Below are positions 1 to 41,031 of a stretch of DNA of 41,031 nucleotides, piece after piece. The stretch spans positions 1-41,031 of the IMG/VR virus record IMGVR_UViG_3300043765_000050, one strand, 5' to 3'. The first letter of the stretch is position 1, and every line of letters begins with the position of its first letter. This DNA is from a virus (lineage: Duplodnaviria; Caudoviricetes). Under the pieces are notes generated by a model. The model worked only from the letters and a program-made list of their open reading frames with translations. It made no database searches and had not been told where the DNA came from. A program made the translations under genes and the position numbers.

Positions 1-179
1 TCCTTCCGCGGATCAGCGGGCCTGCATAAGCGCGGGACACCGGGCATCAGCCGCGGCGCGAGCCGGATGGCGAACACCCGTAACCGGAATACCCGCAGTG
101 GCGCGCGCGCCTGAGCAGACCGACGAGGAGCGGGTAAAAGCCAAGCTGGTGAAGGAGATTCTGGCGGCGGATAACCGCG
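1..179. repeat. Terminal direct repeat, left copy (circular closure or terminal redundancy)
   Basis: 1-179 matches 40853-41031 except G60 vs A40912. Confidence 0.95.
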
Positions 180-304
180 CCGAACTGGTCGCGATGGTGA
201 ACGCCTTCACCAAACTGCTGGCGGTTGAGCAAAAGATCGAGGCGGGAGCATGGGGCGAGGAATTGCCCGATGAGCCTCCGCCGCTGCCTGAGCCGAAACG
301 ATGA
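98..304 (+). CDS. Hypothetical helical protein, 68 aa
   Basis: GTG start overlaps the end of the Arg-rich ORF that spans the circular junction; its stop overlaps the next ATG (ATGA at 301-304). Confidence 0.65.
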   Translation: MARAPEQTDEERVKAKLVKEILAADNRAELVAMVNAFTKLLAVEQKIEAGAWGEELPDEPPPLPEPKR

Positions 305-582
305 CGCTGGTCGAAGTCATTCAGGGCACGCACGTCGGGCTGAAGTTAATTCAGGCGCGGCTGGTACTGATTCTGGCTCTGCTGCTGACCGCGGGGTTTA
401 CTGCGTGGGCGATGTGGCTGCAGACCCAGTTGGGTGCGGTAATTGCGGGCGGCTTCGCGGTATTGGTATTTCTGCCCGTGCTATTCAGAGGAGAAATGCG
501 TCATGGCATCCAAACTCAACACCAGCAAGCCCGGGACGAGAGCAGTTGGTCCGCCGCCCGGCCCGATGCGCGCGCAGCGTAA
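301..582 (+). CDS. Membrane protein with 2 predicted TM helices (possible holin-region protein)
   Basis: Hydrophobic segments LVLILALLLTAGFTAWAMWL and LGAVIAGGFAVLVFLPVLF; ATGA coupling to the upstream gene. Confidence 0.7.
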   Translation: MTLVEVIQGTHVGLKLIQARLVLILALLLTAGFTAWAMWLQTQLGAVIAGGFAVLVFLPVLFRGEMRHGIQTQHQQARDESSWSAARPDARAA

Positions 583-787
583 CGGTGGAGTGCACGAAAC
601 CCTATGGCGGTCAGCGATTACGTTAGAGCGACAACGCACCGATGTATCTCCGCTCAGCCGGAACTTTACGAACTTCCGCGTTACTGGCGATCCCGGAGTC
701 ATTCCGAACCCACTTTTCGGATCTGGGCAAGGGAAGGCTCCCGGCAGCAAGCGCTCGCTGACGATCAGGAAACCGGAGGAGGACTGA
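503..787 (+). CDS. Hypothetical basic, Pro/Gly-rich protein (MASKLNTSK...)
   Basis: GAGGAG SD at 488-493, ATG at 503; the stop overlaps the next ATG (TGATG). Confidence 0.6.
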   Translation: MASKLNTSKPGTRAVGPPPGPMRAQRNGGVHETLWRSAITLERQRTDVSPLSRNFTNFRVTGDPGVIPNPLFGSGQGKAPGSKRSLTIRKPEED

Positions 788-981
788 TGGAAAGCTGGAT
801 CCGGCAGAATCTCGACAAGGTGCTGGCCGCGATCACCGCGATTCTCGCCGCCGGTCACCTTGAACACCTGTTTTCGGCTGAGTGGCTGGTATTGCTTGCT
901 GCTATAGTCACGTTCGCGTCAGAGTTCATCCCCCGATCAAGCACTCCGACTCCGACTCCGACCCCTCAGAAGAAACCGTAG
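787..981 (+). CDS. Holin-like small membrane protein, 64 aa
   Basis: GGAGGAGG SD; MESWIRQNLDKVLAAITAILAAG...WLVLLAAIVTFASEF has two hydrophobic segments and a polar/basic C-tail. Holin function is inferred. Confidence 0.55.
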   Translation: MESWIRQNLDKVLAAITAILAAGHLEHLFSAEWLVLLAAIVTFASEFIPRSSTPTPTPTPQKKP

Positions 982-988
982 GTAGCCA

Positions 989-1213
989 ATGTCACGCAAA
1001 CGGCGGACGCTCACGCTGCGCAAAGCCAAGCGGAAACCGAAAGGAGTACCGATGCCTACTGAAGCCGCACCACAGCCGAAGACCCCGGAACCACCACAGC
1101 CGAAGCCGGGATCCCCGCCACCGCCTCCCGGGACTGACCCGCATGCCGTGCCACAGGGACCGACTACGGAAAAGGAGGAAGAGGAGGAAGAGGAAGGGAC
1201 GCCCGGCGCATGA
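989..1213 (+). CDS. Low-complexity protein (basic N-terminus, Pro-rich middle, poly-Glu); alternative start at 1052
   Basis: AAGGAG precedes ATG 1052; the stop overlaps the ruvC ATG. Confidence 0.55.
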   Translation: MSRKRRTLTLRKAKRKPKGVPMPTEAAPQPKTPEPPQPKPGSPPPPPGTDPHAVPQGPTTEKEEEEEEEGTPGA

Positions 1214-1731
1214 GTGAATTGGTGATTGGTATTGACCCGGGGCTGACGGGCGCGCTCGCCATCCTCGGGCCGTCCGGGGAAGTCATCACGCTGGCGGATC
1301 TGCCGGTTTCCCGCAGTCCCGGCAAGCTGACGTGGCTGCACGGTGCGGCGCTGCACGACATTCTGGTGACGCACATCACGGGGCAAACGACAGCGGTGGT
1401 TGAGGTGGTGCATGCGATGCCGAAGCAGGGCGTGTCGTCCACTTTCACCTTCGGCTGTGTCTACGGATCGTTGCTGGCGGTGCTGCAGGTGCTGCACGTC
1501 TCGATTCACCTGATATCACCCTCGATCTGGAAGCGGGACTTGAAACTGATTGGCAAGGACAAGAAGGCTGCGCTCGCCAAGGCCCGCCTGCTATTCCCCA
1601 ATGCTGCACTGCCGCTCGCCAAGCATCACGGGCGCGCTGAAGCGCTGCTCCTCGCGACGTGGTACATGCAGACCTTCCCGCAGCCAAAAAAAACCCCGGA
1701 CGTACCGGGGTTGCCGGAAGCGATTGCATAA
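1210..1731 (+). CDS. ruvC: RuvC-like Holliday junction resolvase
   Basis: Motifs IGIDPG, VVE...MPKQGVSSTFTFG, P..WKR and GRAEALLLA are typical of phage RuvC-like proteins. Confidence 0.9.
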   Translation: MSELVIGIDPGLTGALAILGPSGEVITLADLPVSRSPGKLTWLHGAALHDILVTHITGQTTAVVEVVHAMPKQGVSSTFTFGCVYGSLLAVLQVLHVSIHLISPSIWKRDLKLIGKDKKAALAKARLLFPNAALPLAKHHGRAEALLLATWYMQTFPQPKKTPDVPGLPEAIA

Positions 1732-1776
1732 CAGTCTTGTAGTTCTATTCGTCCCTGATAGCTGAAGCATAGCAGA

Positions 1777-2712
1777 TCACAGGCAGATCACGATCCCGGG
1801 ATCCGGGCACTGACCGCCACCGGGATACTTGCTTTCCTCTGAATCGATGCCCCATGGCCCCAATCCGTCCGGCCCCCACATGATGCCTTGAGTGGTGTTG
1901 GTGTAATAGTTGATCATCAGTTCATCGAAGCCGGCATTGAGGTTATTGCTCAGATCATTGAGGAACGGATCAACGGGGCCGCCGTCGCAGCTGCTGAGCA
2001 TCACGCCTTCGCCATCGCACCACTGGGGAGCTACACATTCCGGGCAGGGATTGGCGCACTCTGGCGTATTTAGGCACCAGTGAAGCGCTTCCCAAGCCCA
2101 TGTAGCCACATCCACGATATTGAATATGCTGACCTTGTGTTTAGCACCGAAGATCAGCGTGGACGAGAATGCGCAATCGGCACGTCCGGCGCAGGTGGGG
2201 TTACTGATGAATTCATCGAATAGCGCACCCGCCACCTGACACCCCGCTACCCACCCGGAAGGAGTTGCTGCGCAGTTGTACGGTGTGACGCGGCGCACAT
2301 AGTGCCCACCGCCCGCTACGTTGTTGTTAATCACGCTCCAGTAATTCACCATGATGGCGGAATAGGTGGTACCGAGTACCTGCCCACTCACATCAGCGGC
2401 TTTTACCGGAGGTGCGGCAGCAGCCAGTACACAAAAGCCGCCGCAAAGCAGGACATTGATAGCGTTTGCAGCCAGCTTAGTAACGCCTTTTTGTAGGGGT
2501 CGCGCGGCAGATATGTAGCGGCACAGTATGTCCCCCACAGCACGCACCCGGCCAATTGCAAGCGACCGCCTAATGAATGTTCCCGGAAAAACAGATCGAG
2601 CAGTTGCAGCGGAGCGCATAAAGCACAGAGCAGTGTCAGTGCTGGCTTTGGTTCCGATTCCGAACTGTCGTAACTGCCAACGATAGACTTGAGCGACATG
2701 ACAATACCTCAT
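1777..2712 (-). CDS. Cys-rich, probably exported moron-like protein (start uncertain: 2760, 2712 or further downstream)
   Basis: Long ORF; AGGAG precedes ATG 2712; internal signal-like stretch INVLLCGGFCVLAAAAPPVKA; many Cys in the C-terminal part. Confidence 0.5.
   Translation of the reverse strand: MRYCHVAQVYRWQLRQFGIGTKASTDTALCFMRSAATARSVFPGTFIRRSLAIGRVRAVGDILCRYISAARPLQKGVTKLAANAINVLLCGGFCVLAAAAPPVKAADVSGQVLGTTYSAIMVNYWSVINNNVAGGGHYVRRVTPYNCAATPSGWVAGCQVAGALFDEFISNPTCAGRADCAFSSTLIFGAKHKVSIFNIVDVATWAWEALHWCLNTPECANPCPECVAPQWCDGEGVMLSSCDGGPVDPFLNDLSNNLNAGFDELMINYYTNTTQGIMWGPDGLGPWGIDSEESKYPGGGQCPDPGIVICL
2403..2699 (-). CDS. Putative 98-aa membrane protein nested in another frame of the Cys-rich ORF
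   Basis: GAGGT SD 6 nt before ATG 2699; three hydrophobic segments. Confidence 0.4.
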   Translation of the reverse strand: MSLKSIVGSYDSSESEPKPALTLLCALCAPLQLLDLFFREHSLGGRLQLAGCVLWGTYCAATYLPRDPYKKALLSWLQTLSMSCFAAAFVYWLLPHLR

Positions 2713-2790
2713 GGGTTCTCTCCTGATCTTGTGGACGTTATAGCCCCCCCATGGAAACATCTTTACATCTTGATCACCTCCATGTTAGGA

Positions 2791-2861
2791 AGGTGCGGGG
2801 CCGGATTCGAACCGACGCAAACGGGTGCACATGAGTTCCCATTCGCTACCTAACCCGCACC
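2791..2861 (-). ncRNA. tRNA-fMet-like, D-armless RNA with an expanded 12-nt CAU-containing anticodon loop
   Basis: Minus strand reads GGTGCGGG TTAGGTA GCGAATGGG AACTCATGTGCA CCCGTTTGC GTCGG TTCGAAT CCGGC CCCGCACC T. This gives an 8-bp acceptor, a 9-bp stem ending in GGG/CCC, and a canonical 5-bp T-arm with TTCGAAT loop. There is no D stem and no encoded CCA. Confidence 0.8.
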
Positions 2862-2950
2862 ACAAACCAAACTACTACCATCACGATCAGCAGCCCGACG
2901 CCGATGAGAATATATGCGCCTAGAATGGCTTGCTGTTTCTCGTTAAGCAT
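2846..2950 (-). CDS. 34-aa single-TM peptide (MLNEKQQAILGAYILIGVGLLIVMVVVWFVVRVR)
   Basis: TGATG coupling to the upstream gene; one hydrophobic helix; the last codons overlap the tRNA-like RNA. Confidence 0.6.
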   Translation of the reverse strand: MLNEKQQAILGAYILIGVGLLIVMVVVWFVVRVR

Positions 2951-3162
2951 CAGTGCACCGGGAAATTCCCCGACTCCCACAGGTCGCACGCTTCCCGTAT
3001 CCACTTGACCATGAGCTTGCTGGCATGCGGGTCCGCTTCCATTTCCAGTAGCTTGAACATCATGGTCAGCAGCACCGGCACCGCGACACGCACTCCGTAG
3101 TGCAGACACACCGGGTCGATCTGCTGGAACATGGCCTCATACACTTCATCAGAGATTTGCAT
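2950..3162 (-). CDS. Hypothetical protein
   Basis: Overlap-coupled member of the leftward operon. Confidence 0.6.
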   Translation of the reverse strand: MQISDEVYEAMFQQIDPVCLHYGVRVAVPVLLTMMFKLLEMEADPHASKLMVKWIREACDLWESGNFPVH

Positions 3163-3346
3163 TTAAGCGTGCCTTGATAGCCTGTTCACGGTCCTGCAGT
3201 TCCCCGCGGATCATGCGCATAGCGCGTACCGCATCCTCCCGCTTGATTCCGCCACGATAGCCGCCACGGTCGATGCGGATAATCAATTGTTCCCAAGACT
3301 GCAGCCGCGCCCGCAAGCTACCGTCAGTTTCTTTACGCCAGTTCAT
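3149..3346 (-). CDS. Hypothetical protein
   Basis: Overlap-coupled member of the leftward operon. Confidence 0.6.
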   Translation of the reverse strand: MNWRKETDGSLRARLQSWEQLIIRIDRGGYRGGIKREDAVRAMRMIRGELQDREQAIKARLNANL

Positions 3347-3758
3347 CGATGCTCATCCCCTTTAGTTCCGCTTCCACGTCGTAATACCCCCGCTCGTGCA
3401 TCAACTTCGCGCACACTGCCAGCAGCAGCGGATACACCCGGTTGAATTCACGCTCTGTGAGGTCCGCTAGGCTTCTAGGCACCTCGACTGTTTCGCCGTC
3501 AAGGGTCAGTAGCTTCTCGCTGTGCCCCGCCGCCAACGCTACCGCACGCCTGAAGGCATCGAAGTCCCAGTAACTCTGCTGATTGCGAAAGGTCAGGTGC
3601 AGCAGCGCAAATACCCTCTTCTGCTGCGCATACGGACGGGGCCGCACCTGCGAAACTTGCGCCTGATAAATGCTCCCCACCGGTAGCTTGAGACTTTCAC
3701 CCGCTGATACCTCCGTGGGCTCGAAACCCGCCACCGTGCGTTCAAGGTAAAGCTTCAT
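3333..3758 (-). CDS. DUF1367-like (NinB-related) phage protein
   Basis: Pattern RP...QKRVFALL...FDAFRR...AGH...PRSL resembles the DUF1367 family. Confidence 0.6.
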   Translation of the reverse strand: MKLYLERTVAGFEPTEVSAGESLKLPVGSIYQAQVSQVRPRPYAQQKRVFALLHLTFRNQQSYWDFDAFRRAVALAAGHSEKLLTLDGETVEVPRSLADLTEREFNRVYPLLLAVCAKLMHERGYYDVEAELKGMSIDELA

Positions 3759-4153
3759 GCTGCGCTGTCCGGTGCTAATGCAGCGGCTAATCCACAGTTA
3801 CATGGACGACGTAACGGCGGATTGCTGGTCAGCAGTGTGAGGGCGTCGCAATTCCCATCGTGCGCGCCGTGCCGCTTCAGCGCCGCCCGCAGTCGCTCGC
3901 TAGTCGCAATTTCTTTAACTATCATCCGCTCAGCCTGCATGATCGCTTCGCCAGCTTCCTTCTGCTCCTGCTCGCAGTCCGCGTTCTCCCGCGTCAGCCG
4001 TTCGTTGTCCTCAAAGATGCGCTGGTAGTCGTTCGCGTAAGTATCCCGCTCCCGCGTCAGCCGCTCGATTTCAGCATCTTTTTTTTGGATGATTTCCACT
4101 TGAGCCGCCACGGTATCCGCGTACTCCGCCACAATATCCCACCCGTCACTCAT
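3755..4153 (-). CDS. Coiled-coil protein with a C-terminal His/Cys cluster
   Basis: Repeated EIERLTRE/NERLTRE heptads; H..H..C...CNC motif; ATGA overlaps. Confidence 0.65.
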   Translation of the reverse strand: MSDGWDIVAEYADTVAAQVEIIQKKDAEIERLTRERDTYANDYQRIFEDNERLTRENADCEQEQKEAGEAIMQAERMIVKEIATSERLRAALKRHGAHDGNCDALTLLTSNPPLRRPCNCGLAAALAPDSAA

Positions 4154-4830
4154 GCCGCAGACCTGAGCTTGAGATTTCGGGCGCGCATCTTATCAAGCTG
4201 CTGGTATTCCCGTTCCACATCATCCAGAAACGCCAGCAATTCCAGCCGGTAATCGTCAATCTCTTGCGCCAATTCGCGCCGCTCTACCCGCACCCGGAAG
4301 AATCGCAGACCGTCCGGCAAGCGGTTGTCGTAGCTGCAGAAATCGAACCACTGCGCCGTATCCACCACCAGCATTTCATGTACCGCTTGATTCAGGTGCT
4401 CAGGCGGCAAGCGAGCTTCCCGCATCCACTTCACGTGCGTAGTGGAGTGCGGGCACTTCATGCCGATCAGGCCGATGCCCTTCCACGCTGCGCGATCCGG
4501 TGAAGCACCCGCCTGCAGGATGATGTTGGACCGGAAGAATCCGCACGCGAAAGCGATAACGCCGGTTTCCGCCTCGTAAGCCGCTAGCGCCTCGGGCTCA
4601 AGATCGATACCGCGCTGCATGGCAGGGGTAATCCAATCGTTCTCTTCTACCGGCGTGCCGACCATCCTTTCGGTGATCAATTGCATGCGGTAGTGCTTGC
4701 GGGTGACGGCCTCCTGCCCGTTCTTGCCCTTCGCCTGTATCTCGTTCGCGTGGCTGGCGGTAGCGTGACCGAGCCGCGCCATGTGCCACTCGTGCGAGCG
4801 CTGCGGGACGTTGAGGTGCGTATAGCTCAT
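4150..4830 (-). CDS. YqaJ / lambda-exonuclease family recombination nuclease
   Basis: QRS.EW...RLG..TAS, AMQRGIDLEPEA..AYE, GASPD, KCP and FCSYD motifs; lies in the same operon as ERF. Confidence 0.9.
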   Translation of the reverse strand: MSYTHLNVPQRSHEWHMARLGHATASHANEIQAKGKNGQEAVTRKHYRMQLITERMVGTPVEENDWITPAMQRGIDLEPEALAAYEAETGVIAFACGFFRSNIILQAGASPDRAAWKGIGLIGMKCPHSTTHVKWMREARLPPEHLNQAVHEMLVVDTAQWFDFCSYDNRLPDGLRFFRVRVERRELAQEIDDYRLELLAFLDDVEREYQQLDKMRARNLKLRSAA

Positions 4831-5111
4831 GCGTCCACCACCCGGCACAGTTCGATGTGATAGCCCGTCAGTGGACGATTGGGTTTGCCGTCAGGCCGCT
4901 TGCCATTGGATAACCGCCACTCTGACCATGCGCTGTGCAGAGACGAGAAATGTTTAGCGCGTGACAGTTCCGTAGTGCATTCCAGCCAGCCCTCCACCAG
5001 ATACTTGCCGTGGGCATCCATGGGGGCCGGCTGATAGTGACGCACGTACAGCGGTTGATCGAATAGCTGACCGGTGTTCGCGAAACCCAGCAGCTTGATG
5101 ACGTAACTCAT
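4827..5111 (-). CDS. Hypothetical phage protein (RPDGKPNRPLT motif)
   Basis: ATGA-coupled at both ends. Confidence 0.7.
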   Translation of the reverse strand: MSYVIKLLGFANTGQLFDQPLYVRHYQPAPMDAHGKYLVEGWLECTTELSRAKHFSSLHSAWSEWRLSNGKRPDGKPNRPLTGYHIELCRVVDA

Positions 5112-5230
5112 CTACCGTTCCAGTCCATCCAATTGAGTATTCCGAACAAAGCACCGAGCAGCCACGGCACCACCTTGGTTACCAGTAACCACAATCCGTA
5201 AGCGATCAGGATGTAGTCAGCGAGGCTCAT
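5108..5230 (-). CDS. 40-aa membrane peptide MSLADYILIAYGLWLLVTKVVPWLLGALFGILNWMDWNGR (not in the ORF track)
   Basis: Translated by hand; fills the gap exactly, with ATGA overlaps on both sides. Confidence 0.7.
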   Translation of the reverse strand: MSLADYILIAYGLWLLVTKVVPWLLGALFGILNWMDWNGR

Positions 5231-6045
5231 TGCGGGATGCTCGCATCGCCTTGCGGGGGCGCATCATTTGCTGTTCGCTTGACGTGGCCCCACCATTCCG
5301 GTTGACATTTCGCGGTGTAATCCTTGTAAACGCGCGCTGATTGTTTCCACTTGTCCTGCAGCGCAATCATGCCGAGTTTCGCGGTTTCCTCCATCACTGA
5401 TTGGAAATCGCGGTAGCCTTCCGGCGGCGGCTGCTGCAATCCAACACCTGTTTGAGTCTCACGGGCAGCACGTCCATTTGCATCATCATCCTCGTCCCCC
5501 ACCTGCCGCGACGACAGTCCGGTGACGCCGAGTAGGGTGTAGCGTTCGAAGAACGTGCGGACGCTGGCAATGGCCTGCGCCGGGGTCTTGCTGCCTGAGG
5601 TATCCGGCGGGCCCGCAAGAGTAGTTTCTACGTAGTGCCCCTCCTCGTGCATCAGGCGGCAGGTCACGTAGACCAAGCCGTTCTCCTGCCGGTAGCTCCA
5701 CGTGTGGCACAGGCCGTGCTTGGCGAGTGCTTCCGAGACTTTGAAGGTCACTTCATCGTGCGTCGGGTAGGGGTACTTGCCGGCGTTACCGCGGTCCGCG
5801 ATGCGGTTCTTCAGGATATCCGGCGGGTCTACGTGGAATGCGCTCAGGGCCTTGGCAAAAGCCTTACGGGCGACGTTCGCCTCGTAGCGCTCCACCAGCC
5901 CCAGTATCTTGTCCAGTTGCTCAGGGCCCGCGCCTTGCGTCAGGGCCGTGTGCAGCAGCGTCAACGGGGTCACGGGGCCGGCAGGCACGGCACGCAGTTC
6001 GCGACGCACCGCATCCGGTATCAGGAGTTTCGATTCAGGTTCCAT
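5227..6045 (-). CDS. erf: ERF-family single-strand annealing protein
   Basis: KY...EV, VTCRLMHEEGH and SGSKTPAQAIASVRTFFERYTL...GL...DDDA match the ERF signature; GAGG SD. Confidence 0.85.
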   Translation of the reverse strand: MEPESKLLIPDAVRRELRAVPAGPVTPLTLLHTALTQGAGPEQLDKILGLVERYEANVARKAFAKALSAFHVDPPDILKNRIADRGNAGKYPYPTHDEVTFKVSEALAKHGLCHTWSYRQENGLVYVTCRLMHEEGHYVETTLAGPPDTSGSKTPAQAIASVRTFFERYTLLGVTGLSSRQVGDEDDDANGRAARETQTGVGLQQPPPEGYRDFQSVMEETAKLGMIALQDKWKQSARVYKDYTAKCQPEWWGHVKRTANDAPPQGDASIPQ

Positions 6046-6072
6046 GTGGCTTACCTCTAGCGTTCACTTGAT

Positions 6073-6119
6073 CACACTGGCAGAGGCCCGCACATCCGTG
6101 TGCTGCCCCTGACACTGTG
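6073..6119 (-). other. Long intergenic RNA hairpin upstream of the erf RBS
   Basis: CACAGTGTCAGGGGC/GCCTCTGCCAGTGTG outer stem with a GCACA-CGGA-TGTGC apical stem. Confidence 0.5.
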
Positions 6120-6121
6120 GC

Positions 6122-6385
6122 CTAGTCTTTCCAGTCCTGTGGTGCAAGGTCCGGGTGATGCATGACAAAGTAGTGCTGAGTATCCCGATCCTTTACTTGC
6201 GATAACCGGCGCCAGTCACCTTTTCCCATTTCTCCCCTCAGTGGGTTTCTTTCAGTCTTGCGGTAAATCGCATCGATTGGTGCGCCATCCTTGGCGGCTA
6301 GGGTCTGTTGGTTATCGGTATACCAGCCCTGTGACCCCATCATGCGACCCCATGCGGCAATGGCTTTGTAATCGGTGGGTTTCAT
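6122..6385 (-). CDS. Hypothetical protein (MKPTDYKAIAAWGRMMGS...)
   Basis: TGATG coupling at 6385. Confidence 0.7.
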   Translation of the reverse strand: MKPTDYKAIAAWGRMMGSQGWYTDNQQTLAAKDGAPIDAIYRKTERNPLRGEMGKGDWRRLSQVKDRDTQHYFVMHHPDLAPQDWKD

Positions 6386-6891
6386 CAGCGTGACTCCCGC
6401 AGTGCCTTGTTGACCGCCTGCGCGATCTGCGGGCCCGGGGTGACGGGAGGCTTCAGGATATCGATTAGGCCACGCTCGTACAGTTGCGCGACCGTGATGC
6501 CGTCCATCATGCCCAGCCCCTTCGCCAGTGCCCGCAATCGTTCGCAGGACACTGTGGTACCTTCCTTCGCCAGCAACTCCCACAGTTTGAACACCTTGCT
6601 AGCCACCTGCCGCGGCGAATTGTGATGCCCTGTGTTAATGCGGAACTGGCGGCCCTTCACGGTCAGCGGTTTGCCGTCATGCTCCGGTGAGGTGTTCCAG
6701 ATGCGCAGGTTGTCGCGGTTATGTACAGCCACCGTACCGTTACCCCTGCGGGCCTTGTGCGAGGTAGCAGCAGGGGCCTTGGGATTCAGGGACGCCACCA
6801 GCGCACGCTGCAGGTGCTCCATAATCAGTTCCTGCAGTTCCGCCGGCAGTGCCGGGACTATCGCGTTCCAATCAAGTTTCAATTCGTTCAT
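6385..6891 (-). CDS. Hypothetical protein (MNELKLDW...)
   Basis: AGGAG SD and GCACATGA start context. Confidence 0.75.
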   Translation of the reverse strand: MNELKLDWNAIVPALPAELQELIMEHLQRALVASLNPKAPAATSHKARRGNGTVAVHNRDNLRIWNTSPEHDGKPLTVKGRQFRINTGHHNSPRQVASKVFKLWELLAKEGTTVSCERLRALAKGLGMMDGITVAQLYERGLIDILKPPVTPGPQIAQAVNKALRESR

Positions 6892-7222
6892 GTGCATCAA
6901 CTCCTACAGTGCGGACAGGGAATGACTGCGCCCGCTCCAGTCGTTTCAATTGCTTGTCGATTTTTGCGATGGCGTTATAGGCTCTGCTGGCCTTTCTGCG
7001 CCACGCTTCCCGCCGGGATATCAGAGTAGCCATGCGTTGCAATTGCCGCGCTGACAGGCTGTGCGTGGCTGTGGCGGGCGGTTTGGCGCTAGCATCCAGT
7101 GTCCCGCCTTCCGGCCATGCCTGTGAGCCTGCCTTGACTTGCCCTGCCTTGCCTTTCCACGCCTTGCCGGCGCCTACGGGTTTACGCTTCACGACGCGCC
7201 TCCTCTTCCCGTTCCGCTTCAA
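6872..7222 (-). CDS. Basic hypothetical protein (start uncertain)
   Basis: Fills the gap in the operon; Lys/Arg-rich with a helical C-terminus. Confidence 0.5.
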   Translation of the reverse strand: MKRNGKRRRVVKRKPVGAGKAWKGKAGQVKAGSQAWPEGGTLDASAKPPATATHSLSARQLQRMATLISRREAWRRKASRAYNAIAKIDKQLKRLERAQSFPVRTVGVDAHERIET

Positions 7223-7415
7223 TGGAATTGATAGTCTCGATGAGCCGTTTCAGTTCATCGCGAAGAAGTCGCGCGTCGGCTTTACTGAGATAGATGCGGC
7301 TGATGGAATTCGCGACCGTGCCCCAGCCCGTTGAGATGGTAACGGCAACGTCTGCGCCAGCACGATGTACCTGAAGGTTGCCGGTACCCGATTCGAGTTT
7401 CATGGGAGCCTTCAT
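7182..7415 (-). CDS. Hypothetical protein
   Basis: GGAG SD and GCACATGA start; ATGA overlap with the upstream gene. Confidence 0.7.
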   Translation of the reverse strand: MKAPMKLESGTGNLQVHRAGADVAVTISTGWGTVANSISRIYLSKADARLLRDELKRLIETINSIEAEREEEARREA

Positions 7416-7657
7416 GTGCGGTTCACTCCCGGGCGCGTGTCGTGCAGTTCCTCGAAAGTCACCTGCATAGGCAGATCGTCGCGGATGCGGGCGATACGGG
7501 CACCGATCACGATCTGGTTGCAGGTATCGCAGCAGCGTCCGGTATTGATGGGCCGCGCATTGTTACCCCAGCCCACATAACGCGTACCGCAGATACTGCA
7601 GGTCTTTTCCATGTCACCACCGCGAACCGGCAGTTCCAATTTAGTCACGTCAGTCAT
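7412..7657 (-). CDS. Small Zn-binding protein (CxxC...GNN.xP...CCxxC)
   Basis: CSICG..GWGNNARP..CCDTCN; GGAG SD and GCACATGA start. Confidence 0.75.
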   Translation of the reverse strand: MTDVTKLELPVRGGDMEKTCSICGTRYVGWGNNARPINTGRCCDTCNQIVIGARIARIRDDLPMQVTFEELHDTRPGVNRT

Positions 7658-7693
7658 GTGCGTTGCTCCAAGTTATAAGTTAGGTCCAGCTTC

Positions 7694-7722
7694 AGTATAG
7701 CACGGGGGTCGGGGAAAGTCAC
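7694..7722 (-). promoter_or_regulatory. Internal sigma70-type early promoter
   Basis: GTGACT-N17-TATACT with a TGn extended -10, ~35 nt upstream of ATG 7657. Confidence 0.6.
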
Positions 7723-7723
7723 C

Positions 7724-8011
7724 TTACCTCCGATAAGGCAGCAGACGCGCCCGCCATGCGGTCAGATCCTCTCGCAGCCTGCGGCATTCCATGGCTTTGT
7801 CTTTTCCCGGCCAATCGTGCAGACAATTCAACCCGTCGTGAAAGCGCCAGATAAAGCCATGGTCCGCGGGATCCCTGCCATCACCGTAATCAACGTCCGC
7901 AATGTTGCCGTTGACCGCGACGCAGGTGCCGACCTTCACCACGCGCAAGTTGCGATAGTGAATACGGTCGCCGACCTTGGGGCCCTTGTTATCGGGTATA
8001 TCGATATTCAT
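7724..8011 (-). CDS. Hypothetical protein, possibly a small SH3/KOW-like beta domain
   Basis: CAGGAG SD, ATG 8011; KVGDRIHY...GTCVAV pattern. Confidence 0.65.
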   Translation of the reverse strand: MNIDIPDNKGPKVGDRIHYRNLRVVKVGTCVAVNGNIADVDYGDGRDPADHGFIWRFHDGLNCLHDWPGKDKAMECRRLREDLTAWRARLLPYRR

Positions 8012-8174
8012 AGCGTTTCTCCTGTAAGTCATCATCGTCATCATCATCACCATAGAAGCACCCGTCAGGCTCACAGACGCAGGTCAGCAGGTCTTCCGGG
8101 TCGCAGATACTGTCCGGGATATCGGGGGCATCACCGATCAGGTGCGCCACCGCAATGAGTGCCAGCGCGTTCAC
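7989..8174 (-). CDS. Small acidic, Cys-containing protein with poly-Asp
   Basis: GTGA overlap at 8171-8174; sequence includes CDPEDLLTCVCEPDGCFYGDDDDDDD. Confidence 0.55.
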   Translation of the reverse strand: MNALALIAVAHLIGDAPDIPDSICDPEDLLTCVCEPDGCFYGDDDDDDDLQEKRYEYRYTR

Positions 8175-8626
8175 GATTGCACCGCCTGCAGCAGATCCGC
8201 CGCCGTGAACACTGCACCACCCGGACACGGGCCCTTCGGTGCCGGCTTCGGGCTCGTCACCTTGGTACCACCGCCACCGTTGCCGTTGTCGCGGTGATCC
8301 TCCGTGCCGACCGCTCGCCCCAGCATCAGAGCCGCCGCGTAACCGCGCACCGTGTCCGCTGCGGGGCCGTTGTACTCACTCATGTAGTACCCCAGCGCCT
8401 GCAACGTATCGGCAGGGAGCGCGGCTAATGAGCCCTCAACGCGGAACACCTGCCGGCGGAGTTTGGCGCGTGCAGCTTCAGGATCCCGGCTGCGGTCGGT
8501 CACGTCGTACCCCTGCCGGTAGCCCGCGAGCGCGCAAGTGGACAGCAGGTGCACTTCGACACGATCAGGGAAGGTGAGAAAGAACGTCCCGGGCATGAGC
8601 CGCGGGGAATCAGCATTGGCTTTCAT
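8171..8626 (-). CDS. Hypothetical protein
   Basis: AGGAG SD and GCACATGA start. Confidence 0.75.
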   Translation of the reverse strand: MKANADSPRLMPGTFFLTFPDRVEVHLLSTCALAGYRQGYDVTDRSRDPEAARAKLRRQVFRVEGSLAALPADTLQALGYYMSEYNGPAADTVRGYAAALMLGRAVGTEDHRDNGNGGGGTKVTSPKPAPKGPCPGGAVFTAADLLQAVQS

Positions 8627-8664
8627 GTGCGTATCACTCCTAGAGGGGGGTTGCCTGTATCCCT

Positions 8665-8706
8665 CGCACTGAACCCGCCAGTATCCTTACCGGCAGGCTC
8701 AGTACG
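8665..8706 (-). other. 19-bp RNA hairpin with AGGA tetraloop (possible RNase III or processing site)
   Basis: CGTACTGAGCCTGCCGGTA-AGGA-TACTGGCGGGTTCAGTGCG is fully paired on the minus strand, including 4 G-U pairs. Confidence 0.75.
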
Positions 8707-8712
8707 TGAGCC

Positions 8713-9735
8713 TCAGGCGGCGACCTTCACCTGCGTCAGCAGCTTGTAGGCCCGGGCCTTGAGTGCGGCTGCGTCACCGAACATATTGGAGGCCACGCGG
8801 GCCGCATCCGAACCATCCCCCGCTGTGTCGCGCACTGTCTTGACGTGCGTGGCGTAGAAGGTGACAGCGTTGAACGCACCCCACTTGGTGCCGCGGACCG
8901 CTCCGGGGGCATTGGTGTAGGCGTCGGTAAGCGCGCGGACGGCATTTTCGGCACGGGTAGACAGAATCGACGAGCCATCAGGCCGCGTCACGCCCAGCTT
9001 GCTGATGTCGATTTCCAGCACCTCACCGAAGAACGTGACCAATTGCCGCGGAGTCATCTCGGTCGCTGCCATCTTGTTGAATTGCTCAACCACCAGCGCA
9101 CCGCCCGCCCGGGCACGCTCGACAAGCTGCACCAGTTCGCGGGGATTCAGGATCTCGGTGCTGGCGCGGATGCTGCGCAGGTAACCGTCCCGGCCTGCCT
9201 CACCGACCGCCGCGTCGTAGGTGTTGTTGCAGACCACGCGAATGGTACCGGTGAGCGCCTTGGTGCCGTGCTGCTTGTCGTAGCCGGTGGCGAGGGTGAT
9301 GTAGGGACGGAGGATATCGTTGCCGACGCGCATTTCCCCCGGGACTTCCGCGCAGACCACGATGATGCGACCGCCGCGAAGCGAGCAGCCGTGCGTGATT
9401 TCCATCTCATTGGCCGCCAGTGCATCGCGGAAGGCCTCAAAGATGTGGACTGGCTGGCGGTTCGTGAGGTGGTAACGGTCATCCGAAGTCACCGACAAGG
9501 CTTTGCCGTTGTCGGAGCGGAACTGCCCTGCGTAGCCGGGCACCTCTTTGTACCAAATCTCGCCCGCCTCGCTGACCATCTTGCGAAACAGGGTTTCGGA
9601 TTTCACCGTCCACGGGCAGCACAGGGCCGCGATTTTGTCGGGCTCTTTGCGGATCTCTTTCGGGATGCCGATGCCCTTACCCGTCCAGCCTGCGCCAGCG
9701 GAGCCGAAAACTGCAGTTTCAATATTGTCGCTCAT
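8713..9735 (-). CDS. DUF932 family phage/plasmid-like protein
   Basis: W...G, G.L.GG...., L.TGYD, IRVVCNNT and GTKWGAFNAVT.Y..H motifs; first gene after the leftward promoter; TGCACATGAG start context. Confidence 0.85.
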   Translation of the reverse strand: MSDNIETAVFGSAGAGWTGKGIGIPKEIRKEPDKIAALCCPWTVKSETLFRKMVSEAGEIWYKEVPGYAGQFRSDNGKALSVTSDDRYHLTNRQPVHIFEAFRDALAANEMEITHGCSLRGGRIIVVCAEVPGEMRVGNDILRPYITLATGYDKQHGTKALTGTIRVVCNNTYDAAVGEAGRDGYLRSIRASTEILNPRELVQLVERARAGGALVVEQFNKMAATEMTPRQLVTFFGEVLEIDISKLGVTRPDGSSILSTRAENAVRALTDAYTNAPGAVRGTKWGAFNAVTFYATHVKTVRDTAGDGSDAARVASNMFGDAAALKARAYKLLTQVKVAA

Positions 9736-9786
9736 GTGCATCGTCCTTCTGTTACTGGGTCGGCGTGATTGCTTCCCATGGGTTGT

Positions 9787-9815
9787 AATCTACTCTCGAT
9801 TAAACCTCATGTCAA
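9787..9815 (-). promoter_or_regulatory. Leftward sigma70 promoter (PL-like)
   Basis: TTGACA (9815-9810), 17-nt spacer, TAGATT (9792-9787). Confidence 0.75.
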
Positions 9816-9870
9816 GTTTCCTTTACTCGTTGCACATATGGACGCTGAGGTGAGGTATGCTGCTGGAACT

Positions 9871-10128
9871 ATGAAAACCGCTGACGCACTCGCGTTCTAC
9901 AAAGACAACGGAGCTACACTCGCCCGCGCCGCCGGGGTAAGCCGACAGGCGATGTATCAGTGGGGTGAGTACGTGCCGGAAGCGGTAGCGCGACGGCTCG
10001 ATGAATTGACCGGCGGCAGGCTGGCGTTCAAGTCCGACGATTACGTGAAGGTGCGCAAAGCTTTCCGCCGCCTGCAGGCCCGCAATAGGTTGAAGGTGGT
10101 CAAGTCACAGTCTGCCCGGGACGGGTAG
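9871..10128 (+). CDS. cro: Cro/YdaS-like HTH transcriptional regulator
   Basis: MKTADALAFY..GATLARAAGVSRQAMYQWGEYVP...L..LT.G.L is a classic Cro-like pattern; divergent from PL; TATGCT lies 9 nt upstream, suggesting a nearly leaderless mRNA. Confidence 0.8.
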   Translation: MKTADALAFYKDNGATLARAAGVSRQAMYQWGEYVPEAVARRLDELTGGRLAFKSDDYVKVRKAFRRLQARNRLKVVKSQSARDG

Positions 10129-10412
10129 GGGCAAAGGTGAAAGGCCCCGAGGACCGTTGCACTCAGCGCCCCGGGGCCCTAACCGATCAACCCTCGGTCA
10201 ACGGGTAGGGGACTTAGATCTAGTCCGGGCCCAGCATATAGCGTGAGCGTGTGAACGTGCAATGAACGTGCCACATAATATGCGGAATGTTTATGCGTGG
10301 ACTTCCCGAACCGCTCTTTTTCTGATAGCGTGGCGGACGGGGAGGGAGGGGAACACCCGGACACTTCACTCTTAAGAGACTTCACTCACTATAGCAGAAA
10401 AGGAAACGCACC

Positions 10413-10748
10413 ATGCCTGAATGCAAGATCTGCAAACAACCTATCACATTTAAAAAAATCGCAAACGGCTACCGACCCGTAAACCCGGACGGCACCGACC
10501 ACCGAGACTGTACGCAGGAGTACCGCGCACAACCTGATGTTGATCTGAACGAATCGCTCCCGGGCTGGCACCTCACTCACAAACACCTTGAAGAAATCCG
10601 TAGAGAATGGGGCGCGGAACGGCATAAGCTATACGTACGATTGGCTCAGCTTGAGCGCACGCTCGCGACCGCGAATCCGGGCACCGAAGAATTTGAAACT
10701 GCACGTACGCTCGCTGAAACTATCCGGCCAATTATGCGAGGGTATTGA
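10413..10748 (+). CDS. Hypothetical protein with an N-terminal Zn-binding motif (CxxC...HxxC)
   Basis: AAGGA SD; CKICKQPI.F...P.NPDG..HRDC. Confidence 0.75.
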   Translation: MPECKICKQPITFKKIANGYRPVNPDGTDHRDCTQEYRAQPDVDLNESLPGWHLTHKHLEEIRREWGAERHKLYVRLAQLERTLATANPGTEEFETARTLAETIRPIMRGY

Positions 10749-11056
10749 TGTCTAGAGTAAGTCTAAAGTCTGAAAGAGGATGGGACGAGTATGCCGCGAC
10801 CAAACCCCGGGACTCCCACGCAAATGGACCTGCCGCTCCCGCCCTCACCGAAGCGCACCTTGCCGAACTTGCCCAGTCCGCTACTGCCTACACACCCGCA
10901 GAAAGAGCGGTACGGCTACGCGCGCTTGACCGCATCATTGCGACAGCGGATCCGTTATCCGCTCGATACCGCGAAGCGCTGATAGCTGCCGCGGTGCTCA
11001 GGCCATTGGTGCAGGCGGAATTCACTCGCACTAATGGAACCGGGCGCGGCTACTGA
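10748..11056 (+). CDS. Hypothetical protein whose C-terminal domain is paralogous to that of 10413-10748
   Basis: TGATG coupling; shared LTxxHLxE...VRL..L.R..ATAxP...RP...RGY pattern. Confidence 0.7.
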   Translation: MSRVSLKSERGWDEYAATKPRDSHANGPAAPALTEAHLAELAQSATAYTPAERAVRLRALDRIIATADPLSARYREALIAAAVLRPLVQAEFTRTNGTGRGY

Positions 11057-11230
11057 ACGGGTGCCGGTTGCGATATACCCGGGTGAGGTCTGCAGCCAAA
11101 TAGCCCCGGCCTTACCGCAATCGGTGACCCTCTACCCCACTACTGACCCCCTCGCAAAACCCTCTCCGGGGCCTCCGTAATGCGTCCTATCGAAGCCTCA
11201 GGCCGTACCCTGCGCCGCCGCCGGTCACGC

Positions 11231-11263
11231 AAAAGAAAAGGCCCCAAGCAGTGCTTAGGGCCT
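11231..11263 (-). terminator. Rho-independent terminator of the second leftward operon
   Basis: AGGCCCTAAGCA-C-TGCTTGGGGCCT followed by TTTCTTTT, just after the stop at 11296. Confidence 0.85.
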
Positions 11264-11295
11264 AGGATGCAGTAGTAGGACAATGCGCCGGCAGT

Positions 11296-11640
11296 TTACT
11301 CCTCCCCGTCCGGATTCACGTAACCCCAATTCATCAGCAGCGCTTTTGCCTTGCCTGCCTTCAGCGCCGCGGCGTGGCTGATGGTCATCTCGCGCGGCAA
11401 GTCCTGATACCCGCTCGCCAGAATTTCGTGATCCGGGATCTGCGTACCGGTTTCCCGATACTCGGTCACGGTGAGCGCATAGCCTTCCTCTACCGGGAAT
11501 TTCTGCAGGAACAGGGCATAGACGCGCCGCAGTTCCGCCATGGTGCCAATGGAGCGTTCCGCGGTCGCGAACAGGTGCAGGTAGCGTTTTTGGTTCAGGT
11601 CGGTGGTCGCCAGCTTGCTGACGTTGATTTCGTAATGCAT
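11296..11640 (-). CDS. Hypothetical phage protein (MHYEINVSK...HLFATAERS)
   Basis: AAGGA SD; ATG at 11640. Confidence 0.75.
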   Translation of the reverse strand: MHYEINVSKLATTDLNQKRYLHLFATAERSIGTMAELRRVYALFLQKFPVEEGYALTVTEYRETGTQIPDHEILASGYQDLPREMTISHAAALKAGKAKALLMNWGYVNPDGEE

Positions 11641-11651
11641 GGCGTTTCCTT

Positions 11652-12029
11652 TCAATCGGTGAGAGATAGGCCGGACTGCTGGGCAAGGTCAGGGTCAAAG
11701 CCGGTGACGGCGCGGCCCGCGAACCACTGTATCGGCGTCATCACGCCCCACTGGTACATCTCTAGCCCGGACTGGCTGCGTACCGCGGTGGCAATCAGGT
11801 TTTCAGGATCCTGATCGTCCACCGCCTTGAGCAGATCCCGCAGCATCTCCCGGTCAATGACCAGCTTGTAGAAGCGTGACTTGCCGCGCCGACCGTATTG
11901 CCCCGGGCGCCCGTCCGCCTCAATCACGACGTCATTGAATGCATCAACGGATACGTCGCTGGGCTCGAAATAGAATCGGGTGACGGTATCGGCCTTGCCG
12001 ATATTCAGCTTGGTGATAGTGAGTTTCAT
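11652..12029 (-). CDS. Hypothetical protein
   Basis: GGAGG SD and GCACATGA start. Confidence 0.75.
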   Translation of the reverse strand: MKLTITKLNIGKADTVTRFYFEPSDVSVDAFNDVVIEADGRPGQYGRRGKSRFYKLVIDREMLRDLLKAVDDQDPENLIATAVRSQSGLEMYQWGVMTPIQWFAGRAVTGFDPDLAQQSGLSLTD

Positions 12030-12063
12030 GTGCGTTTCCTCCAATGGGTGACCGGTATGGCCT

Positions 12064-12106
12064 GCCCTTCCGCCTAGGCTCCCGATGGGGGCCTAGGGGG
12101 TAGAGC
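12064..12106 (-). other. Intergenic long hairpin
   Basis: GCTCTACCCCCTAGGCCCCC-ATC-GGGAGCCTAGGCGGAAGGGC. Confidence 0.5.
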
Positions 12107-12864
12107 TACAGCCCGAGGGATGCCACCAATTGCGCTTCCGTGAGGGCTGCTGAGGCGGTAGGACGGGCAATCGGGGTAACCCGGGGGGTTGGTACAGGGT
12201 CGGCAGGCAAGGCGCTGTAGCGCGTCGCCGCGGCGTCCGTGGTCACCTCGCCCCACGGCTGACCCCAGTGCGCGGCGCAGGTCTTGCCATAGCCCACAGC
12301 GGTTGAGCGGGCATCTGTCAGCGCCAAGCCACAGAACATGCACGAGCCCGACAGCTTGGCGTACTCGCGGGCGACCGTGACAGGATCCGCGGCAAGCCGG
12401 GTCAGCAGGAGCGTGAGTTCCGCCTTGACCGCATGCCCGTCACGCCCGACCTGCAGGTCACCTTGCGGGCTGATGCGGCCAAAGAACCGGGATTGCCCGA
12501 ACGCTTCCCCGTCGGTCAGCATCAACCAGCCGGGTGTGCGGGAGCGGGAACCGGCGAGCGTGATCCGCAGCGCGGTACCGTCGGCGAACTGCAGCCAGAG
12601 CTTGGGGTACTTGAGTCCGTGCGACTGGGCGTGGTTCAGGAGCGTCACGACGCCCGCCATTGCCGGCAGTTCCGGCGGGGCATCCTTGGGGGCTGTGGCC
12701 TTGGCGAGCAGACGCTCAACGAAGGATAGCTGGGCGGGCGAGAGGTAACCGCGGGTGCGGAAACCATACTTGCCACTGATCAGATCATAGGCCTTGCTGC
12801 GGCTGTAGGGGTCAAGGTGCGGCATGGCGGTTTCAAGGGCGTTCACAGTGTCGAGGATGTTCAT
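12106..12864 (-). CDS. DUF6011-like protein with a C-terminal Zn motif
   Basis: CMFCGLALTDARSTAVGYGKTCA matches the CxxCGxxLTDxxSxxxGxGxxC pattern; AAGGAG SD and GCACATGA start. Confidence 0.75.
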   Translation of the reverse strand: MNILDTVNALETAMPHLDPYSRSKAYDLISGKYGFRTRGYLSPAQLSFVERLLAKATAPKDAPPELPAMAGVVTLLNHAQSHGLKYPKLWLQFADGTALRITLAGSRSRTPGWLMLTDGEAFGQSRFFGRISPQGDLQVGRDGHAVKAELTLLLTRLAADPVTVAREYAKLSGSCMFCGLALTDARSTAVGYGKTCAAHWGQPWGEVTTDAAATRYSALPADPVPTPRVTPIARPTASAALTEAQLVASLGL

Positions 12865-12877
12865 GTGCAAGTGCTCC

Positions 12878-13141
12878 TTAGCAGTCGATAGCGTCATAAA
12901 TCTGGTGGAGTTGATTGCGGACTTCAGTCAGAGCCCACATGCGGGCGTTGTGCTCTGCGACTGCCTTACTGAAAGCTGCGGCGGCATCAGGCTTCACGTA
13001 GTAATCACGCATGTGAGGAGCGGTGCGGCTGAGCGCAGTTAAGGCTTCATTGATAGCTGCGGATGCGTCAGCTAGTTGACTCACAAGTCCGTTACGGCTG
13101 GTGCCATTGGAATGAACGGTCGGGAGAGTGAGAGTTGTCAT
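12878..13141 (-). CDS. Hypothetical phage protein (PTVHSNGTS...APHMRDYY)
   Basis: Starts 1 nt after the upstream stop; helical composition. Confidence 0.7.
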   Translation of the reverse strand: MTTLTLPTVHSNGTSRNGLVSQLADASAAINEALTALSRTAPHMRDYYVKPDAAAAFSKAVAEHNARMWALTEVRNQLHQIYDAIDC

Positions 13142-13142
13142 G

Positions 13143-13259
13143 TCAGCCCCCCATCACGAGGCGCGCGGCCCAGTACATCCACGCGAACACGACGGTGATC
13201 GCGTAACCCGCGAGATAGGCCGACAGCACGCTGCCGACGAGGGAAAGGGTAGTTTTCAT
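13143..13259 (-). CDS. 38-aa membrane peptide (MKTTLSLVG...)
   Basis: CAGGAG SD and GCACATGA start; hydrophobic. Confidence 0.7.
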   Translation of the reverse strand: MKTTLSLVGSVLSAYLAGYAITVVFAWMYWAARLVMGG

Positions 13260-13283
13260 GTGCGATAACTCCTGTGGGTTGTG

Positions 13284-13337
13284 TGAGCGTTCAGGGTAGG
13301 AGCACCGGCACCGCCGGCCCCCTACCCTCACCGCTCA
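13284..13337 (-). other. Intergenic long interrupted hairpin
   Basis: Nested inverted repeats TGAGCG/CGCTCA, AGGGTAGG/CCTACCCT and CCGGC/GCCGG. Confidence 0.6.
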
Positions 13338-13583
13338 GGCGGCAGTTTTGGCGGCGATACGGCTGCGGATTTCGCGGTACTTGGCGACTTCAGCGTCTAC
13401 CCAATCGGAAGCCTTATCCCAGCTGATACGCGGGTAATCGGTGAGAGCGCAGCGCGCCAGCGATTCCAGTTCCAGCGCGATATTTAATTCACCGACATCG
13501 CGGGCTCTGGCGGCACGGATCAGCATGCTGCGAAGAATGTCGTTGACGCGGGCTGATAGCTTGAAAGGGTTGAAGGTGTTCAT
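13335..13583 (-). CDS. Hypothetical protein
   Basis: TAAGGA SD and GCACATGA start. Confidence 0.75.
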   Translation of the reverse strand: MNTFNPFKLSARVNDILRSMLIRAARARDVGELNIALELESLARCALTDYPRISWDKASDWVDAEVAKYREIRSRIAAKTAA

Positions 13584-13595
13584 GTGCGTGGTTCC

Positions 13596-13730
13596 TTAGA
13601 TCAATGAGTGAATGGCGTGAGTGACGAGGTGCAACAGTCCGTGACTGGCGGCAGTAGTGAGCGTGTGCAGGCTGATATGCTTCAGCGTGTGCACGGCCTT
13701 GCTGTGGCTGAGACGGGCTAGCAGTTTCAT
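13596..13730 (-). CDS. 44-aa His-rich amphipathic peptide (not in the ORF track)
   Basis: MKLLARLSHSKAVHTLKHISLHTLTTAASHGLLHLVTHAIHSLI; AAGGA SD and GCACATGA start; its stop overlaps the next SD. Confidence 0.7.
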   Translation of the reverse strand: MKLLARLSHSKAVHTLKHISLHTLTTAASHGLLHLVTHAIHSLI

Positions 13731-13769
13731 GTGCGGTGCAATCCTTGGGTTAATCAGTGAACGAGTGAG

Positions 13770-13798
13770 AAGGTACAGAAGGAAAGAATCCTTGTCAA
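13770..13798 (-). promoter_or_regulatory. Leftward sigma70 promoter of the second early operon
   Basis: TTGACA (13798-13793), 17-nt spacer, TACCTT (13775-13770). Confidence 0.7.
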
Positions 13799-13829
13799 CA
13801 CCTACACCATTATATGAGGAGTGAGAGAG

Positions 13830-14102
13830 ATGGTTCAGCAGACTTACCGGGACGCGATGCTTCCCTATGGCTCAAACCGCTGCCGCTGCCCGACCTGTGG
13901 CCTGTACTTCACCGGTGAGCGGGCTTTTGATCGGCATCGAATAGGACGCTTGCCCAGTCGGCTAGGAGAGGCGAACGAACGGAGGTGCCTGTCAGTAGCG
14001 CAGATGATCGATCGGGGCATGGCGCTGACAACCAGTGGTCACTGGGCGACAGAACGCATGACTCCTGAACAGCTTGCCCGCAAGAGCGGAAAGCTTGCCT
14101 AG
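13830..14102 (+). CDS. Phage FDXHR-type zinc-binding protein
   Basis: CPTCGLYFTGERAFDRHRIG...RRCL; GAGGAG SD before ATG 13830. Confidence 0.75.
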   Translation: MVQQTYRDAMLPYGSNRCRCPTCGLYFTGERAFDRHRIGRLPSRLGEANERRCLSVAQMIDRGMALTTSGHWATERMTPEQLARKSGKLA

Positions 14103-14197
14103 GCAGACTAGACACGTGTCAAACATCGCACCAGACGCAATAGGAGGCCCGTGGTAAGGCGCAGAAGTACCCCTATACCTTGGTACCCCCCCGATAG

Positions 14198-14286
14198 TTA
14201 TCCACAGAGTTATCCACAGGGGGGTGAAACGAGAGAAATCAGGCACTTAAGGGATGGGGATAAGTCTGGGGAAAAACTGGGGATAA
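14198..14286. promoter_or_regulatory. DnaA-box cluster (candidate replication origin)
   Basis: TTATCCACA at 14198 and 14210; inverted TGGGGATAA at 14255 and 14278 and TGGGGAAAA at 14267; in a ~700-bp stretch with no convincing ORF. Confidence 0.7.
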
Positions 14287-14837
14287 GCCGTTCAGCTTGT
14301 TCAGCATTCAATCGTGCAGTGCGATAGGTTTAAGGGTAGACATGCCGCGCTGGGGAAATTCTCGCCGTTCGGCGTGTCGTTACCGGCCCCCTTACGCCTG
14401 TCGTGCGCGCTCCCGAGCGATGTGCGTGGCATGGCTGTTGCATGGCTACAGGGGGTTGCGCAGATAGTACTTGACAAGTGCGATAGTTTCCTGATCGGTG
14501 AACTACGCAGAACCGGTACTATGTTAAATGGCTTTCCGCAAGGGACCATGGGCTCTCCGGCCTCGGACCTGCTACCGCCACACGCTTCGCTCCCGCTCCC
14601 GCAAGCCAATCGCTGAAGCCTTAGCGCAGCACGCAGCGCGCGAGCGCGGAAACCGGTTTTTCGCACCTGACGGACCTCGCTGTGCGCCACTGCCGCGGCC
14701 TGCCACCCTCCCCTCCTCCAAAAAATCTTCCGGCTTGGCAGTAAGTGCGGCGCAGCATATGGGGGGTTTCCCTTAGGGCACGTTCTTCCCCGTGAGATGA
14801 GCGTAGCGAGGCGAGTGGGGAAGTTAGGGAGTGGTCT

Positions 14838-15077
14838 ATGCGCAGGGCTTATCTCTTGGCACTTCTTCTGTTGTCACTGAGTGGTTGTGCGGATTTCGAG
14901 CGGCATGTCACCTGTGCGCCGCGCTCTCAGGTAGTGGCGTGTTTGAACGAGAGTTATCAGGCGAGTGAGTTAGGTTTAGGGCCGCAGTGCAGTGCTTTAG
15001 CGACGTGGGCACGGGCGGAAGGATGGGAAGTACAGGGAGTGTCTGGCAGTGCGCATACTCAGCCTGTTGTTAAGTAG
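14838..15077 (+). CDS. Lipoprotein
   Basis: Signal peptide MRRAYLLALLLLSLSGC with LSGC lipobox; GGGAG SD. Confidence 0.75.
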   Translation: MRRAYLLALLLLSLSGCADFERHVTCAPRSQVVACLNESYQASELGLGPQCSALATWARAEGWEVQGVSGSAHTQPVVK

Positions 15078-15327
15078 TTGCTTATTGGTGGGTTGTGCTC
15101 TGCATCTGACGCGCGAGCAGGAGTCGCTGCAGAAGGTCTGTGAGAGTGTGACGGTGGAATCCTTGAATGCGCGTGATCAGGCGATCAAGGCGGATAATCA
15201 CCGCGAGCTTGAGGGGTTGCAGCGGCGCATGGATTCGATAGAGGCGAGTGACCGCTCCATTGACCGACGGTTGGACGAACTGCTGCAGTTGGCGCACTCT
15301 CGTTACTATGGCTGGCGTACTCATTAA
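15049..15327 (+). CDS. Lipoprotein with coiled coil
   Basis: GTG start; MRILSLLLSSCLLVGC lipobox followed by heptad repeats. Confidence 0.7.
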   Translation: MRILSLLLSSCLLVGCALHLTREQESLQKVCESVTVESLNARDQAIKADNHRELEGLQRRMDSIEASDRSIDRRLDELLQLAHSRYYGWRTH

Positions 15328-15454
15328 GTGGCTGATAGCGGGTTGCCTGTCGGTGGTGAGTATCCTTGCCCTTTACATCGCATGGCGTGTATGGTGTGAC
15401 TGGGGGAAGCCCGTGTGGCATGAGGGCAGTAAGTGGTGGGGGCCGAATGAGTGA
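15308..15454 (+). CDS. Small single-TM protein
   Basis: MAGVLIKWLIAGCLSVVSILALYIAWRVW; overlap-coupled. Confidence 0.55.
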   Translation: MAGVLIKWLIAGCLSVVSILALYIAWRVWCDWGKPVWHEGSKWWGPNE

Positions 15455-15644
15455 TCCCATGCGGATGAATTACCGGGCGCTGTCTGGTGCTGAGAAGGCG
15501 CAGATGGAGCAGTTGAAGATACAGGCTCAGGAGTTGCACGATTACATTTCGAGTTTAGGTGCCAGTCGGGAGAGCGCCGTCAGCCTTACCCGGCTGGAAG
15601 AATGCGTCATGTGGGCAGTGAAGCATCTGACGGGGCCGAAATGA
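15447..15644 (+). CDS. Acb2/Tad1-like cyclic-nucleotide sponge (anti-CBASS/anti-Thoeris candidate)
   Basis: YRALS.AEKAQM..LK (Acb2-like YRxLS helix) and SRESAVSLTRLEECVMWAVK (SRExSxxxTxLEExxMW hairpin motif). Confidence 0.7.
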   Translation: MSDPMRMNYRALSGAEKAQMEQLKIQAQELHDYISSLGASRESAVSLTRLEECVMWAVKHLTGPK

Positions 15645-15838
15645 GGGACAGTGAAGCACTGGTGATATCAGCGAGTCACCGTGATCTTCCGGAGCTGCGT
15701 TTCGAGGTGGAGCGCCTGCGGCGTGAGAATGTCGAGTTGCAGGCCGATCTGGCGCAGATGATTTCGCAGGTGGCAGCCCTCGCCCGCGAGAACGAGACGT
15801 TGCGTCAGCGGATGCTGATAGCGGGGGTGCAAGTGTGA
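15641..15838 (+). CDS. Coiled-coil hypothetical protein
   Basis: ATGA coupling; heptad pattern. Confidence 0.65.
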   Translation: MRDSEALVISASHRDLPELRFEVERLRRENVELQADLAQMISQVAALARENETLRQRMLIAGVQV

Positions 15839-16029
15839 GTGCCGAGGCTGAGATTGAGGCGATGAGGAAGTGCGCGAGTGCGCTGGGGAGTCTGACGCCG
15901 GAGGCCCGCTTGCGGGTGCTGCGCTGGGTAATGGACTGGAACGCGCATCATGCCCCGCCTTCCCGGGTCGGCAGTGCCTTGCAGGAGACGTTAGCGCGGC
16001 AGGAGCAGGAGGCGATGAATCATGCTTGA
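15835..16029 (+). CDS. Hypothetical protein
   Basis: GTGA coupling; E.EAM..C..AL..L..EAR.RVLRW pattern. Confidence 0.65.
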   Translation: MSAEAEIEAMRKCASALGSLTPEARLRVLRWVMDWNAHHAPPSRVGSALQETLARQEQEAMNHA

Positions 16030-16255
16030 GCTAATCGTTATGGCGGGCCTGAATGCGGGCCCTCCGCTGGTGGTGGAACGTCACGACCGGATGCCGTGGG
16101 CGGCGAAGGAGAGTGAGTGCAACGAGCATCACAATTTGCAGCCCGACGGGGATCACGACTGTGACGATCCGACCGGGGTCACGGAGCCCGATACCTTGGC
16201 GCTGGCGTTGCTGGCGGCGGGGGGAATCGGCTGGTCGCTGCGGCGGAGGAAATGA
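16022..16255 (+). CDS. Small protein with a PEP-CTERM-like C-terminal sorting signal
   Basis: C-terminus VTEPDTLALALLAAGGIGWSLRRRK = VxEP motif + TM helix + basic tail; AGGAGG SD. Confidence 0.7.
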   Translation: MLELIVMAGLNAGPPLVVERHDRMPWAAKESECNEHHNLQPDGDHDCDDPTGVTEPDTLALALLAAGGIGWSLRRRK

Positions 16256-16297
16256 TGGGACGGTTGCGGACGTGATTGTGGGCAAGTGGGTCGAGAA

Positions 16298-16762
16298 ATG
16301 AACTGGATCAGCACCGAGAACGATTACTTAAGCTGGCGCTCCGGCATGGATCAACCTGCCCCGGGGGCGTACCTCGGGATGTGTCAGGGGGCCTGTCCGT
16401 GGACCGGCGGGCTGCGCTGTCCGCGCGGGGATTGCCCGCGGCGCTGCGTCGGGCATCAGAGTGCGTGGGAGACGTACGGCTGGCGGCACGTCGGACCGAC
16501 CAAAAACCCGCACAGTAACCGCTGGGACTGCAACCGGGTGAAGTGGGGCGGGGATACGTATGAGCGCCCGTTACCCCCCGCCAATGAGCCCGTGACTCAG
16601 GTCGCGCTCAAGTACTACGGGGTACGCACCGAGAATCACCGCACCACCCGCTGGGTTGATCTGCCTCGCAAAACCGTTGACTGTCCGCCGTGGATTCATA
16701 CGCAGGTGGAGTCATGGAACGGTTCGCGACCGAAGAGTTCTGGCGGTTCTGCGCGCGCTTAA
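16298..16762 (+). CDS. Cys/Trp-rich hypothetical protein
   Basis: ORF between the PEP-CTERM-like gene and terL; C..C...C...C...C cluster. Confidence 0.55.
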   Translation: MNWISTENDYLSWRSGMDQPAPGAYLGMCQGACPWTGGLRCPRGDCPRRCVGHQSAWETYGWRHVGPTKNPHSNRWDCNRVKWGGDTYERPLPPANEPVTQVALKYYGVRTENHRTTRWVDLPRKTVDCPPWIHTQVESWNGSRPKSSGGSARA

Positions 16763-18666
16763 CGATTAATTCCAAGGAGATGGGCGCCGTGCGCCTGTCG
16801 CGTCCCTATGGTCCACAGCGCTGGATCGTGAGGGAAATGGCCCGTGCCTTCGACAGCGATATCCACGACTTCACCATCCTGAAGTGCCGCCAATTGGGTG
16901 CCAGTACCGTGATGCTGGCGTTGGATCTGTTCTGGTTGTGGACGCACCCGGGGACTGACGGCACGCTCGTCACGCACGATGAAGGCACCTTCGTCAACTT
17001 CAGGACGCAGTTGTCGGAGTTCTACAATCACCTGCCGCGTACCTACAAGCCGTTCGCCGTTACGCATAACCGCAACGAGTACGTCTGGCGTTTTTCTGAC
17101 AATCGCATGTCGCGCCTGCAGTATCAGATTGCCGGCACTCGCATGGGACAGTCGGTGAAGCTCGGACGCGCCAAGGGCAACGCCTTCTGCCACGGCACTG
17201 AGGTGGGTTACTGGGCGGATCAGGGGGCGTTTCAATCATTGAAGAATTCCCTTGCGGAGAAGAATCCCTCGCGGCTGTTCGTGTGGGAATCCACTGCCAA
17301 TGGTTTTAACGGCTGGGAGGAACAGTGGCGCATCGCCAATCGTGCCATGACGCAGAAGGCGATTTTCGTCAGTTGGTGGGCGCACGAACTGTACCGGCTG
17401 AAGCGCGATTCGCGCCTGTTCGAAGTGTACTGGGGTGAGGGCGGGCGCATGACGGCGGAGGAACGCAAGCTCGCCCGCGATGTGGCGTTGTTGTATGGGG
17501 ACTGTCTGGAATACCTGTATGGCACCAAGGAACTGCAGCCGGAACAGATTGCGTGGTACCGCTGGTACTCGGAAGAGAAAGTGGCAGACCCCGACATGGC
17601 GAAGCAGGAGATGCCGTGGACTGCCGATACCGCTTTCGTCACCACCGGTGCGCAGTTCTTCCAGTCGAAGGACTTGACTGCCACCATGCGCCGGATCGTG
17701 GGTGAAGTCCCGCCGCGCACTCTAAGGGTCGAGATACAACATCGCCTTGAAGACACGTTGATTCTGGAGGCTCCGAAGAAAGTCTCCAATCTGCTGTTGT
17801 ATGCAGGGCCGGAAGCACGTGGGCGTTATGTGTTGGGTGCGGATCCGGCCTACGGCAGTAGTGACTGGGCCGATGCGTTTTGCATCAGCGTCTGGCGGGT
17901 GTGGTATGACCGGGCGGAGCAGGTGGCGGAGTTTCACGATGCCAACTTTCAGCCCTATGCGTTCGCGTGGGTGATGTGCTACTTGGCGGGCATGTACGCG
18001 CCGTGCGCGTGGAATCTGGAAATCACCGGTCCCGGGGCGGCAGTGCTGGGGGAAATCGATAACTTGAAGCGTCAGCGCTTCGGCGGGGCACTGCGCGACC
18101 GCGCCCTGATGAAGAACTTCTTGGGCGGCATGCAGGAGTTTCTCTACACGCGCTTCGATGCCATCAACAAGAATCCCGTGGCACGCGGCACGCAGAGCAC
18201 CTATAAGGAAAAGAACCGCTACATGGACACGTACAAGGATTACTACACCCGTAACCTGATCGTGCCGCACTCGCGCCGCCTGATCGATGAAATGCGCTGG
18301 ATTACCCGCGAGGTGGGGCATGCGCCCAGTGGTTCCTCGCGGCACAAGGACGATACCGTGGTGGCGGCTGCGCTCGCGGTCCAGATGTGGCATGACAAGC
18401 TGCGGCACCGGTTGCTTGCGGAAAACGTCAGCTGGGTGGCGGAGCAGAAGGTGGCAGCAGGCGCATCCCCCATCGTGTCCGTCTATGACCAGTTCGCGGA
18501 GCGGCAGCGGCGCATATTGGGGATGACGGGCCCGGGAGGGGTAAACTCCGGTGCCGTGGGTGCTTCTAGCGTTTCCTCCCACCGCACGGGTGCGGGCACG
18601 GTAAGCCTCCCTTATTCTCACTCTTACCGCTCCCGCCCCCTGCGTCATCCGCGGAGGCGTTTTTGA
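16714..18666 (+). CDS. terL: Terminase large subunit
   Basis: Walker A-like LKCRQLGAST, Walker B-like CHGTEVGYW, ESTANG coupling motif, nuclease motifs VLGADPA and KDDTVVAAALA; GGTGGAG SD before ATG 16714. Confidence 0.92.
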   Translation: MERFATEEFWRFCARLTINSKEMGAVRLSRPYGPQRWIVREMARAFDSDIHDFTILKCRQLGASTVMLALDLFWLWTHPGTDGTLVTHDEGTFVNFRTQLSEFYNHLPRTYKPFAVTHNRNEYVWRFSDNRMSRLQYQIAGTRMGQSVKLGRAKGNAFCHGTEVGYWADQGAFQSLKNSLAEKNPSRLFVWESTANGFNGWEEQWRIANRAMTQKAIFVSWWAHELYRLKRDSRLFEVYWGEGGRMTAEERKLARDVALLYGDCLEYLYGTKELQPEQIAWYRWYSEEKVADPDMAKQEMPWTADTAFVTTGAQFFQSKDLTATMRRIVGEVPPRTLRVEIQHRLEDTLILEAPKKVSNLLLYAGPEARGRYVLGADPAYGSSDWADAFCISVWRVWYDRAEQVAEFHDANFQPYAFAWVMCYLAGMYAPCAWNLEITGPGAAVLGEIDNLKRQRFGGALRDRALMKNFLGGMQEFLYTRFDAINKNPVARGTQSTYKEKNRYMDTYKDYYTRNLIVPHSRRLIDEMRWITREVGHAPSGSSRHKDDTVVAAALAVQMWHDKLRHRLLAENVSWVAEQKVAAGASPIVSVYDQFAERQRRILGMTGPGGVNSGAVGASSVSSHRTGAGTVSLPYSHSYRSRPLRHPRRRF

Positions 18667-19106
18667 AGGGCAAGAAATTTCATCCCAGTAACTGGCAGGC
18701 ACCGCCGGGGGTAATGTCCTGCGCGGGGATTCGTTACTGGTTGAAATATCTGCGTTCGATTGGCTGGGGAAATCATTGCCTGCAGCGCACCTGCGGTTTC
18801 CCTCGTAATCAGTGTCATCGCAAGATGAACGGTAGCAGCTGGATTTACCCCAAGGAGCAGATCCGCGCCTCCTACACTATCCGCCGCATCCTTGCCGGGG
18901 AACTGGTGCAGGTGAAACGTGGCAGGCGGTTTGATGCGGTGATGGCGGAGCATCCGGTGCCGGTGCGGGTGCCGCCACGACTGGTGTACGACATACGCGT
19001 CGGGCGGATTGAATGGTTCGCCGCGCCGCAACCGGGTAAGGGCCTGCCATCCTTCGCCACGTTGCTCGATAACCCGCAGACGTGGGAGCGGCACGATCAG
19101 GTATGA
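18663..19106 (+). CDS. Hypothetical basic protein
   Basis: TTGA overlap with the terL stop; ATGA coupling downstream. Confidence 0.55.
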   Translation: MKGKKFHPSNWQAPPGVMSCAGIRYWLKYLRSIGWGNHCLQRTCGFPRNQCHRKMNGSSWIYPKEQIRASYTIRRILAGELVQVKRGRRFDAVMAEHPVPVRVPPRLVYDIRVGRIEWFAAPQPGKGLPSFATLLDNPQTWERHDQV

Positions 19107-19600
19107 GCGTCACGCATGATTTCGAATGTGCCTGTCATGGCGTGTTCACCAAGCGGGTACGGTCGGGCCTCATTCCCCGTTGCCCGCGAGGGTGCAGTGC
19201 CGATTTCGTTACGCTGGTGCATTTAACTGCACCCTCGATTGGCACGGATAGGGTACGGGTGGCGACTCAATTAGTGCGAGAGATGGCGGATCTGCAGCAC
19301 TTGGCGGATATCGATACCAGTCCTTCGCGGCCCGGTAACTCGGTAGGGGAACGCAATTTCATGCGCTCGGGTAACCCGCTGCAGGCACGTGCGGTAAATG
19401 CCAGCGAGTACATGAATGCCTTGAGCTACCGCAGCAACGAGTTGACACGGTTAGGGATGGGGCATCCGTACGATCCGCGTGAATGGAAAGAAAACAAGGA
19501 AACCGGCAAGATGCGCCACGCGGGCGCGCAGCCGCCGGTCAACGCCATCCCGATGAATCAGTACGGTGTGTCAGTGCAACGAGTGAAAGAGAAGCAATGA
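19103..19600 (+). CDS. Zn-ribbon (FmdB-like) protein
   Basis: HDFECACHGVF...PRCPRGC near the N-terminus; located between terL and portal. Confidence 0.7.
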   Translation: MSVTHDFECACHGVFTKRVRSGLIPRCPRGCSADFVTLVHLTAPSIGTDRVRVATQLVREMADLQHLADIDTSPSRPGNSVGERNFMRSGNPLQARAVNASEYMNALSYRSNELTRLGMGHPYDPREWKENKETGKMRHAGAQPPVNAIPMNQYGVSVQRVKEKQ

Positions 19601-19851
19601 AGATCAGGGTGGTGACCGGGGACGGACGGGGAATACGGGCAATTTATGAAATAGAGGCGGATAGCTGGGAAGTAGTTGGCGGGCACCTGTACATCGTCTC
19701 GGAAGGTAAGTCGGTAGTGGTGCATGCGGAGGGTACGTGGCGCTCAGTGGTCGATACGACACGCTTCGATGCAGCGATGAAAGCCAAGGCGGGGACACTC
19801 GATGAAGATTCCCGACGGGGACAGCCGACGCGACCGCTTCAAGCGATATGA
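19597..19851 (+). CDS. Small beta-rich hypothetical protein
   Basis: ATGA coupling; IEADSWEVVGGHLYI. Confidence 0.6.
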   Translation: MKIRVVTGDGRGIRAIYEIEADSWEVVGGHLYIVSEGKSVVVHAEGTWRSVVDTTRFDAAMKAKAGTLDEDSRRGQPTRPLQAI

Positions 19852-21589
19852 CTTCTTTCGTGCGCTGATTGAGCGCTGCCGGGTGAGTCGGGCGGAGCGT
19901 CGCGAGCAGTACACCTCCCGGCGGCTGTTCTGGTTGTTCGGTACCGATGGCTCTTACGAGAATACCGATATCGACAACGGGCTCGGTCCGCCGCCCGGCA
20001 ACAAGATTTTTCCGCATCTCGATCAGTTGACCAGCTTTCTGTACGCACAGGAAACCACGATCTTTTCCACCGAACTGGGCGAGGGTGTGGCGAAGCCGTT
20101 CTATGAATGGGTGCCTTCGATCAACCGGCGTATCAATGAGCAATGGCACGCCAGTAACACCGATATCATTTTCGGCACCGCGCTGACGCACGCACTGGTT
20201 TATGACTCGATGTTCATCAAGCCGTTGTGGCGCGGTAATTCACTGTACCCCGGCGTGGTATTTCCTCATAACTTCGGGGTGCTGCGTGAAGACGTTGCGC
20301 AACTCTCGCGGCAGGAAGCGTTCTGCCACTGGTACCCGATTACCGAAGGTCAATTCAGGAACGATTTCGCGCAGCTTCCTCGCCTCAATCCGATCCTTGA
20401 GAAAGTGGCGCGTCGAGCGTCCGGGATGATCGAAGCACAGGAGGCCGGCATCGACCGCATCATCATGTCGAGCCAGTCACCTCTGGGTACGGCTGCGGGT
20501 CCGCCGGCGGGCACTGCGAGCGTGGACTGGCTGAGTGAAGTGTCGAGCAATTACATTCCGCGCGTGCGCGAGGAATTGATTGAGATGGTGGAACTTTTCG
20601 TATGGGATGACGCACTCCACGATTATCGACTGATCACGCTGGCAGATCCTGATATTCCCATTTTCGATAGACCACTCAAAGATACTGGCTGGATTTCGAC
20701 GGTGCCGCCGTTCGTGCAGATTTGTCCGCTGCCTGACCCGCATTACTTCTGGGGCATGAGTGAGGTGGAAAGGTTGATGCCGTTGCAGGCCCGTCGTAAC
20801 CGTTGCATGGCGCAGATCGAACACTTGCAGGATCTGCAGGCGCATCCGCCGTCCACTTCCTCCGGCTTCCCCTCCGATCTTCTGGAAATGCAATATGTGT
20901 TAGATAGCCCGAACGGGTTTCTGAATCAACCGGATCCTGCGGGCATGGGTGCGGGGGGTCCGAAGGCGGAACGGGTCAAGATTGAGATATCGGGTGATCT
21001 GTATGAGCGGTTGCGGCAGAACGATGAGGATTTCGAGAACATGTCGGGCCTGCCACCGATCACGCAGGGTAAGAATCCGCCCGGGGTACGCGCTGGCGGG
21101 CATGCGATGGATCTCGCTAAACTGGGATCCTCCCGCGCCCGTAAACGGGCCATGGTCATAGAAGACTCACTTGAAGCGCTCGCTACCGTCTATCTGCAAC
21201 TGATGCGCAAATACGATCCGACGCACCTTGAGGCCCCGGTATCGCCGGAGAATCCGCAGCAGACTGAAAAGTTTGTATTGAAGCAGTTACCGGATGATTT
21301 CTTGGTGAAGGTGGATGCGCACAGTAACTCACCGATATTCATCGAGGATCAGACTTCACTCGCGTTCCAGTTATTCAAGGTGAAGGCGATTGACCGCGAA
21401 GACCTGTTGGAGATGACTCCGGTCCCGCACCGCCAGCGCCTGCTGCATAAACTGAAGACCGTGATCGAGCCCGCCGAAGCCAAGGCGCACAAGGAAGAGC
21501 AGGAGTTCCAGATCAAGAAGGCGCAGGCCGCCGGCAATCGTGGGCGTCCGCGCAAAACCAATGGTGCAGGCACACCCGCTGAGCAGTAA
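19802..21589 (+). CDS. Portal protein (P22/podovirus-like)
   Basis: 595 aa after terL; PFVQICP...FWGMSEVERLMPLQ...N and MSGLPPITQG motifs; helical C-terminus. Confidence 0.85.
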   Translation: MKIPDGDSRRDRFKRYDFFRALIERCRVSRAERREQYTSRRLFWLFGTDGSYENTDIDNGLGPPPGNKIFPHLDQLTSFLYAQETTIFSTELGEGVAKPFYEWVPSINRRINEQWHASNTDIIFGTALTHALVYDSMFIKPLWRGNSLYPGVVFPHNFGVLREDVAQLSRQEAFCHWYPITEGQFRNDFAQLPRLNPILEKVARRASGMIEAQEAGIDRIIMSSQSPLGTAAGPPAGTASVDWLSEVSSNYIPRVREELIEMVELFVWDDALHDYRLITLADPDIPIFDRPLKDTGWISTVPPFVQICPLPDPHYFWGMSEVERLMPLQARRNRCMAQIEHLQDLQAHPPSTSSGFPSDLLEMQYVLDSPNGFLNQPDPAGMGAGGPKAERVKIEISGDLYERLRQNDEDFENMSGLPPITQGKNPPGVRAGGHAMDLAKLGSSRARKRAMVIEDSLEALATVYLQLMRKYDPTHLEAPVSPENPQQTEKFVLKQLPDDFLVKVDAHSNSPIFIEDQTSLAFQLFKVKAIDREDLLEMTPVPHRQRLLHKLKTVIEPAEAKAHKEEQEFQIKKAQAAGNRGRPRKTNGAGTPAEQ

Positions 21590-21636
21590 AATGTAACCGC
21601 GCGCTGAGGAACCTTGTCACTTGAGGAGGTTCCGTC

Positions 21637-21708
21637 ATGGCACGTCGTCGTAAACGTCTCCGTCAGACCCGCCGGGCTCGCCGCATCCGTGCTCGCCGCC
21701 GCCGGTAG
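21637..21708 (+). CDS. Protamine-like peptide MARRRKRLRQTRRARRIRARRRR
   Basis: GAGGAGGT SD; 14 Arg + 1 Lys of 23 aa. Confidence 0.75.
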   Translation: MARRRKRLRQTRRARRIRARRRR

Positions 21709-21712
21709 CCTT

Positions 21713-21757
21713 ATGCCGCGTTCGCGATACAACCGTCGCTGGCGGCGCAGGGGCTGA
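21713..21757 (+). CDS. Protamine-like peptide MPRSRYNRRWRRRG
   Basis: Starts 4 nt after the previous stop; 7 Arg of 14 aa. Confidence 0.55.
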   Translation: MPRSRYNRRWRRRG

Positions 21758-21844
21758 GGTGTAGACTGCAAAGTGCGCGCTGAGGACCACTGACCTGCGG
21801 GTGAAGTCACTTCCACCCTGCGGGTGCCACAGGAGGTGCCTCAT

Positions 21845-21886
21845 ATGCCACGCGGTCGGTTTACACGCCGAGTCCGGCGTCGTTGA
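21845..21886 (+). CDS. Protamine-like peptide MPRGRFTRRVRRR
   Basis: AGGAGGT SD at 21831; 7 Arg of 13 aa. Confidence 0.65.
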   Translation: MPRGRFTRRVRRR

Positions 21887-21902
21887 TTAGGACGGTGGTG
21901 CT

Positions 21903-21939
21903 GAAACCGGGGGGAAGGCTTTGCTTTCTCCCCAGTTTC
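21903..21939 (+). terminator. Stem-loop (terminator-like or processing site)
   Basis: GAAACCGGGGGGAAGGC-TTT-GCTTTCTCCCCAGTTTC. Confidence 0.5.
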
Positions 21940-21975
21940 TAATTAGGATCCCGTCCCGCACCGCCGATCAGGCAA

Positions 21976-22449
21976 TTGTCCACACCTCCTGACCAACTGG
22001 GTTTACCTCCCGGCGGCGCACCTCCCGGTCTTCCTCCCGGCGCTCCGCCTCCGCCACCCGGTCCGCCGCCGCCCGCACCGGCACCGATGGCGGCGGGAGG
22101 CGAGCCCAGTCCGGGCGGTTCCCCAGCGCTTACGCCTCAGGCCAATCGCGGCGATCAGGCTTCCGCAGATGCCAAGGTGCAGATGGCGATGCGGCTCTTG
22201 GAAGAAGCGATGATGGCTTACGGTGATCGTAAGAGCGCGAAGTATCGTCAGACGCTCACGGCTCTGTCCGCGCTGGTGAAAGGCCACGGCAGGGACGAGG
22301 ACCGCGCGCAGGCGATCATGCCCGCTGAATTGAAATCCGCACTGCTGTCGAACGCGCCCGCACCGGGAGCCGCACCTCCACCACCGGGAGGACCGGGAGC
22401 GGGAGCGGGTGCATTACCGGCAGGTGGCCCCCCGGGAGCCCCGGGATAA
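21976..22449 (+). CDS. Pro/Gly-rich head-assembly region protein
   Basis: TTG start; helical core flanked by poly-Pro; lies between portal and scaffold. Confidence 0.65.
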   Translation: MSTPPDQLGLPPGGAPPGLPPGAPPPPPGPPPPAPAPMAAGGEPSPGGSPALTPQANRGDQASADAKVQMAMRLLEEAMMAYGDRKSAKYRQTLTALSALVKGHGRDEDRAQAIMPAELKSALLSNAPAPGAAPPPPGGPGAGAGALPAGGPPGAPG

Positions 22450-22462
22450 CAGGAGATGACTC

Positions 22463-22648
22463 ATGGCTGACAACCGTCGCAAGTTTCTGGGCCCGAATGC
22501 CGGCACGTTGCGTGACCCGACCAGTAACGAATTGAAACATGGCCGCATGGCGAATCCGCCGCGCTATGTCGAGATGGGTGGCAAGTGGCAGAGCCGCGGC
22601 ATGGCGAAGAACGACAAGCGCTTGAGCAAACCCGGGGATACGGTCTGA
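22463..22648 (+). CDS. Small basic virion-region protein
   Basis: AGGAG SD; LRDPT...G...NPPRY...GG. Confidence 0.7.
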   Translation: MADNRRKFLGPNAGTLRDPTSNELKHGRMANPPRYVEMGGKWQSRGMAKNDKRLSKPGDTV

Positions 22649-22713
22649 TGGCTCGCACGACGCCGCGGGGGCTGTACAGGCCGCGCCGTAACTTACGGGG
22701 CAGGAGAAGGTAA
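22648..22713 (+). CDS. Arg-rich peptide MARTTPRGLYRPRRNLRGRRR
   Basis: TGATG and TAATG overlaps at both ends; fills the gap exactly. Confidence 0.7.
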   Translation: MARTTPRGLYRPRRNLRGRRR

Positions 22714-23249
22714 TGGCAGGTGCGGACGATTTACCCCTTGAACAACAGAAAGCACTGCGCCTCGGGCGACTGTTGCTCGAAACCAATCCTGAAATAGCGA
22801 TGGATGCGAAGCGGTTAGCCAAGAAGGCTGACCCGAATCTGCGCCTGCCGGAAGTGGAGTTGGAAGACAAGATGCGCGCGGAAGCCGCTGCCCGTGCTGA
22901 GTGGGAAGAGAAGCAGGAACAGCGGCAGATGGAAGAGCGCGTGACCGCGCGCCGCAAGGAACGTGACCGTGAGGCGAAGGCCGCCGGCTTTACGCCTGAA
23001 GAGATTGAAAAGATCGTGGTCGATGAGAAGTGCTCATTTGAAACCGCGATGAAGCTCGCTGAACTGCAGCGGCAGTCGGCGGAACCGGGGGCCGGGGATG
23101 TGTATTACGGCGGACGGGTTCCGCAGCCCCGCGACATGCGTGGGGATCCTGAGTGGCGCAAGTTATCTCCCGCCCAGCAACGCCTGCGCGGTAACGAGAT
23201 GGCTCACCAGATGATCGATGACTTCATACGCAAAGCGCGTAGAGGATAA
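22713..23249 (+). CDS. Putative capsid scaffolding protein
   Basis: Charged coiled-coil protein immediately upstream of the major capsid gene. Confidence 0.65.
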   Translation: MAGADDLPLEQQKALRLGRLLLETNPEIAMDAKRLAKKADPNLRLPEVELEDKMRAEAAARAEWEEKQEQRQMEERVTARRKERDREAKAAGFTPEEIEKIVVDEKCSFETAMKLAELQRQSAEPGAGDVYYGGRVPQPRDMRGDPEWRKLSPAQQRLRGNEMAHQMIDDFIRKARRG

Positions 23250-23252
23250 CTT

Positions 23253-24275
23253 ATGCCAGTCACCGGCGGTTTACTCCCTGCTGCGGGTCCACAGTTCAAT
23301 GAACTGGCTGCAATTACCCGCCGATGTTTCATCCCCCAATTGGTGATTCAGATTTACAATGCCTCGCCGCTCATGGCGTCGCTGTTATCTAACGCCCAGT
23401 CTGCCGGGGGTGGTGTTAGCTCGGTAACGGTTCCTGTGCAGGGTAGCCCGATGGTCGTTGCTTCCGCCGCGGGTTATGACGGTACCTTTGCGCCACCTCC
23501 GTCTTTACAGGGTGTGCAGGACGCGGAATTCAACTTGCAGTTGGTATTGACGCCGGTGCCTTTCCTTGGAACTGAGGGGCTGGTGCAGGTGGATCACGCA
23601 GTGATACCACTGATTCAAGCGAGAATGAATGATGCGACGAACGCGACGATGCATTTCATGGCGACCGATGCCTACTCCAACGTATCGCTCACTAACAATC
23701 GCGTTATCGGCCTCGACGGGGCAATTGACGATGGCACCAACATGGCGACCTACGGCAACATCAGCCGCACTACGAATACGTGGTGGCAGAGCTATGTTCG
23801 TGCTGCCGGTGCGGTCGCGCCCACCCGTAAGCTAGTTCTGCAGTGGCAGGTCGGGCTCAATAACTTCTGCGGTGAACATCCCTCCTTCGGGGTCACCGAT
23901 GCGGGGACGTGGGCTGCGCTCGCACAGGATTACGTGGGCGCAGAGAGCTACGTCATCACACCGGGGAACGCCTTTGATACCGATGGGGATCGACCGCGCG
24001 CGGCATTCAAGGCACTGGACGTGGCTGGCATGCCCGTTTTTATGGACCCATACGTACCCGCCGCCGATGCCGGCACACTCTACATGGTGAACAACAATTA
24101 CCTGAATGCGTATTGGCACGATCAAGCGGCGTTCAATTTCTCAGGATTTGAGTCAACCATACCGAATTATCAGTTGGGCTACCTCGGGGTGCTGGTCAAT
24201 TGCTGGCAGATTGTAAATACCAAGCCGAAGACCTGCGGACGCATCACGGGATTTACGCCGGTCGCGGGCCTATGA
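23253..24275 (+). CDS. Major capsid protein
   Basis: 340 aa; ELAAITRR.FIP.L..QIYN.SPL and GLDGAIDDGT..TYGNISR.T.TWWQS patterns; synteny. Confidence 0.85.
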   Translation: MPVTGGLLPAAGPQFNELAAITRRCFIPQLVIQIYNASPLMASLLSNAQSAGGGVSSVTVPVQGSPMVVASAAGYDGTFAPPPSLQGVQDAEFNLQLVLTPVPFLGTEGLVQVDHAVIPLIQARMNDATNATMHFMATDAYSNVSLTNNRVIGLDGAIDDGTNMATYGNISRTTNTWWQSYVRAAGAVAPTRKLVLQWQVGLNNFCGEHPSFGVTDAGTWAALAQDYVGAESYVITPGNAFDTDGDRPRAAFKALDVAGMPVFMDPYVPAADAGTLYMVNNNYLNAYWHDQAAFNFSGFESTIPNYQLGYLGVLVNCWQIVNTKPKTCGRITGFTPVAGL

Positions 24276-24685
24276 ACACCGTGCAGGTGAAGAACGGCTC
24301 GACACTCCGGCTGATCGGTCGCTTCGATGGCAGAGATTACCTGTTTCCGCCGGGCGGCATGACTTCGTTACCGGAGGATGCCGCCAATCACATTTTTGCA
24401 CTCAGGCAGGACAACAAGACTGGGGCATTGAACCGTCTGGGTATCCTGAAGCCCGGGGTTTCGATGGAAGAGGCGTTAGCGGTACTCGATAAACTGTCCT
24501 TCTCGAAAGGGCGCGTGGTATTCGAGGATTCTCAGCCCCTGTCCCAGCCTGACACTACTGATATCGGGGGAAACCTCAGCGCGCACTCAGGCCCCGGTGG
24601 GGATGCGGGGACTGCGGTTCCCGCTAACCCCCGTATCCCGGAGGCCTATCAGGCACATCTGCGCCAAACCAAACGCGGGGGGTAA
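24272..24685 (+). CDS. Hypothetical virion-region protein
   Basis: ATGA coupling to the major capsid gene; GRFDGRDYLFPPG. Confidence 0.65.
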   Translation: MNTVQVKNGSTLRLIGRFDGRDYLFPPGGMTSLPEDAANHIFALRQDNKTGALNRLGILKPGVSMEEALAVLDKLSFSKGRVVFEDSQPLSQPDTTDIGGNLSAHSGPGGDAGTAVPANPRIPEAYQAHLRQTKRGG

Positions 24686-25339
24686 GTGGGTGCACTGGAC
24701 ATTTACCGTACCCGCGTCCGCCGACTGTTGACAGATGGGCAGGGACAGTTCTTTTCCGATGTTGAACTGACCGATCACATCAATCAGGCGCGGGTGCGGG
24801 TGGCGTCCGATACCAAGTGCCTGCGGCAATTGATCCTCAACGTCACGTTGCCGGCCAATCAGGAACTGTACAACATCGTTGAAACCGTGAATGACGGCAT
24901 ACCGCCCAATCTCGGGCTGAACGTCATTGAAGTGCTGGGGGTGACGATCTACTGGGGCAACATGCGGGTGCGCTGCCTCAATCGTCCCTTTACTGAGCAG
25001 GACGCCAAGCTTCGCATCTGGCAGTACTACCAGTCCCGTCCGGGCAGTCTTGCCATGATGGGAGCGAATACCCTGTACCTGAATCCGACCCCTGACCAGC
25101 CGTATCAGTCTGACTGGGACGTGGTGCTGGTGCCGCATCCGCTCACGACTTCTTCTGATCTTGAGGTACTGCCGGTGGTGTTTCAGCCGCTGGTGCAGTT
25201 TTATGCCGCGCACCTCGCTAAGTACACCGAACAGTCGATCAGCGAATCTGACATTTTCTTCAGGAAATACCTGATGGAGCGGCAGGCAATGTCGTGGGGC
25301 TTCATGTCAGCGCGGGTGCGCGATTCTTACCGGAGGTGA
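24686..25339 (+). CDS. Head-tail adaptor / tail tubular protein A-like
   Basis: Y..RVRRLL.D...F.SD.ELTD.IN.AR and L.PTPDQ.Y...LP..F..LV.FYAA.LA are typical adaptor patterns. Confidence 0.75.
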   Translation: MGALDIYRTRVRRLLTDGQGQFFSDVELTDHINQARVRVASDTKCLRQLILNVTLPANQELYNIVETVNDGIPPNLGLNVIEVLGVTIYWGNMRVRCLNRPFTEQDAKLRIWQYYQSRPGSLAMMGANTLYLNPTPDQPYQSDWDVVLVPHPLTTSSDLEVLPVVFQPLVQFYAAHLAKYTEQSISESDIFFRKYLMERQAMSWGFMSARVRDSYRR

Positions 25340-25342
25340 TTT

Positions 25343-25846
25343 ATGGCTGGTGGTAATCAATGGTGGACCGATAGCAATCCCAATCCGCCTTCTCCGCCCC
25401 CGGCACTGTATGTGCTGAATCCGATTCTCGCGCCACCGACCCTACCGCCGACGAAAGTGCCGCCGACAGCGTGGCCCACCGCAACGATTGCCGGTTCGCT
25501 CACGCAACCGTATCGCTTTCCGCTACCGATGAATCCACTGGTGGCGAACATGGGGCCGCAGGTTGCGCCGATGAAGTTTCCGACTCCGCCAACTATCACC
25601 ACCACCTCCCCGTTGCCGAACGCGACACATGCCGTGGCGTACACGCAGACGTTCGCAGCCACGGGTGGCGTGACGGCATATACGTGGGCAGCGACGAATC
25701 TGCCTGCGGGCCTCACCATGTCAACGGCAGGAGTGCTGTCCGGTACGGTGGCAGCAGCGGGTGGGCCATACAAGATTTCGGTGACCGTCACGGGTGCGGA
25801 TCTGGGTGCAGGGCCCCCGCAGATTTTCTCGCTGACCGTGGTGTGA
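25343..25846 (+). CDS. Putative Ig-domain (He_PIG-like) virion decoration protein
   Basis: ITTTSPLPNAT..AYTQTFAATGG..YTW..LPAGLTMS..GVLSGT. Confidence 0.75.
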   Translation: MAGGNQWWTDSNPNPPSPPPALYVLNPILAPPTLPPTKVPPTAWPTATIAGSLTQPYRFPLPMNPLVANMGPQVAPMKFPTPPTITTTSPLPNATHAVAYTQTFAATGGVTAYTWAATNLPAGLTMSTAGVLSGTVAAAGGPYKISVTVTGADLGAGPPQIFSLTVV

Positions 25847-25847
25847 T

Positions 25848-27608
25848 GTGGCACAGCGCGTCGAAACCCGCGAGGAACGTCCGCTCAAGAGTTTCTGGCT
25901 CAAGGATTTCCTCGCGGTCGATACGACCAACAGCCGTATTGCGCTGCCCAATCAGGCGTGCATGTCCGACTTGCTGAATGCCCAGCCGGTCGGCTTCTCC
26001 AATATCCATTCGATTGCCGACATCTCCGCGGAACTGTTCGACTTCGGCGCGCACACCATCTATGCCAAGTTTGACGTCAACATCAATGGTACCGAATACC
26101 TGATCTGCGCAGCACAGGATGGCACGTTGTGGTACTACGATGTTGATTCCGGCGTGGCTGAGCAGATGGGTGCCGGCATGGCGACGGATATGTCAGCCAA
26201 GGTGGTGCAGTACGATTATTCCACCGCTCTGGTGCTCGATAGCAGCAATTACTGGTACTGGAAAGGTCCTTCCGTTCAGACTTCAGAGGGTATCCGCAAT
26301 GTGTGGATACTGCCGGTAGACCCTCAGGGCACGGGCGGTGCGCCGGTCGGTGGGGATGCCATCGCGGTCTACAACAACATGGTGTGGATAGCGGCGGGCC
26401 GGCAACTGTATTACTCGAAAGCCGGTGCCGCCACTGATACCCCGCCCGCTTACTCCAATTTTCTCACTAGTAGCGGTGGCGGTTATAGCGATCTGACGGA
26501 CGCGACGCTCCGCAGCCGGGTCACCGGCATGATTGCCGCGAATGGCTACCTGTACCTGTTTGGTGAGACTTCGATTGATGCCATCAGTGACGTTTATGTG
26601 CCTTCGGGCCTGACCACGCCGACCTTTACGCGATTGAATCTGACTGCCATCGTCGGCACCGATCAGCCGCATTCGATCTTTGCACTGGGCCGGCTGATCC
26701 TGTTCGCCAACAAGTACGGCATGTGGATGATCTATGGCATGACGGTGCAGACCATCAGCGGTACCGACCCGTCCAATCAGTACTTGTCGGAAATCGACGG
26801 CACCATTCAGTACCTGAATTTCAATCATTACGTTGCCGGGCAGCAGTGGCTCAACAATTCCAATCAGGCTGCGGGCTGGGAGAATAACGACAATCAGCAG
26901 GTGTTCTGGCAGATGGCGAACGTCACGCCTTACGTGCAGACCATCTCCGGCGGGCAGGTTATCTCCAATCGGCTGATGAATGGTGCGTTTCTCGTGGTGC
27001 GCCAGAATGACCCGATCTTTGGCAGTGGTGCACTGATCCTGATGTACCAGTCCGATGCTGCGGGCGGCAAGTGGTGGTCAGCGCTTTATACCGCTGCGGG
27101 TGAAATGACCTTCATCTGTACTGCGATGGTAGCGAAGCAGCCGGCACTGTTCTGTCTCATCAACAACCGGCTGTACCAGATACTTGCGGACCTGACTTCA
27201 TCCCCGGCAGCGCGTATCAAGACAGGGTTATGGGACTTAGGGGATCCGCTCACCATGAAGCAAGCGGTGCGGGCAGGAGTGCGGGTGTCGATCTATGGGG
27301 ATCCGGCGGAAGCGCAGATGAATGTCTATCTCGATACGCTGCGTCAGTCTTTCCCGGTGGAGCTTGGTCATATCGGTGCAATCCAATGGGTGACTAATAT
27401 AGAGAATCCGGTAGCGTGGATGCGGTCGGACGATTACACGGAGGTTTATTGGATTGACCCGGTGCCGTACCTGAATTACTGGGGCAAGGCTCCGGAGTGC
27501 TACTCGCCGTACCTCGGTTTCACCATCACCACCGAAGAGGGCACGGTGTTTGAATTGAATCAACTGGCACTCGATTACAAGCTGGCCGCGCGCTGGACGG
27601 GGATCTGA
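25848..27608 (+). CDS. Tail tube B / packaged-DNA stabilization (nozzle) protein
   Basis: 586 aa, beta-propeller-like composition, position after the adaptor. Confidence 0.7.
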   Translation: MAQRVETREERPLKSFWLKDFLAVDTTNSRIALPNQACMSDLLNAQPVGFSNIHSIADISAELFDFGAHTIYAKFDVNINGTEYLICAAQDGTLWYYDVDSGVAEQMGAGMATDMSAKVVQYDYSTALVLDSSNYWYWKGPSVQTSEGIRNVWILPVDPQGTGGAPVGGDAIAVYNNMVWIAAGRQLYYSKAGAATDTPPAYSNFLTSSGGGYSDLTDATLRSRVTGMIAANGYLYLFGETSIDAISDVYVPSGLTTPTFTRLNLTAIVGTDQPHSIFALGRLILFANKYGMWMIYGMTVQTISGTDPSNQYLSEIDGTIQYLNFNHYVAGQQWLNNSNQAAGWENNDNQQVFWQMANVTPYVQTISGGQVISNRLMNGAFLVVRQNDPIFGSGALILMYQSDAAGGKWWSALYTAAGEMTFICTAMVAKQPALFCLINNRLYQILADLTSSPAARIKTGLWDLGDPLTMKQAVRAGVRVSIYGDPAEAQMNVYLDTLRQSFPVELGHIGAIQWVTNIENPVAWMRSDDYTEVYWIDPVPYLNYWGKAPECYSPYLGFTITTEEGTVFELNQLALDYKLAARWTGI

Positions 27609-27609
27609 T

Positions 27610-28011
27610 ATGTCAGTCGTGACCCCTTTCGGTGAGATGTTCCTCAACGATCAGAAGGCGGAGAGTGCGTGGCTGGATGCCCATAACCGCCGGCACCATG
27701 TGTATACGGTCAATCAGCAACTTCCCGGTAACAGCATCTTTGATGGACCGGTGGATGGGGATTGGATGCTCCGGCATACCATGACGCATACCACGCTCGC
27801 CAATCTCGCTCACGAACCGCTCACCAGTGCCAACGTCATTGCGTTGGGCCTGCCGGGACGCTGGAAGACGGAGCAGGAACTGGATGACTGGCATGCCTTG
27901 CACAACCGTCTGCATTTCATCATTGATCATCGCTTGGGAGTCGCAGGACATACGGCGCATTTTGGTGCTCGTCCCGTGACGCCACGCCCGCCCCCGGGAC
28001 CACTGCCCTAG
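27610..28011 (+). CDS. His/Trp-rich hypothetical protein
   Basis: Three WxxxHxxxH repeats (WLDAHNRRH, WMLRHTMTH, WHALHNRLH). Confidence 0.7.
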   Translation: MSVVTPFGEMFLNDQKAESAWLDAHNRRHHVYTVNQQLPGNSIFDGPVDGDWMLRHTMTHTTLANLAHEPLTSANVIALGLPGRWKTEQELDDWHALHNRLHFIIDHRLGVAGHTAHFGARPVTPRPPPGPLP

Positions 28012-28020
28012 GAGAAGCAC

Positions 28021-31000
28021 ATGGCCGGCAATGTGACAGGTCTACACCAGTTTCAGAACGACGTGGGGCCGATCCCGCTGGCGTTGCTCGATACCAATTA
28101 CTCAGCGCTTGCGGTGGCATTCAATACGCTGGGCAATTTCTCCAACTTCTACATCGATGTGGGGACGTTGAATGCGCTCAATGTCCAGACTGCCACTACT
28201 CAGTTCGTTTCCTATACCGATGGCTTGCGGTTACTGGTGCGGGTTGCCAATACGGTGACTTCGGGTCAGCCGACGCTGAATGTCAATAATCTGGGCCCGG
28301 TCGTTATTACCAACGGAGATGGCAGCGCAATCGGCGGCGGGCAGATTACCGCGGGCAGCATCGTGACGCTGACCTTCAACCAGCCGCGTAACCGCTTTGA
28401 ATTGCTGATGGGCGGCGGGGGTGGCGGCAGTAGCGGTAATCTTGGTAGTGCTCGCGTGGGTCCAAGTGGTGAGTGGTATATCGGGCCGCCGACTTCCGCG
28501 TTAAGCACACTGAATTTGTTTGCGCCGGTGGGTAATGGTGCGCTGACCGTTGATGGTGGGGGGCCGCAGACGCAAGCGGGTATTTGGGCCGCGCAAATTT
28601 GGGCCGGAGGTGCCGCTGGACAAGCGCCGGGTTTTGCTAATGCCTTGCGGGTAAACGGTGGCACTAACGCCAATGACCAAGCCTTTGCAGTTTGGAATGC
28701 TCCCGCATCTGCAGGTGCCGCTTCAACAACGCAGTTCATGGGGATTAGGGGCGATGGTAGCGGATGGCTGGGAGCGTTCGCTTCCCCCGGTGGTACCGAT
28801 CCGCCCTACGCTCCGTTGGTTTGGTCATCGAACGGCTGGTATGCGGTAGGGCCGCCGAAGCCGGGCCCTTACGTGGCGTTCAATGTTTTCGCCTCCGTTA
28901 ATAACACCGGTTTTTGGGTGGTCGATGCGGCGCACACGCAGGCCGGAGTGTTCAATGCGATTATCGGTGGCGGTAATGCCCCGGCAGGCTTCAGTAACGG
29001 TTTAAGCGTGCGGGCCGGAACCAACGCTAATGATGTGGCATTCAATGTACAGAATTCCGCGGGCGCGCTGACATTTTTCCAGATCAACGGTGACGGTTCT
29101 GGATGGCTTGGGCCCAGTGCCGCCAATGCTTTGCACTGGAGTAATGTTGGCACTTTCTCAACGTCAGGCACCGCGAGCCTTCCCGGCGGCGGCACGGGTG
29201 GCAGTAACGCACTCTCGCAATTGACTGACGTCAGCGTTTCCAATATGACGAGTGGGCAGGTGCTCACATGGAATAGCGGCGTGTCACGCTGGATCAATTC
29301 CGGTGTTCCGACGCCTCCGCCGCCCTCACTCGCACAACTGACCGGTGTGTCGATTACGAGCCCGGTCGCTAATCAAGTGCTTACTTTCAATGGTACGGCG
29401 TGGATAAATGCGGCCCCGACTGGTGGTGGCGGCGCGGCGAACTTAGGTATTGCGACCGTCGATGCCGTACAAGGCGACTGGACGTTCAACATACCGAACG
29501 CACCTTCGACTCATACCACTGTTGTGATGAAATCGCCTGCCAATAACATGGCGTTAGCGCTGGAGAACGGTGCGGCCAATACGGTCGCCGGCAATTTCCT
29601 GTGCAATATGTGGGCGGGTGGCGTTACTGGGCAGGCTGCGGGGCTTGCGAACGGCTTAGGTATTCATGCCGGCACCAACGCCAACGATCAGGCGTTTGCC
29701 GTATGGAATGGACCTGCCAGTTCCGGCGGAGCCTCCACGTTGCAGTTCATGAGCATCAGGGGTGATGGCTCGGGATTTTTAGGCCCCGCGGCGGGTAAGG
29801 GTATTAGTTGGGATATCAACGGTAATGTCATGTTTACCTTGCCCGCGGCAACCGCTGGCGGCCAGTGGTACATGCAGCTAGGCCCCTCGACGCCTGCCTC
29901 GCCTGCTGGCATGTCGAACGGCTTGCAGATTTACGCTGGCACCAACGCGCAGGATGCGGCGCTATCAGTATTTAATGAAGCGGCGGGGGCTGAGTTTTTC
30001 CATATACGCGGGGATGGCTCAGGTTGGATTGGGCCTTCGGCGGCGAACTGCCTGACGTGGAATACCACGGGTGGTTTTTCAACGCTGGGCACGGCCACGC
30101 TTCCGGGTGGTGGTGGTGGCGGCACGGTGACTCCACCGGTAGTTTGGACTGACACGGGTGCATTGGGTGCCGGCAATCCAATACTGCGATTGACTACATT
30201 GTCGGGCGGCCAAACGTGGGCACAGGACATCATTTGCGGTACTGGCGGCACGACTGCTGTCGGCGGTCAGGGTTTGCGGATACAGGCCGGCAGTGGCACC
30301 GATGCGGCTACGAGTCACTGTTTCTTGGTGCAATCGCTCGGATATTCATTCAATTACTTGGCTATCAACCAAAACGGTGCCGGTCAGCTTGGACCTAACA
30401 ACACCAACTTCATGAGTTGGGATACGAGCGCGAATTATAGGCTCGTCGGTAGCGCTAATCTCATCGCGCCCAACATGGTTGGGCCTACCGTGATAGCGCA
30501 ACCTAGTGCCGCAACGAGCGGCGCTGCGCTGACTGTCAACAGCGGTGGAGTGGCTGGCGCGTGGGGCTTGATTGTCGGTGTGGGGGCCGGGCATGGTTTG
30601 GGTATTCAAGGCGGCACCGGTACCGCGAATTTGATGCGTGCGGTGGATTCGACTTGGACAACCTCTTTCTTTCAGATCGCTAGCACTGGCTCGATCACGA
30701 TGGCAGCGCTCCTGTCCAGTGCCAGTGCCGCGAACGTCTACCGGGATGCCACCGGTATTCTTTACGGTTCGACCAGTGCGCGCCGCTACAAAACCAACAT
30801 TCGCGCCGTGACGCGCAAGAAAGCTCGCGATGTGGTGAAGCGCTTGCGCGCCGTGACGTTCAGATCGTTGTGCGAAGGGGATGACCCCAAGCAGAATTAT
30901 TACGGACTGGTGGCGGAGGATGTTGCTGCGGTCGATCCGGGGCTAGTGAATTTCGATAAGGATGGCAAACCCTCGGGCGTGCAATATGAACGTGTGTTGC

Positions 31001-31047
31001 TGATGTTGTTACCCCTCATGCAGGAGTTATTAGATGGCACAGCTTAG
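28021..31047 (+). CDS. Tail fibre with a C-terminal intramolecular chaperone (peptidase S74-like)
   Basis: N-terminal IPLALLDTNY anchor; Gly-rich repeats; C-terminal SARRYKTNI...YGLVAEDV..V.P.LV...V.Y. Confidence 0.85.
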   Translation: MAGNVTGLHQFQNDVGPIPLALLDTNYSALAVAFNTLGNFSNFYIDVGTLNALNVQTATTQFVSYTDGLRLLVRVANTVTSGQPTLNVNNLGPVVITNGDGSAIGGGQITAGSIVTLTFNQPRNRFELLMGGGGGGSSGNLGSARVGPSGEWYIGPPTSALSTLNLFAPVGNGALTVDGGGPQTQAGIWAAQIWAGGAAGQAPGFANALRVNGGTNANDQAFAVWNAPASAGAASTTQFMGIRGDGSGWLGAFASPGGTDPPYAPLVWSSNGWYAVGPPKPGPYVAFNVFASVNNTGFWVVDAAHTQAGVFNAIIGGGNAPAGFSNGLSVRAGTNANDVAFNVQNSAGALTFFQINGDGSGWLGPSAANALHWSNVGTFSTSGTASLPGGGTGGSNALSQLTDVSVSNMTSGQVLTWNSGVSRWINSGVPTPPPPSLAQLTGVSITSPVANQVLTFNGTAWINAAPTGGGGAANLGIATVDAVQGDWTFNIPNAPSTHTTVVMKSPANNMALALENGAANTVAGNFLCNMWAGGVTGQAAGLANGLGIHAGTNANDQAFAVWNGPASSGGASTLQFMSIRGDGSGFLGPAAGKGISWDINGNVMFTLPAATAGGQWYMQLGPSTPASPAGMSNGLQIYAGTNAQDAALSVFNEAAGAEFFHIRGDGSGWIGPSAANCLTWNTTGGFSTLGTATLPGGGGGGTVTPPVVWTDTGALGAGNPILRLTTLSGGQTWAQDIICGTGGTTAVGGQGLRIQAGSGTDAATSHCFLVQSLGYSFNYLAINQNGAGQLGPNNTNFMSWDTSANYRLVGSANLIAPNMVGPTVIAQPSAATSGAALTVNSGGVAGAWGLIVGVGAGHGLGIQGGTGTANLMRAVDSTWTTSFFQIASTGSITMAALLSSASAANVYRDATGILYGSTSARRYKTNIRAVTRKKARDVVKRLRAVTFRSLCEGDDPKQNYYGLVAEDVAAVDPGLVNFDKDGKPSGVQYERVLLMLLPLMQELLDGTA

Positions 31048-31210
31048 CGTCAAACTGGAACAGAACGACTGGCAATTGCTGTTGTTCGCGGCACAGATCA
31101 GCGGCAATGCCATGCAATCGCTGGTCGGTAAGATTACGGAGCAACTGCAGCCGCAGATGAATCCGCCGCCAGCGAGGGCCGATGGTGAAGACAAGACTGC
31201 GGTGAACTGA
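31034..31210 (+). CDS. 58-aa protein after the tail fibre (possible assembly chaperone; not in the ORF track)
   Basis: CAGGAG SD; MAQLSVKLEQNDWQLLLFAAQ...ITEQLQPQ. Confidence 0.65.
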   Translation: MAQLSVKLEQNDWQLLLFAAQISGNAMQSLVGKITEQLQPQMNPPPARADGEDKTAVN

Positions 31211-31211
31211 C

Positions 31212-34200
31212 ATGCCTGCCATCATCACCATCCAGCGCAAGCAGAGCACTGCCCCTCCCCCGGTCGCACCGACCATCACCTCAACCTCGCCACTTCCCGG
31301 TGCGGTCATAAATACGCCTTATACCTACACGTTTACGGCGACTGGGGGCACGACGCCCTATACTTGGGCTGGTACCAGTCTACCGGCGGGCCTGACACTT
31401 TCCTCGGCGGGCGTGCTTTCGGGAACACCAACCACCACCGCCACCAGTTCGCTCAGTGTGACGGTCACCGGTGGCGGCCTAACATCCGCGGCGCAGCTGT
31501 TTTCACTCACGGTCAATCCGGCCATTTCAACAACGTGGCACCACGGCGACGTGATCACGTTGACGCTGCCGGCCGGCCTTGCCAGCTTTGGCAGCAAGAA
31601 AGCGCAGACGCCTGACATCTATGACTTCGGGCAGGATGGGCCGGGAGTGCTCAACAACGCTTACAGCAACACGTGCCCATATTTGTTCACCGGTGCAAAC
31701 GCACAGTGGAACATCACTAACCGCATGGTGCCATTTTGGGGATCGAGTAACGTCCTGCCGATCAACGCGCCCGATCCTTATACCAAGGTGATTTCTGCAG
31801 GGTGTTTCGCCGCCTACTTTCAGGAGAGCATCCCGCCGGATACCGGGCAAAATGCCGCAGGCATGTTCGTAACACTTACCAACTGGTGGAACCCGGGAGC
31901 GGCGCCGTTCAACATGCCGACCGATTCAGTGTGGTCAGTGCATGAGTGGTACATGGGTTATGGCCCGGATGGCTGGAACTTTGCCGCGCCGTTCTCCTAC
32001 CAGTTCACCGGTACATTTACCGCTGGCAGTCCGACCGTAACAGGGCTCAGTCAGACTGACGCCAACATGCTTTACTTGATGACGGTGTATGCGAATTTCA
32101 TCGACTACATTGCTGCGACGAGCGGTTCTCTTTACGTGCCTTCCAACACTAAGATCAGTTCAGTCGATACCGTTGGCCTCACGTTCACCATGAATGCGAA
32201 TGCCACGACTACCGGCACCACCAGCACGCATTACGCATTTCGCCTGGGATTCGATAACAACTGCAAAATTTGGGACATCAATTACGGTCCTTACGGCGCT
32301 ATCGCTTACAACAACATTCCCGCCGACTCCTACGAAATGCACAAGCGCTATAGCTCACAAAGCGAAACGCCCGGATACGGTGCAGGCCAGAATACGCAGT
32401 GGTCATGGTGGAATTCTTCGCGGGGTAGCACCATTCCTACCAACTATTCCACGCAGGTTTCACTGGTGGCTGATGTGGGTATCGGAATGGGCACCGATCC
32501 GGCGCAGTCACCATTCCAGCCCGCCACCAGCGGTGGAGGTATCTACGGCCCTAAAAGCGTACCGAACATAACCGATCCAACAACCCAATTGAACGGTCAT
32601 ACCATTGGCCCGTGGTGCAAGATGACCGCCATCACGCGTTGGGACAGCAATCTCAACGGACCCGGCTGGCGCCACACCTACTGCAACAACGTGTTAGGAA
32701 TTGACTACAAGAATCGCAATCCGCCAATCACGCAGACTATGTACAACCCGCTGCCCGCAGCGCCTAATGGTGTAATTGAGACGATTGGCGGCTATCGGCG
32801 CAACTGTGGGCAATCCGGCTGGCCCCCGTGGTACAACCAGACCGGTATGTCGAACCAGCGTAATAACTGGGGCATGTTTGCTTGTCACGGACTCGACCGT
32901 CAGCCGCAAGCCAACGGCCTCGGGCGCTTTGTCCTTACCAATGATTCAGCTTGGACGCAGGGCGGTGGCACATTAGGTGAGATTCAGTGGGGCTGGACGG
33001 CTTGGTCGCCCACGACTGTCACCTTGGGCAAAGGATTGTATGTTGGCAATGTAAACCTCGGTGCCGCGTATCTTTTTTTCATTGACGAGGCGAATGGTAT
33101 CGCGCCAACGCTGGTGGCTTCCGGCACGCTCGCGGCACCCTCTGTCGGCTTCGATTACTACATCTCTACTACTGGCAGCGACAGCAACACTGGCACGCTC
33201 GCTAGCCCGTGGGCGATTACTGCCATCAACAGCAAACAAGCCACCTATGCCGGCAAGCGCTTAGGGCTCATGGCCGGTACCTACGATGTCAGTAGCTTGA
33301 TGAATGCGAATAACAGTACAGCGCTCAACATCCAAGGCGGCCTGTTAACTGGCGCATCGCGCTGGCCAACGTATATCGGGGCCTGTGACGCTAACGGCCA
33401 TTACGCGCAAGGCGTCGTGACACTCGATGCCTACGGGGCAAGTGGGCAGTACGGCGGCGGTAACGGCAACCGTAGCGCGATCATTGGACAGGATAATTAC
33501 GGTGGTGTGGTGCCGACCAACAAGGGCAATTGGACACTCGACGGGATCGTGCTGTCGGGATTCTCGCTGTGGGCAGTGCATGTCGGCAGCTATGATGGCA
33601 CGTTCGGCGTGTGCCCCAACGTCACCATTCAGAACTGCACCTTTACCAACGGCAGCGCGCAGAACTCCACGGTTGCCAGCGGCGTAAACGTGGGTCCGCT
33701 GGTGCTCTACAGTTATTCCAATTGCGCCGTGCAGAACTGCAAATTCCTCAACAACTTGGGCTGGACCGATAACATTCACTTTGCCGCCATGTACGTGTGG
33801 GGCGGGCTCGCCAGCAATCCCAGTTCGCTCTACCTGCGCGTGCACCAGTGTACGTTTATCAACAGCGGGTGCATTTATGGCAAGACGGACTCCGGGTACA
33901 TTTACGGCACCACAATCGGTAACTGTTACTTCGACATGACGCAGAAAACGCCTACCGGCGGGCAGTCAATGGCGATTCAGGGATTCTCCTGCCCCGGCGG
34001 CGACCAGCTTAGAAACCAAAGTGCGTTTCATCACAACATCATCGTCGGCAACATGGCGATGGACCTTGAGCCGCAGCAGGCCACGGGCTTGATGAAGTGG
34101 ACGACGCCGATCAACTGTTTCAACAATACATGGATACTCAATAACACGCAGGGCAGTATTGGGCCGGGATTCCGCTTTTGGGGCTTCACCGGATTCGCAC

Positions 34201-34598
34201 GTTTTTATAACAACCTGATGTACGACAGCGGAATCACTACCGGGGTGCAGTACGGTTACATGGATACCAACGTCGATGGGTTTGCATTCAGCGATTACAA
34301 CATCTACGGGGGCCTCAATCAGTTTACAACGCGCCCCAGTGGTACCGATGCGACCGGCACGGCAACCAACAACAATTGGACGCAATGGCGCACCGCGATT
34401 GGGGGACAGGATGCTCACTCGATGGCGACCGCAATTGCCGATCCATTCCAGAACAACGGTCCCTTGGCCTTGCAGTACCAGATCAACCCTTCGGGCGTCG
34501 CTTATAACTTTAGCCGCGAGAGTGGAGCGGTATCGGGTGCGTTGGTCAACTGCGGCGCATGGGACGGGCGCGTGACGCAGATCGGCAGCACCTTCTGA
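31212..34598 (+). CDS. Tailspike/adhesin: N-terminal Ig domain and C-terminal right-handed beta-helix
   Basis: Ig motif as in 25343; YYISTTGSDSNTGTLASPW, then parallel beta-helix-like repeats (NVTIQNCTF, VQNCKF, FHHNII, FNNT). Confidence 0.8.
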   Translation: MPAIITIQRKQSTAPPPVAPTITSTSPLPGAVINTPYTYTFTATGGTTPYTWAGTSLPAGLTLSSAGVLSGTPTTTATSSLSVTVTGGGLTSAAQLFSLTVNPAISTTWHHGDVITLTLPAGLASFGSKKAQTPDIYDFGQDGPGVLNNAYSNTCPYLFTGANAQWNITNRMVPFWGSSNVLPINAPDPYTKVISAGCFAAYFQESIPPDTGQNAAGMFVTLTNWWNPGAAPFNMPTDSVWSVHEWYMGYGPDGWNFAAPFSYQFTGTFTAGSPTVTGLSQTDANMLYLMTVYANFIDYIAATSGSLYVPSNTKISSVDTVGLTFTMNANATTTGTTSTHYAFRLGFDNNCKIWDINYGPYGAIAYNNIPADSYEMHKRYSSQSETPGYGAGQNTQWSWWNSSRGSTIPTNYSTQVSLVADVGIGMGTDPAQSPFQPATSGGGIYGPKSVPNITDPTTQLNGHTIGPWCKMTAITRWDSNLNGPGWRHTYCNNVLGIDYKNRNPPITQTMYNPLPAAPNGVIETIGGYRRNCGQSGWPPWYNQTGMSNQRNNWGMFACHGLDRQPQANGLGRFVLTNDSAWTQGGGTLGEIQWGWTAWSPTTVTLGKGLYVGNVNLGAAYLFFIDEANGIAPTLVASGTLAAPSVGFDYYISTTGSDSNTGTLASPWAITAINSKQATYAGKRLGLMAGTYDVSSLMNANNSTALNIQGGLLTGASRWPTYIGACDANGHYAQGVVTLDAYGASGQYGGGNGNRSAIIGQDNYGGVVPTNKGNWTLDGIVLSGFSLWAVHVGSYDGTFGVCPNVTIQNCTFTNGSAQNSTVASGVNVGPLVLYSYSNCAVQNCKFLNNLGWTDNIHFAAMYVWGGLASNPSSLYLRVHQCTFINSGCIYGKTDSGYIYGTTIGNCYFDMTQKTPTGGQSMAIQGFSCPGGDQLRNQSAFHHNIIVGNMAMDLEPQQATGLMKWTTPINCFNNTWILNNTQGSIGPGFRFWGFTGFARFYNNLMYDSGITTGVQYGYMDTNVDGFAFSDYNIYGGLNQFTTRPSGTDATGTATNNNWTQWRTAIGGQDAHSMATAIADPFQNNGPLALQYQINPSGVAYNFSRESGAVSGALVNCGAWDGRVTQIGSTF

Positions 34599-35818
34599 TG
34601 GCAATCGATCCCATTTCCGGCCAAAGCGCGACTTCCAGTACCACGGGGGTCGGTGGGGGATCGTGGCTGACGGACCTGTCTGGGACGTTCGGCAACCTGT
34701 CCTCTGGCATGGGATTTGCAGCTGGGGTACAGGCGGGAGGAGTTCGGGGGGATATTCAGGCCGCACAGTCCGCCGCGAAGCTGGTCGGTAGCATTTCCGG
34801 TCCCGGCAGCACCTTCAGTTCCACGGGGAACGTCGGAGGGGCGCTCGCGGATATCACCAACCTGTCGAATATCATCACGGGATTACAGCAGGGCGGAGTG
34901 TCCGGATACGGAGGCGCCACCATCAACACTGCTGCGCTCGCTGCGCGCACCGGGGGTCAATTAGCCAGTGCCGGAGCTTTCGGCAGCGCTTCGGGAGAAG
35001 TCGGCAGCGTTGCAGGTGAAGTCGGTCAGGTGGTTGCCCCGCTCGCGTCAGCGTTATCAATTTACAATTTCGCGAAAGGATGGCAGTCGGGCGCCACGGG
35101 AGCGGATGCGCTGCGCGGCATGCAGACGGGCGCGACCATCGGCACTGAAATCATGCCGGGCATTGGCACGGCCATTGGCGCACTGGGCGGGGCCGCGGTG
35201 GGGGCAGTCTCCAGCCTCTTCGGTCCCGGTCGGATGGACCCGGAAAATGTCAGTTGGGACCAGTACGCCGCGGCCTACAGCCAGCAAGGTGCAGGTGGAG
35301 TAGCCGGGGCGACGCCTTCGCAGAACTTTCAGATGCTGGCCGGGATCTTCGACGCTCGCGGCAGTTCGATCCCTTTTTACAACCAGTTCGGGCGCATGGG
35401 CGAAAATCAGTTCATGTCCGCCATGACCGGCAAGATCAATCAAGCTTTAGCTTCCGGTCAGATATCAGGTTCCTCCACGCCAGACCAGATTTACTCTTCC
35501 GTGGTGCAACCGTGGATCAATCAGATGGCACCCGGGGGCTGGCAGGCGAGCTATACCGCCAAGGGCGCCCCTGAACAGCAAGCGATTGGGAACCTGCTGA
35601 CGAACCTGATCGGGCAGTGGCAGTCAGGCCAGATTACGGGCAGCACGCCTCTCGGCATCAGCGGGCAGACGATATCGGGCCTTGAGAGCTTCGGCGCGCA
35701 GGGGACGAATCCACAGGCCGCGCAGCAGACGCAAGCCTATCAGCAGCAGGGTGCGCAGCAGGTCACCACGGCGCTTCAATCATCGCTCGCTATTTTCAGG
35801 CAGGCCCGTATCCAGTGA
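34598..35818 (+). CDS. Putative DNA ejection (internal virion) protein
   Basis: Gly/Ala/Ser/Gln-rich with a glycine-zipper (GATIGTEIMPGIGTAIGALGGAAVG); TGATG coupling. Confidence 0.65.
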   Translation: MAIDPISGQSATSSTTGVGGGSWLTDLSGTFGNLSSGMGFAAGVQAGGVRGDIQAAQSAAKLVGSISGPGSTFSSTGNVGGALADITNLSNIITGLQQGGVSGYGGATINTAALAARTGGQLASAGAFGSASGEVGSVAGEVGQVVAPLASALSIYNFAKGWQSGATGADALRGMQTGATIGTEIMPGIGTAIGALGGAAVGAVSSLFGPGRMDPENVSWDQYAAAYSQQGAGGVAGATPSQNFQMLAGIFDARGSSIPFYNQFGRMGENQFMSAMTGKINQALASGQISGSSTPDQIYSSVVQPWINQMAPGGWQASYTAKGAPEQQAIGNLLTNLIGQWQSGQITGSTPLGISGQTISGLESFGAQGTNPQAAQQTQAYQQQGAQQVTTALQSSLAIFRQARIQ

Positions 35819-35826
35819 GTTGAGCC

Positions 35827-36939
35827 ATGGCAACCGATCCTGTCAGCGGTACCGATCTGGGTCAGATGACCACGGACCCCGTGGGGTATAGCTGGCTCTC
35901 GGGTGCCGGCTCTCCGACCACGCCGACGACCGACGGCACCGCAGGCACCGGGACCGACCCCTCCCAGATCACGGCTCCCAGCGCACCGGCAGGTACGACG
36001 GCAGCGCCTTCGACGTCGGGCAACTGGCTCTCGGATATCGGTAGCGCCATTCAGTCACCGCTTGGGCAGGTGGCTACCGCAGCGATACCGGCAGCGGTCG
36101 GGCTGTACCAGTCCGGTCAGGCGACCAAGCAGGCGCAGCAACTTGCCAATCAGGTGATCCAGACGGGAGCCCCGGCAGGCACGTTCGGCAATCAGGTACT
36201 GGGTCAGGTATCAGGTGGGGCCCCGGTTCCCGGACAGACAGGGCAGAACATCGCAGGGCTGCAGACCGCGGCGGGTGAGCAGACGCAGGTCGCACAGACG
36301 TATGGGACCGGCAACCTCACGCCTGCCCAGAATTCTCAAGTTACGAGCTACGTTCAGCAGCAGCGTGCGATGGTCGATGCCCAACTGGGGCCGTCCGGGA
36401 ACTTGAATTCCTCTGCCCGCGCTCAGGCTTATCAGCAGATCGATAACAACGCCGCGCAGCTTTCGCAGAACCTCGTGTTGCAGAACCAGTCGGTCGCGCA
36501 GGGGGCCATGCAGGCGGTGACCGGGATGTACCAGTCGCTGGTATCGAACGCGGTGAATGCGGCGGGACTGGCGTATGCGGCCACCGCGACTGGGGTGAAG
36601 CAACTGATTGGGCAGAACAGCCAGATTGCCTCATATGTGCAACAGATGCTGGCCGGGATTGCCGGGGGCCTGTCGATGGCAAGCGGTAAGCCGCAGCCGA
36701 CGACCGGCGCGGCAGCAGGGACTCCGGCGGGAGTAGGTGGGCAACTGGCAACGGCAGTCAGCAACTGGGCGCAGCCCGATGCCAGCCAGTACGCCTCGAC
36801 TTCAATGTCCGACATGCCGGGCGTATCACCACTCGATTTAAGCAGCACCGATACCAGCGCCACTGACACCTCCTTACTGTCTTCCGCCACGCAAAACCAG
36901 TTGGCTCCCGCCAGCCTGTCGGACTTGGGTGGAGGCTGA
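35827..36939 (+). CDS. Putative DNA ejection protein
   Basis: Gln/Ala/Thr/Gly-rich; podovirus synteny. Confidence 0.65.
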   Translation: MATDPVSGTDLGQMTTDPVGYSWLSGAGSPTTPTTDGTAGTGTDPSQITAPSAPAGTTAAPSTSGNWLSDIGSAIQSPLGQVATAAIPAAVGLYQSGQATKQAQQLANQVIQTGAPAGTFGNQVLGQVSGGAPVPGQTGQNIAGLQTAAGEQTQVAQTYGTGNLTPAQNSQVTSYVQQQRAMVDAQLGPSGNLNSSARAQAYQQIDNNAAQLSQNLVLQNQSVAQGAMQAVTGMYQSLVSNAVNAAGLAYAATATGVKQLIGQNSQIASYVQQMLAGIAGGLSMASGKPQPTTGAAAGTPAGVGGQLATAVSNWAQPDASQYASTSMSDMPGVSPLDLSSTDTSATDTSLLSSATQNQLAPASLSDLGGG

Positions 36940-36940
36940 T

Positions 36941-38806
36941 ATGCCAGACCCCGACGTTGATATCAGTGCACTCCCGGATCCGTTAGCTGCTCCTGCGCCG
37001 TTTCCTACTCTGCAGACCCCGGATCCGGCGGCACTCAGTCAGCAATTGGGGACGCAGTTCGGACAGCCGGGACCGGGGAAGCCGGTGCAGACCTTTCAGC
37101 CCGGGCAACCCAATGTCGAAGAACAGATGTTCACGCAGCAGCGTGCGCAGACCCCGGTAGCCGATGCCGCCACCGCTGCCGCGGATGCGGGATTACCCAC
37201 AGGTAAGGCACCGGGCCTCATGCCGATACCGCTTGCCGATGGGCAGGCCCCTGCCGGCGTCAATCAGGAACTGTTTACCTCGATGCTCTCTCAGGACCGT
37301 GACGCGGCCTTGAAGGCAATTGCCAGCTTGGACAGCGATGAGAAGGACGCGTTGCGCAAGAAGACTGCGATTTACAACGATCTGATCAATCAGCAAAAGG
37401 CGTTTGGTAGGGAAGAGGATGCCATTGCCCAGAAGATTGCTGATCTTAAGGTGAGTGCGGTCAAGGATGAGATGACGCAGGATCAGAAGTTAGATCAGTG
37501 GGTGCAGAATACTCCGACGCGTCAGGCTATCTATGCAACCGGCATGCACATGATGGCACCGCTTTCCATTCTCGCAGCGATTGGCGGAGCGGTGACGAAG
37601 AACAACGCGATGACCATGCTGGCGGCGAACGCGGGCATCGTGGAGGGCATCAACTCCGGCAGCGAGGCGAAATATAACGAGGCGCTGGACCGATGGAAGA
37701 TCGGTTATCAGCGAATGCAGGATCATGCCAAGAATACCGAGAAAATGTTTAATCAGATGATTGATGCTTATCAGGGTTTAGGTAATGCGCGTGAACGTGC
37801 CGCGGCGCGTACCCGCATGATACTGGGCGACCAGTTGGATGCCGCGCAGTTGAAGGTGGGCACGGACGTACAGTTACTCGACTCCACGTTGAAGGCGGCT
37901 AAGATCACCGAGAGTTACGCGGCAGCACTGGACCGGGTGGAGAATCAGCGGTTGCAGAAATCCCTGATGACCAGTCCCGGCGGTTTGGCAGCGATGGGCT
38001 GGACGCCGGAAATCATCGATTCCTACGCGGAGCGGGGATTGCGCGGTGATTATACATGGCGCGTGGGTTTGTCACGGTCGGCAGGCGGTTCCGCAATCAT
38101 CGCGGCAATAGACCGACGTGCGGCGGAAATGTCCTACCAGCGAGGCATTCCTGCGGGTGAGTTCGCGACTATACCGGCGACTGCCAAGGGACTTTCACAC
38201 GCATTGCAGGAACGGCAGTCGTACCTCGAAGCGGTGAAGCCCGCGGTCGGTCAGTTCAACAATCAGGCAGCGATCATCCGGCGACTGCTGAAGCCGGGAG
38301 TGGGTGGCGACTCACCGGTCTGGAACAAGTATCAGCAGTACGTTCGCGGTGAAGTGGCCGGTGACGATGACGTGATGGCGCTGGATCTGGCGCTGCAGGG
38401 TGCGGGCCGCGAGCATCGTCGCATCATCACCGGTCCACGCTCTAACGCCACGTTGACGGATGATGCCAACAAGCGCGCGGATGCCGTGATGAACATCAAC
38501 CTCAATGCGCGGCAGATCCTGCGTAATTTGAGAGTGATGGAGGATGAAGGGCAGGGCTTCTATAAGGCCAATCAACAGGAAGTAGTAGATATCCGCCGGC
38601 AGATTTCCAACTTGGGTGCCGGTCCGCAGTTGGATAAGCCGCCTGTCAGTGCATCGCCCGGTGCCTCATGGGAGCGTCCACCGACGCAGGTCGGGGATCC
38701 GGGCGCACAGGGTAAAACTGTTACCGGAACGGCTACCGAGAAAGGTACTGGCAGAAAAGTGCTGCAGTATTCTGATGGCTCACTGGGATACGAGGATCAG
38801 CAGTAA
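36941..38806 (+). CDS. Putative DNA ejection protein
   Basis: GGAGG SD; long helical protein. Confidence 0.65.
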   Translation: MPDPDVDISALPDPLAAPAPFPTLQTPDPAALSQQLGTQFGQPGPGKPVQTFQPGQPNVEEQMFTQQRAQTPVADAATAAADAGLPTGKAPGLMPIPLADGQAPAGVNQELFTSMLSQDRDAALKAIASLDSDEKDALRKKTAIYNDLINQQKAFGREEDAIAQKIADLKVSAVKDEMTQDQKLDQWVQNTPTRQAIYATGMHMMAPLSILAAIGGAVTKNNAMTMLAANAGIVEGINSGSEAKYNEALDRWKIGYQRMQDHAKNTEKMFNQMIDAYQGLGNARERAAARTRMILGDQLDAAQLKVGTDVQLLDSTLKAAKITESYAAALDRVENQRLQKSLMTSPGGLAAMGWTPEIIDSYAERGLRGDYTWRVGLSRSAGGSAIIAAIDRRAAEMSYQRGIPAGEFATIPATAKGLSHALQERQSYLEAVKPAVGQFNNQAAIIRRLLKPGVGGDSPVWNKYQQYVRGEVAGDDDVMALDLALQGAGREHRRIITGPRSNATLTDDANKRADAVMNINLNARQILRNLRVMEDEGQGFYKANQQEVVDIRRQISNLGAGPQLDKPPVSASPGASWERPPTQVGDPGAQGKTVTGTATEKGTGRKVLQYSDGSLGYEDQQ

Positions 38807-40524
38807 TGCCTGATGGCGATAAACCTGATCCTAATAACCTCATTTGGGATCAACCGCAATCTGCTACTCCGGCTGCGTCAGCCAGACAGACACCGGATCC
38901 GGCTAACCTCATATGGGACAAGCCTGCTGCCGGTCAGACTCCTCAACCTGATCAGCCGGTGACGTTAGGCGAGATGGGACGTGTCGGCGCGCGGGGGTTG
39001 ATCAAGGGTGCAACGGATATCGCAACATTCATTCCTGATATTGCCGTGCAGGCTGAGCATGCCATCGATCCGGCTTTGCAGAAGCTGAGTGATTGGAGTG
39101 GCTTGCCGATGGGTGAGCCGCTGAAGAGTCCGACGCAGTACGCCCGAGAGCAATTGGACCGCTGGATCAAGCCTTCTGAGCACAAGTGGGGTCAGCGGAC
39201 TGAGGAAGGGATTGCACTCTTGGCATCCGGTGGATTGTCGGGGGTCGCTGAACGGGCGGCAGTCAAGGCACCGCAGATAGCTGAGAAGATTGCCGAGAGA
39301 GCTACTGCCACTCCGGCGACTGCCCGTGCCGCACAGAACGCAGTATCGGAAGGTTACAAAATCTCACCGGCCTATATTGGCGGGGGTGCTGAAAGGCAAG
39401 TAGCGGAGTGGTACGGTCGCCCGCACCTGTTTGAAGACAATTCCGCGCTCAATGAATTCAAGACTGATGAAATCGCCCGCCGTGATCTGGGGTTGCATCC
39501 TGATGAGGAGTTGGGCCCCAGTACCTATGATCGGCTGAAAAAGGCGGAATATCAGACTTTCGAGGAAGCCCGCGCGCTGACTCCCAAGCCAACAGACGAA
39601 TTACGGGCATCGCCGCAGTTCCTACAGGATATGGCTAATGCCAACAGGCGGCCCGGCGGCTCACCTTACATATCGGGTACACATAGCTTCGGTCCGCCGG
39701 AATATGAGTCCGTGACGGCACCGATCATCGCTAAATACAACAAGCCATCATTCAATATCGGTGAATCTCTGGACCGCATGCGCGAACTTCGGGCCTCTTC
39801 CCGCGCAAACCTTGCAAACTACGATCCTGAGAAAAACGCCATTGGCTACACGCAGCGCAAGGTGGCGGATGCCATGGAAAGCGAAATCGCGCGTATGGCG
39901 GAAAGGCCGATACCTGCGCAGGAAGGGGCAGTGCTAGATCCGGTGTGGGGAGGCTGGAAGGGCACCCCGACGCATCCCAGCCCGCCGCAAGCCATTCCGG
40001 GATTGGGTCAGCGCTTGCGCGAGGCCCGGACCCAGCTTGCCAAGATCCAGAATTACGAGGATGCAACCCGGGCCGGTGGGCACGTTTCCGCCACTGACTT
40101 TGCACGGTTGCTGAGAAATGACCCGCGGTACCCGTTGTCAGGCGGAGCGCGCACCATTGCTGAGACAGCGCTGAATTTCCCCAAGGATATGCAATCGATT
40201 GCTGGTGCCGGCAAGGGTGAGCGGGGAGCCTTCAGCGTGGTCGATTACATGATGGGTGGTGTGGGATTGGCGGCACATCATCCTGCCGTTGCGGCCATCA
40301 GCCTGACCCGTCCGGTGCTGGGTAAGGCCGTGCGCAGCGAGGCCGTACAGGAACGGATGCTCAAGGGGTACACCAAACGTGCGACCCGCGAGCCCCCTTC
40401 CGAGTTGCGCAAAGGTATTGGCAAGACTGCGACCGGAGTTCGTAAAGCTGCCGTGCGCGGTGCCATCATCCGCAAGTCTGAGGACGATCAGCCACCGCAA
40501 CCCTCACTCAGTGATATGGATTAA
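38806..40524 (+). CDS. Putative DNA ejection/transfer protein
   Basis: TAATG coupling; N-terminal PDPxNLIWD repeated twice; helical Ala-rich body. Confidence 0.65.
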   Translation: MPDGDKPDPNNLIWDQPQSATPAASARQTPDPANLIWDKPAAGQTPQPDQPVTLGEMGRVGARGLIKGATDIATFIPDIAVQAEHAIDPALQKLSDWSGLPMGEPLKSPTQYAREQLDRWIKPSEHKWGQRTEEGIALLASGGLSGVAERAAVKAPQIAEKIAERATATPATARAAQNAVSEGYKISPAYIGGGAERQVAEWYGRPHLFEDNSALNEFKTDEIARRDLGLHPDEELGPSTYDRLKKAEYQTFEEARALTPKPTDELRASPQFLQDMANANRRPGGSPYISGTHSFGPPEYESVTAPIIAKYNKPSFNIGESLDRMRELRASSRANLANYDPEKNAIGYTQRKVADAMESEIARMAERPIPAQEGAVLDPVWGGWKGTPTHPSPPQAIPGLGQRLREARTQLAKIQNYEDATRAGGHVSATDFARLLRNDPRYPLSGGARTIAETALNFPKDMQSIAGAGKGERGAFSVVDYMMGGVGLAAHHPAVAAISLTRPVLGKAVRSEAVQERMLKGYTKRATREPPSELRKGIGKTATGVRKAAVRGAIIRKSEDDQPPQPSLSDMD

Positions 40525-40530
40525 CCGGAG

Positions 40531-40809
40531 GTGCCCGACATGAATCCCCCGCCACCCGCCAAAAAATCCGCCTCTTCTCCCCACACAGAAAAATCTACTG
40601 CTGAGGCTACGTCTGCGGTTCCCTCTGCTGACGTCATTGAGCCCCGCAATCCGAGTCAAGGCAGTCGCAGTATCACGATTGCCACCACGGTTGCCACGGG
40701 CGGTAAGCCGGTGCAGTACGTGCTCACCGATGGCACTTTTGTCCTGACCACCGACAATGAACGGGTGGTTGCTGACACAATCCGTAACCGATTACATGGA
40801 GCAGCCTGA
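40531..40809 (+). CDS. Hypothetical protein (ATG 40540 is the alternative start)
   Basis: GGAGG SD at 40526-40531. Confidence 0.65.
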   Translation: MPDMNPPPPAKKSASSPHTEKSTAEATSAVPSADVIEPRNPSQGSRSITIATTVATGGKPVQYVLTDGTFVLTTDNERVVADTIRNRLHGAA

Positions 40810-40810
40810 T

Positions 40811-40966
40811 ATGCCACGCACGAAAGGTCGAAGCATGGGCTCCCGGGTACCGTCCTTCCGCGGATCAGCGGGCCTGCATAAGCGCGGGACACCGGGCATC
40901 AGCCGCGGCGCAAGCCGGATGGCGAACACCCGTAACCGGAATACCCGCAGTGGCGCGCGCGCCTGA
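40811..40966 (+). CDS. 51-aa Arg-rich basic peptide running into the terminal repeat
   Basis: GGAG SD; MPRTKGRSMGSRVPSFRG...RNRNTRSGARA has no acidic residues; the repeat mismatch is synonymous (GCA/GCG) in this frame. Confidence 0.65.
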   Translation: MPRTKGRSMGSRVPSFRGSAGLHKRGTPGISRGASRMANTRNRNTRSGARA

Positions 40967-41031
40967 GCAGACCGACGAGGAGCGGGTAAAAGCCAAGCTG
41001 GTGAAGGAGATTCTGGCGGCGGATAACCGCG
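40853..41031. repeat. Terminal direct repeat, right copy
   Basis: Matches 1-179 with one mismatch. Confidence 0.95.

Follow-up and report, generated by a model that had tools for sequence, protein, structure and literature searches.

The CI RNA of phage P4 and the C4 RNA of phages P1 and P7 are phage RNAs of the same kind, which block translation through the pairing of a loop. For C4, a small RNA, this loop is described as pairing near the ribosome-binding site (PMC12197685), and a title cited in PMC5499578 names the C4 precursor as a substrate of RNase P. In cluster K mycobacteriophages, an asymmetric repeat termed SAS is reported in one orientation at the starts of non-structural genes; its function was given as unknown in 2011, and K1 mycobacteriophages are described as carrying one reversed copy that lacks a gene start (PMC3203893). 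Initiator tRNA, in turn, is characterized by three G-C pairs below the loop and by a 1:72 mismatch used for formylation (PMC5389676), the determinants of which also include an R11:Y24 pair (PMC5389676, PMC9976931). Pairing of tRNA-fMet position 37 with mRNA position -1 is reported to raise initiation in E. coli (PMC10018350).

Here, we analyzed the whole linear virus record of an uncultured soil phage (41,031 bases, 59% GC; hereafter the window), which is rated 55% complete and has a complete relative of 38 kb. The same phage is present in three soil metagenome runs. One of these (X1), possibly the source of the record itself, covers the locus described below without sequence differences, while in the other two (X2 and X3) the locus lies outside the contigs of the phage. 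A cultured relative of the phage was looked for, and none was found.

The minus strand of the window contains an RNA element whose loop is complementary to an 8-bp tag, GCACATGA (GCAC-ATG-A), at the start codons of ten genes. As in C4, the loop is complementary to a translation-start region. However, C4 acts within its own immunity operon, on the ant message, whereas the tag marks ten unrelated genes in two units, the loop covers the AUG itself, and the ancestry of the RNA from tRNA-fMet is clear. Unlike for C4 and CI, there is no match to an Rfam C4 model, and no ant, CI, or integrase was found among the window ORFs. As with SAS, the tag occurs in one orientation at non-structural starts with a reversed copy in the RNA (a second copy on the reversed strand lies inside a late gene), but SAS extends over 13 bp that include the Shine-Dalgarno sequence, whereas the tag covers the spacer and the AUG. 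No tRNA-derived or fMet-derived phage RNA aimed at shared start tags was found in the literature searched (subscription papers and bioRxiv supplements were outside its scope), in keeping with the original prediction that no such phage system had been described.

Structure and ancestry of the RNA

The element is made up of the following parts, given with the evidence for each.

2791..2861, minus strand: whole element, 71 nt, a D-armless RNA derived from tRNA-fMet (fold and similarity to E. coli tRNA-Met)
2854..2861, minus strand: 5' strand of the 8-bp acceptor stem, its partner being 2799-2792 (fold)
2847..2853, minus strand: 7-nt linker in place of the D arm, with the D-loop GG retained (fold, tRNA alignment)
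2846-2838 with 2825-2817, minus strand: 9-bp stem, its inner end formed by three G-C pairs, GGG/CCC (fold)
2826..2837, minus strand: 12-nt loop AACUCAUGUGCA (fold)
2834-2827, minus strand: loop segment UCAUGUGC, the complement of the tag (sequence)
2800..2816, minus strand: T-arm with a 5-bp stem, a 7-nt loop, and one U.G wobble (fold)
2846..2950, minus strand: 34-aa hydrophobic ORF, the last 16 nt of which overlap the 5' end of the RNA (ORF list)
2763..2781, minus strand: 3' trailer with the extended Shine-Dalgarno-like sequence GGAGGTGATC (2781-2772), then a start-stop ATG TAA (2768-2763), in a hairpin (sequence, fold)

With a predicted energy of -35.5 kcal/mol (z -3.78), the RNA folds better than any of 200 shuffled sequences, which bears out the 8-bp acceptor, the T-arm, and the GGG/CCC-closed 12-nt loop of the original prediction; the sequence likewise agrees with its claim that a D stem and an encoded CCA are lacking. 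The acceptor consists of eight Watson-Crick pairs with no 1:72 mismatch, and its top pairs (G:C, G:C, U:A, and G:C) resemble the G-1:C73 end of tRNA-His and tRNA-Sec, on which bacterial RNase P is reported to make 8-bp acceptors with G-1:C73 (PMC5499578). No other 5-bp T-arm was found on either strand of the 41-kb window. The R11:Y24 pair is absent, as only the 7-nt linker occupies this region, and the GG of this linker is predicted to make an elbow contact with the T-loop. The 9-bp stem is as long as the D stem and the anticodon stem together, and the D-loop GG is preserved in the linker, so that an L-shape is plausible for the modeled RNA. In the minimum free energy structure, the loop forms two weak internal pairs, with the CAU predicted to be fully (1.0) and the GUG partly (0.45-0.61) unpaired.

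The overlap with the 34-aa ORF, for which no Pfam match was found, suggests that the RNA may be cut out of a polycistronic message. A 70-aa protein encoded next to the RNA had no Atlas match above 0.81. The 3' tail of the RNA is rich in pyrimidines and can fold onto the Shine-Dalgarno-like trailer (2781-2740, minus strand), and the hairpin predicted there could possibly act as a ribosome trap or switch.

The 3' part of the RNA matched tRNA-Met in all ten E. coli records with a match, with 23 of 24 nucleotides identical. The RNA and the E. coli tRNA-Met copies of locus L250 have GGUAGC, GGG, CUCAU, CCC, and the T-arm in common, including the U.G wobble, and part of the acceptor is also alike; compared with these copies, AA is inserted before the CUCAU and GUGC after it. 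When 476 distinct tRNAs from the fetched loci were ranked by similarity to the RNA, the best 21 were all CAU tRNAs, a result of supporting weight only, as this set was enriched by our own search patterns. The initiator hallmark of three consecutive G-C pairs below the loop is present, as is the site of position-37/-1 pairing. At the level of sequence, these comparisons confirm that the RNA derives from tRNA-fMet, as had been proposed.

It has nonetheless diverged from this ancestor: the CAU is present, yet in a loop of 12 nt instead of the 7-nt anticodon loop of an initiator tRNA, the D stem and the CCA are missing, and the 8-bp acceptor is fully paired. ARAGORN and the Rfam tRNA and C4 models, all named in the original prediction, left the RNA undetected at threshold. 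Neither ARAGORN nor an Rfam scan of the whole window found it, and a local Rfam scan returned tRNA-Sec only, at 20.4 bits (E 0.06) against a gathering score of 47, with no match to the C4 models. Judged by its sequence, the RNA would not be formylatable by known rules and is probably not a functional tRNA.

The start-codon tag and the leftward genes

Scans with PHROGs and Pfam (54 and 58 ORFs) assigned a virion block and a resolvase to the rightward strand, and DUF6011, DUF932, ERF, YqaJ exonuclease, and NinB-like genes to the leftward early genes, with the last three in one operon with tagged genes. A Cro-like gene was recognized at 9778-10128. Among the same ORFs, no integrase, CI, or antirepressor was recognized, and neither was an RNA-binding regulator. 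In addition, the rightward strand encodes an Acb2/Tad1-family nucleotide sponge, an anti-defense protein (15420-15644; Pfam E 3e-14), and a small phage protein with a C-terminal PEP-CTERM sorting motif (16022-16255).

The tagged starts and the sites that delimit the leftward units are as follows.

13727..13734, minus strand: tag, start 13730 (44 aa), first gene after a promoter-like site
13580..13587, minus strand: tag, start 13583 (82 aa)
13256..13263, minus strand: tag, start 13259 (38 aa)
12861..12868, minus strand: tag, start 12864 (252 aa, DUF6011)
12026..12033, minus strand: tag, start 12029 (125 aa)
9732..9739, minus strand: tag, start 9735 (340 aa, DUF932), first gene after a promoter-like site, 10-nt match
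8623..8630, minus strand: tag, start 8626 (151 aa)
7654..7661, minus strand: tag, start 7657 (81 aa), first gene after a promoter-like site
7412..7419, minus strand: tag, start 7415 (77 aa), its ATGA also being the stop of the upstream gene
6888..6895, minus strand: tag, start 6891 (168 aa)
13798-13770, minus strand: promoter-like site TTGACA-17-TACCTT, upstream of tagged start 13730
9815-9787, minus strand: promoter-like site, upstream of tagged start 9735
7722-7694, minus strand: promoter-like site, upstream of tagged start 7657
11239..11263, minus strand: terminator-like site that closes the leftward unit 13730-11296 (consensus match only)
1692..1712, minus strand: terminator-like site at the end of the RNA-bearing leftward unit (consensus match only)

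The tag occurs 12 times in the window: ten times on the minus strand, once in the RNA itself (+2827), and once inside a late gene (+37546). In 100 shuffled sequences, the mean was 2.0 and the largest count 8, so that none reached 12. All ten copies on the minus strand coincide with ATG starts that have a GGA(G) 7-11 nt upstream and open ORFs of 38-340 aa. The proposed tagging of ten early genes on the strand of the RNA was thereby upheld, the tag being present at 10 of 24 leftward starts and at none of 30 rightward starts (Fisher p 8e-5, for hand-picked sets of starts). With a crude gene caller, it was found at 10 of 27 starts in the first 20 kb of the window. When the same gene caller was applied to 144 other viral loci, not all of them independent, the largest number of starts identical from -4 to +4 was 4, and the tag itself was found at 3 of 2,728 starts.

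The original prediction had placed the RNA at the distal end of an early leftward operon. The RNA does lie near the far end of its leftward unit, with about 7 kb separating it from the upstream promoter-like site at 9815, but the tags are split over two leftward units, with five in 13730-11296 and five in the RNA-bearing unit. A tagged gene is the first behind each of the three promoter-like sites, in a promoter scan that did not exceed chance (3 sites vs 5.3 in shuffles). Fourteen of the 24 leftward genes lack the exact tag, and therefore the RNA cannot shut off the whole early region; the recombination and late genes have no exact tag at their starts either. Untagged early starts share a looser ACGC spacer. 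Tagged starts were predicted to be more open (unpaired 0.66, n=10) than untagged leftward (0.42, n=13) and rightward starts (0.50, n=21; p 0.004), which may merely reflect strong early genes and an A/C-rich tag.

The loop is exactly complementary to the tag, with the complement directly 3' of the CAU. At start 9735 the predicted 10-nt match was recovered, with a pairing energy of -16.4 kcal/mol, and the other tags range from -13.0 to -13.7 kcal/mol. The exact complementarity on which the original prediction relied holds, but UCAU is inherited from tRNA-fMet, so that only the bases GUGC are informative. These four bases are located where position 37 of tRNA-fMet would face mRNA position -1, and the chance of their match is about 1/189 by composition, a modest figure if many windows were screened. 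A purine comes next after each of the 14 copies of GCACATG in the window (A 12 times, G twice), and either base can pair with the loop U. Position -5 is a pyrimidine in all ten tags, while the loop base facing it pairs with only three. Overall, the sequence comparisons confirm that the tag and its complementarity to the loop exceed chance.

Looser pairings with the loop were also observed. The resolvase start at 1210 (1200-1217, plus strand) gives the best match outside the RNA gene, with ten bases paired, one of them as a wobble, and -17.2 kcal/mol; with wobbles tolerated, the loop also matches the exonuclease start 4830 and two late starts, 34559 and 28021. Such start matches were not counted, as similar energies are reached at many non-start sites.

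Homologue searches and analogous elements

Nine records share the capsid protein of the phage at 80-88%. The RNA was absent from all ten records examined, in which the tag sequence occurred twice, once, or otherwise not at all. The early regions of the capsid relatives are not homologous to that of the window, except for a few genes in G003, the leftward unit of which ends at the contig edge. Neither the start tag nor such an RNA was found in 17 related stretches, of which two are ERF relatives and two are complete spring phages, and no 7-mer near their starts exceeded four copies. ERF relatives at 37-48% likewise had neither RNA nor tag, the relatives of DUF932 are distant (26-31% identity among the best segments listed), and those of DUF6011, which reach 65%, are proteins without DNA context. 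The joint absence of tag and RNA in relatives gives weak support, at the sequence level, for a link between them. In G003, an identical long start context, GGAGATTCACCGATGAAG, precedes two leftward early genes (L126:2885 and 4831), with the end of the operon beyond the contig. An ERF-related phage (L513:7682-13257) has CC or AC before many early starts, and no T-arm RNA was found in it.

Pattern scans of viral sequences gave 25, 13, and 27 matches, without a homologue. Further viral scans gave at least 120 matches (22 of 64 parts, longer matches inspected) and at least 119 (53 of 64 parts), and a metagenome scan at least 120 (16 of 64 parts), 105 of them of ordinary tRNA length; no homologue was among the matches listed. 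A genome scan gave seven matches, with no homologue among the four inspected, and blastn against phages and plasmids returned short pieces only. The combination of loop and tag is known here from one genome only.

Two low-GC prophage loci (L554:9980-10055 and L558) were found to encode a tRNA-like RNA built in the same way, which lacks the D arm and has a 9-bp stem and an 11-nt loop. It lies at the end of an early/middle operon and scores 31 bits with the Rfam tRNA model, and no matching start tag was found within 20 kb. It can be taken as a control that, by its sequence context, weighs against every such RNA being a guide.

Several other candidates were dropped: a degenerate tRNA cluster with the loop CUCAUGUCC (L490), which has no tag at starts; an initiator-type tRNA of proviruses in which five bases are inserted behind the anticodon (L386, L427, and L464), the complement of which occurs only at the RNA itself; two candidate homologues (L540 and L550); and a T-arm without an acceptor (L120). 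Separately, metagenome contigs contained a family of T-arm-bearing tRNA-like RNAs that do not fit an ARAGORN-type cloverleaf (L270, L288, L299, L304, L315, L317, L319, L323, L360, and L362), four members of which were scanned without an Rfam match.

Among the mycobacteriophages, Angelica was found to have a long hairpin near the right end of its genome, on the transcribed strand, with the reversed SAS copy as its 10-nt loop. The same anti-SAS hairpin loop is present near the distal end in four more K1-type phages. In an alignment of 11 cluster K phages, the loop is unchanged in five (Anayavirus), is a looser pyrimidine loop in three, and is absent in three; in an alignment of six phages, 2 of 22 hairpin pairs change on both sides, i.e., in a compensatory manner. 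Unlike the window RNA, which is tRNA-derived, the hairpin does not resemble a tRNA and belongs to a longer structured element. By analogy, the K1 data support the general idea of a tag read by an antisense loop, though not across cluster K. The right-end region matches 189 mycobacteriophage records, often unannotated. A conserved multi-hairpin element of about 280 nt, mostly unannotated, lies there behind a promoter-like site (L520:28540-28800, corresponding to about 58540-58800 of Angelica HM152764, and L521-L530), and no Rfam family matched it.

Possible roles of the RNA

We consider it somewhat better than an even bet that the remodeled initiator tRNA is an uncharged guide RNA that pairs across the ten early start codons and represses their translation. 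Repression is favored because the tagged starts are already open, which leaves little to activate, and because the RNA would not be formylatable by known rules and is made after the tagged genes. Transcription of the leftward message would reach the RNA late, at the distal end of the operon. Host RNase P would then cut at the 8-bp acceptor, and 3' trimming would release a stable RNA of about 70 nt. Its loop would pair with positions -4 to +4 in an 8-bp helix of about -13 kcal/mol, and AAC would span the groove. The start codon could be blocked by plain occlusion, which we propose tentatively, or by a dead-end initiator complex that the RNA forms in the 30S P site, which we think unlikely; such occupancy is conceivable because the RNA has retained the 9-bp stem, the elbow GG, and the three G-C pairs. 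Negative feedback would then set in with a delay, turning off promoter-proximal early genes while the untagged recombination and late genes remain active. Everything beyond the sequence match in this scheme is what we infer. Against it, a duplex of 8 bp is short, many non-start sites reach the same energy with looser pairing, and the pyrimidine at -5 appears to be a constraint on the tag beyond the RNA. Of the repressor option in the original prediction, repression is thus retained, while its immunity role is not, given that no integrase, antirepressor, or CI was recognized and only a Cro-like gene was. It seems doubtful, though conceivable from the modeled shape, that the RNA is a programmable guide to the ribosome, an L-shaped mimic in the 30S P site that uses an eight-base anticodon to read the start codon and E-site positions and thereby singles out tagged messages to be shut off or, should it be charged, to be initiated privately.

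It is improbable, in our estimate, that the tag has another reader. A phage protein could read it, or it could be a boundary for ERF-mediated gene shuffling, with the loop match arising by chance or as a by-product. The loop leaves the -5 pyrimidine unexplained, the untagged early starts share the ACGC spacer, the same operon contains the ERF, YqaJ exonuclease, and NinB-like genes, and tag-less D-armless RNAs exist (L554 and L558). Such a reader would nevertheless require the 1/189 coincidence to fall exactly 3' of the CAU in the sole T-arm element, no RNA-binding regulator was recognized among the 54 and 58 ORFs, and the fixed register of the tag on the ATG fits translation better than recombination. 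Distinctly improbable is the second option of the original prediction, a private initiator or activator that favors tagged messages through an extended codon-anticodon helix. The reported pairing between fMet position 37 and mRNA position -1 (PMC10018350) would be extended by four bases, to five extra pairs around the AUG against one in the quadruplet-pairing tRNA-fMet; MetRS is described as reading mainly CAU (PMC9976931), the three G-C pairs are kept, and tagged genes come first after promoter-like sites. This role is unlikely because the formylation determinants, including the 1:72 mismatch and R11:Y24, the D stem, and the CCA are absent. In addition, the loop has 12 nt, the acceptor end is His/Sec-like and not Met-like, the tagged genes precede the RNA, which is produced from the distal end of the operon, and the tagged starts are open already.

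Nucleases such as VapC cut tRNA-fMet, and the fMet-like stem, the CAU, and the T-arm would suit a decoy for anticodon nucleases or tRNA-fMet-binding defenses, in a phage that has another anti-defense gene (the Acb2/Tad1 sponge at 15420). Tag-less D-armless RNAs at operon ends in other phages and the strong Shine-Dalgarno-like hairpin 3' of the RNA would also fit an RNase P processing signal. We give either role, acting without pairing to the tag, a slim chance, since both leave the ten tags unexplained and a decoy would be expected to keep a 7-nt loop. That the element is a functionless relic, left by a decayed tRNA gene or an attP site, is scarcely credible: ARAGORN and the Rfam thresholds miss the RNA, no homologue was found, and it overlaps the end of a small ORF, but all three stems pair fully despite differing from tRNA-fMet in both strands of two stems, and no integrase was found.

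To our knowledge, known phage antisense RNAs act on one operon. Under the guide RNA reading, one RNA that addresses ten unrelated genes through an AUG tag would constitute a regulon that needs no protein and would naturally time the switch from early to middle genes. If the RNA is the L-shaped P-site mimic considered above, an orthogonal initiation code would be written into the phage genome. If active in the ribosome, the RNA would show how far the codon-anticodon stretch can reach at initiation and would offer a design for orthogonal translation control. As a P-site mimic, it would also be the tRNA-built member of a wider class of regulons, in which one RNA serves many start tags. Such a class may also explain the SAS of mycobacteriophages, the function of which becomes testable in cultured K1 mycobacteriophages on M. 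smegmatis.

Follow-up and report, generated by a model that had tools for sequence, protein, structure and literature searches.

The phage DNA analysed here, a stretch of 41,031 nucleotides (the window), raises the question of why ten leftward early genes on its minus strand begin with the same octamer, GCAC-ATG-A, and of what might read it. The original prediction placed ten copies at gene starts, each behind a GGA(G) SD, and all ten are present on the minus strand at the coordinates of Table 1, each at the ATG of an ORF of 38-340 codons that has a GGA-type SD. Its list of copies was incomplete, as an exact-word count gives 12 for the window. The two additional copies lie on the plus strand, at 2827 (inside the tRNA-like RNA described below) and at 37546 (an internal Met with no SD seen), and an exact-word search of the whole window finds no plus-strand copy at any SD-bearing start. 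The number is indeed far from chance, but the expectation of about one copy was too low, since 100 shuffles give 2.01 +/- 1.49 (largest count, 8). When one mismatch is allowed, 49 copies are found against 47.8 expected, which is no excess, so that the signal resides in the exact word. The partial versions reported at 6045 (erf), 13141 and 28021 (tail fibre) are as described.

The window has 80 SD-bearing ATG starts, among which the commonest context from -4 to +4 occurs 10 times and the runner-up twice; across 210 other loci of at least 15 kb, no top context exceeds 4 copies, most of these loci being about 20 kb long and hence smaller than the window. The concern that the word might be equally common elsewhere is not borne out: it is found at 7/2316 SD starts in 76 GC-matched loci (binomial P ~1e-13) and, within the window, at 10/26 leftward versus 0/19 rightward hand-listed starts, the rightward list being incomplete (Fisher p 0.002). 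It marks 10/15 leftward starts at or upstream of 6891 and 0/11 below, with a cut that was chosen after the data were seen. As to whether the tagged ATGs are the true starts, 8/10 agree with the protein collection's own gene calls on the same DNA. For starts 9735 and 6891 the exact protein sequence is absent from the collection, and each has a further in-frame start upstream, at a distance of 6 and 9 nt, respectively, the ATG ahead of 9735 being too near the SD.

The invariant part of the tag spans -4..+4, and the SD region is variable. The flanks are biased, with C at -5 in 7/10 and A at +5 in 8/10 cases, and in three starts a 26-nt stretch is 73-81% identical. Apart from the tag, the 20 largest direct-repeat families of the window include no shared upstream family. 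Three tagged genes are preceded by long, unrelated hairpins. A function of the tag as a DNA methylation or operator site was rejected, as the word is non-palindromic and always stands in ATG register on the sense strand.

Most early ORFs are orphans in PHROGs, Pfam and NCBIfam searches, the 168-aa tagged protein has no family in an Atlas look-up, and close relatives are lacking for DUF932 (best 31%), the exonuclease (54%) and DUF6011 (65%). As originally claimed, the first gene behind each of three leftward promoters is tagged (13730, 9735 and 7657), the promoters themselves being putative or promoter-like; a promoter scan reports no more sites in the window than in shuffles. A terminator-like hairpin would end the first leftward unit, which would place five tagged genes on a transcript other than that of the RNA. 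Further down the leftward operon, the recombination genes erf, exonuclease and ninB have no exact tag.

Table 1. Coordinates of the tags, the tRNA-like RNA and neighbouring elements in the window.
Feature	Coordinates	Strand	Remarks
Terminator-like hairpin	1692..1712	-	ends leftward region downstream of RNA
Near-tag, Holliday-junction resolvase start	1206..1215	+	10 pairs, one G-U; strongest predicted duplex, -17.2
3' trailer of RNA	2763..2795	-	pyrimidine run, then strong SD and ATG-TAA start-stop at 2768-2763
70-nt tRNA-fMet-derived RNA	2792..2861	-	predicted fold and tRNA comparison
8-bp acceptor-like stem	2861-2854 / 2799-2792	-	predicted fold
7-nt linker	2853-2847	-	predicted fold; GG, no D stem
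9-bp stem	2846-2838 / 2825-2817	-	predicted fold; closed by GGG/CCC
12-nt loop	2826..2837	-	2834-2827 reads UCAUGUGC, exact tag complement
T arm	2816-2800	-	predicted fold
Tag, start 6891	6888..6895	-	168-aa ORF; tag inside 3' end of upstream ORF
Tag, start 7415	7412..7419	-	77-aa ORF; tag within upstream gene's last codons and stop (ATGA overlap)
Tag, start 7657	7654..7661	-	81-aa ORF, first behind promoter-like site 7722
Promoter-like site	7694..7722	-	9/12, TG before -10
Tag, start 8626	8623..8630	-	151-aa ORF
Tag, start 9735	9732..9739	-	340-aa DUF932/TIGR03299 protein, first behind promoter-like site 9815
Promoter-like site	9787..9815	-	10/12; divergent from cro-like gene at 9871
Terminator-like hairpin	11239..11263	-	would end first leftward unit
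Tag, start 12029	12026..12033	-	125-aa ORF
Tag, start 12864	12861..12868	-	252-aa DUF6011 protein
Tag, start 13259	13256..13263	-	38-aa hydrophobic ORF
Tag, start 13583	13580..13587	-	82-aa ORF
Tag, start 13730	13727..13734	-	44-aa ORF, first behind putative promoter 13798
Putative leftward promoter	13770..13798	-	TTGACA, 17 nt, TACCTT; found by eye, unreported by promoter scan
Near-tag, late tail gene start	28017..28024	+	GCAC-ATG-G; 8 pairs, one G-U

A tRNA-like RNA was one of the two readers suggested originally, and it gains direct sequence support, in that the loop of a 70-nt element is the exact complement of the tag. The predicted fold of this RNA is better than that of 200/200 shuffles (z -3.29), and both stems have a probability of at least 0.99 in contexts up to 600 nt. 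The acceptor-like stem is fully paired, with its first pair closed, and no CCA is encoded. The window has four T-loop-like matches, and of these only the T-arm element of this RNA takes a tRNA-like fold. ARAGORN detects neither this RNA nor a tmRNA, and Rfam returns sub-threshold matches only, to tRNA-Sec (20.4 bits, E 0.087) and MIR168.

Sequence comparison indicates that the 70-nt RNA is derived from tRNA-fMet. Its T arm differs by one base from that of the E. coli tRNA-Met of a three-tRNA cluster (L297), which we take to be the initiator from its features, and its 3' 24 nt are 95.8% identical to E. coli tRNA-Met, while the phage host may be a different one. The elements GGUAGC, GGG, CUCAU and CCCG of the L297 tRNA-Met are kept, and the RNA has a CAU anticodon and three G-C pairs closing the arm, as in the canonical initiator tRNA. 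The loop shows UCAUGUGC because GUGC-A stands where the L297 initiator has AA after anticodon CAU. The modelled 9-bp stem is foreign to a normal tRNA and for this reason suggests remodelling rather than decay. With no CCA and a closed first pair, the RNA is probably not charged. A 34-codon membrane-peptide ORF (2846..2950, minus strand), coupled to the upstream gene, runs into the RNA, its last codons forming the 5' strand and its stop codon sitting in the linker, so that the RNA would need cutting out of an mRNA. The 3' trailer, whose pyrimidine run resembles an anti-SD, pairs with the SDs weakly (-3.6 to -7.6).

The loop bases that differ from the initiator tRNA 3' of CAU are precisely the four that pair with GCAC, a match with a chance of 0.5-0.7%. 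Opening of the loop is predicted to cost 1.7 kcal/mol, and the predicted RNA-tag duplexes range from -13.0 to -16.4 kcal/mol, or from -8.9 to -14.3 after target opening, the loop cost being extra. The predicted 8-bp helix leaves the SD free. The flank bases C(-5) and A(+5) mismatch the RNA, which does not explain their bias. In addition, untagged starts pair well through G-U, namely those of the resolvase at 1210 (-17.2), 4153 (-13.6), the tail gene at 28021 (-12.1), and 4830 and 5111 (-11.8), and this blurs the early-only picture. When 227 tRNA cores are tested against the starts of their own loci, the window ranks first (11; next 6); in a looser control of 736 cases it is first by count (8 versus at most 5) and not first by candidate-start fraction (0.036 versus up to 0.075).

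These findings lead us to propose, tentatively and with slightly less than even confidence, that the octamer is the target tag of an initiator-tRNA-derived phage RNA that blocks ribosome loading on the ten early genes; the model joins the observed tags, loop complement and tRNA-fMet ancestry to a predicted fold and predicted loop accessibility. Transcription of the RNA at the distal end of the leftward early operon would be followed by its release through an RNase P-type cut at the 5' G and 3' trimming, and the RNA would stay uncharged. It would form an 8-bp helix over -4..+4 of every tagged mRNA, acting in trans on five or more of the tagged genes, and the three bases that precede the helix in the loop would span it as in a pseudoknot. 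Since it would be made after its targets, the RNA could switch off the first-expressed genes with a delay, while erf, exonuclease and ninB have no exact tag. Two modes may be envisaged: (i) the RNA masks free mRNA, or (ii) it mimics the initiator in the P site of the 30S subunit and leads to a dead end. The off direction of the effect is drawn only from gene order and the missing tRNA identity elements. In a related but unlikely reading, the initiator-derived RNA, with its P-site determinants kept, would on the 30S read an "extended start codon" of eight bases, as a dead-end decoy or as a dedicated initiator.

The nearest known systems are the C4 RNA of P1/P7 and the start-associated sequences (SAS) of Cluster K; the combination of tag and reader was not found in the literature searched, and a search covering few subscription journals returned no paper on a tRNA-like phage RNA that is complementary to start codons. 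C4 RNA is processed by RNase P, which cuts it at a GGW start, and its loops occlude ribosome-binding sites (PMC5320573); it is a precedent for the 70-nt RNA, which begins with GGU. Both are tRNA-shaped RNAs of about 70-77 nt with the GGU 5' end at the base of the closing stem, and RNase P release from a longer transcript and loop-RBS pairing, reported there, are predicted here. Unlike C4, which has two target loops (a', b') in that account, the phage RNA has a single anticodon-derived complementary loop matching ten start codons on at least two transcripts, its scaffold is tRNA-fMet, and the isolated RNA region gives no Rfam C4 match even at E 10. As for SAS, known from Cluster K mycobacteriophages and Cluster EF Microbacterium phages, their authors left open whether an RNA or a protein reads them (PMC3203893, PMC7302621). 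The tag resembles them as a conserved one-orientation word at many non-structural gene starts (10-19 for SAS). However, the 13-bp SAS words occupy the SD position, 3-7 bp before the start codon, often together with upstream repeats (ESAS), and come with no named reader. The tag, by contrast, overlaps the start codon itself and stands next to a variable SD, and the genome that carries it also encodes a candidate reader.

With initiator tRNA-fMet the RNA shares CAU with U33, GGG/CCC below the loop and a near-identical T arm and 3' acceptor strand, but it has no D stem, a 12-nt instead of a 7-nt loop, no encoded CCA and a closed 8-bp acceptor stem. The unpaired 1:72 is a feature of initiator tRNA, also seen in L297, and is absent here. 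The tRNA-like domain of tmRNA and the bacterial Y RNAs likewise mimic tRNA, with a D region that is reduced while the acceptor and T arms are present; the phage RNA has this arrangement and differs from them in having no ARAGORN tmRNA call, no Rfam match, no tag reading frame and a start-complementary loop. The predicted pairing 5' of AUG recalls the -1/37 pairing of initiators (PMC10018350), with four extra pairs instead of one.

SAS were described in phages in 2011 without a known reader (PMC3203893), and here a tag and a candidate reader that match letter for letter occur in one 41-kb genome, making the question of the reader testable. If the proposed block of ribosome loading holds, phages would be able to govern a regulon with a captured initiator tRNA whose anticodon loop they have rewritten; RNAs of this type escape ARAGORN and Rfam and may be common, and a loop-programmable start-codon binder could be a useful tool for synthetic translation control. 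If instead an extended start codon is read, the RNA would represent a programmable initiator tRNA of natural origin, would supply start-associated sequences with a reader and would add a private layer of translation-initiation control over a chosen gene set.

It is unlikely that no regulator exists, the word being a preferred start context of strong early genes spread by recombination and the RNA a decayed tRNA or attP remnant. The 26 nt shared by three starts would fit such a history, and so would the RNA's identity to tRNA-Met at its 3' end, as with attP cores. Other phages have start words without a T-arm RNA: G026 carries an extended-SD start word (9 exact forward copies, 0 reverse) and no T-arm match in its 81%-complete record, which indicates that start-associated words can exist without a tRNA-like reader, and in the syntenic, truncated G005 two genes share a start word. 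Nevertheless, two tags lie inside upstream coding sequence and the loop match would be left unexplained. An attP remnant in particular was rejected, as no integrase family appears among the ORFs scanned with PHROGs and Pfam, and the paired 5' strand and new 9-bp stem are superfluous for an attP core. The word does not recur in close relatives either, where it had been proposed to look for it: nine capsid relatives at 80-88%, one complete and the rest at 38-53% completeness, have neither the RNA nor the tag (9/9, top count at most 2) and share few early genes. A T-arm element in one of them (G002) was rejected as a counterpart, since its fold is different and it corresponds to no start word.

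A phage or host RNA-binding protein that reads YGCAC-AUG-AA, with the loop match arising by chance, is quite unlikely. It would accommodate the flank bias at -5 and +5, for which the RNA does not account, and the many orphan early ORFs could include it. T4 RegA likewise acts as one regulator on many start regions overlapping AUG, repressing about 30 of them (PMC3014915). RegA sites are A+U-rich and without a conserved sequence in that account, however, whereas the tag is an invariant, G+C-rich word, and no RegA-like or other RNA-binding family was found among the scanned ORFs (64 against PHROGs, 47 against Pfam and 24 against NCBIfam), so that the RegA-like repressor of the original prediction finds no positive support. 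Moreover, the loop match would become a 0.5% coincidence in the one tRNA-like RNA.

Very unlikely, too, is a private initiator, in which the RNA gains CCA, is charged with Met and starts the tagged mRNAs through its extended anticodon, boosting the early genes. The RNA has no encoded CCA, no D stem and a closed first acceptor pair, and formylation requires a mismatch at that pair; the 12-nt loop would hardly be accepted by MetRS and the P site, and the RNA is encoded downstream of the genes to be boosted. On the other side, CAU, the initiator T arm and the three G-C pairs are kept, the SD is predicted to remain free, three G-C pairs license P-site use (PMC5389676), and initiation in E. coli increases with an extra pair between tRNA 37 and mRNA -1 (PMC10018350). 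Equally improbable is an RNA-based immunity or carrier state, as with P1 C4 or P4 CI, in which pairing silences lytic early genes in dormancy and blocks superinfection: the cro-like gene at 9871 faces a leftward promoter with no cI gene in between, every leftward promoter is followed by a tagged first gene, and membrane-type orphan genes lie between the RNA and the terminator, but the scanned ORFs contain no integrase or partition family, the promoter scan gives no promoter-like site directly upstream of the RNA, and capsid relatives in bacterial bins (11 distant matches in mixed taxa, with no close match in genomes) do not demonstrate a prophage state.

No search returned a homologue of the 70-nt RNA, and this counts against the antisense off-switch, as does the enlarged-loop tRNA family of G011-G015, which has no start tag in 5/5 genomes. 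Viral pattern scans gave ordinary long-arm tRNAs in a narrow form (2 matches), ordinary tRNAs or chance in another (113 matches), and no homologue among the 121 of ~1100 and 120 of ~140 matches listed; in a metagenome scan none of 100 matches (79 distinct) combined the lack of a D arm with a 9-bp stem. Over 61 and 100 sources, a structure model built on the one sequence recovered the window itself and otherwise only weak tRNA matches; in four bins and G026 it gave nothing at E 0.001, a result of little weight as the bins' own tRNAs were likewise unreported. BLAST of the RNA matched only T-arm pieces of tRNAs, BLAST of the 8 kb early region gave 3 short DUF6011 matches only, and five 57% relatives have no tRNA-like T arm. 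Three sequencing runs, all of soil DNA, contain the phage, and no RNA run is listed as containing it. Two of the three have near-identical strains in short pieces, in which no difference is listed at the tags or the RNA, an uninformative result. Positions 13779, 13783 and 13790, in the spacer of the putative promoter 13770..13798, differ between strains.

On sequence grounds, the octamer that spans the start codon (-4 to +4) of ten leftward early genes is a real and strong signal, and a specific candidate for its reader is encoded by the genome that carries it, in a single example. The window contains 12 copies of this tag, GCACATGA, where shuffles lead one to expect 2.01 ± 1.49 rather than the single chance copy originally supposed. 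The ten minus-strand copies at gene starts, each with its Shine-Dalgarno sequence (SD), agree with the original observation, and the true-start status of their ATGs is supported in 8 of 10 cases by annotated gene calls of the protein collection. Versions with one mismatch are not enriched in the window. The tag is the commonest start context there (10 of 80 SD-bearing starts); the commonest context reaches at most four occurrences in each of 210 other loci, and in GC-matched loci 7 of 2316 starts carry the tag as background. Among hand-listed starts, it is found at 10 of 26 leftward and at none of 19 rightward ones. The recombination genes lie beyond the last exact tag: on one side of a cut set post hoc 10 of 15 starts are tagged, on the other 0 of 11. 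Their flanks are biased toward C at -5 (7/10) and A at +5 (8/10), neither of which pairs with the loop described below.

The candidate reader is a tRNA-like RNA of 70 nt, whose loop holds an eleventh copy of the tag in antisense. Of the two readers originally put forward, this RNA gains from the complementarity of its loop; a RegA-type repressor (PMC3014915) is disfavored, as family searches found no RegA family among the window ORFs scanned. No integrase family was found in these searches either. The predicted fold has a z score of -3.29, is equaled in stability by 0 of 200 shuffles, and keeps stem probabilities of at least 0.99 in sequence contexts up to 600 nt. Neither ARAGORN nor an Rfam search of the window detected the RNA, and Rfam on the isolated region gave only a sub-threshold tRNA-Sec score. 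It was aligned with an E. coli tRNA-Met that sits in a cluster of three tRNAs and that we take from its features to be the initiator: one base differs in the T arm, and GGUAGC, GGG, CUCAU and CCCG are retained. The D arm has lost its 5' half, and the strand left over is paired with what used to be the variable loop. Two A's have been inserted 5' of CU, and the AA 3' of the anticodon is replaced by GUGC-A, in which GUGC complements the GCAC of the tag (chance 0.5–0.7%). Since its 5' strand overlaps the 3' end of a 34-codon membrane-peptide ORF, the RNA would need to be cut out of the early mRNA; it begins with GGU, the start given for RNase P-cut C4 RNA in PMC5320573.

Features of the window discussed in the text
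Feature	Position (strand)	Description
Ten tagged starts	6888-13734 (-)	ORFs of 38-340 codons; GGA-type SD before each
tRNA-like RNA	2792-2861 (-)	Predicted: 8-bp closing stem; 7-nt linker containing GG; 9-bp stem closed by GGG/CCC; 12-nt loop; T arm with canonical T loop
Loop copy of tag	2827-2834 (plus-strand match)	Leftward transcript reads UCAUGUGC
3' trailer of RNA	2795-2763 (-)	Strong SD, then immediate ATG-TAA start-stop; 6-codon ORF from 2783
Region behind RNA	2760-1777 (-)	98-aa membrane-type ORF (2699-2403) overlapped by 327-codon cysteine-rich frame
Terminator-like hairpin	11263	Terminator scan; five of the tagged genes would then be transcribed separately
Long imperfect hairpins	13337-13284, 12113-12058, 8718-8653, 6119-6072 (-)	Directly upstream of SDs
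P22 Cro-like gene	9871	Divergent from leftward promoter-like site at 9815; no cI gene between (9735-9871)
Putative promoter	13798	Strain differences cluster at 13779-13844
Acb2/Tad1 hairpin-domain protein	15366-15644 (+)	Pfam PF24729, E 5e-14
ORF with PEP-CTERM-like tail	16022-16255 (+)	77 aa; E 6e-6 (above cutoff)

Predicted RNA-tag duplexes at the ten sites range from -13.0 to -16.4 kcal/mol, with predicted opening costs of 0.4–4.5 kcal/mol for the targets and 1.7 kcal/mol for the RNA loop. The 8-bp helix would leave three free loop bases 5' and one 3', an arrangement compatible with pseudoknot-like stacking. Untagged starts at 1210, 4153, 28021, 4830 and 5111 are predicted to pair with the loop through G-U about as strongly as the tagged ones or more so. 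A loose control puts the window first by count but not by fraction; in a separate control, of 227 tRNA cores, it takes the top rank. Taking together its possible use as an off-switch, in immunity or as a private initiator, genuine pairing between RNA and tags is likely. We tentatively favor a delayed off-switch, because the RNA is encoded downstream of the genes it would target and the recombination genes carry no exact tag: excised from the early mRNA, the RNA would pair through its loop with the tags, masking the start codons, and its distal position in the leftward region would delay its action.

The RNA retains the GGG/CCC pairs that give true initiators their license to use the P site (PMC5389676), and this leaves room for a ribosome-bound decoy. 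That the RNA itself starts translation on tagged mRNAs is less likely: these same pairs, and the help that a single extra -1/37 pair gives to initiation (PMC10018350), speak for it, but the lack of an encoded CCA, the closed first pair and the 12-nt loop argue against charging. Reading of the tag by the RNA as an "extended start codon" at the ribosome is improbable and, if true, would be categorically new.

In its proposed working the RNA is most like C4 antisense RNA, without being a C4 member. Both have a tRNA shape and, as proposed here, occlusion through the loop (PMC5320573), whereas the window RNA has no Rfam match, a single loop, a tRNA-fMet scaffold and many targets. In its distribution the tag resembles the start-associated sequences (SAS) known from Cluster K and Cluster EF phages, but it occupies a different position (PMC3203893, PMC7302621). 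The RNA is no canonical tRNA, lacking an encoded CCA and half of the D arm and having an enlarged loop. Literature searches of incomplete coverage turned up no account of a phage RNA that mimics the initiator tRNA and is complementary to a start tag shared by several genes.

No homologue of the RNA was found among the matches listed from four viral pattern scans and one metagenome scan, in nine close capsid relatives or in model searches. A phage with DUF6011 in common (G026) carries an extended-SD word, CCCAGGAGGG, at 9 exact sites in one orientation (7113-54197), several at gene starts, as an SAS-like motif; its 81%-complete record contains neither a T-arm RNA nor an exact antisense copy of the word. 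Near one end of five provirus-type records (L300, L302, L332, L343, L395) lies a conserved RNA of tRNA shape whose loop measures 17 nt; no start tag matching it was found. Enlarged anticodon loops, in some cases with CAU, were also seen on tRNA scaffolds in L420/L445, L492, L494, L423/L435, L316/L330/L383 and L307/L313/L346, with no clear start tag in the available flanks. In a syntenic, truncated relative (L214), two leftward early genes, at 4831 and 2885 (minus), have a stretch of about 20 nt at their starts in common, AGGAGATTCACCG-ATGAAGCT; this word differs from the tag, and the record ends before the place expected for such an RNA.

The window is the whole of a 41-kb virus record that occurs in soil metagenomes. 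Portal, capsid and tail are among its rightward genes and DUF6011, DUF932, Erf, exonuclease and a NinB-like protein among its leftward ones, the tagged genes being mostly orphans. Promoter and terminator scans returned sites no more numerous than in shuffles, so the leftward transcription units are putative. The long hairpins precede three tagged genes and erf (the folded regions have predicted energies of -29 to -48 kcal/mol) and are reminiscent of the RNase III sites at which T7 early RNA is cleaved; by eye, early genes of L214 appear to be preceded by similar ones. A strain variant common to two other soil samples has its differences clustered within the putative promoter and in the DNA preceding it, with both hexamers unchanged. 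The 3' trailer of the RNA resembles an anti-SD, and the ORFs behind it, whose cysteine-rich frame has no family match, are possible exclusion or conversion genes. On the plus strand, the Acb2/Tad1 protein is likely an anti-defense nucleotide sponge, and the PEP-CTERM-like tail may point to an exosortase host or be due to chance.
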